Source of the DNA: a virus
Lineage: Duplodnaviria > Caudoviricetes
DNA length: 64,000 bases
Reading direction: 5' to 3' (one strand)
IMG/VR virus record: IMGVR_UViG_3300005613_000060
Coordinates: 59-64,058 of that record
Part shown: piece by piece, positions 1-64,000 of the stretch
How the letters are laid out: each line of letters starts with the position of its first letter
How positions within the stretch are numbered: position 1 is the first letter of the stretch
Program-made: the position numbers and the translations under genes
Notes under the pieces: model-generated
Databases searched by the model: none
What the model was told of the DNA's origin: nothing
What the model saw: the letters and a program-made list of their open reading frames with translations, nothing else

Positions 1-3000
1 CATATGATTCAGAAGGAATTCTTTTTTCAAATGTTTTCTCAGACCTTTTTGTACCATGATAAACAATATCTTTTACTTTACTATCAGGAAATATAGTATC
101 AAGATATTGAGAGTATTGTTCAGGAGTTCCTATATTAGCTAATTCAGGATTAGATTCAAATAGTTCTAACACACCTTCTTTAACACTAGTAGATGATTGA
201 GTAGGTTGAGTAGATTTACTTCTTAGTTCTTCCACTACTTCTGCTAAAGCTGTAGGATGCATACCTTGACCTCTAGCAGCTAACTTACCTGCATATAATA
301 GAGTAGCACCGTCTAGCTTACCTTGGTTAATTTGATCAAGTATCCAAGCTCTTTGTTGTGATTTTAATTGCATTCCTGTATCATTATTAAAGCCAAACTC
401 TTCTAAAAGTCTTTGTTTTAAATATTGATATGTTTGAGGAGCTTTTTCTTTTAGTTTAGCTAATCCAGTACCTAATCCATCTTTAGGAAATACTACATCT
501 TTTCCAGTAGCTTTTATTTTAGCAATATCTTCATCTATTACAGCTTTATTTTTAGTTAAATCTTTATCAGTCATAAAAGCAGACTCTGCATTAGAAGGAG
601 CAAGTTTAGTAGCAATACCTATAGCATTAGGATTATTTCTAATCTGAGCTTGTCCCCCTGTACCAGCTCTTTGAGTATTATCCCCAAAACCATATATTTT
701 ATTTGGATTAGCCTTTACATCAGCATCTGTATATCTGTCAACAATTTCTAGATTTGTAGTAAGCCAGTTTTTATAAGCTACCACAGCTGCACCTATACTA
801 GGTACTTTTATAGTACCACCATAACCCGCCTCACTAAAAGGATTACCAAAATGTTCATTAGGTTTAGCAGATTCAGTACGCATTGTATTAACTCCTTCTG
901 CACTATATACAGGTCTTGTTTTTAAATCTCCCGACCATTCTCTACTTAAATCTATTGTAGGTTTAACACTAGTAGATGATTGAGTAGGTTGAGTAGTAGT
1001 TGTAGGAGCTTGTTGTTGAGTAGTAGCAAATCTAGCTTTAAATGCTTGTTCATTTTTAACATTACCAGAATTAGTTCTAAACTCCCAATCCTTTGGTGCT
1101 AGTACTGTAGTAGGAATACCTAATCTCATACCTGCTTTTGCACCTGCTTCATCAAATCCTGTTTGACCACCGCTTCTAATACCTGTTATTTTAATTTTTA
1201 AATTAGGTGAATTAAGTGCAGCATTTAATAATTGATATGTAAATTCATCTACTTGCTCTTGAGTATATTGTTTCATATCATATATACCATTACCAGCAAT
1301 ATTTAATGTTTTAATATTTTTAGAATTTAAAATATCTACTAACTTATTTACTCTTTCTGGTGTAACATTTAATGTACTTGCGTTTAAAGCAATATATGTT
1401 TTACCTTGTTCATTAACAGATTTTTTAGTAAGTTTTTCACCTGGTGTTTCAAAGTTAATTGCTAAATGTATTGTTGCATCAGCAGAAGCATTAATTCTAG
1501 TTCTAGCTGGATAACCACCAGTTTGATTTTCTTCAAAATTAATTTCAGCTGCAACACCTTGTTGTTGAGTAGATGATTGAGTAGGTTCTTCAATTACTTC
1601 TGGAGTTACCGGTAAGGCAGCTTCTGGATTATTATATTGTTTAGGGTTTGCTTCAATATAGTTTTTAATATAATCTGGAGACATAAGTGTATTAAATACA
1701 CTATTTAAAACTAGACCGTTTTGAGCTTCTAATTTTTCTGCAATAAAGAAATTACTTTCATTTCTAATAATCTCATTAGTTTCACTTTGGTTAACTATAT
1801 CGTTAATACTATTTGCTGAATAACCAACACCATGTTGATAGACCATAGCTCTATTAAATAAAGAAAACCATTCTGATATTCTCTGATTTTCTACAGGATT
1901 AGAAACTTTTTTTACAGTTGGATCTGCAAGTTGTCTTATGTTTTGTTCATAAGAGTCAGAGATTTCTCTATTTAATTCTCTTTTATTTGATAATGTAAGA
2001 ATTTTGTATTTTCTTCTACTAGGTGCTTCTGCAATTTGTAATTTCTGTAATACTGGAAATTGCTCTTTTAATTCTGGATTATCTTTAATTACTTCAAGAA
2101 TTTTTTCAGAGTATGCTAGTTTTTCTCCTTTAAGCATTACATAAGGATTAAAGCTATATATTAAAGCTTTTTCAGTAAGATATGCTTCATATGCTTTAAC
2201 ATCTACATCATCTGTTAGTTTAAGCATAGACTTAAAGTTTAAGAAGTCTTTATCTTTTTTTGCTTTTTCTAAAGAGTTATTAGCTTCTTGTTTAGCTTTT
2301 TCTAGATGATACTTTACAAATACTACTGGGTTTTTAAAATATTCTTTAGAATTAAAAGACATCAATCCTCTAGACTTATATGACTTGTCTGATGAACTTT
2401 GTTTTAAATATAGACCTTCATTATAGTCTTCATTAAGTATATCATAATTAACATAAAGTACATTGTCAATTACTTTTGCAGGGACCTCTAATTTTTTATT
2501 TTCTTTTACTTCATAGCCTCCGTATTCTGTTGGACGGGTAATAATATTACCATTACCATCAGTAATGTGAGACATTGTATTTTGATAAATATAATTAACA
2601 ACTGCGTTACTTAAAGCTGAGGTAAATCTTTCCTGGCCTTCAACACCTGCACCAAATTTATTTTTAATATTGACTCTTTGTGCATAGGTTATATATGTTA
2701 GATAATCTATAAAAGTATCATTTAATCTTAAAGTAAATAATGGTTTTATCAACTCTGTAGAAATATCATTTTTATAAAAAGATGAAAGAATACTATTATT
2801 TTGATAAGCGTCTACTAAATCAGATGGTACTCCTATTTCTTTTTTAATATTTTTAAGATTTGCTTTTCTTTTTGAACTTTGAAAAGAAGTTTTAGAAAGT
2901 TTTGTATCAGGATTAAATAACTTTTTAGCTTCTGAATAACCTCTAGTATCATTCTCAAGTAATAATAAGTGTAAGAAGTAAGCTAAGTTTTTATTCTTTT

Positions 3001-6000
3001 TATTTTCACTTAAGTTTTTCAAAAGAGCTTCATTTGTATAGAGCTCTTCTGTCATTGAGTTAGCTACTATTTCCGCATAAGGTAACAACGTAGGACCTGT
3101 TAATCTGTCTTTTTGATAAGAATATTTAAATTTATTACTTGGGTCAATAAAAGAAAAATCTTGTACATCACCTATAAACGCATCTATGTTTTTAATAGTA
3201 TCTGTTTTTATTTTTTTCCCATCTACTATTATTTCAGGTAATTGTTTTATAGCATCTTTAAATCTTTGAAGGTTAGCTTCAGATTCTAATCTACTATATT
3301 CATTTTCTGAAAGGTATCCTTTAAGGATATTTCCTGCAGCCATCCACTCTTTTTCAGATTGATCTCCTGTAATAATTTTTCTCCAAGGACTTTTTATTTT
3401 TTGTTTCTCCTCTACATACTCTTGAATCAAAGGTTGAGACAAAAAGTATACAGCTGCTCTTTCATCTACACCAGCTTCAATTAAATAATTTAATGTATTT
3501 AAAGATTCTAAATTTGCTCTTACATAAAATACCCATGGATCTTTTTCAACATCCACAAGCCCATTCATTAAATGTGAATGTAAGTCTCCTATTTTAGTTC
3601 CTGACGTGTTTAATTCAGAAGATAAAGATATTCTACCATCTTTGTTTCTCTTATGCTTAAGTCTTATGTTTAATTCTCTTTTAACATTTCCTTTAGCTTT
3701 AACACCGTTTTCATAAACAACATCTTCAACTTCTTTAGGCATTGCTGCACCAATTGATTTTTTAATTGGATGTTGTTTATTTTCTAAAGCTACTATACCT
3801 AAACCATCTTTACCTGTCATATTAACTTTTAAGTTATTAACATTGTATAGTGCTTCAAGTACTCTTGTAGGACTTATATTTTTAGATGTGGGTACTTTTT
3901 GTCTATTTTCAAATCTATTGTAACCTTTTTGATAGTCTTTTACATCCTCTACAATATCTTGTAAAAGATAAGTATCATTAGGTTTAACAAGTAAGGCATA
4001 ATTTTCAGGAAGAAGTAATAGATCTGCAGTAGCTTTAAGAGTTTCATTTTCTAAAGCTTTCTTTTTAATTTGGATTTGATTTCTTATTTCCTTCTTTTCT
4101 TTTTTATCTTTAGCCTTATCATACCTTTCCTCTAGTTCCTTTAAAGATAAAGCTGACTTTATAACTTTGCCACTCTTATCTAAATGAGGATAAGTAAAAA
4201 ACAACTTATCACCATCAAAGTCGGAACCTGCTTTGGCAACTAATTCAGAAGGTACAACTACTTGATTACCAAAACTTTCTGGTAAGAAATGATAAATTTC
4301 TGCAACTTCCATAGAGTTATGCTCCTGAACAGGAATACGTGGACCAGCAATAGTAATTGACTCTCTATTTTCTTCTACCCAAGTTTCATCTTTGATAGCT
4401 TGATTAAGAGTTTCAATATTACCAATAGCTTTTCCTTTATATTCTAAATTTAAAAGATTAACAAAGTCTCCTTGTAGAGCTAGTGCTACTTTCATAGCTT
4501 TTGTTCTACCTTTACTTTTTTGATAAAAAGGTAAACCATTTGTTCCATCTTTAGTATCTACTGACCATTTATTACCAAACATTGAAACAGGCATTTGAAG
4601 TAAAGGTTCTCCTTTTACTTTTTGTTTAATCAACCTTTTTTCAATAATAGAAACTAATGTTTTTTCTATAATGTCTGCTTTAATGTGTATTGATAAATCA
4701 GAGATAAGGTTACCTTTTGGTGTTACACCTATAACATCTAATAAGTGATTTGGTAAATCTCTATCTTCTAACTCTCTTTTAATTAAATCTAGAAACTGGG
4801 AAGGGTTACCAAAATAACTATTAGAAATAGGATCATATTTATATCCAATTTCTTCAAGAAGTTCTAATCTTAAAACATCACTTGAATCATCAATTGCTTT
4901 TTTATATTGAGCAACTTTTTCTTCATAGTTTTTAGTTTTTGGCATACCTTCTGTAAAAGCCCCGTCTAAAATCAAACCTCTTACCTGGGTAGGGTAACTT
5001 GTTTGATTTTTATATTTTCTATTAACAGGAGAAGCTTTCTTCAAGTACTCTACATAAACTCTATTCTTTGTGAATTTTATATCTTCATTAAAACTTTTGT
5101 AGGTTTTACCATTATCAGCATCATCATTATATATCTGATCTCTGGAACCATCGGAAGTTATTGTTGTCCCTTTTGAGCCTGTTCCAAATGTAACATATTG
5201 AATATCTTTTCTGATCATTTGATCATGAAGATTTTGCAAATCACTACCTTCTATTGCATCTGGTATTAAAGGAAACAAAGAAAACTTATGCATAGCTAAT
5301 GCTGTCATTCCTTCATTAGCTAAAGGTCCAAAGTTTTGAAGCTTATAAGGAGGGAAGAAATGTTTAACATCTTCTGTATTGTACTTTTCTTTTCTTACTA
5401 TTTTCTTATAAAAAGTTTCTTGATCATCAGACCAATCATTTTCTAATTTTTTTAAAGTTCTATAAACATCAAAAGTAATGTATCCAGCACCATCACCTTC
5501 TTCCATATTAGAATATTTTTTAATATCCTTTTCTACTTTTTTAGCTACTTTATCTTTATAATCTTTTACTCCGGCATCTTTAAATTGTTGAGTATAAAGT
5601 TCTTCTAAAGATTCTTTAATGTTTTTTAAATAAATAGAATCAATTTTTACATCTCTTAATATAGCTGTATTAAAGACACCTGAATATTTAAATATCTTTT
5701 CTCCAATAGATTCTGAATATGTGTTTACAGGGGCTCCTTCTTCAGCCTTAACATTAAAAACTTCATTAATAAATTTTCTAGCTGCAATATCTGTTCTAAA
5801 CTTAGGACCTCCAGAAGATGCTCCAGTATTTCTTTTGTGAAACTCTTCTTTTGCGTGGTTAAACTGAGCTAAGCTTCCATAAAATAAATGAATCATTTCA
5901 AAGTTATGAATCCAAGAATTATATGTGTAACTTTTCATTACAGCATTTATAGCATCTTTACCTTCTAGTTTTGTTTTTTCTAAAAGAGCTGGAGCTATAT

Positions 6001-9000
6001 ACTCATTGTTTCTTAAGAAATCTCTATTTCTAGTAGTTTCTTCTTTAAAATATCCTGTTACTTCATTAAATAAGTCATTATAAAGATTAGTATCTTGATT
6101 AGTAACATAATCAGTAAGGTTATCTATTCCTTGCTCGATTAAACCGTATAATTTCTTTTTAGTAGTGTCTGTTAGTACATTATCAAATGCTGTAAATAAC
6201 TCACCTGCAAGATACTCTTTACCATCAAATTTAACTTTTTTGTTAAACCCTAAATAGTTTTTATACTTAGGATCACTTTTAAACATTTTAATTCTTTGGA
6301 ATTCTGTTTCAATGTAACCCAAAAGAATATGATCAAAAGCATATTTAACACCTTTGCTTCCATTAAAGGTATTAGTAGGTACATATAAGTGATCATCACC
6401 GACAACACTAATATCATATCTTTTTAATCCACCTTTAACTCTTGCGCCATAAGAAGATTTTTTACTAGCATGTCTTGGATTTTCAGCAACACCTGCTCCT
6501 AATAAAGAATGAATGTTTTGTAAAAAGTAACCATACTGATCTAAGTCTGTAGTATTAACTCCTTCTTTAGTACCATCTGAATTAACAATTTGAGTACCTG
6601 AATTCATAAAAAGCTGAAAGCTTCTCTTAGTTAATCTCTTTCTAGAATCACTAGTAAAATCAAATAATGACTTAATAATTTGAGAATTTTCTGTAAAACT
6701 ATTTTTACTAGGATTTAAAAACTCCATATGTCTAACATTAAGATACATGTCAGAAAGAGTTTTAGCATTATCTAATTCATAACCTATTCTGGTAATTTCA
6801 TTATCTGCTATATGTGGGAATACAGTATCACCTGCTGCATTAGGCACTCCAAAACTTAAAGCTTCAAAACCTTTATTAGCATGTAACTCTGCAAGCTTTT
6901 TTATATTATTAGACTGATTAACTTCTTTATCTTTTTCTAATACTCCTTTTTCTATTTTAGAATTTATTGTAGTAAGAGGATTTTTCTTAAAGTTTTCAAG
7001 AAATTCATTTTGCTTAACATTATATACTCTTTCTCCTCTTTCAATTATTGCAGCTTTTTTTGCAATATCAAAAATATAAGCTATACCGTATTCCTTAAAG
7101 TTTGTTTCTAAGTCTTCTTTAATTGCTATAGTATCATCTAAGTATAAGCCTAAACCTCTTAAGAAACCAAAGATTTTATTTCCATCTTTGTCAATGCTTC
7201 CGCTATCATTCTTATATTTATTTACTAACTCATTAACATTAAGTAAGTTAACATTATCAGATGTTCTTTGAACAAATGGATTTTCTAAATCATTTTTAAA
7301 TGTATTTACCCATCTCTGAATAATAACAGGAGCTTCCATAGAAGCTTCTATAATTTTTACTTCACCTGTTTCTGCAAAGTAAGTAGTTTGTAGATAAGGT
7401 AACTCAGACTTAGAAAAGTCTTGCCATAGAGCAGTTACAGTATCAAATTCAGAACTTGTTTTAGCATAATCTGCAGGGTTTGGAAGCTTGTATTTAATAA
7501 GTTGTTTTAACTCAGGTATAAGATCTTGTGATTCAACTAGTTTATCATACATTACTTGAGGATCTTTAATACCTGCAATTTGTCTAGTAACTAAGTTCCA
7601 TACGTTATAAAAGTCAGCTCTTTTCTTAAACCCGTATTCATCTAATTCATTCTTTCCTTCTCTATTAACAGCAAATAAACTTTTAAATATATACTTAGTT
7701 TGTGGATTAGCATCATCTAATATAGATGTCTTACCTACTTTTTTATCCCATACTTCTGCAGAATCACTTCCAGATTCAGGATCAGTAATATCTACCTCTT
7801 CTCCATTTTCATCTACATAGTCAGTACCTTCAAGACTATCTTTATCATCAGCTCTTAAATACTCATAAGCTGAGTTTTGCAAGTGATAGTTTACAAAACC
7901 ATTACTTGGATCTCCAAAGTTTGCTAATGTAGTTTCTAATACTTTAATTTTATTAAGTAAGTTATTTTGTTCTGCAGTAAGAGGTTTTAACTGAGGTTTT
8001 TCTTTTATTACTACATCTTTAAAATTTTGAGCTCCTGCCTGTAGATAATTATCATACTGATCAATTATATCAGTTTGATCCGCTACTACCATAATTTGTA
8101 CCGGAGTACCATCTTTATTTACAAGATCATTGTGGTAATAAAAATCTGCAACAATGTTTATATCAAAATAAACTTGACCTTTAACTCTTAATCCTTTTTT
8201 AAGAGCTGGTGTTAGCTTCGTAAAATCACTTATTTGTGAAGTAGTAAAAGCGTAGAGCTTTTCCTCATTTTTCTTAACAATAAACCCGGCTGAAATCTTT
8301 TCTAATTGATCAACAGTAGTAGCTTGATTAAAACTTTTATCAGATATATCACCAAGCTTATTTCTAAACTCTTTTGCTTTAGCATCTAAAGTTTTTCTTA
8401 CTTGCTCATAAAGTTTAGCCTTATTGTTGGAACTTCTTAATGCACTAATTACATATGCTTTATTTTTTGTTTTTTCAACAAGGCTATCAAGATATTCAGA
8501 TATAATACTATCAGTTGCATTAAGCATAGCATCTGCTTCTGTAGGGCTTAATACATAATCTTTAACTTTACTTACTCCTCTAACACCTCTGTTTAATTCA
8601 TTAAACATGATGTTATCTATGGAAGGTGTAAGATTATTAAATGTTCCAAAGTATAATTTATTAAACATCTCATTTACCGCAGGTATTTGAGTTGCACTAA
8701 ATGAATCACTTTTTGTAACCCCTTTTCCAAATAAAGCTTTTAAGAAGTTCCACATTTTTCTAAAAATAGAATTTCTTTTTGGAGAACCTTTTTTAGCTTT
8801 TTGATTTCTTGCATAATCTCTAAAGTCTTCAGCAAGCATTTCTTCTATTTCAAAAAAACTTAAATCTTTATACTTAGGATTACTATTTCTAACTTCATTA
8901 TAGAGATCTATTTTTTGAGGTTTAGTTAGGAATAATTGTGAGAACCCGTGCCACGCCTCATGATAAACATCAACAGAAGAACCTTTACCTATTTTAATTT

Positions 9001-11371
9001 CTGCTAACTTACCGTCATTATAAACTTTAGAACCGCTGACAATAAACTTAGCAAATACATCAGAGTTTACTATTCTTTGTAAAGGGTCAAACTCTATGAA
9101 CTTAGATAGTGGTGAGTTTTTAAACCACTCTTCAGCTGCTTTTATTTCTTCTTCAGATACTTTTAAATCTTTACTTTGAGTTCTGAATATTTCAAAGTCA
9201 TCATTAAGATTATCTTGATCTTCAGCTTTAGCTTGATTTTCTGTATTATTTTTTTGAGGATCTAAGTAAGGTACTATTTTCTTAAAGAATATTTCAGCTA
9301 CATCTTCAGGAATAATTGTTTTACCACTAGCTTGAGCTAGTAAATCCATTGTTTTTTCAGCAATCTCAATATTGTATTGAGAAGCATTATTTATTATTTC
9401 TGATTCTAATAGTTTTACTCTTAATAAATAATCATCAGCAGATTCTCTCTCCAGTTTATTTAATAAATCTTGTCTAATGCTTGGATTGTCAACATCTTCA
9501 ATTATCTTATTAGCAAGAACTTCTTCAATAGGTTTAGGAGTATTCTTTTCTTTTTCTAAAACCTCCATAAATTTATCTGCTTCTCTTGTTTCTAAGCTAG
9601 ATAAATCTGATTGTAATTCTAGATTAGGAGAAAATTCTATATAACTATTAAAATAGAATTGACCTTTTGTTGTATTTAACTCTAAAGGTAAGCCTGTAAT
9701 AAAATCTAGATAATTAGCTTCTACAAGTTTACCATCTTGATATAAATAAAAAGTATCTCCCCCAATAAGATCTTTTTTGTAATGCATTTTTAAAGGAAAG
9801 TAATTTCCGTTAGAACCCTTTGCATTATCTAGCACATTTAAAACAGTTTCTTTTCCTGTAACATCAATATTTTTATTATCAATAATTACTGATTTTACTT
9901 CACCTGGCTTTTTAGAATCTCTTCTTTCTTGTGAAGTTAAAGTATTATAGTTAAAATATATTTTACCATCTTTAGAACTAAATTGTGCAATATGCCTTTG
10001 TGTTGTACTATCTTCTATTCTAGCTGGTTGTGGAAAAAATTGTCTATAAAATATGCTTTTTTCTTCTACTGTTAAATTTGGATCAAATAGAACATCTACA
10101 ACCATAGCATTTATCTCTCTAGTAGAATCTGGTTTTTCCAATAAAATCTCTCTATCATTTATAGTAACAACAGTACTTCCTGTTTGAAAACCATTTCTGG
10201 GTTTGTCAATAGGCTCTGCAGTTTGTAAAATATCTTCTTGAGACATTGAAATTTCTTCAACACTAGTTAAACGAATTCTACTACGATTAGGAGATATAGG
10301 CACACCTTCACTAATACCTGTCATGTGAATATTAAACTTATCACCTTTTCTAACCTTTTGGGTTAAATCATAAACTTGTTTAAATTCTTTTTGTTGTTGT
10401 TTTTCTATTTCTTCTATACCTACTGTAATATCTCTTTCTGCTAATAAGACAGCAGGTAATACAGATATATCTGTAGCATCAAAGTTATAAGCTGTATACT
10501 TATCTTTTTCTTTATCTACTCTTCTTAGTAATTGAAAGACTAGTTTACCATCTTTTTGATTTGAAACTTTACCTTCAGGGTCAAAGAATACAAAATTGTC
10601 ATTAGAGTCAACAATTACCAAAGCTACTCTTTGTCCTAAATTTTTAGAGTCTTTAAACTTTATAGAAGAACCAATCTGGTCTCTAAACTTTTGAGGAAGA
10701 TTAGGAGCTAATGCAGTATCTTCATATAATTCTTTTAAAGTAAAAGTTTTTAACTGTAAGTCTTTGCCATCATAAGTAATAAAAGGACTTAAACTGTTAA
10801 ACTTATTATCTTTTCTTAGTTTTTTTAAAGTGTTGTATATATACTTTTTTTCATCAGAAAGTATTTCAAAATCTGTTCTTTTTTCTCTTTTTTCTAAATC
10901 TCCTTCTAGTTCTTGAAAAGTAGTTGCAAAAACAGATCTTGGTAAATAATCAAGTTCCACTGGACCTACATCCTTACCCTCATTAGAACTATAGTTTTGA
11001 ACTATATAATCATTTAAGTTTTTAAGCGCAAGTAAGGATCTAGATGTATCAATATCATCCAGGCTGTTTATAATAGTATTTATACCAGAATCAGTATCTT
11101 CAAATTGTTTAATTAATTTTCTTACACCATCTACACTAACTTCAATGTCAGGATATCTCATTGCAATATTTGTTACCAATCTAGGAATAGGTTGAACAAA
11201 TTTAGCAGCTGTTTCTTTATCTTTTATATTCTTGATATCACTAAACAACTTACTCATATAAGCATTAGGGTCAAATGTTTGACCCTTTTTTAAACTTGAC
11301 ATATTCTTGTATACGTCCTTATATAAGTTTTCTATTTGTGTAGGTGATAAGGCACAAGTAATTTTTCCCAT
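1..11371 (-). CDS. Giant virion-packaged two-barrel RNA polymerase polyprotein (crAss-like vRNAP), >3790 aa, 3' end outside the window
   Basis: ATG at 11371 (MGKITCALSP...), 4 nt after the upstream stop. Hand translation of several segments gives one frame, open at base 1. It contains GPRIPVQ..S...FLP...VVPSELVAKAGSDFDGDKL (DFDGD at 4208-4222), GDGAGYITFDVYR...PPYK...HKFSLFPL (~5500-5270), LVDVEKDPW (~3550), HEAWH (8948-8962) and C-terminal accessory domains. Confidence 0.93.
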   Translation of the reverse strand, partial: MGKITCALSPTQIENLYKDVYKNMSSLKKGQTFDPNAYMSKLFSDIKNIKDKETAAKFVQPIPRLVTNIAMRYPDIEVSVDGVRKLIKQFEDTDSGINTIINSLDDIDTSRSLLALKNLNDYIVQNYSSNEGKDVGPVELDYLPRSVFATTFQELEGDLEKREKRTDFEILSDEKKYIYNTLKKLRKDNKFNSLSPFITYDGKDLQLKTFTLKELYEDTALAPNLPQKFRDQIGSSIKFKDSKNLGQRVALVIVDSNDNFVFFDPEGKVSNQKDGKLVFQLLRRVDKEKDKYTAYNFDATDISVLPAVLLAERDITVGIEEIEKQQQKEFKQVYDLTQKVRKGDKFNIHMTGISEGVPISPNRSRIRLTSVEEISMSQEDILQTAEPIDKPRNGFQTGSTVVTINDREILLEKPDSTREINAMVVDVLFDPNLTVEEKSIFYRQFFPQPARIEDSTTQRHIAQFSSKDGKIYFNYNTLTSQERRDSKKPGEVKSVIIDNKNIDVTGKETVLNVLDNAKGSNGNYFPLKMHYKKDLIGGDTFYLYQDGKLVEANYLDFITGLPLELNTTKGQFYFNSYIEFSPNLELQSDLSSLETREADKFMEVLEKEKNTPKPIEEVLANKIIEDVDNPSIRQDLLNKLERESADDYLLRVKLLESEIINNASQYNIEIAEKTMDLLAQASGKTIIPEDVAEIFFKKIVPYLDPQKNNTENQAKAEDQDNLNDDFEIFRTQSKDLKVSEEEIKAAEEWFKNSPLSKFIEFDPLQRIVNSDVFAKFIVSGSKVYNDGKLAEIKIGKGSSVDVYHEAWHGFSQLFLTKPQKIDLYNEVRNSNPKYKDLSFFEIEEMLAEDFRDYARNQKAKKGSPKRNSIFRKMWNFLKALFGKGVTKSDSFSATQIPAVNEMFNKLYFGTFNNLTPSIDNIMFNELNRGVRGVSKVKDYVLSPTEADAMLNATDSIISEYLDSLVEKTKNKAYVISALRSSNNKAKLYEQVRKTLDAKAKEFRNKLGDISDKSFNQATTVDQLEKISAGFIVKKNEEKLYAFTTSQISDFTKLTPALKKGLRVKGQVYFDINIVADFYYHNDLVNKDGTPVQIMVVADQTDIIDQYDNYLQAGAQNFKDVVIKEKPQLKPLTAEQNNLLNKIKVLETTLANFGDPSNGFVNYHLQNSAYEYLRADDKDSLEGTDYVDENGEEVDITDPESGSDSAEVWDKKVGKTSILDDANPQTKYIFKSLFAVNREGKNELDEYGFKKRADFYNVWNLVTRQIAGIKDPQVMYDKLVESQDLIPELKQLIKYKLPNPADYAKTSSEFDTVTALWQDFSKSELPYLQTTYFAETGEVKIIEASMEAPVIIQRWVNTFKNDLENPFVQRTSDNVNLLNVNELVNKYKNDSGSIDKDGNKIFGFLRGLGLYLDDTIAIKEDLETNFKEYGIAYIFDIAKKAAIIERGERVYNVKQNEFLENFKKNPLTTINSKIEKGVLEKDKEVNQSNNIKKLAELHANKGFEALSFGVPNAAGDTVFPHIADNEITRIGYELDNAKTLSDMYLNVRHMEFLNPSKNSFTENSQIIKSLFDFTSDSRKRLTKRSFQLFMNSGTQIVNSDGTKEGVNTTDLDQYGYFLQNIHSLLGAGVAENPRHASKKSSYGARVKGGLKRYDISVVGDDHLYVPTNTFNGSKGVKYAFDHILLGYIETEFQRIKMFKSDPKYKNYLGFNKKVKFDGKEYLAGELFTAFDNVLTDTTKKKLYGLIEQGIDNLTDYVTNQDTNLYNDLFNEVTGYFKEETTRNRDFLRNNEYIAPALLEKTKLEGKDAINAVMKSYTYNSWIHNFEMIHLFYGSLAQFNHAKEEFHKRNTGASSGGPKFRTDIAARKFINEVFNVKAEEGAPVNTYSESIGEKIFKYSGVFNTAILRDVKIDSIYLKNIKESLEELYTQQFKDAGVKDYKDKVAKKVEKDIKKYSNMEEGDGAGYITFDVYRTLKKLENDWSDDQETFYKKIVRKEKYNTEDVKHFFPPYKLQNFGPLANEGMTALAMHKFSLFPLIPDAIEGSDLQNLHDQMIRKDIQYVTFGTGSKGTTITSDGSRDQIYNDDADNGKTYKSFNEDIKFTKNRVYVEYLKKASPVNRKYKNQTSYPTQVRGLILDGAFTEGMPKTKNYEEKVAQYKKAIDDSSDVLRLELLEEIGYKYDPISNSYFGNPSQFLDLIKRELEDRDLPNHLLDVIGVTPKGNLISDLSIHIKADIIEKTLVSIIEKRLIKQKVKGEPLLQMPVSMFGNKWSVDTKDGTNGLPFYQKSKGRTKAMKVALALQGDFVNLLNLEYKGKAIGNIETLNQAIKDETWVEENRESITIAGPRIPVQEHNSMEVAEIYHFLPESFGNQVVVPSELVAKAGSDFDGDKLFFTYPHLDKSGKVIKSALSLKELEERYDKAKDKKEKKEIRNQIQIKKKALENETLKATADLLLLPENYALLVKPNDTYLLQDIVEDVKDYQKGYNRFENRQKVPTSKNISPTRVLEALYNVNNLKVNMTGKDGLGIVALENKQHPIKKSIGAAMPKEVEDVVYENGVKAKGNVKRELNIRLKHKRNKDGRISLSSELNTSGTKIGDLHSHLMNGLVDVEKDPWVFYVRANLESLNTLNYLIEAGVDERAAVYFLSQPLIQEYVEEKQKIKSPWRKIITGDQSEKEWMAAGNILKGYLSENEYSRLESEANLQRFKDAIKQLPEIIVDGKKIKTDTIKNIDAFIGDVQDFSFIDPSNKFKYSYQKDRLTGPTLLPYAEIVANSMTEELYTNEALLKNLSENKKNKNLAYFLHLLLLENDTRGYSEAKKLFNPDTKLSKTSFQSSKRKANLKNIKKEIGVPSDLVDAYQNNSILSSFYKNDISTELIKPLFTLRLNDTFIDYLTYITYAQRVNIKNKFGAGVEGQERFTSALSNAVVNYIYQNTMSHITDGNGNIITRPTEYGGYEVKENKKLEVPAKVIDNVLYVNYDILNEDYNEGLYLKQSSSDKSYKSRGLMSFNSKEYFKNPVVFVKYHLEKAKQEANNSLEKAKKDKDFLNFKSMLKLTDDVDVKAYEAYLTEKALIYSFNPYVMLKGEKLAYSEKILEVIKDNPELKEQFPVLQKLQIAEAPSRRKYKILTLSNKRELNREISDSYEQNIRQLADPTVKKVSNPVENQRISEWFSLFNRAMVYQHGVGYSANSINDIVNQSETNEIIRNESNFFIAEKLEAQNGLVLNSVFNTLMSPDYIKNYIEANPKQYNNPEAALPVTPEVIEEPTQSSTQQQGVAAEINFEENQTGGYPARTRINASADATIHLAINFETPGEKLTKKSVNEQGKTYIALNASTLNVTPERVNKLVDILNSKNIKTLNIAGNGIYDMKQYTQEQVDEFTYQLLNAALNSPNLKIKITGIRSGGQTGFDEAGAKAGMRLGIPTTVLAPKDWEFRTNSGNVKNEQAFKARFATTQQQAPTTTTQPTQSSTSVKPTIDLSREWSGDLKTRPVYSAEGVNTMRTESAKPNEHFGNPFSEAGYGGTIKVPSIGAAVVAYKNWLTTNLEIVDRYTDADVKANPNKIYGFGDNTQRAGTGGQAQIRNNPNAIGIATKLAPSNAESAFMTDKDLTKNKAVIDEDIAKIKATGKDVVFPKDGLGTGLAKLKEKAPQTYQYLKQRLLEEFGFNNDTGMQLKSQQRAWILDQINQGKLDGATLLYAGKLAARGQGMHPTALAEVVEELRSKSTQPTQSSTSVKEGVLELFESNPELANIGTPEQYSQYLDTIFPDSKVKDIVYHGTKRSEKTFEKRIPSESY
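179..213. repeat. 35-nt exact direct repeat, copy 1 (encodes the TQPTQSSTSVK interdomain linker)
   Basis: tttaacactagtagatgattgagtaggttgagtag is identical at 179-213 and 962-996; a 20-nt core recurs at 1568-1587. Confidence 0.95.
962..996. repeat. 35-nt exact direct repeat, copy 2
   Basis: Identical to 179-213. Confidence 0.95.
1558..1587. repeat. Partial third linker repeat
   Basis: agtagatgattgagtaggtt (1568-1587) matches the 35-mer core; cttgttgttgagtag (1558-1572) matches 1009-1023. Confidence 0.85.
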
Positions 11372-11375
11372 AACA

Positions 11376-14300
11376 TTAACAATCTAAATCTTCTAAAATA
11401 TTATTTCTGGTATTATCTTCTGTTAGCTCAGTAAGATCTACATCTGTAGCTTTAAAATCAGTAGTATCTAAGAAGTTATCAACTTCATCTTTTGTCTGAT
11501 CAATGCTTTGTTTATCCTGAGCATCCAATTTCTGTACTTTTTGTTCTGCTTTTTTACCCATGTTAGTTTTAAATGTTGCAAAAGAATTAAGTTCTTGAAT
11601 AGTCAAAGATAAGGTTTCTCCTTCACTATTTTGTAATTTTACATTGTTTTTATTTGTTTCAATAACTTTAACAGTTTCACCAACACCTGCAAACAATTCA
11701 TTTCCTTTTGTAATAATTTTTTGAACTATAAATTCATTACCTTTATTAACGTTTGTATCATCAGCTTTTACTACTTCTTCTACTTTTGATTTTTGTAGTT
11801 TGTAAGCTTCTCTTAATTCATTAACTTGTTCAGGACTAAACTCATCTATATTTTCTTTTATTTCTTGAGACAAAGTTTCTAAATCACCTAATTTAGTAAC
11901 GGCTTGTATCTTAGATATATAGTCATTAAATCTTTTTGTAGTTTCTTCAGCAGTTGGTTTTAAAGTAGGCTTAAAGCTAAGAGTACCTTTTACTTCTTCT
12001 TCAAATTGTTCTTCTTCAGTGACAGGAGTAGTAGGAGCTTTTGCAGGAGCTTTAGTAACTTTTTCTTTTACTTGTTTTTCTTTTCTGCTAGAAGTTTCTG
12101 CATCTCGTTTAGGGCTTCCTTCCTCTGTTGGGGTTTCAACTTCAGAAGCTGCGCTCTCTGCTGAATATTTAAATGTTGGAAGAGTTTCTCCTGCTTTATA
12201 GGCTGTTTCATAATCTATTAAATAATTAAGGTCTTTTTCTAATTGTTCTTGTACTGCTTCTATATAAGCTATAGTCAAGTTGTTTTTCATTCTTAAAGCA
12301 CTATCTTTCTTAATTCTAGATGCTTCATTATAAACATTGTAAAGATAATCAATAGCTTCTCTTAAAGCAAAAATATCTACAGGTAAACCTTCCATGGCTC
12401 TGTTGATTACTCTGAAGTTAGAATCGCTCATTCCTTCAAATAAATCATAAGTAGGTATACCATACTTTTCTATTCTGCTATTTATTATCTCATCAATTTC
12501 ATTTTTAGAACTTTCTATTTCCTTAACTACTTCTGAATCAAAGCTTAAACTTGATTGTTCACCTGGTTCAGATACTTTTTCATCAGCTACAACTTCACCA
12601 TACTTTTCTATCATGCTATTAGCAAAATTAGAAAGCTCTGTTTCATCTAATGTAGTTCTTACAAAATCTATTTCTTCATCAGTCATTAACTTAATAACAG
12701 GTTCTTCTAAACCTATTCTATTAAGTTTATTCATCATGGCATCTGAAAGTTGTTTTCCAACTTGCATTGTAGGTTGAGCCTGCGGTGTTGGTTGACCAGG
12801 TTTTTCTTTTAAAGGAATTATTGTCTCAACAAGTTCTTGTACTGTTTGTCCTTTTAATGGTCCATCTTTATGAAAAGAATCAGTTACATTAAGTTTAATT
12901 CTATTAGTACCTGGAATAAGTAAACCACTATATTTAGGCAAAGTACCTTTAGTAATCTTACCATCTTTAACTACATCGTTAACTTCAATAGGAAAAACAG
13001 ATATACTAGAGACCATACCTGTCATGTTATATAACAAGTTTCTATATGCCGCTTGTTGTAAAGTATAAGCTTCTCTGCTAGGATGAGTACTAAACTTACT
13101 CCATTTGTCTTTCTTACCGGTTTTAATATCAATAATAAAAACTTTACCTGTTCTATCTACAGCAACTAAGTCAGCTGTTCCAGCAACTTTAGCTTCTTTA
13201 TCATAAAGTATAAGTTCATCAGAAATTATTACTAAACCATTATCTTTTACTTGTTTAACAATATTAGTAATAGAACCTTCTTCACCAAATAACTCTTCAT
13301 AAGCTTCTTCAGTTATTTTTTTAGGATCAAATTTAACCTCACCACCTGCAAAAATAGTTCTTACAGCAAAATCAATATAATCACCAGCATCTGTAGTTTC
13401 TTTATTTTGAAACTCGTTAATGGCTACTTCTAGTATTTCAACTGTAAGATTATCTTTTCTTTTATTTAAATATGTTTCTAAACCAACAAAAGAAGCTTCA
13501 GAAAAACCTTGAGGTCTCTTCTTTTTAAATTGAGAAACCATGTTTGCTATTTCTTCTCCTGTAGCTTTATTATTTTTTACAGTATCATTATATATACTTA
13601 TAGCATCTGCCATAAATTTATAATCATACTTTTCATATTTTATGTCTTTAGTTGCATTGGTAACTCTTTGTAATAGAACATCGTCTATCATATAAGATCC
13701 TAAACCTGTTTCTTTAGGAGTCTTTATTTCTTCTTTTTGTTTAGCTAATAAAGCCTCAAGTATACTTACTGTCTTCTTTTGCTCAGGAGTCATTTGAGAA
13801 AGATCAAGATTTTTTAAGTAAGCATCTATAGAATTTATAGTAGATTGCATTCTATTTATTTCTACTATATCTTCATTAGTTTTATCTTTCTTTTCTTCTG
13901 CAACTTTTAATTTACCAGCAAGAGTTCTTTTCATTTTTATAAGCTCTGCTTCTGTAAAGTCACTAGCTTTTTTTGTTTCTCCTTTTACAATAAGTTCTGG
14001 ATCATATGTAGGATCGCTTACTGCATTCTTTAACTCTTGTTGTGCATTATAATCATTTATAAGATCAGCAGCTACACGATTAGTTTTAATAAATGAAGTT
14101 AATTGCTCATCAGTAGGTTCTTGATCTGCAGGTAACCCTAATCTTATTTGTTCATTTAAGTAAGCATCTTGTATAGCTACTGCAAGCTCTGTAGGCATGT
14201 CTGAAATAGGAGTATCTTTAGTAATTGTTTTTACTATTCCTGCTTTCTTTTCTTCAGCTTTTGCTTCAGCTTTTAGTTTAGAAATTCTTTCCGCATATTC

Positions 14301-17300
14301 TTTAGTTATCTCTTCTGCTTTTACAGGATCGGGTACAAAATCTTTAACATAAGTTTGACCAGATTTAAACTTTTCTTTACTCTTCATATCAAAGAGTTCC
14401 CCGTTCTCATCATCATACCTTAAGTTACCTTCCTTATCCTTATATAAAGTAATAACTTCATCACCATCTTTTCTCTCTATTGTAAGCTCAATATATTGTT
14501 CAGGAAAAGATTTTTGATCAACACGGTTAATATTAAAAGTTTTAGCTAAACGTTTAGGTTCTATCTGATCTTTATCTATTCTTTTTTCTACTTTATCTAA
14601 AGCATTAATTTCTGCATCTCTTTGTTTAATAAGTGCATCAATTTTATCTTGATATACTTTATCAACAACATCTTCCTTTTTACTTCTTACAAGTTGAGCT
14701 CTATAGAATATTACAGCATAATCATTATACTGATGATGACCTTCACGTATTACAGCTTTTTTAGTATCATCATAAAACTCTACAGGTATCTCACCATTGT
14801 TTTTCCAATTTTCAAATTGGTCTATACTTACATATATATTTTGAGAAGCTAACCAGTTTAATATTTCATTATCTTCTACATCTTCAAATCCTTTACGGAC
14901 CATCTCTGTATAGTAAGATCTTCTATTTTCATAGAGAGCCTTCATCCATTCCATGTTTCTTTCAACATGTTCCATGTACTCATTAGGGTCATGTAATATA
15001 TTTATACCCTCTGCCAGGTCTCTGGACTCTTTACTTAATTCAAAATATTTAGAAAAGTTTTTAAAAGCTTTATCTAAGTTTTCATCAAATGTATATGTAC
15101 CTGATTTATCAGCTAACATTTGTATATAAGACTTAAAAGCTTTTTCAAGCTCAATAGACGCAGGACTTATAAAACTTTTATTCATTTTATAAATTTCTTC
15201 TGCTGCTTCTTCAAGTTCTTCTTCTGTATATTCTGTTTCTGTTAAACCAAGTTGAATTTTTATCTGAGCTTTAACTTCACTTTTATTTTTCTTAACATTT
15301 TTAAATGAAGCTATGGCTGATTGCAAATCTCTTAAAGCTGTAATTTGCTTTTTCTTAAACTCATAATCTTTTTTGTCAGGTATTTTATCTAATCCTTCTA
15401 ATGATTCTACCTCAGTTTCTAATATATTAATTTGATTAAGTAGAAGATTATCTTCAAATAAAACTCTTACATCCTGAGCATTTAAATCTTTTATTTCAGG
15501 AATAGATGTTACACTATCAATAATGTTAATCATCTCTTTTCTTGTATTCTCAAAAGCTTGATTAAAGAATACATAGTTTCTTCTTGCTATTTTCCAAGCA
15601 TTTTCTAAAAGTATTGACTTCTCATACTCTGAAGAATCTTTATCATAAGAAGAAGTTTTAGTAAAATCAATAGGATCTGGGAATCTTTCCTTAGCTTCTT
15701 TCCATTTACTCTCTATACTTTTAGCATTATCAATTGCTGTTTCAATTTTTTGTAAATAGTTAGCTCCCTCACCGGGTTCTAAATTCATAGCTTCTTCAAA
15801 CTCTTCTTGTGTCAAATCTTTATAAGCATTCATTTGCTCATAATAGATATCCATAGTATCATGTTCTAAAGCTGTAGTAACTCCATCAACAAAAGCATTT
15901 TCTTTAAGTATTGATTCTGTTTCTTCACTAGTTTGCTTTTTAATCTCATTACTGATAGTTGCTTGAGAACCATAGTTAAATATTCTAGACTCCCAAAAGT
16001 CTTTTATGTCTACAGCATTCATTCTATCAGCAAGTCTATTACCATAGTTTGCTTTAGCATCTTTATACTTTTGATATGCCGCTGGATCAGAAAATCTTTT
16101 ATAAGCCATAGAACCTAAAACAGGAGCTCTATTTAAGGGACCCGCAAAAGCACCCATAACAAAACCAGATGCAAAAGTTTCAAAACCTTGTTTAGTAAAC
16201 TGTGACTCTATACCTTCCATTGCCATAGCTTTAGCAAATTCTGAAGTAGCCAAAGCAGGGTTTTTAAAACTTTCTATATAATACTTTTCGGTACCCATAG
16301 CAATTGCTTCTTGAGCATTTTCTTGTAAACCTTCTAATACATTAGCTTTAAAATAAGTTATTGCACCAACTGCAGATTTTTTTAATGGCTGTTTAGCAAA
16401 ATTCTTTATGGTGTTTTTAAGATTGTTTTGAACATACTCTGCTGTAGGTACTTTTAATGTTTTCTTACCTACAGTTTTTTTAGTATATGTTTTTATAAGC
16501 TTACCTGTTTTAAGATCAAGTACCTCTTTCATCTTATTACCAAATAGACGATTAAGGCCACCTTTTCCTCCAAAAACATTATCAAATACTAATTTATTAC
16601 TACCAAGAATTATAGGCATGTTAAATGTTAAAGCTGCAATACCTGCATCTTTTGCTTTTAATCTGAATTCTTTTTGTTTATCATTATCTGGAGCAAAACC
16701 ATTTTCTTTATAGAAATCATTATATAGTTCTCTGTATACAGAGTTTTCTACCATACCACCTTCTAATCTTGATTCTGATAGTGCTGCATTAACAGTAACT
16801 ATATCTTGATAAAAAGAACCGAACATTTGTTTACCTTTAGCAAGACCTGTCAAGTTCTTAGAATTTTTAGCAATATCAAAAAAAGTTTCTGTAGTATTAC
16901 TTAAAGGATTAATAAATTTACCTAAAGGACTATTAAAAGTTTTTTCAGCTTTAGTAAAATTATAAAATTTTCTTGCATTATCTGCACTCTTAAGTGACTG
17001 TAAGCTTTTTCTAAACTGATTTGCTGTAGTTGCATTTTTAAGTTTAGATAATCCAGATAAACCTTGACCAAGCATTTTAACTTTATTACCTAACAAAGCT
17101 CCTTCAGCTACTAAAGAACTACCTCCGGTAGGTGCCGTAAGTAAAGCTGCAGCACCCATCTCTAATATAGACTCTACAACAATTCCTGCGGTATAACCAA
17201 AGTTCATAAAAGCATTAGACATGAAAGAACCAAAACCTTCTTTACTTGATTGACCAATAGCTGCGGCTCTTTCATATATTTCTGCATCATCTGTATCTGA

Positions 17301-17897
17301 ACCAAAGTCTCCTTGTAAAGCTTTATATAAACTTTTAGGACCTGCAACAAAACCTGTTGAAAACAATGGCCAAAAAGAATGAGTCATCATTCTTGAGAAA
17401 TCATCCCAACCAGAAGTGTTAGCATTATATATTGATTCATTATCTAATAAAGGTGAGAAACCAATTTTATCAAAAGTTTCTTGACCGTATGCATGATACC
17501 TATCATAAAAAGCATTACCGTGAGGACTTGCATCATATGAGTAAGGTTTAGAGTAAGCATTTGCATTTGCTGATATAGCATTACCTCTAGCTACTGTTTG
17601 AGTTGAAAGTGCTTCAAGTATTTCTTTAACGTTAATCTTAGCATTAGGATTATCAGCTTTTGCTGGTTGTCCTGGTTTTCCTACTACATTTTCTTTTGTA
17701 GATATAGTAGGATCAACGGCAGGCTGTCTGTTAAATACGGGTGAAGGAAAATTAATTTCAGGTTCAATAAACTTATCCCCCTCAAAAGGTTGCATATTAA
17801 TAGGGTCAGTACTTGGTAAATTAGTACTTCCTGTAATAGGGCCTAATGGTTCTGTAGGATCTAAAAAACTTAAAGTATTATTATTTTCTTCAGCCAT
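11376..17897 (-). CDS. Large virion cargo/ejection protein with a PD-(D/E)xK (RecB-like) nuclease domain
   Basis: 2173 aa next to the vRNAP. Gly/Ala-rich hydrophobic N-terminal segments and long helical regions; motif VAGTADLVAVD...IIDIKTG...YTLQQAAY at ~13040-13190. Confidence 0.75.
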   Translation of the reverse strand: MAEENNNTLSFLDPTEPLGPITGSTNLPSTDPINMQPFEGDKFIEPEINFPSPVFNRQPAVDPTISTKENVVGKPGQPAKADNPNAKINVKEILEALSTQTVARGNAISANANAYSKPYSYDASPHGNAFYDRYHAYGQETFDKIGFSPLLDNESIYNANTSGWDDFSRMMTHSFWPLFSTGFVAGPKSLYKALQGDFGSDTDDAEIYERAAAIGQSSKEGFGSFMSNAFMNFGYTAGIVVESILEMGAAALLTAPTGGSSLVAEGALLGNKVKMLGQGLSGLSKLKNATTANQFRKSLQSLKSADNARKFYNFTKAEKTFNSPLGKFINPLSNTTETFFDIAKNSKNLTGLAKGKQMFGSFYQDIVTVNAALSESRLEGGMVENSVYRELYNDFYKENGFAPDNDKQKEFRLKAKDAGIAALTFNMPIILGSNKLVFDNVFGGKGGLNRLFGNKMKEVLDLKTGKLIKTYTKKTVGKKTLKVPTAEYVQNNLKNTIKNFAKQPLKKSAVGAITYFKANVLEGLQENAQEAIAMGTEKYYIESFKNPALATSEFAKAMAMEGIESQFTKQGFETFASGFVMGAFAGPLNRAPVLGSMAYKRFSDPAAYQKYKDAKANYGNRLADRMNAVDIKDFWESRIFNYGSQATISNEIKKQTSEETESILKENAFVDGVTTALEHDTMDIYYEQMNAYKDLTQEEFEEAMNLEPGEGANYLQKIETAIDNAKSIESKWKEAKERFPDPIDFTKTSSYDKDSSEYEKSILLENAWKIARRNYVFFNQAFENTRKEMINIIDSVTSIPEIKDLNAQDVRVLFEDNLLLNQINILETEVESLEGLDKIPDKKDYEFKKKQITALRDLQSAIASFKNVKKNKSEVKAQIKIQLGLTETEYTEEELEEAAEEIYKMNKSFISPASIELEKAFKSYIQMLADKSGTYTFDENLDKAFKNFSKYFELSKESRDLAEGINILHDPNEYMEHVERNMEWMKALYENRRSYYTEMVRKGFEDVEDNEILNWLASQNIYVSIDQFENWKNNGEIPVEFYDDTKKAVIREGHHQYNDYAVIFYRAQLVRSKKEDVVDKVYQDKIDALIKQRDAEINALDKVEKRIDKDQIEPKRLAKTFNINRVDQKSFPEQYIELTIERKDGDEVITLYKDKEGNLRYDDENGELFDMKSKEKFKSGQTYVKDFVPDPVKAEEITKEYAERISKLKAEAKAEEKKAGIVKTITKDTPISDMPTELAVAIQDAYLNEQIRLGLPADQEPTDEQLTSFIKTNRVAADLINDYNAQQELKNAVSDPTYDPELIVKGETKKASDFTEAELIKMKRTLAGKLKVAEEKKDKTNEDIVEINRMQSTINSIDAYLKNLDLSQMTPEQKKTVSILEALLAKQKEEIKTPKETGLGSYMIDDVLLQRVTNATKDIKYEKYDYKFMADAISIYNDTVKNNKATGEEIANMVSQFKKKRPQGFSEASFVGLETYLNKRKDNLTVEILEVAINEFQNKETTDAGDYIDFAVRTIFAGGEVKFDPKKITEEAYEELFGEEGSITNIVKQVKDNGLVIISDELILYDKEAKVAGTADLVAVDRTGKVFIIDIKTGKKDKWSKFSTHPSREAYTLQQAAYRNLLYNMTGMVSSISVFPIEVNDVVKDGKITKGTLPKYSGLLIPGTNRIKLNVTDSFHKDGPLKGQTVQELVETIIPLKEKPGQPTPQAQPTMQVGKQLSDAMMNKLNRIGLEEPVIKLMTDEEIDFVRTTLDETELSNFANSMIEKYGEVVADEKVSEPGEQSSLSFDSEVVKEIESSKNEIDEIINSRIEKYGIPTYDLFEGMSDSNFRVINRAMEGLPVDIFALREAIDYLYNVYNEASRIKKDSALRMKNNLTIAYIEAVQEQLEKDLNYLIDYETAYKAGETLPTFKYSAESAASEVETPTEEGSPKRDAETSSRKEKQVKEKVTKAPAKAPTTPVTEEEQFEEEVKGTLSFKPTLKPTAEETTKRFNDYISKIQAVTKLGDLETLSQEIKENIDEFSPEQVNELREAYKLQKSKVEEVVKADDTNVNKGNEFIVQKIITKGNELFAGVGETVKVIETNKNNVKLQNSEGETLSLTIQELNSFATFKTNMGKKAEQKVQKLDAQDKQSIDQTKDEVDNFLDTTDFKATDVDLTELTEDNTRNNILEDLDC

Positions 17898-17900
17898 AAG

Positions 17901-20900
17901 TTATTGGTTTAAAAATGATTTTCTCAAAATAGGATCTTTATATACTTCCTCAATAAACTCTTCTTTTGTGTTAATCTCACCACTTTCTATTTTTGATTCC
18001 AGTATATTAACAGTGTTAAATGTAGAAAAGACGTTTTCTGCTTGTTGATCTAAAGTATTACCTAAAGGTAAATTATCATACTTATGTGTAGTATGTGACT
18101 CACCACCTAAATTATAAGTAAAAGTATAGTCATAGTCTCCTAAGTTAGGATCTTTTGTAAAAGTAATTTTATTATCAGGATTTACTCTATCAGTAAGTGT
18201 TACTCCTTGCTCCCCAGCAAGATCAACTGCTTGTTCTAAAATAGAAACTTTTGAAGAAGCGGCTAATGAATTTTTAAAAGTCCCATCATCTGCAATAATA
18301 CTAATTCCGTTTCTTAAAATATCATTATATTCTGTTTCAGTAAATATTCCATATTTATCAGGATCAACGCTACCCCATTTATCTAATACATCTTTATCTA
18401 TACCTATAGTCATTACTTCTTTACCAAATTTATTTTTGGCAATGCTGTTATAGGACATTTCAAATTTCATATCTTCTCCCGTACCCTTACTATAAACATA
18501 ATCCATAAGAGATTCAACAGCAGCTATTTTATCCATTTTTTCTTCAGTGTCCATATCAGCAAAATAATCAGTACCTGCAACTGTTCCTCCTTCAAAACTT
18601 ACTTCAGTATTTACACCATCAATGTTCATAGTTTTAAACTCTCGCATAAAACTATACCAGCTTTGACCACCAGCTAAAGTTGGATTTTTAGTACTTACCA
18701 TTACTGCAGATGATTCTGGTGTAAATGTGCCTGAACCTTTATCTAACTTACCAAAAGATGGCAGTAATGGATAATTACCAGCTTCTTTTGACCATACCTT
18801 ATCTGAAGCATCGCTAATATTTTTATACAGCTCTATAACTTCATTTCTTTTTCTGTTATATGCAGCTTCAGTCAACTCATTAGTTGTAGACCCAAACATT
18901 GAGGTACTAGAAAAACCAAGATTTTTCATAGTTTCATTAATAAACAATGTTCTTTCAAAATCAGGTTGATTACCTGAACCAGCTCTATAGTTTTCACCAT
19001 ATTTATTAAAATAGTATTGTCTCCAAAGTTGACCTAAATCTGGTAATCTTTGATCAAAATTTGTTTTATTTTTAAACTCTTCTTCAGATACAGAATCTAA
19101 AGCTGCATTAACTAATGTTTCTTTATCAAGGTTTGGTATATTAAGAGCTTCAACAGATTTTATAACATCTTTATTCTCATAAAATTTTTGCTTTACTTTT
19201 TCTTCTGTTTCTTTCATCCAAGCATTATGTTTATCTACTATAATACCATAACTATCAATTTGTGTCATTCTATCATTATGATCTTTTATAGAAAAAGTTT
19301 TAGGTAGAACTTGCTTGTTTTCTTTAACCCAGTTATCCCATCTTTTAGAGATATTTACAAATTCAGTTTCCATTTTAGCTTTAAACTCAGGAGTGGCCTC
19401 ACTGTACTCTTTAGTAAAATCTTCATAAGACTTACCAAAAATATCTTTTATATCATCATCTGCAATAACCTTATCTGCTTTTAATTGCTTTATAGTATAA
19501 ACCATAGGGTTTATAGCATTTTGATTAATAGCATTATAGTTATCATCCATTACAGTTTTTGAAACCTCTAGTTGATTAAGTTCTCCAGTAGCTGTTCCTT
19601 TAGACTCAAACTTTGGATAGCTTTTTGCATATTGATCATAAATTTTAAAATTACCTTCTGGATCTAAATACCCTACACCGTCTTGAATTAATTTTTTGTT
19701 ATACTCATTTTGTAATTCTTTTTGTGCTTTTGTATTATCAGCTTCTATTTTTTTATTTAAAAGAGTTTCTTGTATTCTACCTCTAGCAGCTATAGCACTC
19801 ATTGTATTAGCATGCTTTATTTCCATTACTTTATATGGATTAGCTTCTATATCTGTTTTAGCGTTCATGTATGCAAAAGTCTCTGCTGCTTCATTAAGGT
19901 CTTTATACATTAAAGAAGAAGCCATACCTGCATCTACTTTTGCTCTTAGAGATTCAATATCACCATAAGGGTTTCTGAAACCATTACTTGTAGTTGCTGT
20001 TTCTGAACCAGAACCATCTAGTTGCTCATTAAGATTACTTACTCTTGAAAGAACAGATTCAGTGATTTCTTGATTTTGTTTAAGTTGTCTTAAATCTTTT
20101 TGTGCTCCGGGTAATGCTGTACCATTTGCAATTTTTCTTTCTATTTCAGCAATTTGATTTTTAGCAACTACATTTTCATCAGATAGTTTTTGATATCTAA
20201 ACTTAGTTTGTCTTGCTAAGTTCTCATAATTCTTTTGCAAGTAATCCATTTCAGCTGCCTGAACATCTCCGTTAAATTGAGCAGCATTTGTTCTTGCATA
20301 ATCTTTTCTATTTACTCTAGACTGTACTTTATATACTGCTTGAATAGCAGGATCATTAGCAAGTTGTGCTTCAAACAATTGACTTAATGGTTTTTTTAAT
20401 ACTTCACCATTTTTATTTTTAATTACCCATCTACCATCAGGACTAAACTTGACAGTTTCAATTTGTAAGTTTGCTTGCTTAGCTATTTCTAATGCTCTTT
20501 TATTTACATTTACATATGGAGTGTAACTGACATTGCTGAACCCTAATGATTCATCATCACTAGATTCTTTAAATTCTTCTCGTGAATAGTCTAGATCTCT
20601 TACACCAGTGTCCCAGTACATTGCTCTTTGCTTTTCATCTTTAGAACTTTTTAATCCTTCAGCTTGACCTCTTTGATTCATATAGTTTTTTGTCCAAGCC
20701 ATATCTTTCATAAGATAATTATCTTCATAGAAAGGTTTAAAAAGTTGCTTAGCTTGTGTAACGTTTTGTTCTAAAGACAAATCTAAACCAGCTACTTTAG
20801 TAAGATTAAATTCTATATTTTTTAAAACTTCATCTTTTCTTTCAATATTATTTTCTCTAGTCAAATTACTATAAAAAAACTTACCATAAATATCATTTAT

Positions 20901-21026
20901 AGCTTTATAGTTTTGATCATATCTATTTTGTTTAGTCTGTAAAACTTGACTATAAAGATTAAGATTTGGTTGAAAAGGTTGAATCTCAGGTATATAATCC
21001 GTAACTCCTTGTAAATAAGTTGCCAT
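17901..21026 (-). CDS. Large virion cargo/ejection protein (helical), function unknown
   Basis: 1041-aa ORF; first of three large genes ending in the vRNAP, as in crAss-like phages. Confidence 0.6.
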   Translation of the reverse strand: MATYLQGVTDYIPEIQPFQPNLNLYSQVLQTKQNRYDQNYKAINDIYGKFFYSNLTRENNIERKDEVLKNIEFNLTKVAGLDLSLEQNVTQAKQLFKPFYEDNYLMKDMAWTKNYMNQRGQAEGLKSSKDEKQRAMYWDTGVRDLDYSREEFKESSDDESLGFSNVSYTPYVNVNKRALEIAKQANLQIETVKFSPDGRWVIKNKNGEVLKKPLSQLFEAQLANDPAIQAVYKVQSRVNRKDYARTNAAQFNGDVQAAEMDYLQKNYENLARQTKFRYQKLSDENVVAKNQIAEIERKIANGTALPGAQKDLRQLKQNQEITESVLSRVSNLNEQLDGSGSETATTSNGFRNPYGDIESLRAKVDAGMASSLMYKDLNEAAETFAYMNAKTDIEANPYKVMEIKHANTMSAIAARGRIQETLLNKKIEADNTKAQKELQNEYNKKLIQDGVGYLDPEGNFKIYDQYAKSYPKFESKGTATGELNQLEVSKTVMDDNYNAINQNAINPMVYTIKQLKADKVIADDDIKDIFGKSYEDFTKEYSEATPEFKAKMETEFVNISKRWDNWVKENKQVLPKTFSIKDHNDRMTQIDSYGIIVDKHNAWMKETEEKVKQKFYENKDVIKSVEALNIPNLDKETLVNAALDSVSEEEFKNKTNFDQRLPDLGQLWRQYYFNKYGENYRAGSGNQPDFERTLFINETMKNLGFSSTSMFGSTTNELTEAAYNRKRNEVIELYKNISDASDKVWSKEAGNYPLLPSFGKLDKGSGTFTPESSAVMVSTKNPTLAGGQSWYSFMREFKTMNIDGVNTEVSFEGGTVAGTDYFADMDTEEKMDKIAAVESLMDYVYSKGTGEDMKFEMSYNSIAKNKFGKEVMTIGIDKDVLDKWGSVDPDKYGIFTETEYNDILRNGISIIADDGTFKNSLAASSKVSILEQAVDLAGEQGVTLTDRVNPDNKITFTKDPNLGDYDYTFTYNLGGESHTTHKYDNLPLGNTLDQQAENVFSTFNTVNILESKIESGEINTKEEFIEEVYKDPILRKSFLNQ

Positions 21027-21088
21027 AGTAATTTATTTCTATAGTATAAATATATTCAAATTTTTTAAGTTTAATAAACTTTTAAAGT

Positions 21089-23557
21089 TTAATAGAACAT
21101 GAAAGGGAAAACATTAGATCCCATTACAAGACCACCTTTCTGACTATATCCTATTAATGGGTCACCTGTATAACCTTGTCCCATAGCTATTTTAGCTGCA
21201 GCAATTGCTTCTCTAGGTTCAAAATTTCTCTTCATATATTCATCTAACCAATAATTAAAGTCTGCTCCTTGTGTTGGAGTTATTGTTTTTGATGGTATAT
21301 ATTCAATACCTTGATCAGGTATAATATTATAGTTAGGTGTTTGCATATTTATAAACGCAGTGTCTAAAGCATTCTTTTGAGCATTTGCTTGTGCTAAAGC
21401 TAATTGTGCTCTAGCTTGTCTTTCTGCATTTTGTGTTTGCTGATCTGCTATAGTAATACCAGCATAGTCTTGAATTGCTTGTTGTCTATTAGCTTCTCTT
21501 TGTTTTGTTTCAACATCTGCATCTGTAAGAGCTTCCTGATTAGCAATACCTACATTTTGTGTATTGTAATTAGAAATTAAATCTGCAATAGATCCAGCTG
21601 CGGCACCTACATTTCCTGATGTTCTTACTGAAGTTGCTTGAGGACCTGTAAAAGAAGCTAAAGCTTGATTAGCAATATTTTGTTGTTCACTTATTCCTGC
21701 TGCTGCTCTTGTAGGATCTAAGTAAACTAAATCTGGAGAAACATATTCTGCTGGTGCAGACCAAGGATATGTTGTATCTATATCATAAAGATTTCTAAGA
21801 GCTAGTCCGATATTTCTTACATCAGCATTCCAATAATCTATGGGTATATTTTCTTTTACTCCTGCACCAATAGATGTTAGATCAGGTCTTTCTCCTTTTT
21901 TATCTTTTTTATCTTTTTTATCATCAGGTTTTTGTGTAGCAACTTCTTCTATTTTCTTTATACCGGGTAGGTTATAAAGCTCTGTTCCAGGTATATAAGC
22001 ACCGCGAATTGAAGTATCAACTAAAGGTCTACCTGTAAGTTCTGTATGAAAATCATTTAAAGTATCTACTACAAATGACATTGCTTTATTTTGCTTACCT
22101 TTAGCTGCAAGTTGGTCTTTTTTCCAACCTTCCACTCCTCCAGGATATTCCTCAATGATTTCTTTATGTCTATTTATAAAGTCTTCTAAACCTTTTTTAC
22201 CTGGTTGAGGTTGTCCCTCATCTGGATTATAATAAAAACCTGACTCAGGATCTATTTTCCAACCTTTACTTCTTCTTTGAGCACCAACTGTTTCACCTTG
22301 AGTATATTTATATGGATCTGCAGGATTTACAAAAGTATAACCTTTACCTTCTAATTCTTCTCTTGTAGGTTTGTCATATACATCATATTCTACACCGCTT
22401 TGAGCTTTGGGTAAATCACCTTTTATTTTAGCTTGTACATATTCAGGAAGTGCATTAAATCCTGGATTATTAAAAGATCCTCCAGCTGCGTAAAAAGGCA
22501 TACTATAACCACCCATTTCCATACCATACATAGCCATAGGCATAGCTTCTTGAGGCATCTGTTCCTGCTGCATCATAGCTTGTTGTTGCATCATAGCTTG
22601 CTGTTCTTGCATGTTGGTCATAGCAGCTTCTACTGCAACTTCTGCTTCTCCTTGAGGCATTCCTAAAGAAACAAAAGCTTGAAGAATCATATCTGGTGGA
22701 ACACCTTGAGATGTTAATTCTAAAGCAATATCATTAGGTTCTGCACCTTGATTAACCATCTGTTCAATCATAGGCATTATTTGAGCCATTGGATCTTGCT
22801 GTGGAGCTTGTTCTTGAGGTTGTTGTGTTGGTGCAGCCATTCCTGGAGGTACACCACCTTCTTGTCTCTTTAATTTTTTAGGAGCATTTCCTCCATACAT
22901 CATTTGTTCAGGACTCATTTGTGGTTCATTATTTATTCCTAAGTCTTCTTCTGTTATACCCATATGTTCCATATAAGGTTTTGAAATACTGGGTGCTCCA
23001 TCTTCAAATCCTTTTTTAGCTTCTTGAGCTAAACCTAAAGCACCTAGTTTAAGATTATAGTTCTCAATCATTCTTTTAGCGGTATCTTTAGATATTCTAT
23101 CACTATTAGGATCTTTAAGTATTTTAATATATTTATTTATATCATATTGTTTAGCTATTTCTGCAGGTGTTAAACCTTTAGTTTTTTTACCACCACCTTT
23201 ATTAAAATAAGAAAGTATATTAGGATCTTTAATTTTCATTTGATTAAAGTCACTAAAAACAAAACTTAAATCTGGAAGATTCATTGGTACACCACCTTGA
23301 GCATGTCTTGGTCCTTTAATAGTGTATTGTTGTGGAATACCTATACCAGTTAAATCAGTCATAACTGTTTCACCTCCTTCAGCTTCTAAGTTGGCTTCTT
23401 CTCTTGGTACAGCACCTATAGTTTTAGCTACGCTAATTTTATTAGATGGTTTTCTTTCCATATCTCCCATCATTGCAGGAGTGTTATACAAACCATAATT
23501 AACTTGTTGCCCTGCTCTAGCTTCAGGAAGCTTTTTGATTTTTACTTTATACTTCAT
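21089..23557 (-). CDS. Putative internal virion/cargo protein, Met/Gln-rich, with xxGG motifs
   Basis: 822 aa. N-terminal EAEGGE...GPRHAQGGVP domain, MQ-rich tract, Ala/Gln-rich helical C-terminus; located between muzzle and vRNAP genes. Confidence 0.55.
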   Translation of the reverse strand: MKYKVKIKKLPEARAGQQVNYGLYNTPAMMGDMERKPSNKISVAKTIGAVPREEANLEAEGGETVMTDLTGIGIPQQYTIKGPRHAQGGVPMNLPDLSFVFSDFNQMKIKDPNILSYFNKGGGKKTKGLTPAEIAKQYDINKYIKILKDPNSDRISKDTAKRMIENYNLKLGALGLAQEAKKGFEDGAPSISKPYMEHMGITEEDLGINNEPQMSPEQMMYGGNAPKKLKRQEGGVPPGMAAPTQQPQEQAPQQDPMAQIMPMIEQMVNQGAEPNDIALELTSQGVPPDMILQAFVSLGMPQGEAEVAVEAAMTNMQEQQAMMQQQAMMQQEQMPQEAMPMAMYGMEMGGYSMPFYAAGGSFNNPGFNALPEYVQAKIKGDLPKAQSGVEYDVYDKPTREELEGKGYTFVNPADPYKYTQGETVGAQRRSKGWKIDPESGFYYNPDEGQPQPGKKGLEDFINRHKEIIEEYPGGVEGWKKDQLAAKGKQNKAMSFVVDTLNDFHTELTGRPLVDTSIRGAYIPGTELYNLPGIKKIEEVATQKPDDKKDKKDKKGERPDLTSIGAGVKENIPIDYWNADVRNIGLALRNLYDIDTTYPWSAPAEYVSPDLVYLDPTRAAAGISEQQNIANQALASFTGPQATSVRTSGNVGAAAGSIADLISNYNTQNVGIANQEALTDADVETKQREANRQQAIQDYAGITIADQQTQNAERQARAQLALAQANAQKNALDTAFINMQTPNYNIIPDQGIEYIPSKTITPTQGADFNYWLDEYMKRNFEPREAIAAAKIAMGQGYTGDPLIGYSQKGGLVMGSNVFPFMFY

Positions 23558-23558
23558 A

Positions 23559-26500
23559 TTACAAATATTCTAGTTGACCACCGTTTCTTAAGAATTCTTC
23601 TATTTCTTCTTCAGTCATATATATTTCATCATTAATAGCACCACCTTTTTGTACTACACCTTCAAAGCCCATTCTGCCCGGTCTAAACAATCCAGAATCT
23701 ATATCGTATGTACCTTTGTCTGAAACATCCATGTTAGAATCATAAATATTAGTTCCTGTAAATTTTGTAAAATCTGGTTTTTCCATATTATTAAGAAACT
23801 TATAAGCTCCAACATTAAATAAATCTAGAGCTTTAGTAGGATCAAAAATATATGTATCTTTTTCTTTTACATCTATTTGAGCATTTATTGGTTCAGGCAT
23901 TGTTTTAGCAGTACCTTGACCTGTTCCAAATAAATCTTGTTGTCTTTCTATAGACTGAGCAGGATCCATGTAATTTATCATTCCTGCTTCTGTATTCATA
24001 ATAGGTTGTTGAGAGTAATCAGGAATAGTCATTTGACCATAATCATTACGTCTACCTGCATTTAATATAGCCTCATCTTCTTCTTCATAAGGATCAGAAG
24101 TGTATAAATTAACTGGACCCCCAGGATAATATGTTTTAACAGGAGGATTTGTAAATTGTAAAACATTTTTCATAGTTTCATTTAATTTTAAAGCATCTCT
24201 ACCTAAAGGCTCTCTACCTAAGTTATCAAAAGGTTTTTGATAATAGTTTCTTCTTTTTGGTAAATTACCGAAAATAGGCATAGGCGCTATAGGAGGAGTT
24301 TCCTGTGGAAAAGTAGATGGATCTACTAAATCTAAAATTTCTTGTCTGGAATTAGATTTTGAATCAGGAGGTGAAACATAATCTTCTGGTATATTTTTTC
24401 TAGCTTCTTTTTCTTTAAACTTTTCCCATTTTTTATCAGACATTCTATTATAACGAGTATCTTCTTTTTCTCTTAATAGTCTACCTTTAGAATCTATGTT
24501 GCTAAATGAATTATTATTATCCATAGTAATATTTTCTCTTAGGTCTTCTTTAGATGTACTTGCTGAACCAGGCATACCAAACTTTAAGCTATAAGCTTTA
24601 GGTCTTCCTCCAATAAGTCTGCTTTTTCTAACATCTATTTCAGTAAGATTTGGTAAACCTATTCTTTTACGAACTTCGTCAGGTATTCTTTCACCAGTAT
24701 TAGGATCATACATATCAGAATATTGATTCCAAGAACCTGCATATTCAAGGGGATTTAACATACCCATCATACCAAAAAGGGAACCTGCACCTGCTAAATC
24801 TCTAGCTCTTCTATTAAATAAAGGTGGAGGAAGTTGTCTACCATACATATCTCTAGGAACACCAGCATTAGTTTGTAATCCTGCTAACTGATTTTCTAAT
24901 TCTTTTATTCTTTTTTCATAATCAGTTGTTCCAGTTGCCTCACCTGTTGTTCCAGTTGCTGTATCAGAAAAGCTAGGTAAAGTAACAACAGCACCTGTTT
25001 TATCGTTAGTTATTTCACCTGTATTTGGGTTTCTACTATGAGTACTCCAAAATTCTTCTTGACTTTCTCCATCACTTTGATATTTATTTAAAGAACCTCC
25101 TCTTTCCATTATTTGATCAGAACCTCCGTAAATAAATTTAGCTAGTCCTGGGTTTCTACTATGAGTACTCCAAAATTCTTCTTGACTTTCTCCATCACTT
25201 TGATATTTATTTAAAGAACCTCCTCTTTCCATTATTTGATCAGAACCTCCGTAAATAAATTTAGCTAGTCCTGCAGAATCTAAAGTAAAAGGATTAACAG
25301 CTCCTCCAAATTGATTATGCATACCTCCTTGTTTAAAGGGTAAAACTAATTGTGTACCATCAGGAGCACTAATCATTTTTTGTCCAGGATTTAAATAACC
25401 TCTAGGTCCTGCTGGTAAACCTTTAGGTAAACCACTTGTACCTATTCTTGGTACAGCTGTACCTGGTACATTAGGAAAACCAGGAGTACCTGCAGGTAAA
25501 CGTGCTGCTCCCGCAGGTGGTGTATAAACTGCTTTACCGCTAGTAAATCCTTGACCCAAAGCTTTAGGAGAAGAAGACGGTCTACCAAGAATAAGAGAAG
25601 CAACTGCTTGATCCCAAGTTTGTCTATCTACTTCTTCGTCACCCGTAATCCAACCATATAAATCAGCAATTGTTGAACCAATACCTGCTCCCGGATAACC
25701 CATGAATGGTTGAATACCTGCTTCTTCTAAAGTAACCGCAGCATAAGGATCATACGCTAACTGAGGATTAGCTTCAAGATAGTTTTGAGCAAACTCTGGA
25801 GACATGAAGCTATTATAAAGTTTCTTTAAAGAATTACCATATCCTGAAGTTGAACCTTGTAAATTACTTATTAATCCTTTACTAACACTAGGTTCTGATT
25901 TTAGCGTGTACATACCATCTTGATACATAAAATCTGGACTTACTACCCATGTCTTTGTGTCTTCATCAAATCTTTCAACTTCACCTTTAGAATTTACTCT
26001 TATTTTTCCTTGAGATTCAGCTTTAGATTCAGCTTTAGATTCTGTTTTAACTGTAGCTTTTTTAGTTCCACTACTTTTAGTAGTTCCACTACTTTTAGTG
26101 CTTCCTGATGATTTAACTTCACCACTAGCTCTCTTTTTTGCAAGTTCTTTTAATCTTGAATTCTCACTAGTTGTTTCATTCTTTTTAGCTACTTGTTGTT
26201 TTTGAGTATCTTTAACTTCATCTTTTGTATTATTTACTTCTAAGTTAATAGCATCTTCAACAAGTTGTGGTTGATTAATATAGTCCCAATCAAACTGAAC
26301 GGAGTATTGCTTGGGTCTTCCAAATAATCCTGTTTTTCTAACATCAATATTAGCTGTTTTTAACTGAGCACCATAAGGATTAGCTTCACTATACATATAT
26401 GGGTTAGTCATACCCATATTAGAAGCTCCACCTAGTATTTGATTAAGACCTCTATTAAGCATTCTTTGAGTTCTCATTTCTTTACCTCTTCTTGCTTGAG

Positions 26501-27194
26501 GAAGCATTACATTATCATAATACTGTTCAGCTTCTTGTTTTATTTTAGCTTCGTTACTTTCTTTATTTACTGATTGTATAAAATTAGTAGCAGCATTTAA
26601 ACTTGCTTCATCAGGTTTTTGACCTTGACCTATTGCTCCTCCTTTTTTATACTCTTTTATTGCTTGCTTAACAAACTTAGATTTACTAGGTAAAGGTTGT
26701 CCACCATACATCATTTGTTCATCATTACCTTCAATATAATCATCTATAAGATCATTAGTAAACATGTCTTCATCAGCTTGAGTATCTTCCATAGCAGTTT
26801 GCATCATCTGCATTTGTCTTGCTCTTTGTGCATCTTCTTCAGCAGCTGCTCTTTCTAAAGCAGCCATTTCTTCTGCTTCTTTTTGAGCAAGTTCTGGTTG
26901 ACCTGTTTTGTCAGCCATTTCAACTTTTCTAGCTTCGTTAATATACTCTACTATAGAAGAAATAATTTGATTAGCTTTATTTTTATCTACACCGCTTTGT
27001 AGTAAACTTTTATATATATCATTAGGATCAGCATCTTGCATTAGTGCATTTTGTACATAAGCAGATATTTGCTCATCAGAAATTTCTGATTGAACTTGGG
27101 ATTGACCACCCATCTGCATCATCCATTTAGCCGTAGGATTAATATATTGACCTTTTTGTCCACCAGCTTTATATATTCTAACTCTTTTCTTCAT
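23559..27194 (-). CDS. Low-complexity putative internal virion protein with many xxGG motifs and internal repeats
   Basis: 1211 aa; about 10 xxGG motifs; 41-aa exact tandem duplication. Confidence 0.55.
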   Translation of the reverse strand: MKKRVRIYKAGGQKGQYINPTAKWMMQMGGQSQVQSEISDEQISAYVQNALMQDADPNDIYKSLLQSGVDKNKANQIISSIVEYINEARKVEMADKTGQPELAQKEAEEMAALERAAAEEDAQRARQMQMMQTAMEDTQADEDMFTNDLIDDYIEGNDEQMMYGGQPLPSKSKFVKQAIKEYKKGGAIGQGQKPDEASLNAATNFIQSVNKESNEAKIKQEAEQYYDNVMLPQARRGKEMRTQRMLNRGLNQILGGASNMGMTNPYMYSEANPYGAQLKTANIDVRKTGLFGRPKQYSVQFDWDYINQPQLVEDAINLEVNNTKDEVKDTQKQQVAKKNETTSENSRLKELAKKRASGEVKSSGSTKSSGTTKSSGTKKATVKTESKAESKAESQGKIRVNSKGEVERFDEDTKTWVVSPDFMYQDGMYTLKSEPSVSKGLISNLQGSTSGYGNSLKKLYNSFMSPEFAQNYLEANPQLAYDPYAAVTLEEAGIQPFMGYPGAGIGSTIADLYGWITGDEEVDRQTWDQAVASLILGRPSSSPKALGQGFTSGKAVYTPPAGAARLPAGTPGFPNVPGTAVPRIGTSGLPKGLPAGPRGYLNPGQKMISAPDGTQLVLPFKQGGMHNQFGGAVNPFTLDSAGLAKFIYGGSDQIMERGGSLNKYQSDGESQEEFWSTHSRNPGLAKFIYGGSDQIMERGGSLNKYQSDGESQEEFWSTHSRNPNTGEITNDKTGAVVTLPSFSDTATGTTGEATGTTDYEKRIKELENQLAGLQTNAGVPRDMYGRQLPPPLFNRRARDLAGAGSLFGMMGMLNPLEYAGSWNQYSDMYDPNTGERIPDEVRKRIGLPNLTEIDVRKSRLIGGRPKAYSLKFGMPGSASTSKEDLRENITMDNNNSFSNIDSKGRLLREKEDTRYNRMSDKKWEKFKEKEARKNIPEDYVSPPDSKSNSRQEILDLVDPSTFPQETPPIAPMPIFGNLPKRRNYYQKPFDNLGREPLGRDALKLNETMKNVLQFTNPPVKTYYPGGPVNLYTSDPYEEEDEAILNAGRRNDYGQMTIPDYSQQPIMNTEAGMINYMDPAQSIERQQDLFGTGQGTAKTMPEPINAQIDVKEKDTYIFDPTKALDLFNVGAYKFLNNMEKPDFTKFTGTNIYDSNMDVSDKGTYDIDSGLFRPGRMGFEGVVQKGGAINDEIYMTEEEIEEFLRNGGQLEYL
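25026..25273. repeat. Perfect in-frame 123-bp tandem duplication (2 copies)
   Basis: Period 123 nt (gggtttctactatg at 25027 and 25150); encodes GLAKFIYGGSDQIMERGGSLNKYQSDGESQEEFWSTHSRNP twice. Confidence 0.95.
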
Positions 27195-27254
27195 AATAGT
27201 TTATATTATAATACAATATACTAAATTTTAAGTTATTAGTTAAACTTATTTAGT

Positions 27255-29384
27255 TTATAGTTCTTCAACTATATATCCATCATCTAAATACTTTTGTATT
27301 TGGTTTTCATCAAGTTCTAATACTATTCCTCCTTGTTGTTTAAAATTTTTGTATAATTTTCTTTTTTGTCTATTAGACAATTCTGAATTTTTAATTTCTT
27401 CTTTTCTTTTATTTTGCCAATCTACTGTAGAAGAAGGTAAAATAGATTCAGGAACTTTTGATAAGATATTAAGTAAATAAGCATCTCTTTTAATAGGTAG
27501 TTGCTCAACTGGTATATCTGCATATTGAGAGTATTGCTCAAGTTTAGATTGAACGTCCTTTAATAAATTATTATAATAAGGTAATGCACCTTCGTATCTA
27601 TAACCTTGAATTCTCCAGTCTTTACCCTTTTCACCATGAAAACTAATAGGAGTTATTTTATAATCAGTTCTATCTCCTCCTGGAGCATTATAATAATCTT
27701 TATTAGCTTTAATCATGCTATGTGAAGGAACAAAACGTGGTGAAAACGTATTACCTTGATAATCCTGACTTTTATAAATTTCTTCTTGTGCTAAATCACC
27801 AGGTTTTAAATTAGATTCATCAACTGGTAAAAAACCTAAATTTTTTAAAACTCCTTTCATTTGCATATTACCAGGAATAATCGGTACTTTATCACCAGGC
27901 TTATAAACTTTTTTATTTACTGTAAATGGTTCTGTACCTTCGGGAATAGTCAACCCTGCATCTTGAAAAATTTCACAACTACGAGTATTACAATAATAAT
28001 CTGAAGGAGCTATATAATCTAAATTTGTACGAGTAGGTCTAGGGTTTTCGGTGAGAGATTGTGCTATGTTTAAAATATTCTGTCTTTTATTTATTACATC
28101 TTGTTCTTCTTTTTCTTTTAACCTTTTAAGTTTTAATAATTCTTCTTTATATGACTTATATAATTTAAGACCTTCCTCTAATTCACGGGCTTCATCATAA
28201 AATTTTTCATCTTTTTTAAATACAGGTTTAGGTTCTTCAGGATCTCCTCCGCCTTCTCCCCCTATCGCATACTCTTCAACTATATAACCTCCTCTTCTAT
28301 ATTCATCTATTTGTTCATCAGTAAGTTCTATATCTATAAAATCTCCATCTTGAAAAGCTGCTCCTGGTGCTAATCCACCGTATTTTAATTTTCTACCACC
28401 TATATCTGTACCTGTATATTCTACTGTAGCATTATTCCCAGCTCTGGTTACAGGAACATACATTTGTAATGAATTACTCCAAACCTGTTCTGTTTTAGGA
28501 ACTTGTTTAGTCAATCCTGTTGGTCTTTGTTCTCTAGGTGTAATAGGAACTTGTTCTTCTTTAAAAGATGTTTCTACAGATTTTTCTTTAACTGGAGCAT
28601 TCATTTCATCCCAAGCAGCCTGAGATTTTTTACCCCATATTCCATCTGCACCTCCTATGTCATATCCTGCATCAATTAGTTGTTGTTGTTTGGCTACTAC
28701 TTTAGGGTCACGGTATTTTACTGGTTGAACTGGTTTTTTAAATACAGGATATTCTACAATTGCAGAAACTCCTGAAGGAGATGTCACTATTTTATCGTCT
28801 TTGTATAGAGTGCTCCTTCCTATAGCATAAGGCTTTACACCGCTTATTTTATTTTCAAAAGGAGAAACAGGTTTTCCATCACTGTCATAATGTAATGGGT
28901 GATGTAAAGTAGAGCCTGGATATAAAAGGGCCCTTATTATAGTGCCTTTATTGTTTGCATACTTATCATTAAAGTACTTCAGGTCATCTCTTTCCCACTC
29001 TTCGGGAAGCTTAGCTGCCATATTATAAGCATTTAGACTATCCGCATAAGCTTTTATACCTGGGTCATTAGGGTTATCTGTGTATCTTACATTTCTTCCA
29101 CTTTGTGCTTTTGGCATTATAGGTACTTCATCTACATAATCTGCCCCTGGAAAGTTATAGTCTTGTTCAGGATACATCATTTGTGGTTGACCTACATTAG
29201 GATAAGCCATTACAGGATAAGGTACATTAGCCATGGTAATATCTCCGCCAGGTATTCTAGTTATTTCACCAGGATGATTATACTGACCCATTGGATCAAC
29301 TATAATATCTTTAGGTTGAGTTAATCTGGCTTTTCTCTTTTGTAGATTAGCCAATGCTTCTGATAGTACTTGCTTATTATACAT
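27255..29384 (-). CDS. Modular virion protein with a peptidoglycan-binding domain and an NlpC/P60-like (papain-fold) hydrolase domain
   Basis: QQQLIDAGYDIGGADGIWGKKSQAA (PG_binding_1-like); YYCNTRSCEIFQDAG...LKPGDL...SHSMI (Cys...PGD...His pattern). Confidence 0.65.
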   Translation of the reverse strand: MYNKQVLSEALANLQKRKARLTQPKDIIVDPMGQYNHPGEITRIPGGDITMANVPYPVMAYPNVGQPQMMYPEQDYNFPGADYVDEVPIMPKAQSGRNVRYTDNPNDPGIKAYADSLNAYNMAAKLPEEWERDDLKYFNDKYANNKGTIIRALLYPGSTLHHPLHYDSDGKPVSPFENKISGVKPYAIGRSTLYKDDKIVTSPSGVSAIVEYPVFKKPVQPVKYRDPKVVAKQQQLIDAGYDIGGADGIWGKKSQAAWDEMNAPVKEKSVETSFKEEQVPITPREQRPTGLTKQVPKTEQVWSNSLQMYVPVTRAGNNATVEYTGTDIGGRKLKYGGLAPGAAFQDGDFIDIELTDEQIDEYRRGGYIVEEYAIGGEGGGDPEEPKPVFKKDEKFYDEARELEEGLKLYKSYKEELLKLKRLKEKEEQDVINKRQNILNIAQSLTENPRPTRTNLDYIAPSDYYCNTRSCEIFQDAGLTIPEGTEPFTVNKKVYKPGDKVPIIPGNMQMKGVLKNLGFLPVDESNLKPGDLAQEEIYKSQDYQGNTFSPRFVPSHSMIKANKDYYNAPGGDRTDYKITPISFHGEKGKDWRIQGYRYEGALPYYNNLLKDVQSKLEQYSQYADIPVEQLPIKRDAYLLNILSKVPESILPSSTVDWQNKRKEEIKNSELSNRQKRKLYKNFKQQGGIVLELDENQIQKYLDDGYIVEEL

Positions 29385-32300
29385 TATCTTGGAGAATAAG
29401 TTTGTTTTGTATTATTAAATTTAATAATCATATTAACATCATTAGATATTTCTTTACTCAAAAATATATAATTTAAATAATGTCTAAACTTTTTTCTTTG
29501 TAATTGTGGTTTAGCATAATCTAAATTAGCTTGATTTAAGTTTTTAATATAACCATTAATTTCTGTATTCCAAATAAATTCTTCAGTATATGTACCGGGC
29601 AATTGTGTTGTACCTGGTATTACTGGTGTTGTGTTAGGATAAGTAGATCCATCTGGAAACTCTCCTCTATTTTTAGTAATATCCCAAAACTGATTTAGTC
29701 TGTATTTATTTTCTTCTTTAGATACTAACACTTGATATTGATTTGTAGTAAGATCATAAAAAGGATAAGTGTTAGCAAGAGCTACATTATTTTTTGGATA
29801 AATATTTAAATTAAGATATCCTGATACTTGCTCCGTATTATGAATTATTGCTTTATCAAAATTAAAATCTAAAACATGGTATTGGTCAACACAATTAATT
29901 TGTGAGTTCTTATAACATTCAAGGTAATATTCTATAGATTTAATTACATTAACAGTCTGTCCTGTAGCTACTGGTATTTCAATTTCAAAAGGATAGTTAA
30001 CACCATAAAAATTACAATAAGAATTACACATAGAATTATGATTCCATATACCGTGTGCTTGAGTAGTTAAAAAAGTATCTTTTGTAGCTATAAATAATTC
30101 CGGGTGCCAATCATGCCAGCTAATCCAAAATTTACTTTTAGGGTCATAAGAAATAGTCCATGAAGCATCATCAAAAAATCTTTCATCTCCTAATTTAAAA
30201 GGAGAAGGTAAAGTTCTTAACTTAAACATGTTAATTTCAGAATCATATATAACTCTGTCTTTATACTCTTCTTTTATTTTAAAGTCTTTTTTAGAAAAGT
30301 ATAATACACTATTTCTGTTATCATAACTTGCATGAATACCAACTCCAGCTACAGGATTATCTGTATGTGGAAAATCAGGAAAATCTTCTAATAACTTATA
30401 AGGTAAGAATATGTTAAACCACCACTTTAAGCCAGCTTGTGAAATCTCTTGTAAACCAGAAGTATAGCTAAATATTTTACCTTGATTTTGTGATGCATAA
30501 AATATTCCTGCAGGTGTAGAAATTATAGACCTAGAATCTTGAGAAGAACCGTATTCATACTCTCTATCTGCTATAACTATGTTTTGAGGTTGTCTTGCAA
30601 ATAAACCTCCATCACCTAAAGTAATCTTTGTACCAAGATCTGTTTGTAGCTCATCAACACCTTGAAGTACTAAAGGGGACGCATTTTTAAACGTAAGTAA
30701 TATTCCCGTTTTCCCAAAATTTTTAACACCCGAAATCTGATCTCTAAACTCCTTATAATTATTTACTAAATAAGTAAACCAAGCATCTTTTAAAGATTCT
30801 AATTGTTGAGGTAATGAATAAACTATTCTGTCAGGATAATATACATAGCAAGAACTAGACACTTCCGGATCATAGTTTCTTGATTGTAAGTTACCTTGAG
30901 AAAAATATTGAGTAAATAATTTTGACACGCTTAAAGAGTAGTCATACTTGTAATAGTTACCTTTTTTAATTACATCAGGGTTTATATTTAACAAACTAAA
31001 TAAATCTGTATTTCTATACGGATTATAAGTCTTTTGAGATTGTTGAGCACCTTCTTCTCTAAAGTCTACTATCACATCAGACTCTACAAAGAAATCTCTC
31101 ACAACTGAAGTAGCTAAATAAAAATATGAATTTCTTACACCAAATTCTCCTGGATAATTTAAGACAGTATCATTAGTGTAATTATAATTTCTATTATCTA
31201 GTCTGTAAAAACCTGTAGGAAGGGCACCTTCTCCTGAAGGATCTGGACCAGGTGGTGTAGGAAAGTTTGTAATAAAGTTACTTATACTACTAAGTATATT
31301 AGAAAAGAAATCACTTATATCATACTTAATACTATTTATCCAAAATCTTGGTTGAGGAATGTATTGTCTTAAAAAATAATTATATGGAGTATTATCAGGT
31401 TGTTGATATAACCAGTCATAGAAAAAGAACATATTATTCTTTTCAGTATATCTATTTATATAAGTGTCACCATTAAAGAATGTTGGTGTAGATGTAATTT
31501 TTTTATGTACTAGTTTTACTTGTCCACAATACTTACCTGTGTCAACAAAACTTAAATCAGCATCTGTAAATGATTGCTCACAAGGAGTGATGGGTATTTG
31601 CTTTATATTATTAAGTTGACCGTATTGGTTTCTTTTTCTAAGTTTAATAGCACCATAGTGACTACTAATAATTTCTTGAAAATTTCTTGTTTTATTATCT
31701 TCTTTAAAAACAGTTTCATCTGCAGTATTTGATGTACCTAAAGTAAATAATGATTGATCTACTAAACCTGGAGTTTGAATAAAGTGAGGACCTTCTTCAG
31801 AAGTGTTTTTTGACTTAGTAGAAAGTAATACTGTGTTTTGTCTAAAAAGATTATTTATCTTATAGTTTGTATTATTGTTTTCATTTACAAAATCATTTAT
31901 TGTAGGTTTAATATAATTAGAAGTATTTATTCCAAATCTTTTATTTTTAGAACAATCATGATTAGTCCATTTATCATAAAGACCGTGTCCTTGCATTTGT
32001 AATGCATATTGTCTTTCAGGTAAAACAGCATATACAATTTCAGCTACTAAATCTGCACCTTCAATAAAATAAAATCCAAACTGAACAAGGGCCCCTGCAT
32101 AACCTATTTGATCCACTACACTTTCTGTTCTAGAAACTTCTGTGCTTGAAAGTGGTCCCCCATTTATTCCAGAAGCAGCATTTACAGCAGCCATATAAGT
32201 AGTCCAAGCTGCTGTTAAAGCTGGTGCTCCTGGAGGAGCAAGAGCATCAAGAGCTGAAGCAATACCTTGATAACCTTCTTGAAAAGTATTATAAGTTGCC

Positions 32301-34597
32301 GCTGCAACTCCTGCTCCTGGAGGTATAGCAGAACCTGAAGGTTCTGGATAGTTAATAGTCTTTTTACCTTGTAATGATATAATACCTTGGATAAGACCTC
32401 CTATAACCATAAATAGCAAAACATTATTTGATAAGAGTTTATGCTTTGGATGTTGATCAGGTTCTGTAAAATATTGATTTGACGTACCTGACAATACACC
32501 ATAAAGCTTAAATTCTCCTGCAGATAACCAGGGTGTTCTGAAGTTTGTATCTGGAGAATGAAAAGTAAAGATATCTTTAGGCATATCTTCAAATCTCTGA
32601 TCTTGTCTTATTCCATCATCATTAACAACTCTAATATAAGGATCGTTAATTTCATTTGGATTATTTAATGATCCATCAGCTGGTCCAGGATTTTGAGGTT
32701 GAATAGTATTAAACGGATGATTAGGATATAAACCTCTAGTAATATTACCGTTGTTAGTATTAATATAAGGTCTCATATTATTAATCATACCTTTAGCTAA
32801 TATAGATCTATTACCTTCTCTAGAACCTCTTAGTATTTCATAACCTACAATGTCAGGTATGTCATTACCATCATTGTCTTTAGGTATTATTATATTTTCA
32901 AACTTGACTCCTAATAATTGTATTTTAAGTTCTCCATTAGAAGTTTTATAGTAATGTCTTAAATCTGCACCTAAGTTTTGTTCTGGAAATTTATGATGTC
33001 TTATAGGTTTACCACACAAGTCATATCTAGTATCAGTAGTAGCTGTAAAACATTGAGCACTTGAATTCCATACTTCAGGTTTATCATCAGGATATATTTC
33101 AGTTGATTCCCAATATCCCATCTCACCTTCAGCTTTAATAATACCACCATCTTCAAGTTCTTGATTTATAGATGATAATGTTATTGAAGCCGTATTAGTG
33201 TTCTCAAATAACTTTTCAGAATCATAAACTGTGTTAACATTTTCAAAATCTTGATCTTCAAATATTGTAGGACCCGATGGACAATTTACTTCATATTGTC
33301 TAGCTGGTCTTCCTGGTATATGATAAGAAGAAGACTTATCTCCTGTGTTATAAACCCATCTAATAAAAAATGCATAAACTTCATCTCTTAAGTAAGAAGG
33401 TTTATATCCTTGATTAACATAGTAGTCAGAGTCATATTCAACAGATACCCATTTTGTTTTTATAAGATTAGCTAATGGTTGGTAGTTAAAATCAAATCTT
33501 CCAGTGGGTCCTATTCTAAGAAGATAATTATTAACTTCTTCAATCATGTCAGATTTCTCATAAACAATGCTTTGTATAGGTATCTCACTAATAGGAATAG
33601 TTATTAAGTCCTCTTTTATCTGATCTAACTGTATATTAGTTGTATTTGTGGAATAGAAACCAACTTGTTTAGCTACCGTTCCCTGATTAATTGTAGAAAC
33701 TACACATAATATAAACTCATCAAAGTTTACATCATCAACTTCTAAGTTTATTTCTAAAGAATTAAAGGGTTCTTCTTCATTCCATAAAGGTTGAACATTA
33801 CTTGGTGAAAACCAGTTTGTAACTTTTTGACCTTCTATACTATAGGCTATAACTACAAAATAAGAACCGTTTCTTAGAGCTCCACCTTCTTGTCCTGCAG
33901 ATACTTTAACACAAGGTGTCTTTACTAATCTTGCTAATCTTGTTTTATCACAGTCTAAATCATTAAGTAAAGTACATTCTTCACAATCATTAATAATTTC
34001 ACATTCTTCTTTCCATTGTACTCCGGGCCATAATGTATTTCCTAAATAATAATTATTACCCAAATATGGTACAGTAGGCCAATCTTTAGGATCACCTATA
34101 TTTAAATATCTGTCAGGATTATTTCCATCTGCCCAATAAACACCCCAAGTACAATCAGCTTGTTCTTTAGATGCTCCTGTAATTAAATGAAGCATGCTAA
34201 AATTAAGACACTGATCAATTACAATAGGTTTATAAGAACAAGCATCTTCTTCAAATAAACCTATTTCAGAATACAGAGAAACATTACTATTAAATTGTTC
34301 ATCATTTACAGAACTAAATATTACCCATTTATCAGAATATAAATGTATTGCTCCAATAATTTTTTTAATACCGGCTGGAGCATCTCTACCAACAGAACTA
34401 CATAGATAATTTGATCTTTCATTAGAAAGAGTACCCATGTCTCCATCTACAGTATTATTTACTGCATTTCTTGCATGTGTCCAAAAACCATCAGAGATAT
34501 ACGTTGCATTAGTATCTTTACTAAGACCTTTTACAAAGCTATCAACCTGCATATCATTTAAATTATTTGATGCTCCTTGTGTTCTTTTCTTTGCCAT
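29384..34597 (-). CDS. Tail stabilization/muzzle (nozzle) protein
   Basis: 1737 aa. N-terminal FVKGLSKD...HARNA pattern, beta-rich, SWTISY..K.WISWHDW.P near the C-terminus; follows ring-protein genes as in crAss-like phages. Confidence 0.75.
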   Translation of the reverse strand: MAKKRTQGASNNLNDMQVDSFVKGLSKDTNATYISDGFWTHARNAVNNTVDGDMGTLSNERSNYLCSSVGRDAPAGIKKIIGAIHLYSDKWVIFSSVNDEQFNSNVSLYSEIGLFEEDACSYKPIVIDQCLNFSMLHLITGASKEQADCTWGVYWADGNNPDRYLNIGDPKDWPTVPYLGNNYYLGNTLWPGVQWKEECEIINDCEECTLLNDLDCDKTRLARLVKTPCVKVSAGQEGGALRNGSYFVVIAYSIEGQKVTNWFSPSNVQPLWNEEEPFNSLEINLEVDDVNFDEFILCVVSTINQGTVAKQVGFYSTNTTNIQLDQIKEDLITIPISEIPIQSIVYEKSDMIEEVNNYLLRIGPTGRFDFNYQPLANLIKTKWVSVEYDSDYYVNQGYKPSYLRDEVYAFFIRWVYNTGDKSSSYHIPGRPARQYEVNCPSGPTIFEDQDFENVNTVYDSEKLFENTNTASITLSSINQELEDGGIIKAEGEMGYWESTEIYPDDKPEVWNSSAQCFTATTDTRYDLCGKPIRHHKFPEQNLGADLRHYYKTSNGELKIQLLGVKFENIIIPKDNDGNDIPDIVGYEILRGSREGNRSILAKGMINNMRPYINTNNGNITRGLYPNHPFNTIQPQNPGPADGSLNNPNEINDPYIRVVNDDGIRQDQRFEDMPKDIFTFHSPDTNFRTPWLSAGEFKLYGVLSGTSNQYFTEPDQHPKHKLLSNNVLLFMVIGGLIQGIISLQGKKTINYPEPSGSAIPPGAGVAAATYNTFQEGYQGIASALDALAPPGAPALTAAWTTYMAAVNAASGINGGPLSSTEVSRTESVVDQIGYAGALVQFGFYFIEGADLVAEIVYAVLPERQYALQMQGHGLYDKWTNHDCSKNKRFGINTSNYIKPTINDFVNENNNTNYKINNLFRQNTVLLSTKSKNTSEEGPHFIQTPGLVDQSLFTLGTSNTADETVFKEDNKTRNFQEIISSHYGAIKLRKRNQYGQLNNIKQIPITPCEQSFTDADLSFVDTGKYCGQVKLVHKKITSTPTFFNGDTYINRYTEKNNMFFFYDWLYQQPDNTPYNYFLRQYIPQPRFWINSIKYDISDFFSNILSSISNFITNFPTPPGPDPSGEGALPTGFYRLDNRNYNYTNDTVLNYPGEFGVRNSYFYLATSVVRDFFVESDVIVDFREEGAQQSQKTYNPYRNTDLFSLLNINPDVIKKGNYYKYDYSLSVSKLFTQYFSQGNLQSRNYDPEVSSSCYVYYPDRIVYSLPQQLESLKDAWFTYLVNNYKEFRDQISGVKNFGKTGILLTFKNASPLVLQGVDELQTDLGTKITLGDGGLFARQPQNIVIADREYEYGSSQDSRSIISTPAGIFYASQNQGKIFSYTSGLQEISQAGLKWWFNIFLPYKLLEDFPDFPHTDNPVAGVGIHASYDNRNSVLYFSKKDFKIKEEYKDRVIYDSEINMFKLRTLPSPFKLGDERFFDDASWTISYDPKSKFWISWHDWHPELFIATKDTFLTTQAHGIWNHNSMCNSYCNFYGVNYPFEIEIPVATGQTVNVIKSIEYYLECYKNSQINCVDQYHVLDFNFDKAIIHNTEQVSGYLNLNIYPKNNVALANTYPFYDLTTNQYQVLVSKEENKYRLNQFWDITKNRGEFPDGSTYPNTTPVIPGTTQLPGTYTEEFIWNTEINGYIKNLNQANLDYAKPQLQRKKFRHYLNYIFLSKEISNDVNMIIKFNNTKQTYSPR

Positions 34598-34598
34598 A

Positions 34599-35579
34599 TT
34601 ATCTTAGTATACGGTTACCTAATCTTCTATCAGTTATTAAGGGATAACTTTTAAACATATCATAGTATCTACCATACATTGCTTTTCTATTAGTTGTCCA
34701 TACCATTCTAAGCTCTTCAAAGTTTGGTGTGTTTACTAAACTCAATGCATTGTTTCTAGCAACCCTTAACTCTTGAGCAATGTAACTTAACTTTTGTCCA
34801 ACATTCTCATCATTCATAGCTAGAGTCTCAAGAATTTTTTTCTTTAAACCATACTCATAGTATTCATTTAATAATTCATGATCAGGAACTAAAAGATTTC
34901 CTTGGTCATCTTCCATACTTGATTGATAATTAATATAAACATGACCGGAGTCAAAGTTAGTATTTAAATAACCATCTTTTATCCAAGCTTCATTTTCAGA
35001 ATTATAAAATAAGTTGGGACAATCACAATCTATATTTGGATTAGGTCTCATCTTTAATGGTAGTAAAGATTTAAACTTTACAGTTTGAGACGGTCCTATA
35101 ATTTGAATTAACTCAAACTTTTCATTTTTACAATTAACAAAAACTCTTGGTTTATTACAAGTTTCACCATAAGGTAATAATGGATCATATCCTTGAGGTA
35201 CTTCACAATCACAACCTGAACCATTAACTACAGGAGAAGCACAAGAATCTATTGTAGGTGGTGTTTCATCATAAGGTATTTCTTCAATGTGAGTTCCGCC
35301 CATATCATAACCTGTATGAACAGTTCTATCTAAACAAACTAATGCATAATTAAAAGAGTAGAAATTGTCTGGTAACTTTGCTCTTCTATGACTAACATCC
35401 AAAACAGCTTCAGAAGTTTGTTGTATCCGCAAACCTAAATCATAATTAATTTTTCTAGCTGTTTTAATTAAGGTTTGAGGTTCAATCATTTCTTCCAAAT
35501 TATAATTTTGAAATTCTAATTGAACATCATCTAGAAGTTCATCAAAAGTTCTATATTTTAAAGTATAATTAAAGTCCAT
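34599..35579 (-). CDS. Tail ring/tubular adaptor protein
   Basis: 326 aa; GYLNTNFDSGHVYINY...DDQGNLLVPD pattern; directly upstream of the muzzle gene. Confidence 0.65.
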   Translation of the reverse strand: MDFNYTLKYRTFDELLDDVQLEFQNYNLEEMIEPQTLIKTARKINYDLGLRIQQTSEAVLDVSHRRAKLPDNFYSFNYALVCLDRTVHTGYDMGGTHIEEIPYDETPPTIDSCASPVVNGSGCDCEVPQGYDPLLPYGETCNKPRVFVNCKNEKFELIQIIGPSQTVKFKSLLPLKMRPNPNIDCDCPNLFYNSENEAWIKDGYLNTNFDSGHVYINYQSSMEDDQGNLLVPDHELLNEYYEYGLKKKILETLAMNDENVGQKLSYIAQELRVARNNALSLVNTPNFEELRMVWTTNRKAMYGRYYDMFKSYPLITDRRLGNRILR

Positions 35580-36250
35580 TATCTATGAGGATTTTGACTA
35601 TCATCAGCTCCAGAATCATTAATCTTAAGAGTTAATGTAAGTTCGTTTAATACCATTTGTTCTATTTCTGCAAAAAGATATTCAGGAAAAGGAAACTGTT
35701 GATCTTGTTTAATTTTACATTGTGCTTCAGGCTCACATAAAAAATCACCAGTGTCTCCTTCAAAAATACCTTCTATTCTAATTGCATCCCAATCAACATT
35801 AGGAATGTATATATAACCGTTTAAATACCAAAAATAAACTTTTTTGTTATATTTAAAAGTGCTTGATTTACTTATAGAAGTATAAGTTTTAGATTCTGTT
35901 TTATACAATTTAATAGTACCATCAATAGAAGTTACTGCTCTTAATAAAGGACCATAAGTTCCTTCAAATGGTAAAGGTATTTTTTCTTGAGTTCTTTTAA
36001 AAGTACATCCTGAATATATTCCTGTACAACCGGCTTCTATTTTATCTACATCAATTAATTCTACAAAAGGTAAAGTAGTAATAAGACTGCTTAATCTCAT
36101 TAGCTTATTCTTATCACTTTCTCTTTTAAGTAAAGCTTTTCCAAACTTTACAATATTATAATAAATTTGACGGTCTGTAACAAAAGGATCTTCTTTTACA
36201 GCTTTCAAAGTATTACGTATTCTAGATACACTTTCACCTACAGTTGTCAT
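35579..36250 (-). CDS. Tail ring protein
   Basis: 223 aa; YFWYLNGYIYI...IEGIFE...FPFP pattern; gene order. Confidence 0.6.
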   Translation of the reverse strand: MTTVGESVSRIRNTLKAVKEDPFVTDRQIYYNIVKFGKALLKRESDKNKLMRLSSLITTLPFVELIDVDKIEAGCTGIYSGCTFKRTQEKIPLPFEGTYGPLLRAVTSIDGTIKLYKTESKTYTSISKSSTFKYNKKVYFWYLNGYIYIPNVDWDAIRIEGIFEGDTGDFLCEPEAQCKIKQDQQFPFPEYLFAEIEQMVLNELTLTLKINDSGADDSQNPHR

Positions 36251-36831
36251 ATTTCAAAATCTTTATAATTTTTACTATCTAATTCAGTTTTTTTAATTGC
36301 AAATTGTTTTCTTGATGTTTTTAAAAACTGCTCATTTATTTTTTTATGTGGGTCAACTCCATGATACATTGTCCATTTTTTTGGATATTCCTCAGACACT
36401 GCTCTTTTAAAATTTCTACAAGCAACAAAATTCCAACATTCTCTATTTTTATAATGATACTTTTCTGAGTAAGAAGAGTAAAATATTTTAGCTACATTAC
36501 CATCAGTTTCCCAATTTTTATTTTCAACACTTGTATTATATTCACTTGACGTTTTAAAATCAAAATTATATTTTTTTACATTCTTACATGAACCTATAAA
36601 AATATAACCTATACCATCTGGTAACTGAACACCATCTCTGTTTTCAATTACTTCTCCCCAGACTTCTTCATTAAAAAGCTTTACTATACTATGAAATTCT
36701 GATTTTGTAATATCTTTATATTTAGGATATTTTTTTCTAAATCTATTTAGTAAGTTTTCTGTTATTAATATTTTGCTTTTTTGTCTAAATCTTGGAGCTT
36801 TTACATCAGGTTTTTTATAACTTCTTTTCAT
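36247..36831 (-). CDS. IHF/HU-like DNA-binding protein of the crAss-like tail module
   Basis: Basic protein; IVKLFNEEV..EVIE..DGVQLPDGIGYIFI resembles the HU/IHF core; conserved position before ring genes. Confidence 0.6.
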   Translation of the reverse strand: MKRSYKKPDVKAPRFRQKSKILITENLLNRFRKKYPKYKDITKSEFHSIVKLFNEEVWGEVIENRDGVQLPDGIGYIFIGSCKNVKKYNFDFKTSSEYNTSVENKNWETDGNVAKIFYSSYSEKYHYKNRECWNFVACRNFKRAVSEEYPKKWTMYHGVDPHKKINEQFLKTSRKQFAIKKTELDSKNYKDFEI

Positions 36832-36888
36832 ATACTATACTATTTAATATAGTAAAATTAACTGAATTTTTCAAGTATTCCTAGTAAT

Positions 36889-36924
36889 AAAAACAAAACC
36901 CCTACTCTAAAGTAAGGGTTTGTT
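36889..36924 (-). terminator. Rho-independent terminator
   Basis: Minus strand AACAAACCCTTAC-TTTAGA-GTAGGGGTTTTGTTTTT: hairpin followed by a U-tract. Confidence 0.75.
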
Positions 36925-36970
36925 CTTGTTAGCCGTAGAAAAACCAACAAACCACGACATATTTTTATGT
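36889..36970 (-). ncRNA. Candidate ~80-nt small RNA (hairpin with anti-leader loop plus terminator)
   Basis: GUCGUGG-UUUGUUGGUUUUU-CUACGGC stem-loop at 36932-36958 with two G-U pairs; upstream GATATTTG box (36975-36982); downstream terminator. Confidence 0.45.
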
Positions 36971-36986
36971 CTAGCAAATATCTTTT

Positions 36987-37877
36987 TTATAACTCTTCTA
37001 CTAAAATTTGTGCCTTTAGTAATCTACCTGCAGAACCTGCTTTACTTTTGAATTTTAAAGAAACAAATTCTCCAGGTTGTAATGTAACTACTTTAAAAAA
37101 CGCAGTATTTTTAGGTTTTTTATTATTAGTAAATCTGACATCAACAGGATGGTCTAAAAGTGCGGTTCTTACTGTATCCGCTGTAAGACCTGATATAATA
37201 GTATTATTATTAGTATCCCATAGATAAATTTCTATATCTGTATTACCTAGAGTTTCATATTGAACAGTATCAACTACACCCACTGTTGTAACAATTGCAC
37301 CATCTACAACATTTTCTAAAAATATTTCTGGATTACCAACAACTTCAGGAATGTCTGTATTGTAAGAAACATGTACTTTAAATGTAGCAGGGTTTAGATA
37401 AGTATTTTGAAAAGTTAATATTTCATAACCTGTTGGAAAAAAATAATTATCGGGACCAGGTGAAGGAGCCCCAGGAACTATATCAATATCACTTATAAAC
37501 TCTTCATAAAAAAATATTTTACTCGGTTGAGAAACTGTATAGGTTGTTGTTGAACCTACAGTAACAGAGTTTACATTAATATTATCACCACCGATAACAA
37601 TAGACTGACCTGTGTTAGCAACAGCATCACAAAAGTATTGGACTATTGATAATAAAGCATCTTGTACTGTATCTCCTGTTTCTACAACTGTATCAGGATC
37701 ACAGATAATACTATCACCATTATAGATTATACATTGGCTATCAAATACTTCTGAGCAAGGTTGTAACTCAGGACACGGATCAGGTGTTGGACAAGGATCC
37801 GGTGTAGTTAAATAATCAGTTTTACAACCGCAATTTAAACTACTACACTTACTTTTATGTGAATTACTATAATACAT
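36987..37877 (-). CDS. Cys-rich fibre/appendage-like structural protein (paralog of 37889-39247)
   Basis: Shares CIIYNG...GDTV.D and the C-terminal domain (FP.GY..L...VDGAI.TT.G..DT.QYET.G...KN.A.F...VS.KFK...AQ) with the adjacent gene. Confidence 0.55.
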   Translation of the reverse strand: MYYSNSHKSKCSSLNCGCKTDYLTTPDPCPTPDPCPELQPCSEVFDSQCIIYNGDSIICDPDTVVETGDTVQDALLSIVQYFCDAVANTGQSIVIGGDNINVNSVTVGSTTTYTVSQPSKIFFYEEFISDIDIVPGAPSPGPDNYFFPTGYEILTFQNTYLNPATFKVHVSYNTDIPEVVGNPEIFLENVVDGAIVTTVGVVDTVQYETLGNTDIEIYLWDTNNNTIISGLTADTVRTALLDHPVDVRFTNNKKPKNTAFFKVVTLQPGEFVSLKFKSKAGSAGRLLKAQILVEEL

Positions 37878-37888
37878 AGTTAGTTAAT

Positions 37889-39247
37889 TTATATTTCTTT
37901 TACATATAATTGAGCTCTATTTAAGAATCCTGTAGCAGCACTAGCATCAGTCTTAAATTTTACAGATACAGAATCACCCGCTGGTAAAGTTCCTCTCCAA
38001 AATAAAGCAGAATTTTTAATCATATTTACTTGTATATTATCTCCAGGAATACCTCCACCAGCAAGAGACATTACAATAGAACTTCTTCCACCAAAAGTTT
38101 CATATTGTATTGTATCTGCCCCACCAGAAGTAGTTATAATAGCTCCATCTACCCAATCGGAATAAGCAGCTGAAGGAATGAGATCAGCTTTACCTGAATC
38201 AAAAGCAGCATGTACTTCAATTTCAATATCGCTACCTGTTATATTTAAATATGATAAAGTACCATAACCAGCAGGGAAATGATATAAAGTTGGTGAAGGA
38301 CTTGTTTTTATATCTACCGCACCTGTTGCATTAAGATATTGGTTAACCCCTGGTACAGGAGGAGCTACGTTAACAGTAAATGTTGTTAGACCTGCAACAT
38401 TAGCTGAAGACACTGTAATCCCTGAACCAGCAACTACATCATATTCTCTTGCTCTTAGATCACATAAAGCTATCCATAAGTTTCTAATTACATCAGCAAT
38501 TGTAGTACCTGTGTTATAAGTTGGATATGAAACAACCATTGTTGCTCCAGGATTTGCTATTGAAGGATCTGTAGGAGCAATACATTGAGCAGAAATAGCT
38601 GTTATTAAACTGCCATTGCTACCTAGTGTTGTACTTATTGGACACCATACAGCATTAATAAATTCTTCAAGGATTTCATCTATATCTTCAGTACTGCCTG
38701 AAATAAGAGAACCTATATTACAACCAATTGTAAATTGTGGTAATACAAATACTGGAGCAGGTGCTGTTTCTAAAGCCGTTACTCTACCATCTAAACTAGT
38801 AATTGAATCATTAATTACTGATAACTCATCAAGTATACTACAAATTTGTTCTCCTAAGTATACAGCATAATCAGTAACTAGCATTTGAGTTGTTATACCA
38901 AAACATTCTGCTGGTGTAACAAATAAATTTACGTCACCCGGTGTTGAAGGTGTATCAGGAGTAACTGGTGTTACATCACAACAACTACATATTTTTTCAA
39001 TTAATGCTTGTATTAACTCATCAAAAGTTTTAGGTGGACACCCATTTAAAGATAAACATGCTAAATCATAATTATCTACATTTAATGTATCTAATATTGC
39101 ACAGAGTTCTGTTGCAAGTTTATATACAACATCTGTTACAGTATCCCCTCTACATAAACTTAAGCATGCAATGTCTGGACCATTCCATATAACACAGTTT
39201 GATGATGTGGGTGCACAAGGCGAATTATCTAAATTTAAAGGCTTCAT
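37889..39247 (-). CDS. Cys-rich fibre-like structural protein
   Basis: 452 aa; Cys-punctuated helical repeats, short coiled coil (SITSLDGRVTALE), beta-rich C-terminal domain. Confidence 0.55.
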   Translation of the reverse strand: MKPLNLDNSPCAPTSSNCVIWNGPDIACLSLCRGDTVTDVVYKLATELCAILDTLNVDNYDLACLSLNGCPPKTFDELIQALIEKICSCCDVTPVTPDTPSTPGDVNLFVTPAECFGITTQMLVTDYAVYLGEQICSILDELSVINDSITSLDGRVTALETAPAPVFVLPQFTIGCNIGSLISGSTEDIDEILEEFINAVWCPISTTLGSNGSLITAISAQCIAPTDPSIANPGATMVVSYPTYNTGTTIADVIRNLWIALCDLRAREYDVVAGSGITVSSANVAGLTTFTVNVAPPVPGVNQYLNATGAVDIKTSPSPTLYHFPAGYGTLSYLNITGSDIEIEVHAAFDSGKADLIPSAAYSDWVDGAIITTSGGADTIQYETFGGRSSIVMSLAGGGIPGDNIQVNMIKNSALFWRGTLPAGDSVSVKFKTDASAATGFLNRAQLYVKEI

Positions 39248-39282
39248 AATATAATATACTAAATTTTATTTATTTAAACTAA

Positions 39283-40809
39283 TTAAGCAGGACAATCTCC
39301 AATACGTTCTAAAATTAAATCTGGATAACTAACACAAGGTATTGTAGGACAAGGTTCATTATTTGCATAATAACCTATACTATTAAACTCTATACTACCA
39401 TATTCAGCACAAAAAATTATTTCTGAATCTTCATTAATTGAAACTACGGTATAAGATTGCAATAAACCATTTTCATCTATATAAGTAATCAAAGCCCCAT
39501 CTGAACTATTTGGTGTAGCACCTATTGATAATCTATATTGATACACTCTTGGTTCTGGACATTCTGTATAATAAACTGTAGTGCTTATATAACCGCATGA
39601 TCCACAATTACTAGTTGTTTCAGTACATTCATAGTCAGTATCATTAAGAACATCTAACATTAAAAGATCAAATTCTATTTCTCTTTTAACTATATCATCT
39701 TCATCACAACAATCAGATATCCCGTATCTAGATTGTAGTACATGCTTATACATTAATTCAGCATATCTACAAACTATTTTTTCATACTTTTCTGGAGAAC
39801 ACACTGGGCTATCGTAACCAGGTTTTACTTTTCTTGCTGGTTGAGGAACTTCAGGACATGTGTTATCAACACAATCTCCAAAATTTATTACTTCTATATC
39901 TGTACTTATCCAATTCTGTACACAATACTTTTTACTTAACTTACCAGGACCAACTATTTCAACAGTTTCTTGTTGCTCAGCATTACAATCAATATATATT
40001 AATTTTCTAGGTAATGATGATTTATTCTTAACTCTGGTGCATATACATTTAGGTAAACAAAGTAAACATTCTGTTATATCAAAACATTCTAATATAACAT
40101 GATTAAAAACTAATTCTAATGATTCTTCCGTGCATGGAGCTGTTTGAACTTTAAAACATCTAATTACACCTTCTATATTAACTTGAATAACTGTATTAAT
40201 ATATTGATTTAAAACGTCTCCAGAATAAACTAAACTCTCACCTGTGTAACAATCAATTAATAAAAAACAAGGTGGCACTTCTAAAATACTACAGTCTTCA
40301 CAGGACTCATAAACTGCTGTTATTTCTATTAATGGGAAAGTCCTATCACATAATTCACTTGAGGTAATGTTCCAGCAATCATTAAAATCAATAGGTAAAT
40401 CTTGAACATTTGATAAATCTAAAGAATATGTGTTACCTAATCCTATTTGATCTGGATTAGATATAATAGCATAAAAATGGATACTTGGATCAAAACAGTT
40501 TTCTACATAATAACAGTCTAAATGATCACAATCTGGACATATTTCATTATCACAATGACCATCTTCAATTAAATATGCTGTATCCTCTAAATAAGGATCT
40601 TGAGGAATTGGTCCTCCATAACTAGGAGCTGGGGGAGGTAGTGGTGGTGTTGGAAAAGTAACAGTAGATATAAATGCTGTAAAACAATTACCATTATAAT
40701 AGTAAGTTGATCCATTTACATAAGTACCAGGAGTTCCTAAATTAAATTCTATATTTAATTCTTCATTATCACAACAACTAACAAACGTAAGCTTTTGAAA
40801 ACCAGCCAT
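39283..40809 (-). CDS. Very Cys-rich acidic structural protein with internal repeats
   Basis: 508 aa; repeated C[YF]...C[FY]...C[WF].[IV]...C...C..C modules. Confidence 0.55.
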   Translation of the reverse strand: MAGFQKLTFVSCCDNEELNIEFNLGTPGTYVNGSTYYYNGNCFTAFISTVTFPTPPLPPPAPSYGGPIPQDPYLEDTAYLIEDGHCDNEICPDCDHLDCYYVENCFDPSIHFYAIISNPDQIGLGNTYSLDLSNVQDLPIDFNDCWNITSSELCDRTFPLIEITAVYESCEDCSILEVPPCFLLIDCYTGESLVYSGDVLNQYINTVIQVNIEGVIRCFKVQTAPCTEESLELVFNHVILECFDITECLLCLPKCICTRVKNKSSLPRKLIYIDCNAEQQETVEIVGPGKLSKKYCVQNWISTDIEVINFGDCVDNTCPEVPQPARKVKPGYDSPVCSPEKYEKIVCRYAELMYKHVLQSRYGISDCCDEDDIVKREIEFDLLMLDVLNDTDYECTETTSNCGSCGYISTTVYYTECPEPRVYQYRLSIGATPNSSDGALITYIDENGLLQSYTVVSINEDSEIIFCAEYGSIEFNSIGYYANNEPCPTIPCVSYPDLILERIGDCPA

Positions 40810-40811
40810 AA

Positions 40812-40934
40812 TTATTTTTTTAACTTAGTTTCATATGCAGCTATACATGCTGAACAACAAGACTTTCCATCAGAAGCTTTTCTTTTTTTACAGCTGCACC
40901 CTAAAACTTTTCCACAATTTGTACATTTACTCAT
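40812..40934 (-). CDS. 40-aa Cys-rich miniprotein (not in the ORF track)
   Basis: MSKCTNCGKVLGCSCKKRKASDGKSCCSACIAAYETKLKK*. Fills the intergenic gap, ends 2 nt before the next ATG, and has the AAAACCAA leader motif. Confidence 0.8.
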   Translation of the reverse strand: MSKCTNCGKVLGCSCKKRKASDGKSCCSACIAAYETKLKK

Positions 40935-40953
40935 CTTATTGGTTTTAAAATTT

Positions 40954-41496
40954 TTAACAATTTTTACATTCTAATTTATTTAGAAGTTTAATAGCATAGT
41001 TATAAAGACTCATGCCTTTTTGTATTTCATGGCATGTTTCTACTTTTGCTACAGCCGCATCTAAATAACTTTTAATAGTGTTTAGTTGATTTAGTTTATC
41101 TTTTACTTTTTTGCTAGGTTCACAATCAGATAAATCTAAATCACATAAAGCTTTTCTATATCTGTTTAAAGCTTTACTAATTCTTAAATGATTATATTCT
41201 ACATACACTACATCATTAGGAGATACACTATATTTAATTACGTATACTCCATCAGGTATAGCTAAATAACTACTTCCACAATTTTCTGTTTGTAACTGGA
41301 GATTACAAGCTGTTATTACTACATTGTCTCCAGGAGTAAAATTTAACTGAATAGAATATCCAAACCCGGGAACAGTTATATTTAAAGTTGGGCAAGTTAA
41401 AGGTACTAAGTTAGAATATACACTTGTATCAAGTATTTTCATAATACAAGTATTCAATACTGTTGGAACCTCTAAGCTTAATACATGATTTGCCAT
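40954..41496 (-). CDS. Putative tail hub/fibre-docking protein
   Basis: 180 aa; IPDGVYVIKYSV followed by a helical C-terminus; position before the fibre-like genes. Confidence 0.5.
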   Translation of the reverse strand: MANHVLSLEVPTVLNTCIMKILDTSVYSNLVPLTCPTLNITVPGFGYSIQLNFTPGDNVVITACNLQLQTENCGSSYLAIPDGVYVIKYSVSPNDVVYVEYNHLRISKALNRYRKALCDLDLSDCEPSKKVKDKLNQLNTIKSYLDAAVAKVETCHEIQKGMSLYNYAIKLLNKLECKNC

Positions 41497-41508
41497 AATT
41501 TTTTAAAT

Positions 41509-41544
41509 AAAAAAAGGAGAGGAGAGATAACCTCTCACTCTCCC
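41509..41544 (-). terminator. Rho-independent terminator after the 545-aa structural gene
   Basis: Minus strand GGGAGAGTGAGAG-GTTAT-CTCTCCTCTCC-TTTTTTT. Confidence 0.85.
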
Positions 41545-41568
41545 TATAGTTAGAATTTCAATTTATTC

Positions 41569-43206
41569 TTATGCTGGTGGTTGAAGTAAATCAAGTGGAG
41601 GAAGTGTTGGGAAAACTAAAGTGTTATCACAAACATCACCACAAGTAAATCTTTCAATTTTACATACTCCACATGCGTCTAACCATGTAGCAAAATCTTC
41701 AAATACTGAAGCTGCAGTACCTTCTTCTAAAATAATTTCTAGTAAATACTGATCATTATCAAATACTCCGGTTGGGTTATTAAAACGAGGAACATTATGT
41801 TGTAAGTAAACTCGGTCATAAAGTGCTCCACGGTCAATAACGTCTAACTCTTGATTTCCTTGAGTAATCTCACGGATTCTCAAATCTGAGTGGAAGAAGT
41901 TTTGACGGTAAGACTCTGACATAATCAAGTTTCTTACAGCTTGCTCACCAAATCCATTAGCTTGACGAGATTCACATTCTGTTTCAACACAGATACCTCC
42001 AAAAGTACAAGGATCACCATTGTAATCTACTTCAGAAATATACAATCTTACTGGCTCTTTTTCAAAGAAATCAGAAGTTTGGAAAGTACAATCTCCAAAA
42101 CGAGTATCAACATAAGCTCCTGCAATAATTAAACCTGCACAAGCATCAGTTATATATCCTGGAGATACATAGTTATCCCAAGTATCAAAACCAGCAGGAA
42201 CTGATGGGCTTGAAGGTGGATACCAAATAGTACCAGTTTGATCTACTACAAGAATAGAAACAAATGGACGAATAAGTGGAGAGTTCAATAATTGCTCAGC
42301 CCAACCTACCATAACTAAAGTAGAGTCAACAGGTGCAGGAGCAACAGTTTCATCTTCACAACATCCAGTGTAGTAATCTGCAGTGTAGTAAGAATTACGG
42401 TTTAAAAATCTTAATGCTGGAGAACCTTTAACGTCTAAACGTAAAGAGTAAGTCTCGTCACATAAAAATTCTTTACAACAATCTGCACCACCTGCAGCAG
42501 CACCTACTGTAAGTACATCAATAGTAGCATCGTTGTTTCCTCCAACAATTGTTAGAGTATCACCAATAGTATAATCTTTACCTGGAGCAATAATTGCTAC
42601 AGCAGTTACTACACCAAGAGCATTAATAGTTACTTGAACAACAGCACCTGTACCAGTACCACCTGTTACTGTAGTAATTAAAGTACCTGGAGCAGGTGCA
42701 TAACCTGTACCACCTACTAAACTAAGAGCATCAAGAGATTCTACACCACCACCTGCAGTAAAATAAGTAGAACCTACGTGTACAATCTCATTTTGAGCTG
42801 GACAAGCTGGAGAATCATACAATCTACTTACATACTTAGGATTAATCATTTTAGACTTGTTAGTCTCTTGATATCCCCCATGAAAAGGTCCAATTTTGTC
42901 ATTACTGTAAATTGTAGATCCTGCAAGAATTACATTACAACAATCAGAATCTCCTTCTAATGAAGCTCCTGTAACAGAAAGTTGTGTGTCTGCATCAAAC
43001 AATCCAATGTAACCATTAGTTAATTTTGAAGTAGCAGCTGCAGAAAGCTGATTCAAAACAACTGTTGGTAAACCTGTAGTAGTAAGTTGACCACCTACAG
43101 TAGTAGCTGTAGTAGACGTACCATTAGGTAAAACAACTGGAGTAGATGTTTGGTCTTCACCTGTTGCTAAAAACGTTTTTGTAAACGCGTGATTAAAATA
43201 AGCCAT
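41569..43206 (-). CDS. Abundant structural protein, probable auxiliary capsid protein
   Basis: 545 aa. Own promoter-like box and terminator; CGT-rich codon bias like the MCP; Gly/Thr/Val-rich inserted beta domain. Confidence 0.55.
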   Translation of the reverse strand: MAYFNHAFTKTFLATGEDQTSTPVVLPNGTSTTATTVGGQLTTTGLPTVVLNQLSAAATSKLTNGYIGLFDADTQLSVTGASLEGDSDCCNVILAGSTIYSNDKIGPFHGGYQETNKSKMINPKYVSRLYDSPACPAQNEIVHVGSTYFTAGGGVESLDALSLVGGTGYAPAPGTLITTVTGGTGTGAVVQVTINALGVVTAVAIIAPGKDYTIGDTLTIVGGNNDATIDVLTVGAAAGGADCCKEFLCDETYSLRLDVKGSPALRFLNRNSYYTADYYTGCCEDETVAPAPVDSTLVMVGWAEQLLNSPLIRPFVSILVVDQTGTIWYPPSSPSVPAGFDTWDNYVSPGYITDACAGLIIAGAYVDTRFGDCTFQTSDFFEKEPVRLYISEVDYNGDPCTFGGICVETECESRQANGFGEQAVRNLIMSESYRQNFFHSDLRIREITQGNQELDVIDRGALYDRVYLQHNVPRFNNPTGVFDNDQYLLEIILEEGTAASVFEDFATWLDACGVCKIERFTCGDVCDNTLVFPTLPPLDLLQPPA

Positions 43207-43226
43207 TTTTTTAAAATTTAATTAAA

Positions 43227-43271
43227 CAAATATATATACTATAATATAATAAAAAGATTTAAATAAGCAAA
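43227..43271 (-). promoter_or_regulatory. Putative promoter(s): TTTG-N19-TATATTAT plus a downstream TATATTTG
   Basis: Matches or resembles the Bacteroidota -33 TTTG / -7 TAnnTTTG consensus. Confidence 0.6.
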
Positions 43272-43272
43272 A

Positions 43273-43728
43273 CTATTTAAGAAATAAAAGTTTATATTTA
43301 GCTTTGCTTATTGCATCTTTTATTAAATCCATATTATTTACTATTTCAGAATAAGGTACTTTACTTTGTACTAGAGTTACTTTTTTATAAAGCATTCTTA
43401 AATAGTTAATTGCATCCTCTACATCTTCCAAAACTTTTGGTTCAACTGGAGAACACTCTAAAATAGTTTCTTCAACACCTTGAAATCCTTCAACTATTGT
43501 ATCTACTAAACCGGGTAATGCATCATATAATTCATTTAAAGCTAAGTGTGCTGCAAAAGAACCTGCTCCTGTTACTTTTAAGTGAAGTAAATGAAACGAA
43601 GTTCTTGAAGCCATTAACTCTGCAGTTAAATATGATATGTCAGAAGATACTGACTCTGCACCGTTATAAATAGGAGTTATAGCTTTAGAAACAGTATCTA
43701 TTCTTTTTAACATTCTTGGTTTTTCCAT
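43273..43728 (-). CDS. Dps/ferritin-like protein
   Basis: HLLHLKVTG..SFAAHLALNELYD.L...VDTIVE matches the Dps-type ferroxidase helix pattern. Confidence 0.75.
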   Translation of the reverse strand: MEKPRMLKRIDTVSKAITPIYNGAESVSSDISYLTAELMASRTSFHLLHLKVTGAGSFAAHLALNELYDALPGLVDTIVEGFQGVEETILECSPVEPKVLEDVEDAINYLRMLYKKVTLVQSKVPYSEIVNNMDLIKDAISKAKYKLLFLK

Positions 43729-43734
43729 TTTTTA

Positions 43735-44436
43735 TTAGTTATTACGTTCAGCATTTTGTGTACCTCTACCTGATTGATTTATTGATTCAATATCACCAGC
43801 TAGTATACTTACTGCCTCATCTATTATTAATTCTACTATATCATCCTTAAACTCTGATTCAACATCTAAAGTAGTAGTTTGATTTGTATAAGGATCTACA
43901 CAATTTAGTACTGCAATTCTAATAGGTTGACGGTAGTAAGTTAAATTAGCATTTTCTATATTAAACTCATCATTAGTATAAATAAATACTCTATTGTTTT
44001 TTAAAGTAGCAAAAGTTTCAGCCCATTCAAAACTAGGTCTTTTAGAAAGATCTCTAAGTAATTGACTAAGATTACCTTCTTCAGCTAAATATACTGTCAT
44101 AGGTCTTTTTTCACTACAACATTTATTAGTTGCAAAAGCATCTACTCTTTTCCATTGTAAATAATTTTCAGGTATAGGAGCAGAAAAAGACCTGTCAGAA
44201 TTAGATAAACTGACAGGTAAAGTATTTAAAAGTATTTGTAAATCATCTTTTCTTCTAGTAGATTGTTCATCTCCTTCTTTAACTACATTTATACCATGTA
44301 ATTGTCTTCTGACCCATTCTACTTGAGCTTTATTAAAAGCCTCAACAATTTGCCAACATTCAAGATTATCATGATCTTGACTATCTAATTTGTTAAGTCT
44401 TTCTTTTACTTTTATGATTATAGTACTATTAAGCAT
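43735..44436 (-). CDS. Head-tail ring/adaptor protein
   Basis: 233 aa; LNKLDS....L...QI...FNKAQ and LTYYRQP motifs; capsid-module position. Confidence 0.6.
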   Translation of the reverse strand: MLNSTIIIKVKERLNKLDSQDHDNLECWQIVEAFNKAQVEWVRRQLHGINVVKEGDEQSTRRKDDLQILLNTLPVSLSNSDRSFSAPIPENYLQWKRVDAFATNKCCSEKRPMTVYLAEEGNLSQLLRDLSKRPSFEWAETFATLKNNRVFIYTNDEFNIENANLTYYRQPIRIAVLNCVDPYTNQTTTLDVESEFKDDIVELIIDEAVSILAGDIESINQSGRGTQNAERNN

Positions 44437-44637
44437 CTATTTTTTCTTTTTCATTTTACCTAATGTAATAGCAAGCCTTGCTCTTTGTGCAGTTTTACCA
44501 GATCCTTTAGCTTTATCTTTTAACCAAGATTTTTTAATAGTCCCATCTTTTTTAACAGCACCTGCTCTCTTAGCTGTAGCTGTAAGAGCACCTGGTTTTT
44601 TAATAGCACCTTTGATCCAATTTTTTTTACTATCCAT
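44437..44637 (-). CDS. Small basic phage protein
   Basis: 66 aa; KNWIKGAIKKPGAL...RARLAITL; coupled to its neighbours. Confidence 0.7.
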   Translation of the reverse strand: MDSKKNWIKGAIKKPGALTATAKRAGAVKKDGTIKKSWLKDKAKGSGKTAQRARLAITLGKMKKKK

Positions 44638-45290
44638 TATTTTTTCTTAGTACCACCTTTTTTCATCATGCTTGGTTTTACTGACTTACCATACATAGCT
44701 TTAGGTTTAACAGTAGTCCCTTTTTGAGCTTTAGCAATACCACCTTTTTTCATCATAGTAGGTTCTACTGTTTTCCCATACATTGCTTTAGTAGTATTAC
44801 CACCTACCATCATTTTTGATTTTTTAGCTACACCTCCTTCTCTTGCTAGAAGAATTTTCTTAGGAGGTACAGGCATAAGATTCATAGGTTTTTTTCTCGG
44901 ATTCTTCTCAGGAGTAACCATATTTATACGAGGGGTTTTTACAGGAGCCGTTGGTTTTGGTGATTTTTTTGTAGAAGTTGGAGAAGTACCGCCTTTTTGT
45001 TTAATTTCTCTTGCAGGTTTAGCATCTTTCATAGATACAAAAGGGCTGCTGGATTTTCTAGATTCTTTACTAAATCCTATGTAACTACCTTTATTAGTTC
45101 CTGTTCCTGGTGCATCTTTACCATCGTAAACATAATCAATTATTCCTTTACCTTTTGAAGTTTTTCTTTTAGCAGCTTTTTGACTAATATCTCTACCAGC
45201 TTGTGCTTTAGGAATAGTACCACCTGCCATCATTTTTGGTTTTTTGGTAGCACTTTTTTTCATCATTGTTTTTTTACTTGTGTTTTTCAT
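44637..45290 (-). CDS. Lys/Met-rich disordered basic protein with repeated xxGG motifs (putative DNA-condensing core protein)
   Basis: 217 aa; MMAGG, KQKGG, AREGG, MMVGG, MKKGG x2, KAMYGK x2. Confidence 0.6.
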   Translation of the reverse strand: MKNTSKKTMMKKSATKKPKMMAGGTIPKAQAGRDISQKAAKRKTSKGKGIIDYVYDGKDAPGTGTNKGSYIGFSKESRKSSSPFVSMKDAKPAREIKQKGGTSPTSTKKSPKPTAPVKTPRINMVTPEKNPRKKPMNLMPVPPKKILLAREGGVAKKSKMMVGGNTTKAMYGKTVEPTMMKKGGIAKAQKGTTVKPKAMYGKSVKPSMMKKGGTKKK

Positions 45291-45301
45291 AACATATTAA
45301 T

Positions 45302-46315
45302 TTAAGAGTTCCAGTTGTTTTCAATCTTTTCATTTATTGCTTTGTAGATATCTTCATTTAGTGGATTTTTAAGATATTCTACAACATCAGATACATTTCT
45401 TCCTGTAAGAGTTCCAGTCTTCATATGGTAAATGTAACCATCTGCCTTAGTGACTAACTCTTTATAAAAGATTGCATCTTTAACTAAAGAACGAATTTTT
45501 AAATCTTCCATGCTAGAATTTACAGCATCAAGGAAACCTTTTGCTGCTCTTTCTTTGTTAGACTCTCCACCTTCTCCATTAATAAATTTATCCATATTGT
45601 CATATAGAACATCATTAGGAGTGTTCTTTTTATACTGTACGCTTGTAATGTCTACAACTTTTGCAACATAGAATAACTTAGCTGAGTTTTTATCAAATAA
45701 TTTTTGTAGTTCAGACAATGCTCTGTTACGCATTTTTTTGTATTCAGTTCTAGAAGATATTGTTTCTTCTTCTTTATCTAAGTAAAACTTTGGTGGTTTT
45801 GGTTTTGTTTTTGCATCTTCATAACTTTTTGCTACAATATCAAATCCACCAGCTTCAATTGCATAAAATTTAATTCTATCATATGGATTAGCCATGTCTA
45901 AGTACACAGGAGAATTTCCACATTCAATAGTAATTTTATTCCAAAATTTTGCATTATTTGGCTTAAGTAATTCTACTTTACTCCAGAAGTCTTTATCTTC
46001 TACATCTAAAACATTTGAAGCTAGTTCTGTTTCTAAATCAGCTACTGCTGCTCTAATTTCTTTAATTCTAGCTTCTTTCATTTCTGTTGGTAGTTTTTTA
46101 ATTTCAGGAGCAAATTCATTTAATCCTGTAATGTATCTAACTACTCCATTATTTTCTAAACATGCTAATTGTTCAAAATGAACTACTCCATCATATAAAG
46201 CCATGTTGTATTCTTCTAAACCCATGTTTGCAACAGTTGCATCAACATAAGGTCTAATTGCAATTTTAGTTTTTTTCCCTGTAGGGACTTCAACTTTTGT
46301 GAACGCTGTACTCAT
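45302..46315 (-). CDS. Conserved capsid-module protein directly downstream of the MCP
   Basis: 337-aa ORF; position typical of the crAss-like capsid block. Confidence 0.55.
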   Translation of the reverse strand: MSTAFTKVEVPTGKKTKIAIRPYVDATVANMGLEEYNMALYDGVVHFEQLACLENNGVVRYITGLNEFAPEIKKLPTEMKEARIKEIRAAVADLETELASNVLDVEDKDFWSKVELLKPNNAKFWNKITIECGNSPVYLDMANPYDRIKFYAIEAGGFDIVAKSYEDAKTKPKPPKFYLDKEEETISSRTEYKKMRNRALSELQKLFDKNSAKLFYVAKVVDITSVQYKKNTPNDVLYDNMDKFINGEGGESNKERAAKGFLDAVNSSMEDLKIRSLVKDAIFYKELVTKADGYIYHMKTGTLTGRNVSDVVEYLKNPLNEDIYKAINEKIENNWNS

Positions 46316-46337
46316 TTTTTTTTGTTGGTTTTAAGTT

Positions 46338-46375
46338 AAAAAATATCAGAGAGGAACAATAAGCTCCTCTCTGAT
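46338..46375 (-). terminator. Rho-independent terminator after the MCP
   Basis: Minus strand ATCAGAGAGGA-GCTTATTGT-TCCTCTCTGAT-ATTTTTT; 11-bp stem. Confidence 0.85.
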
Positions 46376-46390
46376 TTATATATTGAGTGA

Positions 46391-48007
46391 TTAGAATGAA
46401 CCACCTGTTATTGGGTTACGCATAACAATTTTCAATACTTTAGTTGGGTCTTTTACCCATACTGCAGGCATTGTTTGTGACATCATTACACGGTATCCAT
46501 TAAATTGTCCAGAAGACTGGAATCCTTGTGTACGTCCCATGTAATCCATTGTACCATTCTGATACCACCATTTTAATTGATTATCCCAAGACAATTTCAA
46601 TAAGAAGATATTGTCATTAGTATTATCAGTAATATCAAAGATAATGAATGAATAAGATGATAATGGGTAACCATCAATAATTGGGTTCTCAATATCATTT
46701 GTATGAACATTATCAAATGCTGGATTCAATACAAACTTAACATTTGCTAAGAAAGGAATTACATATGAAGTATAAGCAAAACCAAAGTTCAAGTCCATAC
46801 CTCTACCAGTAATTGCACCGATATCAGCAGCTTGAATTACAAGACCTGAAGAAACAGCTTCTTGCTTAATAGCTTCATTTACAAGACGCATACCTGCCAT
46901 ACCTGTTTGTACAACTAATGAACGGTTTGGATCCGGACCTTCAAACTCAACTTTACCATTGAAGAAATTATAAATCTCTCCACGGAATAAATCTAATGTA
47001 AAGTTGTTTTTGTTGTATACTCTTTTATAAGAGTTATCAAGTTGTTTCCAAAGACCCACTGATAATCTAACATCATCTGGACCATCTTGACGAACTCTAC
47101 CCCCTTGTCCCCACATTAAGTAAGTCTCAATATCCTTAGCAATTTTTGTAAGGTGAGCAGCTTCCATTTGTGTAAGGAAAGTACGAGAAAGATCTCCATT
47201 ATCAAAAGCTTTTTTAACTTTATCTTTACCCATTACTTTAACCATATCTTCTAAAGAAGTAATAGAAGGATCTACTGAACGATCAAATGATCTCCAGATC
47301 TCAGTTACAGGTACAGTACCATCAGCATTCATTCCTCCTTTGATCATAAGATCAGCACGAGAAGATACTGAATAGTGTACGTGTGCTTCAGCACCACCTA
47401 CAAAGTTATAGAACTCACGGAAACCAGCACCTGTAGTAATATCAGAGAAACGCTCTCCATACTCCCCACGTGCAGAACCTTTACGGAAAAACTTAGTACC
47501 ATTTGCTAAGAAACGATTATCTAAGAAACGTGCATTACCATTGTTAACAAGAGTAACAGTGTAGATAAATCCATCACCAATTGGAAGAATATCTTCATCA
47601 GTAATGTAAAGTTCTACTCCATTATACTTATCATAAGTAATAATGTCACCATGACCAAATTCACGTCTGTTAAGTTTGATACGGAAAGTATTTCCATCAA
47701 CTCCCTTATTTTCATTAAGTGGTTCAATGTCCTCAACTACATAAGGTAAATCTTGTGACACTGGTGTTTGCCACTTATACTCTCCACGAGCATTGTCTAC
47801 GTTAATAACATTCTTACCTCCAAAGTTAGCCATTTGGTAAAGAGGCATTTCAACTCTTTGTGCCATAGCCCAAAGATCTACCGGACCCATATCCATAGGT
47901 TCTGCATCTTTCAACATGTTAACCAAGTGATAAGAATCTACGTGTGAGCTTGCTTGGTAAGCCGTATCCCGTAGAAAGATACCATTGTTTAAAACTGGTG
48001 TACTCAT
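46391..48007 (-). CDS. Major capsid protein (crAss-like, HK97 fold)
   Basis: 538 aa; order portal-scaffold-MCP; EYKW, LMWGQG, GLWKQL and VWVKDPTK motifs; strong codon bias; followed by a terminator. Confidence 0.85.
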   Translation of the reverse strand: MSTPVLNNGIFLRDTAYQASSHVDSYHLVNMLKDAEPMDMGPVDLWAMAQRVEMPLYQMANFGGKNVINVDNARGEYKWQTPVSQDLPYVVEDIEPLNENKGVDGNTFRIKLNRREFGHGDIITYDKYNGVELYITDEDILPIGDGFIYTVTLVNNGNARFLDNRFLANGTKFFRKGSARGEYGERFSDITTGAGFREFYNFVGGAEAHVHYSVSSRADLMIKGGMNADGTVPVTEIWRSFDRSVDPSITSLEDMVKVMGKDKVKKAFDNGDLSRTFLTQMEAAHLTKIAKDIETYLMWGQGGRVRQDGPDDVRLSVGLWKQLDNSYKRVYNKNNFTLDLFRGEIYNFFNGKVEFEGPDPNRSLVVQTGMAGMRLVNEAIKQEAVSSGLVIQAADIGAITGRGMDLNFGFAYTSYVIPFLANVKFVLNPAFDNVHTNDIENPIIDGYPLSSYSFIIFDITDNTNDNIFLLKLSWDNQLKWWYQNGTMDYMGRTQGFQSSGQFNGYRVMMSQTMPAVWVKDPTKVLKIVMRNPITGGSF

Positions 48008-48035
48008 TTTTATTTATTTATTTGTGTTTACTTAT

Positions 48036-49304
48036 TTATCTACTAAAGAAACCTTTAGTATTTCTTTTTATAGTTCTAGTTGGTTTTGTACTTTTATAAC
48101 TTGTTTCTTCCATATTAGTATTTAAAGAACTAGAATTTTGTTTACGTCCTTCTTCAGTTTTTAATTTTCTTACTGTTTGTTCAACAGCAGCTTTATTACC
48201 AATAGATTTAATTTTATCTTTATAACCATCCGGGTCTTGTAAAAGCCATAATGCTTCTGCAATTAAATCATGTCTTGGTTCTACAAACTGATACTTTTCC
48301 AACAAGTGTCCAAGCAGGTTTGTAGGTTTTCCTGATATAGAAGGATAATTTGGTTGAACTAAACCAGAATATAACATACTTTGTGTTTTCTTATCTAGTT
48401 TAAGACCCCCAAGTTCTCCTTGAACAAGAGTGTTATATACATTCTCTGTATAAACTTGAGCTGCTTCTGCTTGTTGTTGTTTTCTAGATTCTTGCTCAGC
48501 TAATTGTCTTGCAACAATTTGCTCTTGCATTCTATCAAGTTTTGGTTTAAACTGATTAGCTTTTTGTTCTAATCTATCTAAATCTTTCCAATCTTCTATT
48601 TCTTGCTCAATTTCTTCAGCTGTTCCAAAGTTTGTAGCATATAAATATTGTCTTGCAATTTCAGCTTGATCATTTTCATTAGCCGGATTTAAATCTCTTA
48701 CTTCTTCTACTTGAGATAAAGTTCTAAATAATCCTTTTAAATCTTGACCCCCGTCTGCAATATATTTAGCTGCTACCTGTAACTCTGGTGGTAAAGATTG
48801 AAAAAATTCTTGAGGAACTCTTTGTGCTACTTTAGATTCTCTATCTTGAAAATTTGCTTCAAATAATTCTCTAAAATCCGCAGCAGTATATTCTTCTATT
48901 GGTTTATCATCATCAAAAGGAATAAGAGATCCTTCATCAATCATTTTAGTTGCTAACTCAAATAAACCACTTTTATCAAGTTTTGGTCTACCCCCTTTAC
49001 CTTTAAACTCATTTTCTTCTTCTTCTGCAATCATTGAGTCTAACTCATTAATCACATCATCTGTAGATTCTGTAACATCTACAGGATTAGAAGAATTTTT
49101 GTTTAATGCTTCACTAGCATTCTCTTGTTCTTCAGTTTTGTCAATGAACGATGTATCAACTGTTTCTTTGGAAAATATAGAAGGTTTCTTTTCTTCTTTT
49201 GGAAGCATAACATTGTCTGCTCCTACTCCTCCAAAAATGTCATCAATGTTAATCTCAATTTCTTCTACCGTTGTAGAATCTTGTAACTTTTCTTCTTCTT
49301 GCAT
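48036..49304 (-). CDS. Probable capsid scaffolding/assembly protein
   Basis: 422 aa; acidic disordered N-terminus, coiled coil, basic tail; between portal and MCP. Confidence 0.65.
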   Translation of the reverse strand: MQEEEKLQDSTTVEEIEINIDDIFGGVGADNVMLPKEEKKPSIFSKETVDTSFIDKTEEQENASEALNKNSSNPVDVTESTDDVINELDSMIAEEEENEFKGKGGRPKLDKSGLFELATKMIDEGSLIPFDDDKPIEEYTAADFRELFEANFQDRESKVAQRVPQEFFQSLPPELQVAAKYIADGGQDLKGLFRTLSQVEEVRDLNPANENDQAEIARQYLYATNFGTAEEIEQEIEDWKDLDRLEQKANQFKPKLDRMQEQIVARQLAEQESRKQQQAEAAQVYTENVYNTLVQGELGGLKLDKKTQSMLYSGLVQPNYPSISGKPTNLLGHLLEKYQFVEPRHDLIAEALWLLQDPDGYKDKIKSIGNKAAVEQTVRKLKTEEGRKQNSSSLNTNMEETSYKSTKPTRTIKRNTKGFFSR

Positions 49305-49447
49305 AATATTGTTGGTTTTGTTATACTTTAATATACGTATTTATTTACACATAAACTTATTAAATTTAAAATTACTTATTTTTTATTAAGTAATTTTCTG
49401 CAGTATATAGCTAAATAAATAATATTAACTTTAACGATTATTTATTA

Positions 49448-52186
49448 TTATTTTTTTTGTGAAGAGTCATATTTATTTTTATTTTCTCTAGCAATCTGTA
49501 ATTGTGTATTTGCAATATCTTTTTGAGCTTGTATTTTTTCTCTTTCTATTTGATTTTTTTCAGTTTTTAATTGATTATCAATAGATTGTTTTTGTCTTTG
49601 CATTTGAGTTTGTTCTTGATATTGTTCAGATTGACGAATCTGATCCATAGCATCTACATAGTCAGATTGTTTATTTTCATTTAAATCAACCATAGAACCA
49701 TATCCTGCAGCTCTAATTTCAGCAATAAGAATATCTTTTTGTCTATTCTTTTCATTTTCCATAGACTCATGATCAAGTTTCATTTTTTCTTCTTGTGCCT
49801 TAGCTTGCATTGCTTGTTCTTGCATTTGTTGTTGCTGTTGCATTTCTTGATTTCTTTGCTCTTCTATTTTTTGCTCAGCTGTTTTCATTACTGTATTTAA
49901 ATGAGCAAGTGAATCTGACTGAATAATTTTACCAAGATCATAAATACTAGCTCCTGTTGTATTATTACTAATAGCTAGTTGTTTTAATTGTTCAAGTACA
50001 GCTCTATTATTTGCAGTTGTTGAACAAAATATATTAAGATCTCTAAGTAATAAATCAGTACCTTCAATAGAAAAGTTTACTTTTTCATCTGCAGATGTTA
50101 TATAAGTTAATCTTGTAGAAGGATTATTACTATGATAATACTGTGCTAAGTCAGTTCTCATTTGATGAACTCTTGGCATTAAATAATCAGAATGTTGTAT
50201 AAAATATATTTCAGTTTGAGCATATGAAGCATTAAGAGCTTGTTCTACACCTGTTGCTGTTTGTTGACTAATTTGTTGACCCATTCTTTGAGGGTTAACA
50301 CCAATAACTTCATATGCTTGTTGTTTGAAATAATTAGCAAGTTGTATTCTAGACATTAATCTATTAGTTTGCTCCATGTCTAGTTTTTGAAAATGCTGGA
50401 AGTTTAATGGATTTTCTGTATTTGTTATAGTTGTGTCTAAAGGAAGTATTTGGAAGTTCTTCATTGCCGCATAAGCTTTAGCATAATTTCCTTTACCCCA
50501 ATCTTCTCCTAATGAATGTTTAGGTAACCCATTTTGATCAAGTAATATTACAGTACCTAATTCATCAACAAGAATATCAGCTATTTGATTATTTACAATA
50601 TTATATCCTATTTGAAAAGGTTTCATTAAATCTACAAGAGATGTAGACTTAGTATTTCTATCAGAAAAAATTGCACCCTCTACTGGTATTTTACAACCAT
50701 ATAAAGAGTTATCACCTTTAAATTGAAAACGTAATGGTCCAATATCTTTTTTGTCTATACCTAAATAAATTGGAGAAAATCCATCCGGTGAATTCATTCC
50801 CCAAAAACTAGGTAAGTTTGGACCAAGTTTAATACCACCCCAAACTTCATTAATCCAAATCCAATCAATATGCTCACCAAACACTAAATTATCTCTAGTT
50901 TTATTTTTAAATAATCTAGTATCATATTGTGGTTTATCTGTTATTGTATAATCTTCACTTATAATTTCTGTAATAACTTCACCATTATCATAAACTTTTG
51001 TTAGGTGTCCTACTTTTCTTTGAGACTTCCAATAAGCAACAGTCTCTCTAATTAGATAAGCTGTTCCCTCGTTTTCATAATCCTCACTTTCTCTAAGAAC
51101 ATCATTAATTACATCACCCCCTTCTAATATACTTTGTGAAGTTGCTGAAGTATATTGTCTCATTGCTAGAGAAGGCATATTAGTATTCCACTCATGTGAT
51201 TTAGTAGAATCATAATAACTACCGTCATTTTGATAACCACCCATTGTATATCCTGCAGATCTGATCGGATATATTGCTTCTAAAGCTTCAAGTTCATCAG
51301 CAGTCATAAGATAACCATATTTATCAATTGCATCTGCTACAGTTATCATTTCAGTTTTTCCAACCCAATTTGATTGAGAAATATATCTTGCATCAGGAGA
51401 CTTGTGATAAAATACTAAAGTAGGATTCCATAATTCAACTTCATAGTCATCTTCCATCATTCTAAAATGCCAAAATTCTCTATCTGTAATTAGCATGTCT
51501 CTAAAACCTCTTTCTTCTAGCTCATCTATTCTGAATCTTTCAACATCAACTTTATGCTGGTGATCTGCCCATTGTTCAATCATAGATCTATAATCCTTCT
51601 TAAAGAATTCTTCTATTTCTGGTAAGCTTTTAAGGTTTTCAGGATCTAGTTGTTGTTGAAATTCTTCACTGTTAGGATCAGCTCCTTGATTAACAAGTGC
51701 AGAAATTATTTCCATTTGTGCATCTGCAAGAAGAACTTCTTCAACCATAGCTCTCTTTTGCTCTAGCATTTCATTATAAGAAAAGTCATCTACAGCTCTA
51801 TATGTAACTCTAGTATTTCTTTTTGCAAATTCAGAAACAAGAACATTTACCACATTAGGGATAATAGGATAAAATTTTAATTCTAATGCTGTGTCATCTT
51901 CTTGTGTAAGATAATCTAGTATATCTCTATACTCAGGATTTTCTTCAACAATATAATCTCTTTTATCAATTACACCTTTTGCTAACTTATAATTTTTAAG
52001 AAGCTTTCTAGCATTTTTTCTAATTTGTTTTATACCATTCCATTCTAGCCAGTCTAAATTCCAAGCAGCCCACTCTTCATCTTTTTCTACAGCAGGTAAA
52101 AACTGTAAAGGTTGGATGATAGAACCCATCCTGTTTTCTTTTATTTTAGCTCCTTTTTTGAGCTGCATTGCATTATAAACTTGCAT
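49448..52186 (-). CDS. Portal protein
   Basis: 912 aa directly after TerL; FYPIIPNVVNVL, SLVDLMKPFQI.YN, GVNPQRMGQ....TATG; Gln-rich coiled-coil C-terminus. Confidence 0.88.
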   Translation of the reverse strand: MQVYNAMQLKKGAKIKENRMGSIIQPLQFLPAVEKDEEWAAWNLDWLEWNGIKQIRKNARKLLKNYKLAKGVIDKRDYIVEENPEYRDILDYLTQEDDTALELKFYPIIPNVVNVLVSEFAKRNTRVTYRAVDDFSYNEMLEQKRAMVEEVLLADAQMEIISALVNQGADPNSEEFQQQLDPENLKSLPEIEEFFKKDYRSMIEQWADHQHKVDVERFRIDELEERGFRDMLITDREFWHFRMMEDDYEVELWNPTLVFYHKSPDARYISQSNWVGKTEMITVADAIDKYGYLMTADELEALEAIYPIRSAGYTMGGYQNDGSYYDSTKSHEWNTNMPSLAMRQYTSATSQSILEGGDVINDVLRESEDYENEGTAYLIRETVAYWKSQRKVGHLTKVYDNGEVITEIISEDYTITDKPQYDTRLFKNKTRDNLVFGEHIDWIWINEVWGGIKLGPNLPSFWGMNSPDGFSPIYLGIDKKDIGPLRFQFKGDNSLYGCKIPVEGAIFSDRNTKSTSLVDLMKPFQIGYNIVNNQIADILVDELGTVILLDQNGLPKHSLGEDWGKGNYAKAYAAMKNFQILPLDTTITNTENPLNFQHFQKLDMEQTNRLMSRIQLANYFKQQAYEVIGVNPQRMGQQISQQTATGVEQALNASYAQTEIYFIQHSDYLMPRVHQMRTDLAQYYHSNNPSTRLTYITSADEKVNFSIEGTDLLLRDLNIFCSTTANNRAVLEQLKQLAISNNTTGASIYDLGKIIQSDSLAHLNTVMKTAEQKIEEQRNQEMQQQQQMQEQAMQAKAQEEKMKLDHESMENEKNRQKDILIAEIRAAGYGSMVDLNENKQSDYVDAMDQIRQSEQYQEQTQMQRQKQSIDNQLKTEKNQIEREKIQAQKDIANTQLQIARENKNKYDSSQKK

Positions 52187-52191
52187 AATGT

Positions 52192-54393
52192 TTATTTAAG
52201 ATTTTTAAACGCACTTTTAATAACCTTTTGTCCATTAACTTTTTTAGTTTTACCTAAATTACGAAACGGACTATTATATAATTTATATAAATTATCTGAC
52301 TTTTGCAACTTTTTAGCTGCATCATCTCTCTCAATTCTCTTTTTAAATCCTAAATTTGAGTGTAGTATTTTCATATAAGATACTAATGCAGCAAATGAAA
52401 CCAAACGGTCAACGTTTACACTATCATTATATGCAGCCATTTCTACTAATAACATAGTATCTGGTATTCTTTCCACACCGTATTTTTTTCTAACTACTGT
52501 TCCGTCAGGTTTAGTTTCTTGATCAATTTCCTCTTTTATATATTCTATTGCATATGAAAGCATATGATCTTTAAATAAACGTCCAGTGTTTTTCCACCCG
52601 TACTCTTGGTAAACATTTTTGTTTGCACCAAGGTCTTTTAAGAAAACCATTTGATCTTTTGGGACAAGGTACATTTGTTTATTCTTACTTATCATGTACT
52701 GAATAAATAAAGATATGTTGTTTTCTATAATAGTTTTAGCTCTATACCATTCTATTATATGCATTAACTGCTTATGTGTTTTATTTATGTCATCATATCT
52801 ACCACACCAAGCTGCTACAATTTTATCTCTTTCAACATATGTTTCTATATCTTCACCTTTCATTCTAGTAACTTCAACTGGAGCTTTCATTACATATATG
52901 GAACATAGTGATTCTGAAGTAGTTGTGCGGCCTTCACCCACGGGATCTATAGATGCATAATACATCCCAAACTCAACATTTTCAACAGGTCGTTCCCAAA
53001 CAATAATAGAACCAGTTTTATCTTCTGCTTTTTTACTTACTGGAAATTCTGATATTGGTAACTTATTTGTATTCTCAACTTTTATTTTACCATTAGCATC
53101 TTCACTTAATTTTACAAACTCATAAGGATATTCTTTCTGCTTTATTCTCTCTTGTTGTGCTGTTATAAGATGCATAGGAAATTTTGATACTGTTCTTGTG
53201 TCAAAAGCTTCTTTTATGTTTCTTGGATGCTGAGAGATCCTAAGTTGATATTGTTCAGGTGATAATGCTTTTTTCCATTCCGCAAATTGTTCATCTAAAG
53301 CAATTAAAGCTTCTTCTACCTTAGAGTTACCGTACTCGTCAATATATGGGGGCATTGACCATTGTTCAGGAATAAATAAACCTGACAAACCTAATGTTCC
53401 TTTATCATCAATAAGATTAGTTTCTACAGGATATATGTCATTGGATACGGGATCCGTAATCATGTCCTTTAAAGGTTCACATTGAGCAAGATCCCCTACA
53501 GAACCTGCAGCAATAAATAAACCAGTAGTAATCATACCAGACTTTAATGCGGGTCTAATATACTCATATGTCTTATCCATCTTTGGAGCAATACCAGCCT
53601 CTTCGTGGAAGAAGTATTTAACAGGACCCCCTACACCATTAGTTGGATCTTTTTCAAAGGACATACCTTGTATTGTACCTTTTAAACCTCTATCAAAACT
53701 TCTACCGTTTACTTTTTCTTCAATCTTTTGTTGCCACATCATAACCTTCATAGGATTAAAAGGTCTATACCATGCTGTGTGCTGATTTAAAAAGTTAGCA
53801 TACTCATCCAAGAATTTCCAAGTACCTTTATCATTTATATAGTCTTTAAGAGATGCTCCCATTTTAAGCGTAACACCTTCTTCAAACCAAACCTGGTTAA
53901 TTAATTTAGCAACGTGAAAATAAGAAGAAGCTATCTGTCTTTTTTTAAGAATAGCTACGTGCTTGTAATCTAGCTCTGCTAAAAGCTCATATAATGCCAT
54001 ATGATATTGAGCATCACGGGTTTTTGCAAAACCAAACTTTTGATTTTCTTTATCAAATATCGGTAAGAAGTTTAACCACATGTAATAGTCTCTAGAGACA
54101 AACCATGTTTTACCTTCAGACTTTACTATTATACCTTTTCTACATTTTTCTTTTTCAAAATTCCAATATTCTATAAAGTCTTTTGATTTAAAAGGTGCAT
54201 CACAGTAATAATCATTTTTATTAAAAAAAGTGCCTTGCTGATTAAAGATTAAACAATCTTTATTAAAGTTATACTTACCAGGTTCAAAGAATATACTTTT
54301 TATAAAAGTTTTAAATTCATCTCTTGAGTTAAAAGATGTAGTAGTCCAGTTATCTTTTTCATAGGTTGGTATATCTTGAATAAAGTCTTCCAT
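52192..54393 (-). CDS. terL: Terminase large subunit
   Basis: ILKKRQIASSY (deviant Walker A), FFHEEAG (Walker B), YASIDPV, IIENN and NVDR (RNase H-like nuclease). Confidence 0.92.
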   Translation of the reverse strand: MEDFIQDIPTYEKDNWTTTSFNSRDEFKTFIKSIFFEPGKYNFNKDCLIFNQQGTFFNKNDYYCDAPFKSKDFIEYWNFEKEKCRKGIIVKSEGKTWFVSRDYYMWLNFLPIFDKENQKFGFAKTRDAQYHMALYELLAELDYKHVAILKKRQIASSYFHVAKLINQVWFEEGVTLKMGASLKDYINDKGTWKFLDEYANFLNQHTAWYRPFNPMKVMMWQQKIEEKVNGRSFDRGLKGTIQGMSFEKDPTNGVGGPVKYFFHEEAGIAPKMDKTYEYIRPALKSGMITTGLFIAAGSVGDLAQCEPLKDMITDPVSNDIYPVETNLIDDKGTLGLSGLFIPEQWSMPPYIDEYGNSKVEEALIALDEQFAEWKKALSPEQYQLRISQHPRNIKEAFDTRTVSKFPMHLITAQQERIKQKEYPYEFVKLSEDANGKIKVENTNKLPISEFPVSKKAEDKTGSIIVWERPVENVEFGMYYASIDPVGEGRTTTSESLCSIYVMKAPVEVTRMKGEDIETYVERDKIVAAWCGRYDDINKTHKQLMHIIEWYRAKTIIENNISLFIQYMISKNKQMYLVPKDQMVFLKDLGANKNVYQEYGWKNTGRLFKDHMLSYAIEYIKEEIDQETKPDGTVVRKKYGVERIPDTMLLVEMAAYNDSVNVDRLVSFAALVSYMKILHSNLGFKKRIERDDAAKKLQKSDNLYKLYNSPFRNLGKTKKVNGQKVIKSAFKNLK

Positions 54394-54707
54394 TAATCAA
54401 TATGTTTTAAGACTTCTTCAATTGTTTCTTTAACGTATATAGGTTTATCACCAGAACCATCAATTGTTAAACAAGTTATATCATCATTGTCTTTATAAAC
54501 TTCAATAATATCTTTAGGTCTGACATAATACTCTTTTTCTTTTATATCATAATCATCAATTGTTAAAGTATACCTTGGTACTAAAGGTAAATCTAAATTA
54601 AGCATGTCTGCTCTGTCAATTTCTTCCTTATACTCTTTTTGTAAGTCATCTATTTTATCTAAAGTAGATGATTTAATATTCAAAATTAACTTTGTAAATT
54701 TTATCAT
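54393..54707 (-). CDS. Hypothetical protein
   Basis: 104-aa ORF with TAATG coupling to terL. Confidence 0.7.
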   Translation of the reverse strand: MIKFTKLILNIKSSTLDKIDDLQKEYKEEIDRADMLNLDLPLVPRYTLTIDDYDIKEKEYYVRPKDIIEVYKDNDDITCLTIDGSGDKPIYVKETIEEVLKHID

Positions 54708-54721
54708 TTTTATAGTTTTAG

Positions 54722-55237
54722 TTATTGATCGTAAGCCATAGAGCTACCCCCTCTTATTCTTGATTTTTGTTCATCTTGCAAATCTTTATATGCACCTTTA
54801 AATGATTGTCTAATAGCTTCAAAATCTTTAGCCATAGCTCTAATCTGACCAATGTTTCCATCTTTACCATCTGTAATTTGTGCTGTTGCCATATAATTAG
54901 CTATTCTGTCTAAAGCTTTTCTTATACCATCATAGGCTCTTTTAGTTGGTGATTCATATAATGTTTCACAAAACGCTAAAGCTCTTTGAATAAGTTCATC
55001 TTCTGTTGAAAAATCAGGATCTATTTCATTTATAATAAGTATTTCTTTATCATATTCTGGTGTATGAAAAAAAGGATTAGCATCAGGATCAGGACAGGTC
55101 ATATAAAATAAATACTGATATATTTTTAAATAATCATCAGGATACTTATCCATTATATTTTTTAATGTTCCTAAAGTATAACAATGTTCTGTAGGAATAA
55201 CTTTACCGTTCTGTATATCAAAAAGTTTAATTATCAT
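54722..55237 (-). CDS. Conserved helical protein, possible terminase small subunit
   Basis: 171 aa, helical, ends ..RIRGG....; upstream of terL. Function inferred from position only. Confidence 0.4.
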   Translation of the reverse strand: MIIKLFDIQNGKVIPTEHCYTLGTLKNIMDKYPDDYLKIYQYLFYMTCPDPDANPFFHTPEYDKEILIINEIDPDFSTEDELIQRALAFCETLYESPTKRAYDGIRKALDRIANYMATAQITDGKDGNIGQIRAMAKDFEAIRQSFKGAYKDLQDEQKSRIRGGSSMAYDQ

Positions 55238-56067
55238 TTTTTTACATTTATTTTATTTCTATTATCTTTTAACCAAAAGATAATTGACATAATTTCTTCT
55301 TTTAGATAAGGCACTTCCATTTGTATTACTTCTTTAACAACAGGATCTCCATTGCTTAATTTTTTATAAATGGGATATCCAAACTCATCTTCACCCTCTT
55401 GTTCAAAAATAACATGATGTATGTATATCTCACCCGGTTTTAGTTTAGGATTATGCTTTAATATAATATACATATAAATACTCAATTGTAAAGCATAATG
55501 ATTAAAACTACAGTCATCTAAATTATTTACAGGATGAAGCATTTTCTTAGAAATCCCTTCCCAATTAACATAAGATTCAGTTTTAATTTCTTTATTAGTT
55601 TTATAATCAATAATATTAACCCTTCCATTAATTACTTCTACTAAATCTGATTGACCACATATTCCTGCAGATTTTAAATAAACCATATGTTCTGGATATA
55701 TACCTTCTGTAAGTTTAGGTTCCGGTGCATACTTTATACCTTCTTTTTCTATTGGAGAATAAACAGGTAAGGGTATACCTTCTTTTTCTATTGAAGCAAA
55801 AGAACATAAATCAGATTCTCTTTGATTATGATAAAAAGTTCCTAATTCAAGTGCTCTTTCAGATTCTGTTTTCCAAGCATCTTCAATTTCTTGAGGTTTC
55901 ATACCATACCATTTAGATTTCTTATTTTTACTAACCTTTTCTGCTATACTTTTAGAATTAAAAGGTTCTTTAAACTGAGAAATCAAAGTGGTTACTGATA
56001 TCCAGTTAATGTTATCTTCTTCTAAGCTAACATAACTATGATCTTCTGCTTTAAATACTATACTCAT
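55234..56067 (-). CDS. PD-(D/E)xK family exonuclease
   Basis: SVTTLI, GT.YH, ICGQSDLV...IIDYKTN, YALQLSIY. Confidence 0.85.
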   Translation of the reverse strand: MSIVFKAEDHSYVSLEEDNINWISVTTLISQFKEPFNSKSIAEKVSKNKKSKWYGMKPQEIEDAWKTESERALELGTFYHNQRESDLCSFASIEKEGIPLPVYSPIEKEGIKYAPEPKLTEGIYPEHMVYLKSAGICGQSDLVEVINGRVNIIDYKTNKEIKTESYVNWEGISKKMLHPVNNLDDCSFNHYALQLSIYMYIILKHNPKLKPGEIYIHHVIFEQEGEDEFGYPIYKKLSNGDPVVKEVIQMEVPYLKEEIMSIIFWLKDNRNKINVKK

Positions 56068-56068
56068 T

Positions 56069-56371
56069 TTATTTATAATTTTCTAATTGATCTTCATCTT
56101 CTTCAGTTATTAATGCTTGCCATTTTCCTGCAGGGCACTCTGATGATAAAGATCTTGTTTTTAAAGATAATGAACAACCACATAAACTACAACAAGGCTG
56201 TGTACCTAAAACTACACACTCTTTACCTGTGTCATCTTTTTTATTACAGTCTTTACATATCTTATATCTGTCACTAGCAATTGCTTCTATGTAACTCTTA
56301 CGTATTAGAGAGTTTTTTAAACCCTCCATTATTTGCTTTCTATTTTTCCAAGCTTCAAATATCTTTTGCAT
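56069..56371 (-). CDS. Small Cys-rich metal-binding protein
   Basis: R..IC..C...C...CC.LCGC.L.LKTR....CP.GKW. Confidence 0.7.
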   Translation of the reverse strand: MQKIFEAWKNRKQIMEGLKNSLIRKSYIEAIASDRYKICKDCNKKDDTGKECVVLGTQPCCSLCGCSLSLKTRSLSSECPAGKWQALITEEDEDQLENYK

Positions 56372-56717
56372 CTTTCCAGTTTTGTTTTTCTTTTAAAAAC
56401 TCATCTATTTTAACTTTAATAGCTTCAAGTTTTTCTAACTTTTCTTCAGTTGTTTTTTTATAATGATATCCTGAAAAAGAATAAGTATTAACTACATTCA
56501 ATTTTCTTTTACATTTTTCTATAGATTGCTCTACTTTATTTTTTCTAATTAAAAAATGTCCTAAACCAGGTACATTAATTTTTAAATCAGAAAGATCAGA
56601 TAAATTTGTTCTAAGTTCTTTATAGAAAAAATTTACTATATCATAAACTTTGTACTCATCAATATCTAAATCTTCAGATATAGTCTTTACAATTTTATTA
56701 TACTTTTTCGGAATCAT
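56355..56717 (-). CDS. IHF/HU-like DNA-binding protein
   Basis: IVK.ISEDL.I....V.DIV..F...L...L.....INVPGLGHF; the ATG at 56717 is a more likely start than the TTG at 56726. Confidence 0.65.
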   Translation of the reverse strand: MIPKKYNKIVKTISEDLDIDEYKVYDIVNFFYKELRTNLSDLSDLKINVPGLGHFLIRKNKVEQSIEKCKRKLNVVNTYSFSGYHYKKTTEEKLEKLEAIKVKIDEFLKEKQNWKDAKDI

Positions 56718-57078
56718 CTTTAGCAAAAAACTTTATTTCTAGTAATATATTACCAGATGTTTTTAATTTCATATCGGGATTAAGCATTATAAGCTTTTTA
56801 TTGTTTTTATCTTTTATTACTATATTTTTTTTAATACACTTATTTATAGCATTTCTTACAGATTGTGGTGTTTTAAATATCCAATCTTCTTCTGAAGATG
56901 CATCATAACAAAAATCTGTAAGTTCTGTTGGTTCATTAAAACTTAAAAGAGTTAAACAATTAACCTCAGATTCACTTACTGTTACTCTATTTAAATAACA
57001 GTAAGTGATAATCTGAAATTTTACTAAATCCCATTTAGGCATTACAGCCTTTTTTTCAATGCGATTTACTAAAGCCAT
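56698..57078 (-). CDS. Putative winged-helix DNA-binding protein
   Basis: VSESEVNCL...FKTPQSVRNAINKCIKKNIVIK...LNP resembles a wHTH. Confidence 0.5.
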   Translation of the reverse strand: MALVNRIEKKAVMPKWDLVKFQIITYCYLNRVTVSESEVNCLTLLSFNEPTELTDFCYDASSEEDWIFKTPQSVRNAINKCIKKNIVIKDKNNKKLIMLNPDMKLKTSGNILLEIKFFAKDDSEKV

Positions 57079-57079
57079 T

Positions 57080-57367
57080 TTATGATTTTTTAAGTTTTCT
57101 ACTAGAGTTAGTTTTAGGCTCTTCTTTTATTGGTTTAACTGGTGCTTTAAACTCTTCTTCATCTTCTTCTAACTCTTGACTTTGTTGTGCAAGCATAGCA
57201 AACTGCATTTGAATTTGAGTTCTTTTTAATCTTACTTCATCAATGTCTGCAAGAACTTTTTCATACTTGTACTGTGCATCTAAATAAGGCATTGATTCCT
57301 CATAAAATTGCATCATTTCTTTTTTCTTTTCCTCCATTTGTTCTGGAGTAAGTTGTTGGTTTTCCAT
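57080..57367 (-). CDS. Coiled-coil hypothetical protein
   Basis: 95-aa ORF downstream of a promoter-like element. Confidence 0.7.
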   Translation of the reverse strand: MENQQLTPEQMEEKKKEMMQFYEESMPYLDAQYKYEKVLADIDEVRLKRTQIQMQFAMLAQQSQELEEDEEEFKAPVKPIKEEPKTNSSRKLKKS

Positions 57368-57388
57368 AATAAATTATTTAATTTTAAA

Positions 57389-57417
57389 CAAATATACAAA
57401 AAAAGTTTAAACACAAA
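57389..57417 (-). promoter_or_regulatory. Bacteroidota primary-sigma-type promoter (TTTG-N17-TATATTTG)
   Basis: Matches -33 TTTG / -7 TAnnTTTG; lies just after a terminator. Confidence 0.7.
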
Positions 57418-57427
57418 AAGTTTAAAT

Positions 57428-57453
57428 AAAAAAACCTAGATTTCTATCTAGGT
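57428..57453 (-). terminator. Rho-independent terminator
   Basis: Minus strand CCTAGAT-AGAA-ATCTAGG-TTTTTTT. Confidence 0.8.
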
Positions 57454-57516
57454 CTTATTTATCTATATGTTAATTTATATTAGTTCCAATAAATAAAAGT
57501 GTAATTATCTTCCATA

Positions 57517-57834
57517 TTATTTTTTCTTTTTATTATTTCTAGCAGATATAGCTTTAGCTTTTTCTTTTGCATCTGCTTTGCTACTTGCACCCCAAGCTTT
57601 TAATGATAAAAGTAAACGTGTAGGTTTACCATCTTTATCTTTTTCAGGACCTTTTGAGTTACCCATTCTTGCTAAGAAAGATGCTCTTCTTGGATTATCT
57701 CCAGATTTTACAGGAGGTTTTAGATTGCTACCTTCTTTTTTAGCAGAAGCTCTACCTTTAGCATTAAGACCACCTTTTGGATTCTGACCCTCTTTTCTTT
57801 GCCAAGCTGCTGTTTTGTAAGTTTTCTTTGCCAT
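57517..57834 (-). CDS. Small basic phage protein (DUF6321-like)
   Basis: GGLNAKGR...NLKPP....PRRASFLARM...LSLKAW. Confidence 0.6.
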   Translation of the reverse strand: MAKKTYKTAAWQRKEGQNPKGGLNAKGRASAKKEGSNLKPPVKSGDNPRRASFLARMGNSKGPEKDKDGKPTRLLLSLKAWGASSKADAKEKAKAISARNNKKKK

Positions 57835-58076
57835 TATCTTTTTTTACCTTTATGTAATCCATGCTTTGCATGTTGTTCTCCTTTTCTTGTAGCTTCTCTT
57901 TTTTTCTTATTAGCTGCTGCAAGCTTTGCTTTACCGCTTTTACTACTTTTAAGTTTAGAAATAGTTGCGGATGGTGCATAAACTTCTCCAGTTTCTCCTG
58001 AAGGTTTGCCAGAAGGAGTTCTCCATTTTTGTTTAGTCCATCTGTCTAAACTTTTTTGAGATGATGCCTTTGCCAT
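57834..58076 (-). CDS. Small basic protein resembling the C-terminal half of DUF5872-like proteins
   Basis: SQKSLDRWTKQKWRTPSG....GEVY.P. Confidence 0.6.
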   Translation of the reverse strand: MAKASSQKSLDRWTKQKWRTPSGKPSGETGEVYAPSATISKLKSSKSGKAKLAAANKKKREATRKGEQHAKHGLHKGKKR

Positions 58077-58083
58077 AGATAGA

Positions 58084-58383
58084 TTATTTTTTCTTTTTTA
58101 CAGTACCCCCTACTTTTTTGTAACCCATTTTATTTCTAACTGCTGTAGGTAATTTAGAGAGACCCTTATTATCAGAAGGTACTTCTTTTAAAGTTCCTCC
58201 TTTAGCCATTTTAGTAGTAGTTGCTCCTCCTTTTTTCTTATACATCTTAGTTGTCAACTTATCAGCTCTTCCAGCTGCTATACCTGCTCTTACTGTTTTA
58301 CCTTCATCAGTAAGTCTGTTAGCTCGGTCTAATAGCTTAGCTGATTTTTTTTCTAACTTCTCTTTTCTTTTTGGGCTTTTCAT
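58084..58383 (-). CDS. Small Lys-rich protein with three xxGG motifs
   Basis: YKKKGG, KMAKGG, YKKVGG; NKGLSKLPTAVRNKMG module. Confidence 0.65.
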   Translation of the reverse strand: MKSPKRKEKLEKKSAKLLDRANRLTDEGKTVRAGIAAGRADKLTTKMYKKKGGATTTKMAKGGTLKEVPSDNKGLSKLPTAVRNKMGYKKVGGTVKKKK

Positions 58384-58402
58384 AATATTAATTTAAAATT
58401 TA

Positions 58403-58591
58403 TTATTTTTTTGTTTTGTAACCACCACCTTTAGCTTTATATTCTTTTGCTAACATTTGTGCTTTTCTTGCTGACCACTGTCCAGGATTACCTCCTTTAC
58501 TACCAGCTTTAATCTTTTCAAATAAAGATTTTCTCATTCCAGGTTTTGTATAATTCCCTGCTTTATTTACTGTGCTTTTTTTTGCTGCCAT
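58403..58591 (-). CDS. Small basic protein resembling the N-terminal half of DUF5872-like proteins
   Basis: YTKP.MRK.LFEKIKAGSKGGNPGQWSARKAQMLAKEYK.KGGGY. Confidence 0.65.
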   Translation of the reverse strand: MAAKKSTVNKAGNYTKPGMRKSLFEKIKAGSKGGNPGQWSARKAQMLAKEYKAKGGGYKTKK

Positions 58592-59235
58592 TATAGTCTT
58601 GTTCCAATTAATATTCCAGTTCCTAATAACCCTGCTTTAAACCACCATTTATCATAAAACGGGGTTGTAGCTTTAATACTGTAATTAGATAAATTGCTAA
58701 CTTTTAAATAAGGATTATTAGAAACTACACTAACTACTTGTGTATTGCGTTTAAATATACCATTATTTTTTTTACCAGTTACAATTAATAAATCATTAGT
58801 GATATTAATGTTTTCAAAATCTAATCCTTTGTTATGACTTTTACCATTTATTGTAATCCAATTATCTACGTAATTAAAAGGTACGTTAAATGTGTCACAC
58901 GGTAGAGTATCTGTATAATATACAGGTACATCTCTATAAACAATTTCTGTAACAATTTTAGTTATAGTTTTTGGTTTTTTAATTCTTATATCATCTATGA
59001 CTCTTATTAAAGAGTCTTTAGCTATTTTAAGTTCTTTTTCTGAAACTTCTAAAGTTTCATTATAGTATACTAATTTATCTGATTTTGATTTATAAATTTG
59101 AGCCGAATCTTTATATTGTAATAAATTTCCAATTGATTCATATGTATCTTGATTAGATTTACAAGTTGATATACTAAAAAAAAGTAACACTAGTAAAACT
59201 AAACCCAAAACAATATCATAGACTCTAAAACTCAT
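58591..59235 (-). CDS. Spanin-like membrane protein of the lysis cassette
   Basis: N-terminal hydrophobic helix, coiled coil, C-terminal hydrophobic tail; follows the endolysin. Confidence 0.55.
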   Translation of the reverse strand: MSFRVYDIVLGLVLLVLLFFSISTCKSNQDTYESIGNLLQYKDSAQIYKSKSDKLVYYNETLEVSEKELKIAKDSLIRVIDDIRIKKPKTITKIVTEIVYRDVPVYYTDTLPCDTFNVPFNYVDNWITINGKSHNKGLDFENINITNDLLIVTGKKNNGIFKRNTQVVSVVSNNPYLKVSNLSNYSIKATTPFYDKWWFKAGLLGTGILIGTRL

Positions 59236-59236
59236 A

Positions 59237-60187
59237 TTAAAAACTTTTTAATATATCTATTAATTTAGGATGAGGATACATGTCCCATTTACCGTATATT
59301 ACATTGGTGTGACAATATATACCTGGATTTGCTGCTACATAATCTTTATCTAAAAAATTAAATGCTTCAAAGTCTCCTTTTTCTTTAATAAGTTTTGCTA
59401 ATCCTTTTCTCGGGTCTATATTATCTCTTTCACAAATAAATAATATTAACTCATGTAATGCTTCTAATTGAGTATCTGAATAATTATGAAAATACTCAAA
59501 ACCTCTAAACTGTTCTTCTAGTTGTATAATTTGTGATTTATCCGCTTTAGTTCCAACATAAGTATAAAACTCATCTTTTTCTTTTGCTATCCAAGTTTTT
59601 TTACCGTTAATAGTTTTGTAGTATCCTCCTTTAGTTAATTGCCCAAAATTATTACATTCAATACCTACAGATTCTCTATGAACCACATTATTACCAATAC
59701 CTAAATGCCAACCATAGCCACCATCGGGTATACACTTTATTATTTTACCATCATAAGTATCATCATCTCCTTTAATAGATTGCCCACCAATAATAAACTC
59801 GGTAGCTATTTTACCTCTTGCATCACTAGCCCAATGATTTACTGTGTTATAAGGATTATGCCAACCAGCTGTATGATGTAAGAATAGCCATCTTTTTTTA
59901 GTAGGTCCTTTAAGGTACTCATCTTTAGGTAAAAAGACTTCATTAATTTGATCTTCTATATTATCAAACTCAAATGTTTCTGTTAAGTCTGTTGTAGCAT
60001 ATAGAGCTTTCCAAGTAGCATTACCTACTAATCCGTCAACTACTAAACCATGATCTTCTTGAAACTCCATTACAGCTAATTCTGTAATAGGACCAAATAT
60101 GCCATCTACATGTTCTAAGTTTAGTAACCTTTGTAATTCTTTTACATCCCCATTTATTTCACCAAGTTTTAGAAGTCTTCTATCCAT
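59237..60187 (-). CDS. Endolysin: PG-binding domain plus N-acetylmuramoyl-L-alanine amidase (Amidase_2 type)
   Basis: VKELQRLL...VDGIFGPITE.AV..FQ..HGL.VDG.VG..TW; FLHHTAG, SVGIE, H..V..GKWD. Confidence 0.9.
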   Translation of the reverse strand: MDRRLLKLGEINGDVKELQRLLNLEHVDGIFGPITELAVMEFQEDHGLVVDGLVGNATWKALYATTDLTETFEFDNIEDQINEVFLPKDEYLKGPTKKRWLFLHHTAGWHNPYNTVNHWASDARGKIATEFIIGGQSIKGDDDTYDGKIIKCIPDGGYGWHLGIGNNVVHRESVGIECNNFGQLTKGGYYKTINGKKTWIAKEKDEFYTYVGTKADKSQIIQLEEQFRGFEYFHNYSDTQLEALHELILFICERDNIDPRKGLAKLIKEKGDFEAFNFLDKDYVAANPGIYCHTNVIYGKWDMYPHPKLIDILKSF

Positions 60188-60222
60188 TTAGTTTTTTTTG
60201 CTTAATTTTAAATACAATTCTT

Positions 60223-60654
60223 TTATATTGTCTTTTTAATATCTGTTATCTCTTTTTTACCTTTCTTAATTGTATTCATTAGCTTGTTAAAGTAGAATTG
60301 AAATCCACGCTCTTTGTTTAACGCTTTTATGTTCTCCTCTATACTTAAGGCTTCAACAAATATCAAAACAAACGTTCCAACCTTAGTAAAAAAATGAGGT
60401 TGCCCAAACAAGTCGCTAGCAATTATAAAAATGTCAATAGGGTAGAGTAACAAAATAACTACTTGATAGAAAAACATTTTGAATATTAAACGGCTTAACT
60501 TATGGCTTGTAAACCCTTGTTTCTTAATTACTGACTTAGATACTCCTAACAAAGTGTCAGCAAGTATAAAACCCGCTACTATCATCATTAGTGGCGCAAT
60601 AGGTGTAAAGAATACCACCATGGAAGTAATGAGAGTAAATATAGTTGTTTTCAT
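60223..60654 (-). CDS. Holin (phage holin 4/TcdE-like)
   Basis: Several hydrophobic helices; ADTLLGV.K...FTS..L...K...Y...EALSIEENI; precedes the endolysin. Confidence 0.8.
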   Translation of the reverse strand: MKTTIFTLITSMVVFFTPIAPLMMIVAGFILADTLLGVSKSVIKKQGFTSHKLSRLIFKMFFYQVVILLLYPIDIFIIASDLFGQPHFFTKVGTFVLIFVEALSIEENIKALNKERGFQFYFNKLMNTIKKGKKEITDIKKTI

Positions 60655-60887
60655 TAGATTTCGTATTTTGGAAGTTCTACATTAAGTACCCAGTTTTCTA
60701 TATCTGCATCTTCCCAAGTTAACTCATAAGTAAACCCTTGTAAGTTCACGCCAAATTTAGCTGAATCAGTTGTTAGCAAAATATCTACATTGCAAGTTTT
60801 ACTAGGTAGCGAGTCGTTAACCACTAGTATCTCAATAGTTGGGTTAACTATTTCTACATTAAATTGTTCAAATTTATATGTTTTCAT
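60654..60887 (-). CDS. Small hypothetical protein (possible fibre-associated)
   Basis: 77-aa ORF, TAATG-coupled on both sides. Confidence 0.65.
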   Translation of the reverse strand: MKTYKFEQFNVEIVNPTIEILVVNDSLPSKTCNVDILLTTDSAKFGVNLQGFTYELTWEDADIENWVLNVELPKYEI

Positions 60888-61510
60888 TATGATAATATGT
60901 TAGATGTTGAAAGTGAGAATGTGCGTACTGGATAGGCTCTTCCTGAATTTCCTGTTTTTAAAGCTGTTGTTATAAGCCTATAACTAGCACTAGCAACAAA
61001 CGCACTTGTAGCCGAAAAACTAGTTGAAATCCAGTATTGCAAAGCGTTTACATTATTAAATGGAGCAAAGCCAAAATGTGCTGTTACAGAAACATCAACG
61101 ATGTTTATAAATTCTTTATAGTTCCACATTCTCCAACCGCTAAAACCTCCTAACGTGTAAGCATTACAAAAGTCAATAGCCAAGTCCCATGTAGTGTTAT
61201 TAGTAAGTGTTAGCTGTCTAGTGTATGCTAACAAAGTACTACCATTCCAAGTAGACCAATCTAAAACTATGTCATCAGCATAAGTTTGCCCACCTAAAAT
61301 ATCAGTAAACCTATCAGTAGTAGTATTTATTGTTGCTGTTCCGTCATTGTGCAAAGGTGCTGTATCAAGTGTAAAAAAGTCAGTATCTCTACCAGCTTGT
61401 AAATCTCCATCATCACCAGTTCTATAAGATATTGTTTGTCCTGTTTTAATTAACGTAGCTGTTGGGCGAGCAGGGCTTGATGATTGTATTATTTCTATTC
61501 TTGTACTCAT
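60887..61510 (-). CDS. DUF1566/Lcl-type (C-type lectin-like) adhesin domain protein
   Basis: KTGQT....GDDG..Q.G; TW..AI..C....LGGFSGWR.....E...YWISTS...PVR. Confidence 0.75.
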   Translation of the reverse strand: MSTRIEIIQSSSPARPTATLIKTGQTISYRTGDDGDLQAGRDTDFFTLDTAPLHNDGTATINTTTDRFTDILGGQTYADDIVLDWSTWNGSTLLAYTRQLTLTNNTTWDLAIDFCNAYTLGGFSGWRMWNYKEFINIVDVSVTAHFGFAPFNNVNALQYWISTSFSATSAFVASASYRLITTALKTGNSGRAYPVRTFSLSTSNILS

Positions 61511-61511
61511 C

Positions 61512-62063
61512 TTAGTATGTCTTATTTAAGATAAAGATGTCACTGTAAATGTTGTTTCCTAAGTCAGCTGCTCCCCACTCAATAGTTATATCAAGAGTGT
61601 TAGATATAGTAGTATCAAATGTAGTATTGTTAACAATATTAAAAGCAAACCCTTCCGTAGCTCCATTAGAAGTTTTTACATAGTGAAAAGTACCTAATGA
61701 TACTATAGAAGCTGTTCCTGCAGTACCTAAAGCTCTAATAGTAAAATCTACATTTAAGGAAAATATATCATTAGCAATGTTACTTATAGGTTGCGCTCCG
61801 CTATCAAGTAAGACAACAGCTCCTGTTTTTACTCGTATTCTTATAGTTTGGTTATTAGCAACATTTAACACTCCTGCTACCACAGCTCTAAAACTATCTC
61901 CTACTTGAAATCCATTAGCAGGAACAGATAAACTACCTACTCCACCATTAATAATAGATGTCTCTACTGTAGTATTAGTAATAGGAACACTATCTGCTGT
62001 TTGAGCAAATAAACCAAAATTATTAGTTTTTGGAACTTTATCTATATTAATAATAGTAGCCAT
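61512..62063 (-). CDS. Beta-rich structural (fibre/decoration-like) protein
   Basis: 183 aa, Thr/Asn/Val-rich. Confidence 0.55.
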   Translation of the reverse strand: MATIINIDKVPKTNNFGLFAQTADSVPITNTTVETSIINGGVGSLSVPANGFQVGDSFRAVVAGVLNVANNQTIRIRVKTGAVVLLDSGAQPISNIANDIFSLNVDFTIRALGTAGTASIVSLGTFHYVKTSNGATEGFAFNIVNNTTFDTTISNTLDITIEWGAADLGNNIYSDIFILNKTY

Positions 62064-62065
62064 TC

Positions 62066-62407
62066 TTAATAGACAAACGTAATTAAAAAGTCAGTACCTG
62101 TTGCATCGTAAGCAAAAGAAGTAAAATAATTATTTAAGGAATCTGCCGAAAAATTTAATATTTCTCCCGGTCTAATAACTTCCCCTAACACTTCTCCATC
62201 TGCTAATCCTGTATTAGCTACAGATACAGAATAAAATTGAGCTGCTACTGTGTTTACATTTCCTACTCCAGTAGGTCTAATAATACCTGTTGTTCTTGTT
62301 TGAGATTGGGTTGCTGAAATAGATTGTTGTAATCCTTTAAGTACTTTGGATTGGTAAGGGTAATTAGTACCCTTACCTCCCTCTGATTTACGGTTTCCTT
62401 GTGACAT
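62066..62407 (-). CDS. Small structural-like hypothetical protein
   Basis: 113-aa ORF; basic N-terminus and a beta-rich domain. Confidence 0.6.
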   Translation of the reverse strand: MSQGNRKSEGGKGTNYPYQSKVLKGLQQSISATQSQTRTTGIIRPTGVGNVNTVAAQFYSVSVANTGLADGEVLGEVIRPGEILNFSADSLNNYFTSFAYDATGTDFLITFVY

Positions 62408-62428
62408 AATAGTTATTTATTTATGTTA

Positions 62429-62641
62429 TTAAACTACTACACGTACTTCACCTGCTGCTGTTGAATATAACGTTCCAACTTCTAAACCAGCAGCAACTGC
62501 GGCTGCATTATTAGCATAAACATTATCAGTAATTTGATTAATTACAGATACAATTTCATTAAGATGTCCGAATTTAGCTAATGACATGTCAGCTTCTTTC
62601 TTAAGAAATGTGTCGGGACTCTTTGGAATAAATTTTTTCAT
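62429..62641 (-). CDS. Small hypothetical protein with a fibre-type YANNAAA..AGL..G.LY motif
   Basis: 70 aa; first gene after a promoter-like element. Confidence 0.6.
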   Translation of the reverse strand: MKKFIPKSPDTFLKKEADMSLAKFGHLNEIVSVINQITDNVYANNAAAVAAGLEVGTLYSTAAGEVRVVV

Positions 62642-62665
62642 AATATATATATATAAAGTTATAAT

Positions 62666-62696
62666 ATAATATACTAAAAAAGTTTAGAATAACAAA
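62666..62696 (-). promoter_or_regulatory. Putative late promoter TTTG-N19-TATATTAT
   Basis: Same layout as 43241-43271; directly follows a terminator. Confidence 0.6.
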
Positions 62697-62706
62697 AGGT
62701 TTAAAC

Positions 62707-62734
62707 AAAAAATCCTCCCAGAAAACTGAGAGGA
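62707..62734 (-). terminator. Rho-independent terminator
   Basis: Minus strand TCCTCTCAG-TTTT-CTGGGAGGA-TTTTTT. Confidence 0.85.
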
Positions 62735-62785
62735 CTTAATGAACAGTTAAAATTTAAAACATGAAAGTGTTCAAATATAAGAAAT

Positions 62786-63094
62786 TTATTTTATACTATC
62801 AATACGTTTTTGTAAATAAATTAAAGCTTTTTCTAAATCTTCTTTATATTTACTAGGATCTTTCTTTCCTGCTCTTGATATATACTTTATAACATTACCT
62901 AAATAAAAGTCTTTATCTAAACCCCAAGCTTCTAATACGTTAAACACTTCATACACACCTTTTGCATCATAGTAATCAGGTCTTAATGTACTAGTACTTA
63001 AGGAATTAACTTTATTACTTGTAAATTTTACAAAGCCATCATTATCACTTGTTACGTTATGTTTTTCACCTTTTGAGTCTATAATATATGCCAT
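62786..63094 (-). CDS. DUF3310 (SaV / T7 gp1.7-like) protein
   Basis: PDYY...YEV....EAWGL..FYLGNVIKY.SRAGKK...EDLEKA..YL. Confidence 0.8.
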   Translation of the reverse strand: MAYIIDSKGEKHNVTSDNDGFVKFTSNKVNSLSTSTLRPDYYDAKGVYEVFNVLEAWGLDKDFYLGNVIKYISRAGKKDPSKYKEDLEKALIYLQKRIDSIK

Positions 63095-63095
63095 A

Positions 63096-63386
63096 CTACC
63101 AAATCATTAAAATATCTGCTTGATTAACAATCATTTTCTTTTTATCATTAACCACTATTACTTCTGCATGAGATAAAGCACTTACAAATACATAAACTTT
63201 ATCTCCTTCTTTTACATCATCAACTTCTGTACCTACAGCAAAAACATTAAGTTTGGTCCAAGATTTCATTAATTCTCTGTCTTGTGCTGCTTCAGATTCT
63301 GGTGTTAATTCAATTGTAGACTCTTTTTTTTCAGGTCTGTCTAGCATTACCTTTTTTCCTCTTAGTACTTTAAATCCTTTTTCCAT
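63096..63386 (-). CDS. GroES-like co-chaperonin
   Basis: KVML......STIEL...VFAVG.EV..VKEGDKV...IV.QADIL. Confidence 0.7.
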   Translation of the reverse strand: MEKGFKVLRGKKVMLDRPEKKESTIELTPESEAAQDRELMKSWTKLNVFAVGTEVDDVKEGDKVYVFVSALSHAEVIVVNDKKKMIVNQADILMIW

Positions 63387-63640
63387 TACTCTTCTGTAAA
63401 ATGTTTAGTATTAATTAATTTAATTACGTTTAAGTGAGCGTTTACTAATTCACCCACTGTATGATCAAACAACAAACTTTTTGTTGCAAATCTTGGATTG
63501 TTTTGATAGCTTTCTTTAAGTATCTCAGCTATCTCTATGAACTTAGCTGTAACTTTTTCAGCATCTGTTTCAGGATTATCAGTGTAATCCTCACCAATAA
63601 TTTGTTCACCAAATTTTGGTACACGTGATTCTTTTATCAT
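63386..63640 (-). CDS. Small helical protein, possible divergent Acb2/Tad1-like hairpin protein
   Basis: FGEQIIG.....P....EKV...F.EIAE.L...GELVNA.L.VIKL; resemblance judged by eye only. Confidence 0.35.
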   Translation of the reverse strand: MIKESRVPKFGEQIIGEDYTDNPETDAEKVTAKFIEIAEILKESYQNNPRFATKSLLFDHTVGELVNAHLNVIKLINTKHFTEE

Positions 63641-63665
63641 TTTTTTGGTTTTTACAAATATAATA

Positions 63666-64000
63666 TTAAATAGGAAACTTATAACTATCTACGTTAGTAA
63701 TTGTTTTTTTTATTCCGTCTATAGTAGGTTGTTTAAAACTTAAATCTAGTATTCTACCGCCTACTGTTTTCGGTGGCGCACCTCTTTCAATATGCCAGCC
63801 CTTTGACCCATCTCCATATTCCTCTTTATATGTTCCAGTCAGAGCTAAATGTATTTCTTTTAATTTAACATTGTAGCATCCGTTTTGAGTAGATAGTATT
63901 TCTATTGAATCATTACGGCAACTATTCTCGTGTATATGCCCCATGCTGAATATATCAAAACCTTCATACATTTCAGTTGCTCTTGTTAGGTTAATAGCTC
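63666..64000 (-). CDS. C-terminal part of a calcineurin-like metallophosphoesterase (5' end outside the window)
   Basis: DIFSMGHIHE...LTGTY...GW..ERG.PP; the frame continues past 63971 to the window edge. Confidence 0.7.
   Translation of the reverse strand, partial: AINLTRATEMYEGFDIFSMGHIHENSCRNDSIEILSTQNGCYNVKLKEIHLALTGTYKEEYGDGSKGWHIERGAPPKTVGGRILDLSFKQPTIDGIKKTITNVDSYKFPI

Follow-up and report, generated by a model that had tools for sequence, protein, structure and literature searches.

We analysed a 64-kb window (the whole stretch of viral DNA, 64,000 nt) and found that the tail of its crAss-type virion RNA polymerase (RNAP) carries an array of modules separated by short in-frame DNA repeats, here called joints. 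These joints are probably seams at which an injected polyvalent payload recombines in frame. Repeats, codon fixation, breakpoints at joints, the identities of the modules and their mosaic distribution were all observed; the crossovers themselves would be located in the joint DNA.

The polymerase is part of a giant ORF that fuses a zincin-motif region, the RNAP core and the module array, within a block of giant genes adjoining structural genes (MCP, portal and TerL). Phage hallmark genes were found within the window, Pfam gave nothing above cut-off on the neighbouring giant ORFs, and no tRNA genes were found in the window. From the whole ORF to the end of the core, the features are:

2-11371, minus strand: giant ORF, 3790 aa in the window and 3809 aa with the last 58 nt of the record; its 3' end is truncated by the contig end.
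8948-8962, minus strand: HEAWH (aa 804-808), a zincin-type HExxH motif, assigned from the motif alone (zero Pfam families at E<=0.01).
2822-5824, minus strand: RNAP core segment (aa 1850-2850), AlphaFold2 model with a mean pLDDT of 72.5.
4208-4222, minus strand: DFDGD (aa 2384-2388), the catalytic DFDxD motif of crAss-type virion RNAPs.
1586-1600, minus strand: end of the core, ..PEVIEE (aa 3258-3262), where homology to the closest cores ends.

An earlier note on this DNA had taken the ORF for a virion RNAP, and the DFDGD motif, the fold of the core model and tblastn homology bear this out: the giant ORF is a crAss-type virion RNAP. The available text of Drobysheva et al. (bioRxiv 10.1101/2020.03.07.982082) gives DFDxD as the motif of these enzymes; here its three Asp are invariant among 16 aligned relatives, and its context is kept in ORFs of 17/17 relatives. 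In Foldseek searches the core model best matched 6vr4_A, the virion RNAP of phi14:2 (E 3.5e-26, probability 1.00, TMq 0.54, 1042 columns, 18% identity in the fold alignment), followed by QDE-1 chains (E 2e-4 to 9e-4), and its predicted fold is that of a two-barrel RNAP like gp66 and QDE-1. Searching with aa 1850-2900, tblastn matched 49 phage records (best E 2e-24), each of which has a crAss-like name, and matched crAss002 gp33, a 'putative RNAP catalytic subunit', across the motif (E 2e-6). By sequence, the whole ORF had no match in the PDB (phmmer), and positions 1-5000 of the window had none by blastn among 50,697 phage records. Relatives of the core comprised one locus among viral contigs (33%) and three matches of near length in the protein database, and 592 pattern matches in metagenome contigs yielded none that was confirmed. 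The HEAWH motif also occurs in the vRNAP of G002. From its homology to phi14:2 gp66 and to crAss001 cargo, the polymerase would be packaged in the virion and delivered to the host; mass spectrometry places the crAss001 cargo in the virion, according to the portion of Bayfield et al. 2023 (PMC10172136) at hand.

In the tail, joint 3 separates the core from the cpYpsA SLOG, joint 2 separates the SLOG from a DUF4326-like shell that encloses DUF7831, and joint 1 separates this shell from the beginning of an ART-PolyVal domain. The features are:

1559-1585, minus strand: joint 3, PTQSST+QQQ (aa 3263-3271), containing two repeats, the 20-nt core (1568-1587) and TQQQ on the left (1558-1572).
1028-1558, minus strand: module 1, a circularly permuted YpsA-type SLOG domain (aa 3272-3448; Pfam PF12694, phrog_10774).
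962-1027, minus strand: joint 2 region, ATTQQQAPTTTTQPTQSSTSVK (aa 3449-3470), containing the right TQQQ repeat (1009-1023) and a 35-nt repeat (962-996).
752-961, minus strand: N-terminal half of the module 2 shell, DUF4326-like, with a GNPF motif; 95% identical in nt to the shell of L163, which is uninterrupted.
367-763, minus strand: nested insert (aa 3537-3668) containing DUF7831 (Pfam, aa 3545-3653, nt 413-739).
215-366, minus strand: C-terminal half of the module 2 shell, ..QRAWILDQINQGKLDG..EVVEELRSK.
179-214, minus strand: joint 1, STQPTQSSTSVK (aa 3720-3731), containing a 35-nt repeat (179-213).
2-178, minus strand: module 3, a conserved leader (EGVLELFESNPELANIGTPEQYSQYLDTIFPDSKVK) and the first ART-PolyVal residues (DIVYHGT..), truncated by the contig end.

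A repeat search of the 64-kb window confirmed the identical linker described earlier, an exact direct repeat of 35 nt (179-213 = 962-996), together with a third copy at 1559-1593 that shows 66% identity over 35 nt and retains an exact 20-nt core (1568-1587). All three copies are in frame in the single minus-strand ORF; both 35-nt copies encode TQPTQSSTSVK (aa 3460-3470 and 3721-3731), and the core of the third encodes PTQSST (aa 3263-3268). A second, shorter repeat of 15 nt, CTTGTTGTTGAGTAG on the plus strand, surrounds module 1 (1009-1023 and 1558-1572) and encodes TQQQ. No further copy occurs leftwards in the remaining 58 bases of the record, which are all that exists there, and no orphan copies of the joint were found elsewhere in the 64-kb window at <=3 mismatches, the record of the window representing 54% of the genome.

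A common low-complexity linker peptide could in principle give rise to such a repeat by chance or through codon bias, given that codon preferences are strong in this AT-rich phage (CAA 0.88, AAA 0.82) and that S/T/Q/P linkers are frequent in the family. However, when the codon usage of the window is applied to the identical 11-residue peptide, the same codons are expected throughout with a probability of only 2e-4 to 5e-4, so codon bias fails to account for the repeat or for the identity at synonymous sites that the earlier note had stressed. Moreover, the 64-kb window contains two occurrences, at <=3 mismatches, of a 24-mer inside the 35-nt repeat, as against no match in each of 100 dinucleotide-preserving shuffles of the window, and the exact 24-mer recurs in 73 metagenome stretches, in 73 distinct contexts, 71 of them open on both sides. 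Based on the codon probability, the shuffles and these stretches, we rejected this explanation, whose chance of being right we regard as negligible.

Over tail residues 35-124, module 1 scored 49.2 bits with PF12694, whose cut-off is 26.2 (E 5.9e-13). L004-L008 match the module at 72-78% aa identity, and these matches are bordered by the TQQQ flanks. For the shell, an atlas search placed 29 of 30 matches in the DUF4326 set (score 0.90, 200/256 features in common), and the Pfam DUF4326 model (PF14216) gave zero matches at E<=1 for the shell of the window or the insert-free shells of L051 and L004. The insert matched PF25176 (DUF7831) along profile positions 5-117 of 118 (E 6.7e-38, 129.6 bits against 27). 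Insert-free shells occur in L051, L163, P0005, P0006, P0008, P0010, P0028 and P0078, and the insert stands alone, without a shell, in L009, L011, L016 and L209; because the nested insert has no joint at its borders, some of the shuffling here proceeds without joints. The fragment of module 3 matched PF18760 (ART-PolyVal) at E 0.017, with 16.3 bits against a cut-off of 31.2, the end of the contig limiting the match to profile positions 8-41. Its homologue in P0028 is 62% identical over 77 aa, and the ART-PolyVal domain of P0028 passes the Pfam cut-off (35 bits against 31.2, aa 3149-3266, profile positions 8-129).

The SLOG domain, the DUF4326-like domain with an insert and the ART-like start proposed in the earlier note are thus supported by PF12694, PF25176, the atlas search and the P0028 homologue. 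Its description of the insert as macro-like is tentative. VIA-align of the DUF7831 insert against 48,161 chains gave a best Z of 4.6, with macro domains among the 50 rows (2lgr 4.3, 6lfq 4.2, 3eti 4.0, 3ejg 3.8, 5fud 3.5 and 7wr6 3.2), all too low to exclude a mere common arrangement; Foldseek returned nothing for module 2 at E<0.05, the best weak rows being PTP/DUSP phosphatases (E 0.05-0.5). Overall, the modules of the array point to NAD+/ADP-ribose-type chemistry, and NADAR and AlkB-like 2OG oxygenase modules were found in relatives. Because of this chemistry the modules are candidate counter-defence enzymes, which would be delivered ahead of any phage gene expression.

Homology to relatives starts and stops at the joints, in agreement with the proposal that the repeats are module borders. 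Homology to L004 and L006 covers module 1 alone, from TQQQ to TQQQ; that to L003 begins with KPTIDL, directly past the repeat, and stops at EVVEELR, just short of the next one; and that to L016 and L020 begins within the joint. Exact repeats of 26-31 nt surround one module in five contigs (L143, L150, L167, L214 and L138), joint pairs differing by T/C surround one module in L187/L201 and in L209, L016 contains an 18-nt repeat pair around DUF7831, and G002 an 18-nt QQQAP pair. Among 94 proteins, runs of the form [STQP]{5,} occur 2.37 times per 1000 aa in tails versus 0.15 in cores, with none in the core of the window itself. Of 446 merged homology breakpoints, 28% were located <=5 aa from such a run, versus 7% at random, and about 70% of the family breakpoints do not adjoin S/T/Q/P runs.

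Across phages, the joint is fixed at the level of codons, its DNA being ACTCAA(T/C)CATCTACTAGTGTTAAA and its peptide TQ(S/P)STSVK. In viral contigs, one encoding was found at 31/34 in-context TQ(S/P)STSVK sites. A degenerate pattern for TQSSTSVK found 22 stretches, 12 of which encode the peptide, and the 24-mer of the window occupied 7/7 TQSSTSVK sites within module-bearing frames. For TQPSTSVK, a single 24-mer was present at 22/25 sites, counting sites in frames open for 100 codons on both sides, and two more copies lie near ORF ends. With the codon usage of the window, the expected chance of a shared encoding is about 0.5% per site. In seven distinct sequences, the same codon was used at 50/51 identical residues of the joint, compared with 196/244 in the adjacent leader. 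The contexts of the 24-mer in metagenome contigs fall into at least 41 downstream clusters and 64 upstream clusters. The sequences counted are related, and the joint counts are therefore not independent events. Because it is letter-identical in dozens of phages and links many modules, the joint looks like a built-in reshuffling seam.

TQSSTSVK is also the native leader of the shell and ART modules in many phages and leads several module types, so joints could merely travel with modules. The joint might accordingly be kept for a role of its peptide, as a protease cleavage site or a flexible spacer, with the DNA identity stemming from such travel and recombination itself being illegitimate and filtered by selection. 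As a cleavage site, it would allow the protein's own zincin, or another protease, to free modules inside the capsid or once they are in the host. The ORF does contain an HExxH motif; Drobysheva et al., in the text available, expect cleavage of the fused polyprotein, with a zincin-like protease in gp65 orthologues, and the accessible part of Iyer et al. 2017 proposes that MPTase domains release polyvalent domains autoproteolytically. As a spacer, it would let modules unfold and refold singly during ejection, consistent with the low confidence of the AF2 model of module 2 over its first 39 residues and with crAss001 cargo being thought, in the portion of PMC10172136 at hand, to traverse the tail partly unfolded. 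Nevertheless, a constraint on the peptide leaves unexplained both the excess of identical codons in the joint over the adjacent leader and the single encoding at in-context sites, and S/T/Q/P runs are nearly missing from cores, even though a zincin-RNAP fusion would also need cutting. We consider a purely peptide-based role unlikely, and favour joints that act as recombination seams.

The distribution of modules is mosaic, with modules 72-98% identical in phages whose cores are only 21-37% identical. For instance, the module 2 of G001 is 85% identical in aa and 86% in nt, yet this phage gave no TerL or MCP match at E<=0.001. The closest cores (75-99%) part from the window at the first joint: that of P0002 is 75% identical up to EVIEE and then leads to different modules, and that of P0004 is 91% identical over 33 aa, with different modules directly past EVIEE. 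Module order also varies, from shell to SLOG in P0005, shell to ART in P0006 and P0028, and SLOG to ART in P0012. Relatives thus contain different modules between conserved joints, the pattern by which the earlier note proposed to recognise swapping.

Contigs from three sequencing runs, each of a different study, match the core at about 99% identity (15/1425, 16/1415 and 12/1005 nt differences), cease fitting at 1568 or 1586 (1586 in X11 and X4) and continue unlike the window, that is, with under 85% likeness. The continuation could be a much diverged allele of module 1 instead of another module, which would still be a breakpoint. The highest share of sampled words of positions 1-2400 in any run was 0.41. 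In four runs, whose low-depth contigs barely contain the phage, no recombinant between the 35-nt copies and no deletion joint skipping the 783 nt between them was listed, and module 2 was nearly uncovered in run X1, possibly the source sample; at this depth, neither result is evidence of absence. RecT, ERF and RecA families were matched in 0/5 records, four of them >=94% complete.

The order SLOG, joint, shell/DUF7831, joint, ART might also be an assembly chimera of co-occurring phages, formed via the shared joint and ART leader. Indeed, the contig, a metagenome assembly, ends 178 nt beyond joint 1, inside a leader common to more than 50 viral contigs; none of the listed run contigs spans either joint 1 or joint 2 together with the sequence on its two sides; an X1 piece that is 100% identical over 68-204 departs from the window inside joint 1; and unitigs of other runs break at joints. 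However, the junction from joint to shell is present in the independent assemblies L103, L129 and L163, and in P0005 with the variant TTQSTSVK. Likewise, shell, joint and ART leader follow each other in L101 and L131, SLOG is connected to the ART leader by a TTQPS linker in P0012, and joint-flanked single modules occur in at least seven other contigs. The junction between the core and module 1 is covered by a 100% identical X1 piece (1335-1602). Furthermore, a repeat of 35 nt would be shorter than the reads and than the usual final assembly k-mers. A chimeric origin of this order is thus highly improbable.

We propose that the joints act as follows. The ORF would be a fused crAss-type cargo, composed of the zincin-motif region and the two-barrel virion RNAP, with a polyvalent-protein-like array placed between the core and the missing C-terminus, and the joints would serve as homology seams between modules. 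Recombination at joints, between co-infecting phages or between two joints of one gene, would allow whole modules to be gained, lost, swapped or reordered with the frame intact, and repeated exchange would keep the joints homogenised. The perfect 35-nt repeat around module 2 may be the trace that such an insertion or conversion left recently, and this repeat pair would render module 2 excisable in frame. It is also conceivable, although less likely than not, that the 24-nt joint has evolved into a portable signal for in-frame recombination, by which unrelated crAss-like phages would trade cargo enzyme domains one at a time. It would then be comparable to an integron attachment site, except that it codes for protein. 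That tentative reading would extend to phages without detectable TerL/MCP similarity, and the joint DNA would have been selected for exchangeability rather than for its peptide.

Phages are known to use injected polyvalent proteins, and the fast turnover of the domain sets in these proteins lacks an explanation. A codon-fixed, in-frame joint offers a concrete mechanism for this turnover, which is testable because the same 24-mer joins dozens of different modules in phages of many samples. The joint is also a simple sequence handle to find cargo effectors in metagenomes, by listing the modules past it, and for phage engineering joints are natural in-frame domain-exchange sites on a packaged carrier.

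Among known systems, phi14:2 gp66 shares with the window ORF the DFDxD motif and the 6vr4 fold match (bioRxiv 10.1101/2020.03.07.982082). The window ORF also resembles phi14:2 gp66/gp65 and the crAss001 cargo gp47/gp49/gp50 (PMC10172136) in lying within a giant-gene block by the structural genes. In the available text of Drobysheva et al. (bioRxiv 10.1101/2020.03.07.982082), gp65 is the zincin partner of the virion RNAP gp66, and the window ORF corresponds to the fused 'polyprotein' form mentioned there. In contrast, gp66 has 2180 residues, and the accessible part of its description does not mention an enzyme array. Domain maps of the RNAP gene block (Yutin 2021, Drobysheva 2020) may already draw fused accessory domains.

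The available part of PMC9503650 (2022) describes the same partnership of SLOG, DUF4326-like and ART domains, plus the NADAR and AlkB-like 2OG oxygenase domains that we found in relatives, with a predicted chemistry on ADP-ribose-derived signals. It deals with fusions in general, whereas the window has a nested DUF7831 and a shell on which the Pfam DUF4326 model failed; its main text contains neither 'crass' nor 'virion RNA polymerase'.

Polyvalent proteins, as far as the accessible part of Iyer et al. 2017 describes them, likewise combine unrelated conflict-type domains (ART-PolyVal, SLOG and others) in one phage polypeptide, with a zincin-type motif and a carrier protein of the packaged, injected kind, and recombinational cassette variability is raised there for one system. 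They contain 2-15 unrelated domains, and the window ORF holds cpYpsA, DUF7831 and part of ART-PolyVal, plus the RNAP. Unlike in those proteins, the carrier here is a crAss-type two-barrel RNAP rather than a single-subunit enzyme like that of N4, the array is placed between the core and the C-terminal peptide, and a codon-fixed DNA joint delimits the modules; 'linker' and 'crass' occur 0 times in the main text of Iyer et al. 2017. The polymerase tail is a variant of polyvalent proteins.

Polymorphic toxin loci are alike in that a conserved in-frame junction precedes a variable module, which is exchanged there by recombination. The VENN junction of CdiA is an example. The principle of cassette recombination into a main gene behind a conserved junction is cited in the accessible part of Iyer et al. 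2017. In the window, unlike in these loci, the joints are in series, no orphan cassettes were found in its 64 kb (54% of the genome), and the products are phage enzymes and not secreted bacterial toxins. Because several joints are in series within one gene, internal modules can be gained, lost and reordered. The polymerase tail is not a member of the polymorphic-toxin family and, by analogy, would work like one.

The first 11.4 kb of the window are a single minus-strand ORF (2..11371, 3790 aa), open at the contig end. A repeat search of the window found an exact 35-nt repeat (179-213 and 962-996) and a third copy with an exact 20-nt core at 1568-1587, all in the frame of this ORF, bearing out the repeat array that the earlier note had described in the tail of a virion RNA polymerase (vRNAP). 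The 35-nt copies encode TQPTQSSTSVK (aa 3460-3470 and 3721-3731) and the third encodes PTQSST (aa 3263-3268); a 15-nt repeat encoding TQQQ (1009-1023 and 1558-1572) also borders module 1. We rejected chance as the cause: 100 shuffles contained no copy of the inner 24-mer, even with up to 3 mismatches allowed, against two in the window, and the probability that two copies of TQPTQSSTSVK share all their codons, from the window's own codon usage, is 2e-4 to 5e-4. The repeat, hereafter the joint, is a real feature. Extending the contig leftwards, which the note had suggested as a way to count more copies, gained only the record's remaining 58 bases (ORF of 3809 aa) and no further copy.

Features of the window
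2..178, minus strand, module 3 (start of an ART-PolyVal domain)
179..214, minus strand, joint 1
215..961, minus strand, module 2 (DUF4326-like shell with nested DUF7831)
962..1027, minus strand, joint 2
1028..1558, minus strand, module 1 (SLOG)
1559..1585, minus strand, joint 3, the first joint after the core
aa 2384 of the vRNAP ORF, DFDGD
aa 804 of the vRNAP ORF, HEAWH (zincin motif)
46391-48007, major head protein (PHROGs)
49448-52186, portal (PHROGs)
52192-54393, large terminase (PHROGs)

The PHROGs names mark the window as a block of phage structural genes. Searching with aa 1850-2900 of the giant ORF (tblastn) matched 49 phage records, all crAss-like by name (best E 2e-24), including that of crAss002 gp33, annotated 'putative RNAP catalytic subunit'. 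D[FY]DxD occurs in the same context in 17 of 17 giant ORFs of relatives, and its three Asp never vary across 16 aligned core segments. The core had no recognisable counterpart by sequence in PDB or PHROGs. When aa 1850-2850 were modelled with AlphaFold2 (mean pLDDT 72.5), Foldseek matched the model to the phi14:2 virion RNAP, 6vr4_A (E 3.5e-26, TMq 0.54, 1042 columns, 18% identity), followed by QDE-1 (E about 2e-4). The DFDGD context, the crAss-like matches and the fold together indicate that the ORF is a crAss-type vRNAP fused to a zincin-motif protein. By analogy with phi14:2, and with crAss001 as judged from its virion mass spectrometry (Bayfield et al. 2023, PMC10172136), it would be packaged and delivered.

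The vRNAP ORF contains one cysteine, residue 6 (11354-11356), and the upstream ORF 11376-17897 (2173 aa) also contains one, as its last residue (codon 11379-11381), so that in gene order the two cysteines face one another. Of the 106 family proteins, in which Cys makes up 0.0006 of all residues, 103 have one among their last 6 residues. In cyanophage A4, ejection proteins are linked by a disulfide (Cys1715-Cys5; PMC12002296). The upstream ORF has a sub-threshold PD-(D/E)XK nuclease match (E 9e-4; 19.7 bits, cut-off 22), and no Pfam family was found in the three giant ORFs beyond it.

In Pfam searches, module 1 is a cpYpsA SLOG domain (49.2 bits, E 5.9e-13) and the insert of module 2 is DUF7831 (129.6 bits). 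The contig end truncates module 3, whose ART-PolyVal match stays sub-threshold for that reason (E 0.017, profile positions 8-41); the homologue in a relative's protein, P0028 (62% over 77 aa), exceeds the cut-off across profile positions 8-129. Alignment resolved module 2 into two parts, DUF7831 (aa 3537-3668) and a GNPF-motif shell that it interrupts, with no joints at the edges of the insertion. The shell occurs free of the insert in relatives, at 74-98% amino acid identity to that of the window in proteins P0005, P0006, P0008, P0010, P0028 and P0078, 46-58% in contig locus L051 and 93-95% nucleotide identity in L163; conversely, DUF7831 occurs without the shell in L009, L011, L016 and L209. 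The shell did not match the Pfam DUF4326 model at E<=1, and by language-model features 29 of its 30 Atlas matches belong to the DUF4326 set. The module 2 model (pLDDT 76.8) had no clear PDB match, with macro domains among its weak structural matches (Z 3.2-4.3), so that 'macro-like' is a tentative label for the insert. A second nested insertion without joints, of ~137 aa (aa 2117-2254 of its ORF), splits the SLOG module of L018.

Homology with relatives begins and ends at the joints, as the earlier note had described for the domain borders. It is confined to module 1, from left to right TQQQ, in L004 and L006; runs from KPTIDL, right behind the 35-nt repeat, to EVVEELR, shortly ahead of the following one, in L003; and starts within the joint in L016 and L020. 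In the closest cores, P0002 (75% over 343 aa) and P0004 (91% over its first 33 aa), homology stops at EVIEE, immediately ahead of the first joint. Both go on at once to other modules, which counts for the swapping proposed in the note: P0002 has an unnamed module besides an AlkB-like 2OG oxygenase, and P0004 has that same unnamed module, a DUF4326-like domain and ART. These two different arrays share an acidic end in their last ~45 residues (..DADSLGRNY..EEGPNW.EEDNES.DPF.C), and the Cys-bearing end is retained even where the tail is no longer than about 50 aa. The variable array thus has the core on one side and a conserved C-terminal piece on the other. The window lacks this piece: the contig stops 178 nt past the last joint (window 1-230), within a leader common to >50 viral contigs, a typical breaking place of assembly graphs. 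Joint-delimited modules also occur at about aa 742 in L088, upstream of the zincin motif HEAFH, and near the N-terminus of 1290-2038-aa ORFs in L015, L023, L025, L031 and L054, and arrays are therefore not confined to the vRNAP C-terminus.

We examined 34 of 79 viral-contig loci (L003-L032, L051-L054) and 106 proteins. Modules are 73-98% identical where cores are only 21-37% identical to that of the window. The complete genome G001 carries module 2 at 85% amino acid and 86% nucleotide identity, with no TerL or MCP match to the window at E<=0.001. G002, with MCP and TerL 88% and 69% identical to those of the window, has a vRNAP core only 28-37% identical and shares module 1 alone (68-75%), within a different array. 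Module order varies, and so does the length of the tail after the core, between about 50 and about 1670 aa (97 of 106 proteins placed). An assembly chimera could have produced the module order of the window, which we consider improbable, since independent assemblies contain the same cassette layout with flanking joints and every one of the junction types. Tails have a 16-fold higher density of S/T/Q/P runs than cores. Such a run is found within 5 aa of 28% of the 446 merged homology breakpoints, where random placement gives 7%; since the sequences are related, the figure is purely descriptive.

The best public sequencing run covered at most 0.41 of the words of 1-2400. Core-matching contigs came from runs of three studies: X2 (15 differences in 1425 nt), X11 (16 in 1415 nt) and X4 (12 in 1005 nt). 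Their fit is lost either past PTQSST (1568) or past EVIEE (1586), and they run on for 53-116 nt without fit at 85% likeness. In very close relatives, then, the match breaks off sharply at the first joint, and what follows is another module or a far more diverged module 1 allele. None of the run contigs listed spans joint 1 or joint 2 together with the sequence on its two sides, and none contains a deletion joint.

Fixation of the joint extends to its DNA sequence. All five distinct TQSST sites in the first loci collected read ACTCAATCATCTACT. A degenerate TQSSTSVK scan of 2.9 million viral contigs returned 22 stretches, 12 encoding the peptide; the seven in module-bearing frames all use the 24-mer of the window, and the other five lie in unrelated frames, three with a stop within 20 codons. 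For TQPSTSVK, in frames open for 100 codons on either side, 22 of 25 sites share one 24-mer, a single base off that of the window, and two further copies lie near ORF ends. Among seven distinct sequences with joint and ART-type leader, identical residues use the same codon at 50/51 positions in the joint versus 196/244 in the leader, and the baseline in diverged cores is 48-64%. The exact 24-mer recurs in 73 metagenome stretches with 73 distinct contexts; the 71 that are open on both sides form 41 downstream and 64 upstream clusters. Exact joint repeats of 26-31 nt surround single modules in L143, L150, L167, L214 and L138, and pairs differing by T/C enclose the shell alone (L187/L201) or DUF7831 alone (L209); the 35 nt of the window are the longest observed. 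A processing site, in line with the autoproteolysis expected by Drobysheva et al. (bioRxiv 10.1101/2020.03.07.982082) and Iyer et al. 2017, or a spacer would leave unexplained both this synonymous fixation and the near-absence of S/T/Q/P runs in cores, and seems to us rather unlikely. We favour the reading that the joints are recombination seams, which they probably are. They would supply 24-35 nt of perfect in-frame homology for exchange, and repeated exchange would homogenise them too. Such lengths are near the minimum for homologous recombination; RecT, ERF and RecA were found in none of five records.

The 36-45-aa leader ahead of the ART body (EGV.ELFESNPELANIGTPEQYSQYLDTIFPDSKVKDIVYHG) has about 80-88% identical codons in many contigs, and is kept while the ART body diverges past YHG. 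A 47-nt exact repeat of L054 (6204-6250 and 6894-6940) lies at TIFPDSKVKDIVYHG in two tandem modules, and in L128 a P-loop motif (GTSGSGK) follows the leader in place of ART. The leader could be another type of seam, or else a small adaptor element.

Our literature search found no description, in main texts, of such arrays on crAss-type vRNAPs or of a codon-fixed joint, and none of the papers it listed contains both 'Crassvirales' and 'ADP-ribosyltransferase'. The main texts of Iyer 2017 ('linker', 'crass'), Yutin 2021 ('fused', 'polyvalent', 'ADP-ribosyl') and Iyer 2022 (PMC9503650; 'crass') lack the terms in brackets. Iyer et al. 2017 describe polyvalent proteins, N4-type vRNAP forms that carry a metallopeptidase among them, and Iyer 2022 describes the DUF4326-SLOG-Macro-NADAR partnership; the vRNAP-zincin fusion of the window corresponds to the 'polyprotein' form mentioned in the preprint of Drobysheva et al.

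Follow-up and report, generated by a model that had tools for sequence, protein, structure and literature searches.

A conserved hairpin before a phage terminator as a candidate antisense RNA for the leaders of head-assembly genes

A short hairpin that lies directly before an intrinsic terminator in a large environmental phage group carries a loop complementary to the leaders of a few head-assembly genes, and it probably controls the amount of protein made from them. The structure and synteny of the hairpin, the conservation of both loop and leaders, their complementarity, and one natural double change, in which a loop and its leaders differ together from the common type, were all observed in the compared genomes. 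As judged from these sequences, an antisense RNA at the 3′ end of a transcript that pairs with the leaders and tunes their translation is a fairly likely explanation. The first-pass annotation of this DNA had proposed a loop antisense to a start-site motif of assembly genes; the comparative data speak strongly for that part, and the promoter and the competing hairpin that came with it were found not to be conserved.

The hairpin and its complementary sites in the window

The DNA analysed was a 64-kb stretch (the window) with all of its genes and long open reading frames (ORFs) on the − strand. Comparison with PHROGs named a terminase (52192-54393), a portal protein (49448-52186) and a major head protein (46391-48007), with virion structural proteins encoded downstream of the major head protein gene. 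The hairpin (Table 1) lies in a 155-nt spacer between the gene for a 296-aa protein and that for a 194-aa protein (start at 36831). By capsid protein, the nearest named phages are all remote, namely Leptolyngbya phage Lbo-JY46 (28.5% identity), one crAss-like phage (23% identity) and Cellulophaga phages (partial matches), and the group is therefore called "distantly crAss-like" here. The stretch is present in metagenome runs with the labels marine, sediment, soil, lake and stromatolite. A DNA search of the region against GenBank phages gave no match, an ARAGORN search of the window found no tRNA or tmRNA, and the Rfam comparison that had been suggested as a check, run with the covariance models at gathering score on both strands of the 64-kb window, resulted in 0 matches. 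The 296-aa gene has few relatives, one of them at 64% identity in locus L001. Among the differences listed for three DNA runs (X1-X3), none falls within 36332-37031 except a 1-nt deletion at 36983, a listing that is not used as evidence of constraint. The metatranscriptome X20 holds a small share of the stretch, in contigs at 36480-36524, 37809-37959 and 38012-38158, and the hairpin is outside these. Two other parts of the window were noted in passing. After the structural genes, two giant ORFs at 2-17897 (− strand), one of 2173 aa and one of 3790 aa that is cut by the end of the window, resemble giant virion proteins of crAss-like phages, as does a protein of 1737 aa with matches to virion structural families of PHROGs. 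The 194-aa protein (36247-36831, − strand), whose gene always follows the hairpin, was assigned to no family; a weak atlas lead (0.86) connects it to clusters in which 27% of members have an HU/IHF-type DNA-binding domain.

Table 1. Positions in the window of the hairpin, its neighbouring elements and the sites complementary to its loop
Feature	Position	Strand	Sequence or size	Context or basis
Stop codon of 296-aa gene	36987-36989	−	TAA	
Candidate −7 box	36975-36982	−	GATATTTG	
Alternative hairpin	36956-36971	−	GACAUA-AAAA-UAUGUC	sequence
Hairpin	36932-36958	−	7 bp	sequence; homologues in relatives
Hairpin 5′ arm	36952-36958	−	GUCGUGG	
Hairpin loop	36939-36951	−	UUUGUUGGUUUUU, 13 nt	
Hairpin 3′ arm	36932-36938	−	CUACGGC	
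Linker box	36925-36932	−	CUAACAAG	between hairpin and terminator; alignments A1, A2
Intrinsic terminator	36889-36921	−	stem CCCUUACU/AGUAGGGG, then U-run	terminator scan
Promoter-like site of next gene (36247-36831)	36846-36874	−		downstream of terminator; marks unit end
Leader motif	46321-46332	−	AAAACCAACAAA, 12 nt	5 nt before ATG of post-capsid gene (45302-46315)
Leader motif	49309-49319	−	AAAACCAACAA, 11 nt	4 nt before ATG of 48036-49304
Leader motif	40936-40946	−	AAAACCAAUAA, one G-U	1 nt before ATG of 40-aa Cys-rich ORF (40812-40934)
Complementary site	63645-63653	−	AAAAACCAA, 9 nt	4 nt before ATG of 63386-63640
Complementary site	57353-57363	−	AAAACCAACAA, 11 nt	directly after ATG of 57080-57367
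Complementary site, sixth, found here	43716-43725	−	GAAAAACCAA, 10 nt	directly after ATG of 43273-43728 (DUF5856 protein)

In the window the hairpin begins 28 nt past the stop codon of the 296-aa gene, and its stem holds seven pairs, two of them G-U; it was present between stop codon and terminator on the coding strand just as first described. The sequence folds as this hairpin if the GACATA hairpin upstream (H1) is left out. The latter, proposed earlier as a competitor of the stem, overlaps the 5′ arm by 3 nt and is part of the minimum-energy fold of a longer stretch, and apart from the window it was seen in the closest relative (L082/L122/L213) alone. In the minimum-energy fold of a longer stretch of the window, including the upstream hairpin, the loop is not exposed but paired with the downstream linker box (7-8 pairs, several of them G-U), and RNAalifold chose the same loop-box pairing from a plain MAFFT alignment. 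The box is conserved in relatives as CURACARG, or as AACAA in the window's clade, and is either an internal partner of the loop, in which case it may mask the seed, or a second seed in its own right. A pseudoknot combining the hairpin stem with the loop-box pairing was rejected by our own geometric reasoning because no linker separates the 3′ arm from the box, which makes the two pairings alternatives.

The terminator (stem 36899-36918, T-run 36889-36898) was the only match of the terminator scan in 36600-37200 (36921-36896, − strand), against 0.2 expected, and is kept with compensatory changes in relatives, including a U-A to C-G change in L001. Upstream of the hairpin, the near-consensus −7 box reported earlier has a counterpart only in the closest relative (AATATTTG, L082) and is absent in more distant ones; the −7 box pattern TANNTTTG, with 97 occurrences in the window against 104 expected, shows no enrichment, and no conserved promoter was found upstream of the hairpin RNA. 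Beyond the terminator, the promoter-like site of the next gene carries a AAGTTTATTT...GTATATT motif that is conserved in relatives. As an observation apart from the hairpin, a conserved promoter-like motif, AAGTTTATTT followed after ~6-17 nt by GTATATTAAAGTA, is found in the window at 49320-49375 and 36846-36880 (− strand) and, in many relatives (L002-L081, L084-L087), upstream of the gene before the capsid gene and of the 194-aa gene; it may be the late promoter of the phage group.

All five start-region sites that had been listed as complementary to the loop exist in the window, and a sixth was found (Table 1). The 48036-49304 gene lies between the portal and capsid genes and is a "scaffold" gene by position only; Pfam and PHROGs gave no name to the target proteins, this one included. 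With at most one mismatch, AAAACCAACAA occurs 16 times in the window against 4.15 expected, a count reached in 0/100 shuffles. The motif had also been proposed for counting relative to start codons, and it is enriched there: matches of at least 9 nt to the loop complement were found in 5/49 start windows (−35 to +18, from crude ORF calls made here) and in 4/891 coding windows (Fisher p = 3e-5). Composition-matched permuted probes reached the observed count in 19/1000 cases at 9 nt and in 2/1000 at 10 nt. The complementarity at start regions is thus in excess of chance.

Conservation of the hairpin and of the leaders

Related loci were collected using the conserved 223-aa gene (p223) further downstream as an anchor, which gave 7 loci at first and then 80 by a profile-based scan of IMG/VR. 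The hairpin and terminator were found at the same place in all 77 of the IMG/VR loci with enough upstream sequence, which together hold 43 distinct hairpin-bearing segments. In 72/77 loci the hairpin is 600-800 nt before the 223-aa gene, and an extra gene intervenes in the other 5. The loop contains T[TA][GT]TTGGT in all 77 loci, with the core TTGTTGGT in 71, TAGTTGGT in 5 and TTTTTGGT in 1. The hairpin was also present in 10/10 long contigs from the capsid clade to which the window belongs, in phage G005 (27% capsid identity) and in the cultured Leptolyngbya phage Lbo-JY46, and one copy per genome was found in 9/9 assembled records. A pattern scan of IMG/VR resulted in 47 matches, of which 14 were hairpin-plus-terminator modules by eye, one of them (L113) from a phage with a capsid protein 27% identical; the other 33 were dropped as plain matches in G+C-rich DNA in which neither hairpin nor terminator was seen by eye.

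The stem was tested on 36 distinct sequences aligned by a covariance model built here, and this alignment, being fitted to the model, leans towards structure. Of the stem cells, 95.2% can pair, against 24-44% when the 3′ partners are slid; double changes occur in 3/7 stem pairs (16 cells), and 0/500 shuffles scored as high as the observed alignment. The argument that G-U pairs favour folding on the gene strand extends beyond the window, as 45/252 stem cells are G-U on that strand and the helix is therefore good only there. Outside the model count are stems such as ATCGTGG/CAACGAT, GTCTTGG/CCAAGAT and ATATAAA/TTTATAT, the last from Lbo-JY46; the stems that the model does not reach differ at almost every position and have an unchanged loop, and those of L113 and Lbo-JY46 are wholly different. 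L001 has the hairpin with a G-C to A-U change. What characterizes a structured RNA, a helix kept through compensatory changes across relatives, is found here along with an almost fixed loop core, and the stem covariation and loop and target conservation that had been suggested as checks were thus all observed.

In most relatives the hairpin is 5-20 nt past a stop codon and directly before the terminator, which fits a 3′-UTR element ending at a shared terminator. This is the position of a 3′-UTR-derived sRNA, between a stop codon and the mRNA's own terminator, and Lbo-JY46 is the exception to it. The closest relative, L082, has a different upstream coding sequence and the same hairpin, and the element is therefore not tied to one upstream gene. 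When L082 (1927-3300) was compared with the window (36987-37877), only the first 87 residues of the 296-aa gene were common to both; the hairpin and terminator of L082 are identical to those of the window save one base. Possibly the hairpin-terminator module lies where a variable tail gene has its recombination boundary.

The leaders were collected by a capsid-protein scan of IMG/VR, using the best 80 of at least 599 loci, and scored for a match of at least 9 nt to AAAAACCAACAAAC within 30 nt of the ATG. By this measure the leader motif AAACCAACAAA is present before the gene preceding the capsid gene in 79/79 orthologues and before the gene following it in 76/76, often in duplicate. The leader of the Cys-rich miniprotein has a match of at least 9 nt in 30/35 relatives and ACCAA in 35/35. 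The motif is absent from the leaders of the capsid gene (0/80), the portal gene (0/77) and the 180-aa gene (p180; 0/37), and start regions of the 57080-57367 orthologues match by at least 9 nt in 9/40 only. With or without a promoter nearby, the sites keep to 0-10 nt from the ATG. Directly upstream of the post-capsid gene is a terminator, and nothing promoter-like precedes the motif there; a role of the motif in the mRNA is therefore suggested by its fixed distance to the ATG. A conserved seed complementary to conserved start-region targets, as known for trans-acting sRNAs, is thus present in this group.

The Cys-rich miniprotein itself (~40-60 aa, with a CxxC ... CGC pattern) was seen at 40812-40934 in the window and in 37 related loci, where its gene directly follows the 180-aa gene, which ends in a Cys codon and a stop (TGT/TGC TAA) in 37/37 loci. 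Its leader mirrors the loop plus the linker box, and the covariance model matches that leader on the opposite strand. A second seed was considered from this likeness and rejected: the complement of the box, TTGTTAA, is the last Cys codon plus the stop of the 180-aa gene, and since it is coding in 37/37 loci a second seed cannot be inferred from it.

Lbo-JY46 (GenBank PP438436.1) is the cultured phage that carries the element. It was recorded on a cyanobacterium and is the nearest cultured relative; the host in the Bacteroidota that the first-pass annotation had assumed was its own deduction. The stem in Lbo-JY46 is all A-U, its capsid-flanking leader sequences differ from those of the window and do not contain the CC motif, and none of its start regions gave a perfect match as long as 9 nt. 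When its 163 start regions were ranked by duplex energy, the top two were those of the genes before and after the capsid gene, with 17 bp over −17 to +2 and 16 bp over −24 to −7; this pair would be the top two by chance with a probability of about 8e-5. The gene upstream of the element has its own terminator, followed by a spacer of ~250 nt before the hairpin, and a separate promoter would therefore be needed there. This terminator suggests an independent RNA gene. In PP438436.1 the element is at ~91.3-91.9 kb, in an unannotated spacer of ~400 nt between the terminator and a 55-aa gene. A literature search found no paper naming Lbo-JY46.

Loop-leader matching and its possible explanations

When the start regions of each phage were compared with the complement of its own loop, matches were enriched in G000 (Fisher p = 3e-5), G015 (9e-6), G003 (4e-8), G012 (5e-5) and G001 (2e-3), and enrichment was weak in G002, G004, G005 and G006. 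Composition-matched permuted probes at 9 nt reached the observed value in 19/1000 cases for G000 and 319/1000 for G001, which makes the signal moderate. In the assembled records, the longest perfect matches to the own-loop complement are in the leaders of the two capsid-flanking genes, measuring 12 and 11 nt in the window, 14 and 14 nt in G001, 13 and 12 nt in G003, 11 and 10 nt in G012, 11 and 9 nt in G015, 10 nt in G004, 9 nt in G002 and 9 nt in G005. Among further contigs with both sides known, the capsid-flanking leaders match the loop by 8-12 nt in 14/14, and often a leader matches the whole 11-nt loop.

The natural double change is found in G001, where the loop is UUUUUUGGUUUUU (G to U) and the leaders are AAAAACCAAAA(AA) (C to A) at the genes before and after the capsid gene, the miniprotein gene and an ORF of 57 aa, four in all. 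Against the G001 leaders, the loops of the other phages reach no match of 9 nt or more. The change is confined to a single lineage and therefore counts as one evolutionary event. Phages with the loop ...GGUUUAAA have leaders with (U)UAAACC where the window has AAAACC. In G006 the leaders are UAAAAACCAAA(G/U) and the loop is still the common UUUGUUGGUUU, leaving a match of 7-8 nt; these leaders would fit the loop of G001 better, and a search of G006 for a second hairpin fitting them found none. In the L250 group the loop is UUAGUUGGUUU and the leaders are unchanged, leaving a match of 8 nt. Two lineages have thus changed one side only and G001 both, and in terms of co-change G001, the GGUUUAAA/UUAAACC group and Lbo-JY46 fit and G006 and the L250 group do not. 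All clade members that have the CC motif share UUGGUUU and AAACCAA as complementary parts, and this stretch is as long as an ordinary seed; a full 11-bp pairing within the 13-nt loop would require an open stem. Duplex energies of the whole hairpin are dominated by G+C-rich stems, and the known leaders are not ranked first by them except in Lbo-JY46. Two unexplained features were noted in G004 (the record behind L088), at oriented coordinates ~2724 and ~9447: on the opposite strand, a spacer of the early region repeats 12 nt of the variant loop of this phage, and a AAACCAACAACCUCUC stretch (AAAAAACCAACAACCUCUC) stands just before another terminator, within which a start codon had been called wrongly.

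From these comparisons we infer the accumulation of an RNA, its pairing with the leaders and the direction of its effect. In the proposed mechanism, the hairpin would be the working part of an antisense RNA encoded by the phage. Transcription of the 3′ end of the tail-gene unit on the gene strand would yield this RNA, with its end at the intrinsic terminator, and it could act within the 3′ UTR of the mRNA or as a processed short RNA; in Lbo-JY46 it would need its own promoter. The RNA would display UUUGUUGGUUU, the invariant core of which, UUGGUUU, is predicted to pair with AAACCAACAAA, the leader rich in A and C that precedes the ATG by 0-10 nt, and its putative regulon would comprise the two capsid-flanking genes, the Cys-rich miniprotein and a few others. 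In hosts that start translation on unstructured A-rich leaders and use no Shine-Dalgarno sequence, a duplex of 8-14 bp at −4 to −16 should block the 30S subunit, and the likely effect would therefore be repression or titration once the late tail transcript builds up. According to PMC6847099 and PMC7797042, Shine-Dalgarno pairing plays no part for the ribosomes of Bacteroidia, where mRNA structure and certain nucleotides tune initiation; in a host of this kind a short leader duplex would therefore make an effective switch.

An explanation that we consider unlikely, while granting it some weight, is that the hairpin is a 3′-end element with another job, such as mRNA stability, termination or protein binding, and that the leaders are a separate signal with incidental complementarity. 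The loop is indeed fixed where the leaders changed (G006) and in Lbo-JY46, with its leaders lacking the CC motif; the hairpin always stands directly before a terminator; and U/G-rich loops and A/C-rich leaders match partly by composition. However, incidental matching would not be expected to place the best matches on the same two genes in distant phages, to change the G001 loop together with four leaders, to make the whole 11-nt loop an exact leader complement in many genomes, or to spare the capsid (0/80) and portal (0/77) leaders. It is less probable still that these phages have a start-site code of their own, made up of the hairpin RNA and the AAACCAACAAA leader, for hosts that ignore the Shine-Dalgarno sequence; in this code the RNA, as a trans-acting adaptor or a mimic of a leader-reading factor, would switch the head-assembly regulon on or off in an ancient and very large environmental lineage that includes a cultured member. 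Slightly further down in our estimate is the proposal that the RNA acts positively or by mimicry, as an adaptor bringing ribosomes or a factor to the leaders or as a decoy copying the motif of a host reader. This would account for a leader far more conserved than "unstructured and A-rich" requires and for the second conserved single-stranded box after the hairpin, and it would suit the absence of Shine-Dalgarno pairing from Bacteroidia ribosomes (PMC6847099, PMC7797042), but contact with the ribosome is purely hypothetical and a duplex adjoining the ATG normally blocks initiation.

We regard each of the remaining explanations as very improbable, in falling order. If AAACCAACAA/TTGTTGGTTT were a double-stranded DNA site of a phage regulator, the intergenic copy would be the same site in opposite orientation, and one inverted copy with several direct copies, as well as the concerted change in G001, would fit a protein whose specificity had drifted; yet the sites keep within 0-10 nt of the ATG regardless of promoter, the post-capsid gene comes directly after a terminator, and the inverted copy invariably forms the loop of a hairpin whose G-U-rich stem covaries, a feature for which a duplex-DNA site has no need. 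A micro-peptide (window ATG at 36959-36961, MSWFVGFSTANKNKPLL), with the loop kept as FVG codons, has even less to recommend it. By our own reading, an ATG or GTG stands directly before TC(A/G)..GG in the window, L082, L084, L086, L087, L088, L115, L118 and L134, but L001, L085, L089, L106, L113 and L129 have no start codon, the frame differs in L083 and stops come after 8 to ~50 codons; moreover, no leader motif lies upstream and the stem changes are compensatory at the RNA level. We give least credence to the motif copy on the + strand being the leader of a + strand ORF (36967-37227, 86 aa) antisense to the 296-aa gene. The motif does lie 16 nt before the ATG of this ORF, but there is no ATG there in L001 or in the common hairpin types of the clade, many + strand ORFs of 80-96 aa exist in the AT-rich window, and the G-U pairs of the stem become C-A mismatches on the + strand.

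Relation to known systems

Antisense control of translation by phage RNAs is known from P1 c4 and P4 CI, and to our knowledge regulatory RNAs of lytic phages have barely been described. A full-text literature search, supplements aside, found no such element described for crAss-like phages or this lineage; in PMC8375218 the search terms occur in the reference list only. If the antisense reading is true, both the seed and the regulon of a virus-wide RNA regulator would be defined here, and nature would already have supplied a compensatory mutant of it. The way in which phages balance their head proteins in hosts where translation control is not based on the Shine-Dalgarno sequence would become visible, and so would the reason for the strict conservation of a short leader across hundreds of divergent genomes. 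A direct test is feasible, as the seed-leader pair is short and a cultured relative carries the element.

The c4 RNA of phages P1 and P7 is a processed antisense RNA, the exposed loops of which pair at a ribosome-binding region and shut off translation. The candidate described here likewise would be a phage-encoded RNA with a loop that pairs with short sites elsewhere in the phage transcripts. However, the target of c4 is a single immunity operon (icd/ant) in a temperate phage, whereas here several structural-gene leaders share one motif, the phages that carry the element are apparently lytic and distantly crAss-like, and there is no sequence or Rfam relation. The CI RNA of the satellite phage P4 is also a stem-loop, cut out of a longer transcript, with a loop complementary to repeated phage RNA sites, but it acts by premature transcription termination in an immunity circuit, in contrast to the candidate control at start codons of assembly genes. 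Position and proposed action resemble those of the 3′-UTR-derived bacterial sRNAs CpxQ, DapZ and SroC, in which a seed just after a stop codon, the intrinsic terminator of the mRNA and action in trans on start regions are combined. These RNAs are cellular, usually Hfq-dependent and have single-stranded seeds, whereas the element here is viral and its seed is in a hairpin loop; in Lbo-JY46 it differs further in having a terminator upstream of it, which suggests an independent gene. RegA of phage T4 offers a functional likeness, as one phage factor that lowers the translation of many mRNAs via a short A-rich start-region motif, but RegA is a protein and the candidate factor is an RNA with recognition by base pairing. 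Lastly, the YUNR U-turn is found in the loops of many fast-pairing antisense RNAs, and the loop described here contains UUUG and UUGG, both of which fit YUNR in a pattern match by eye.
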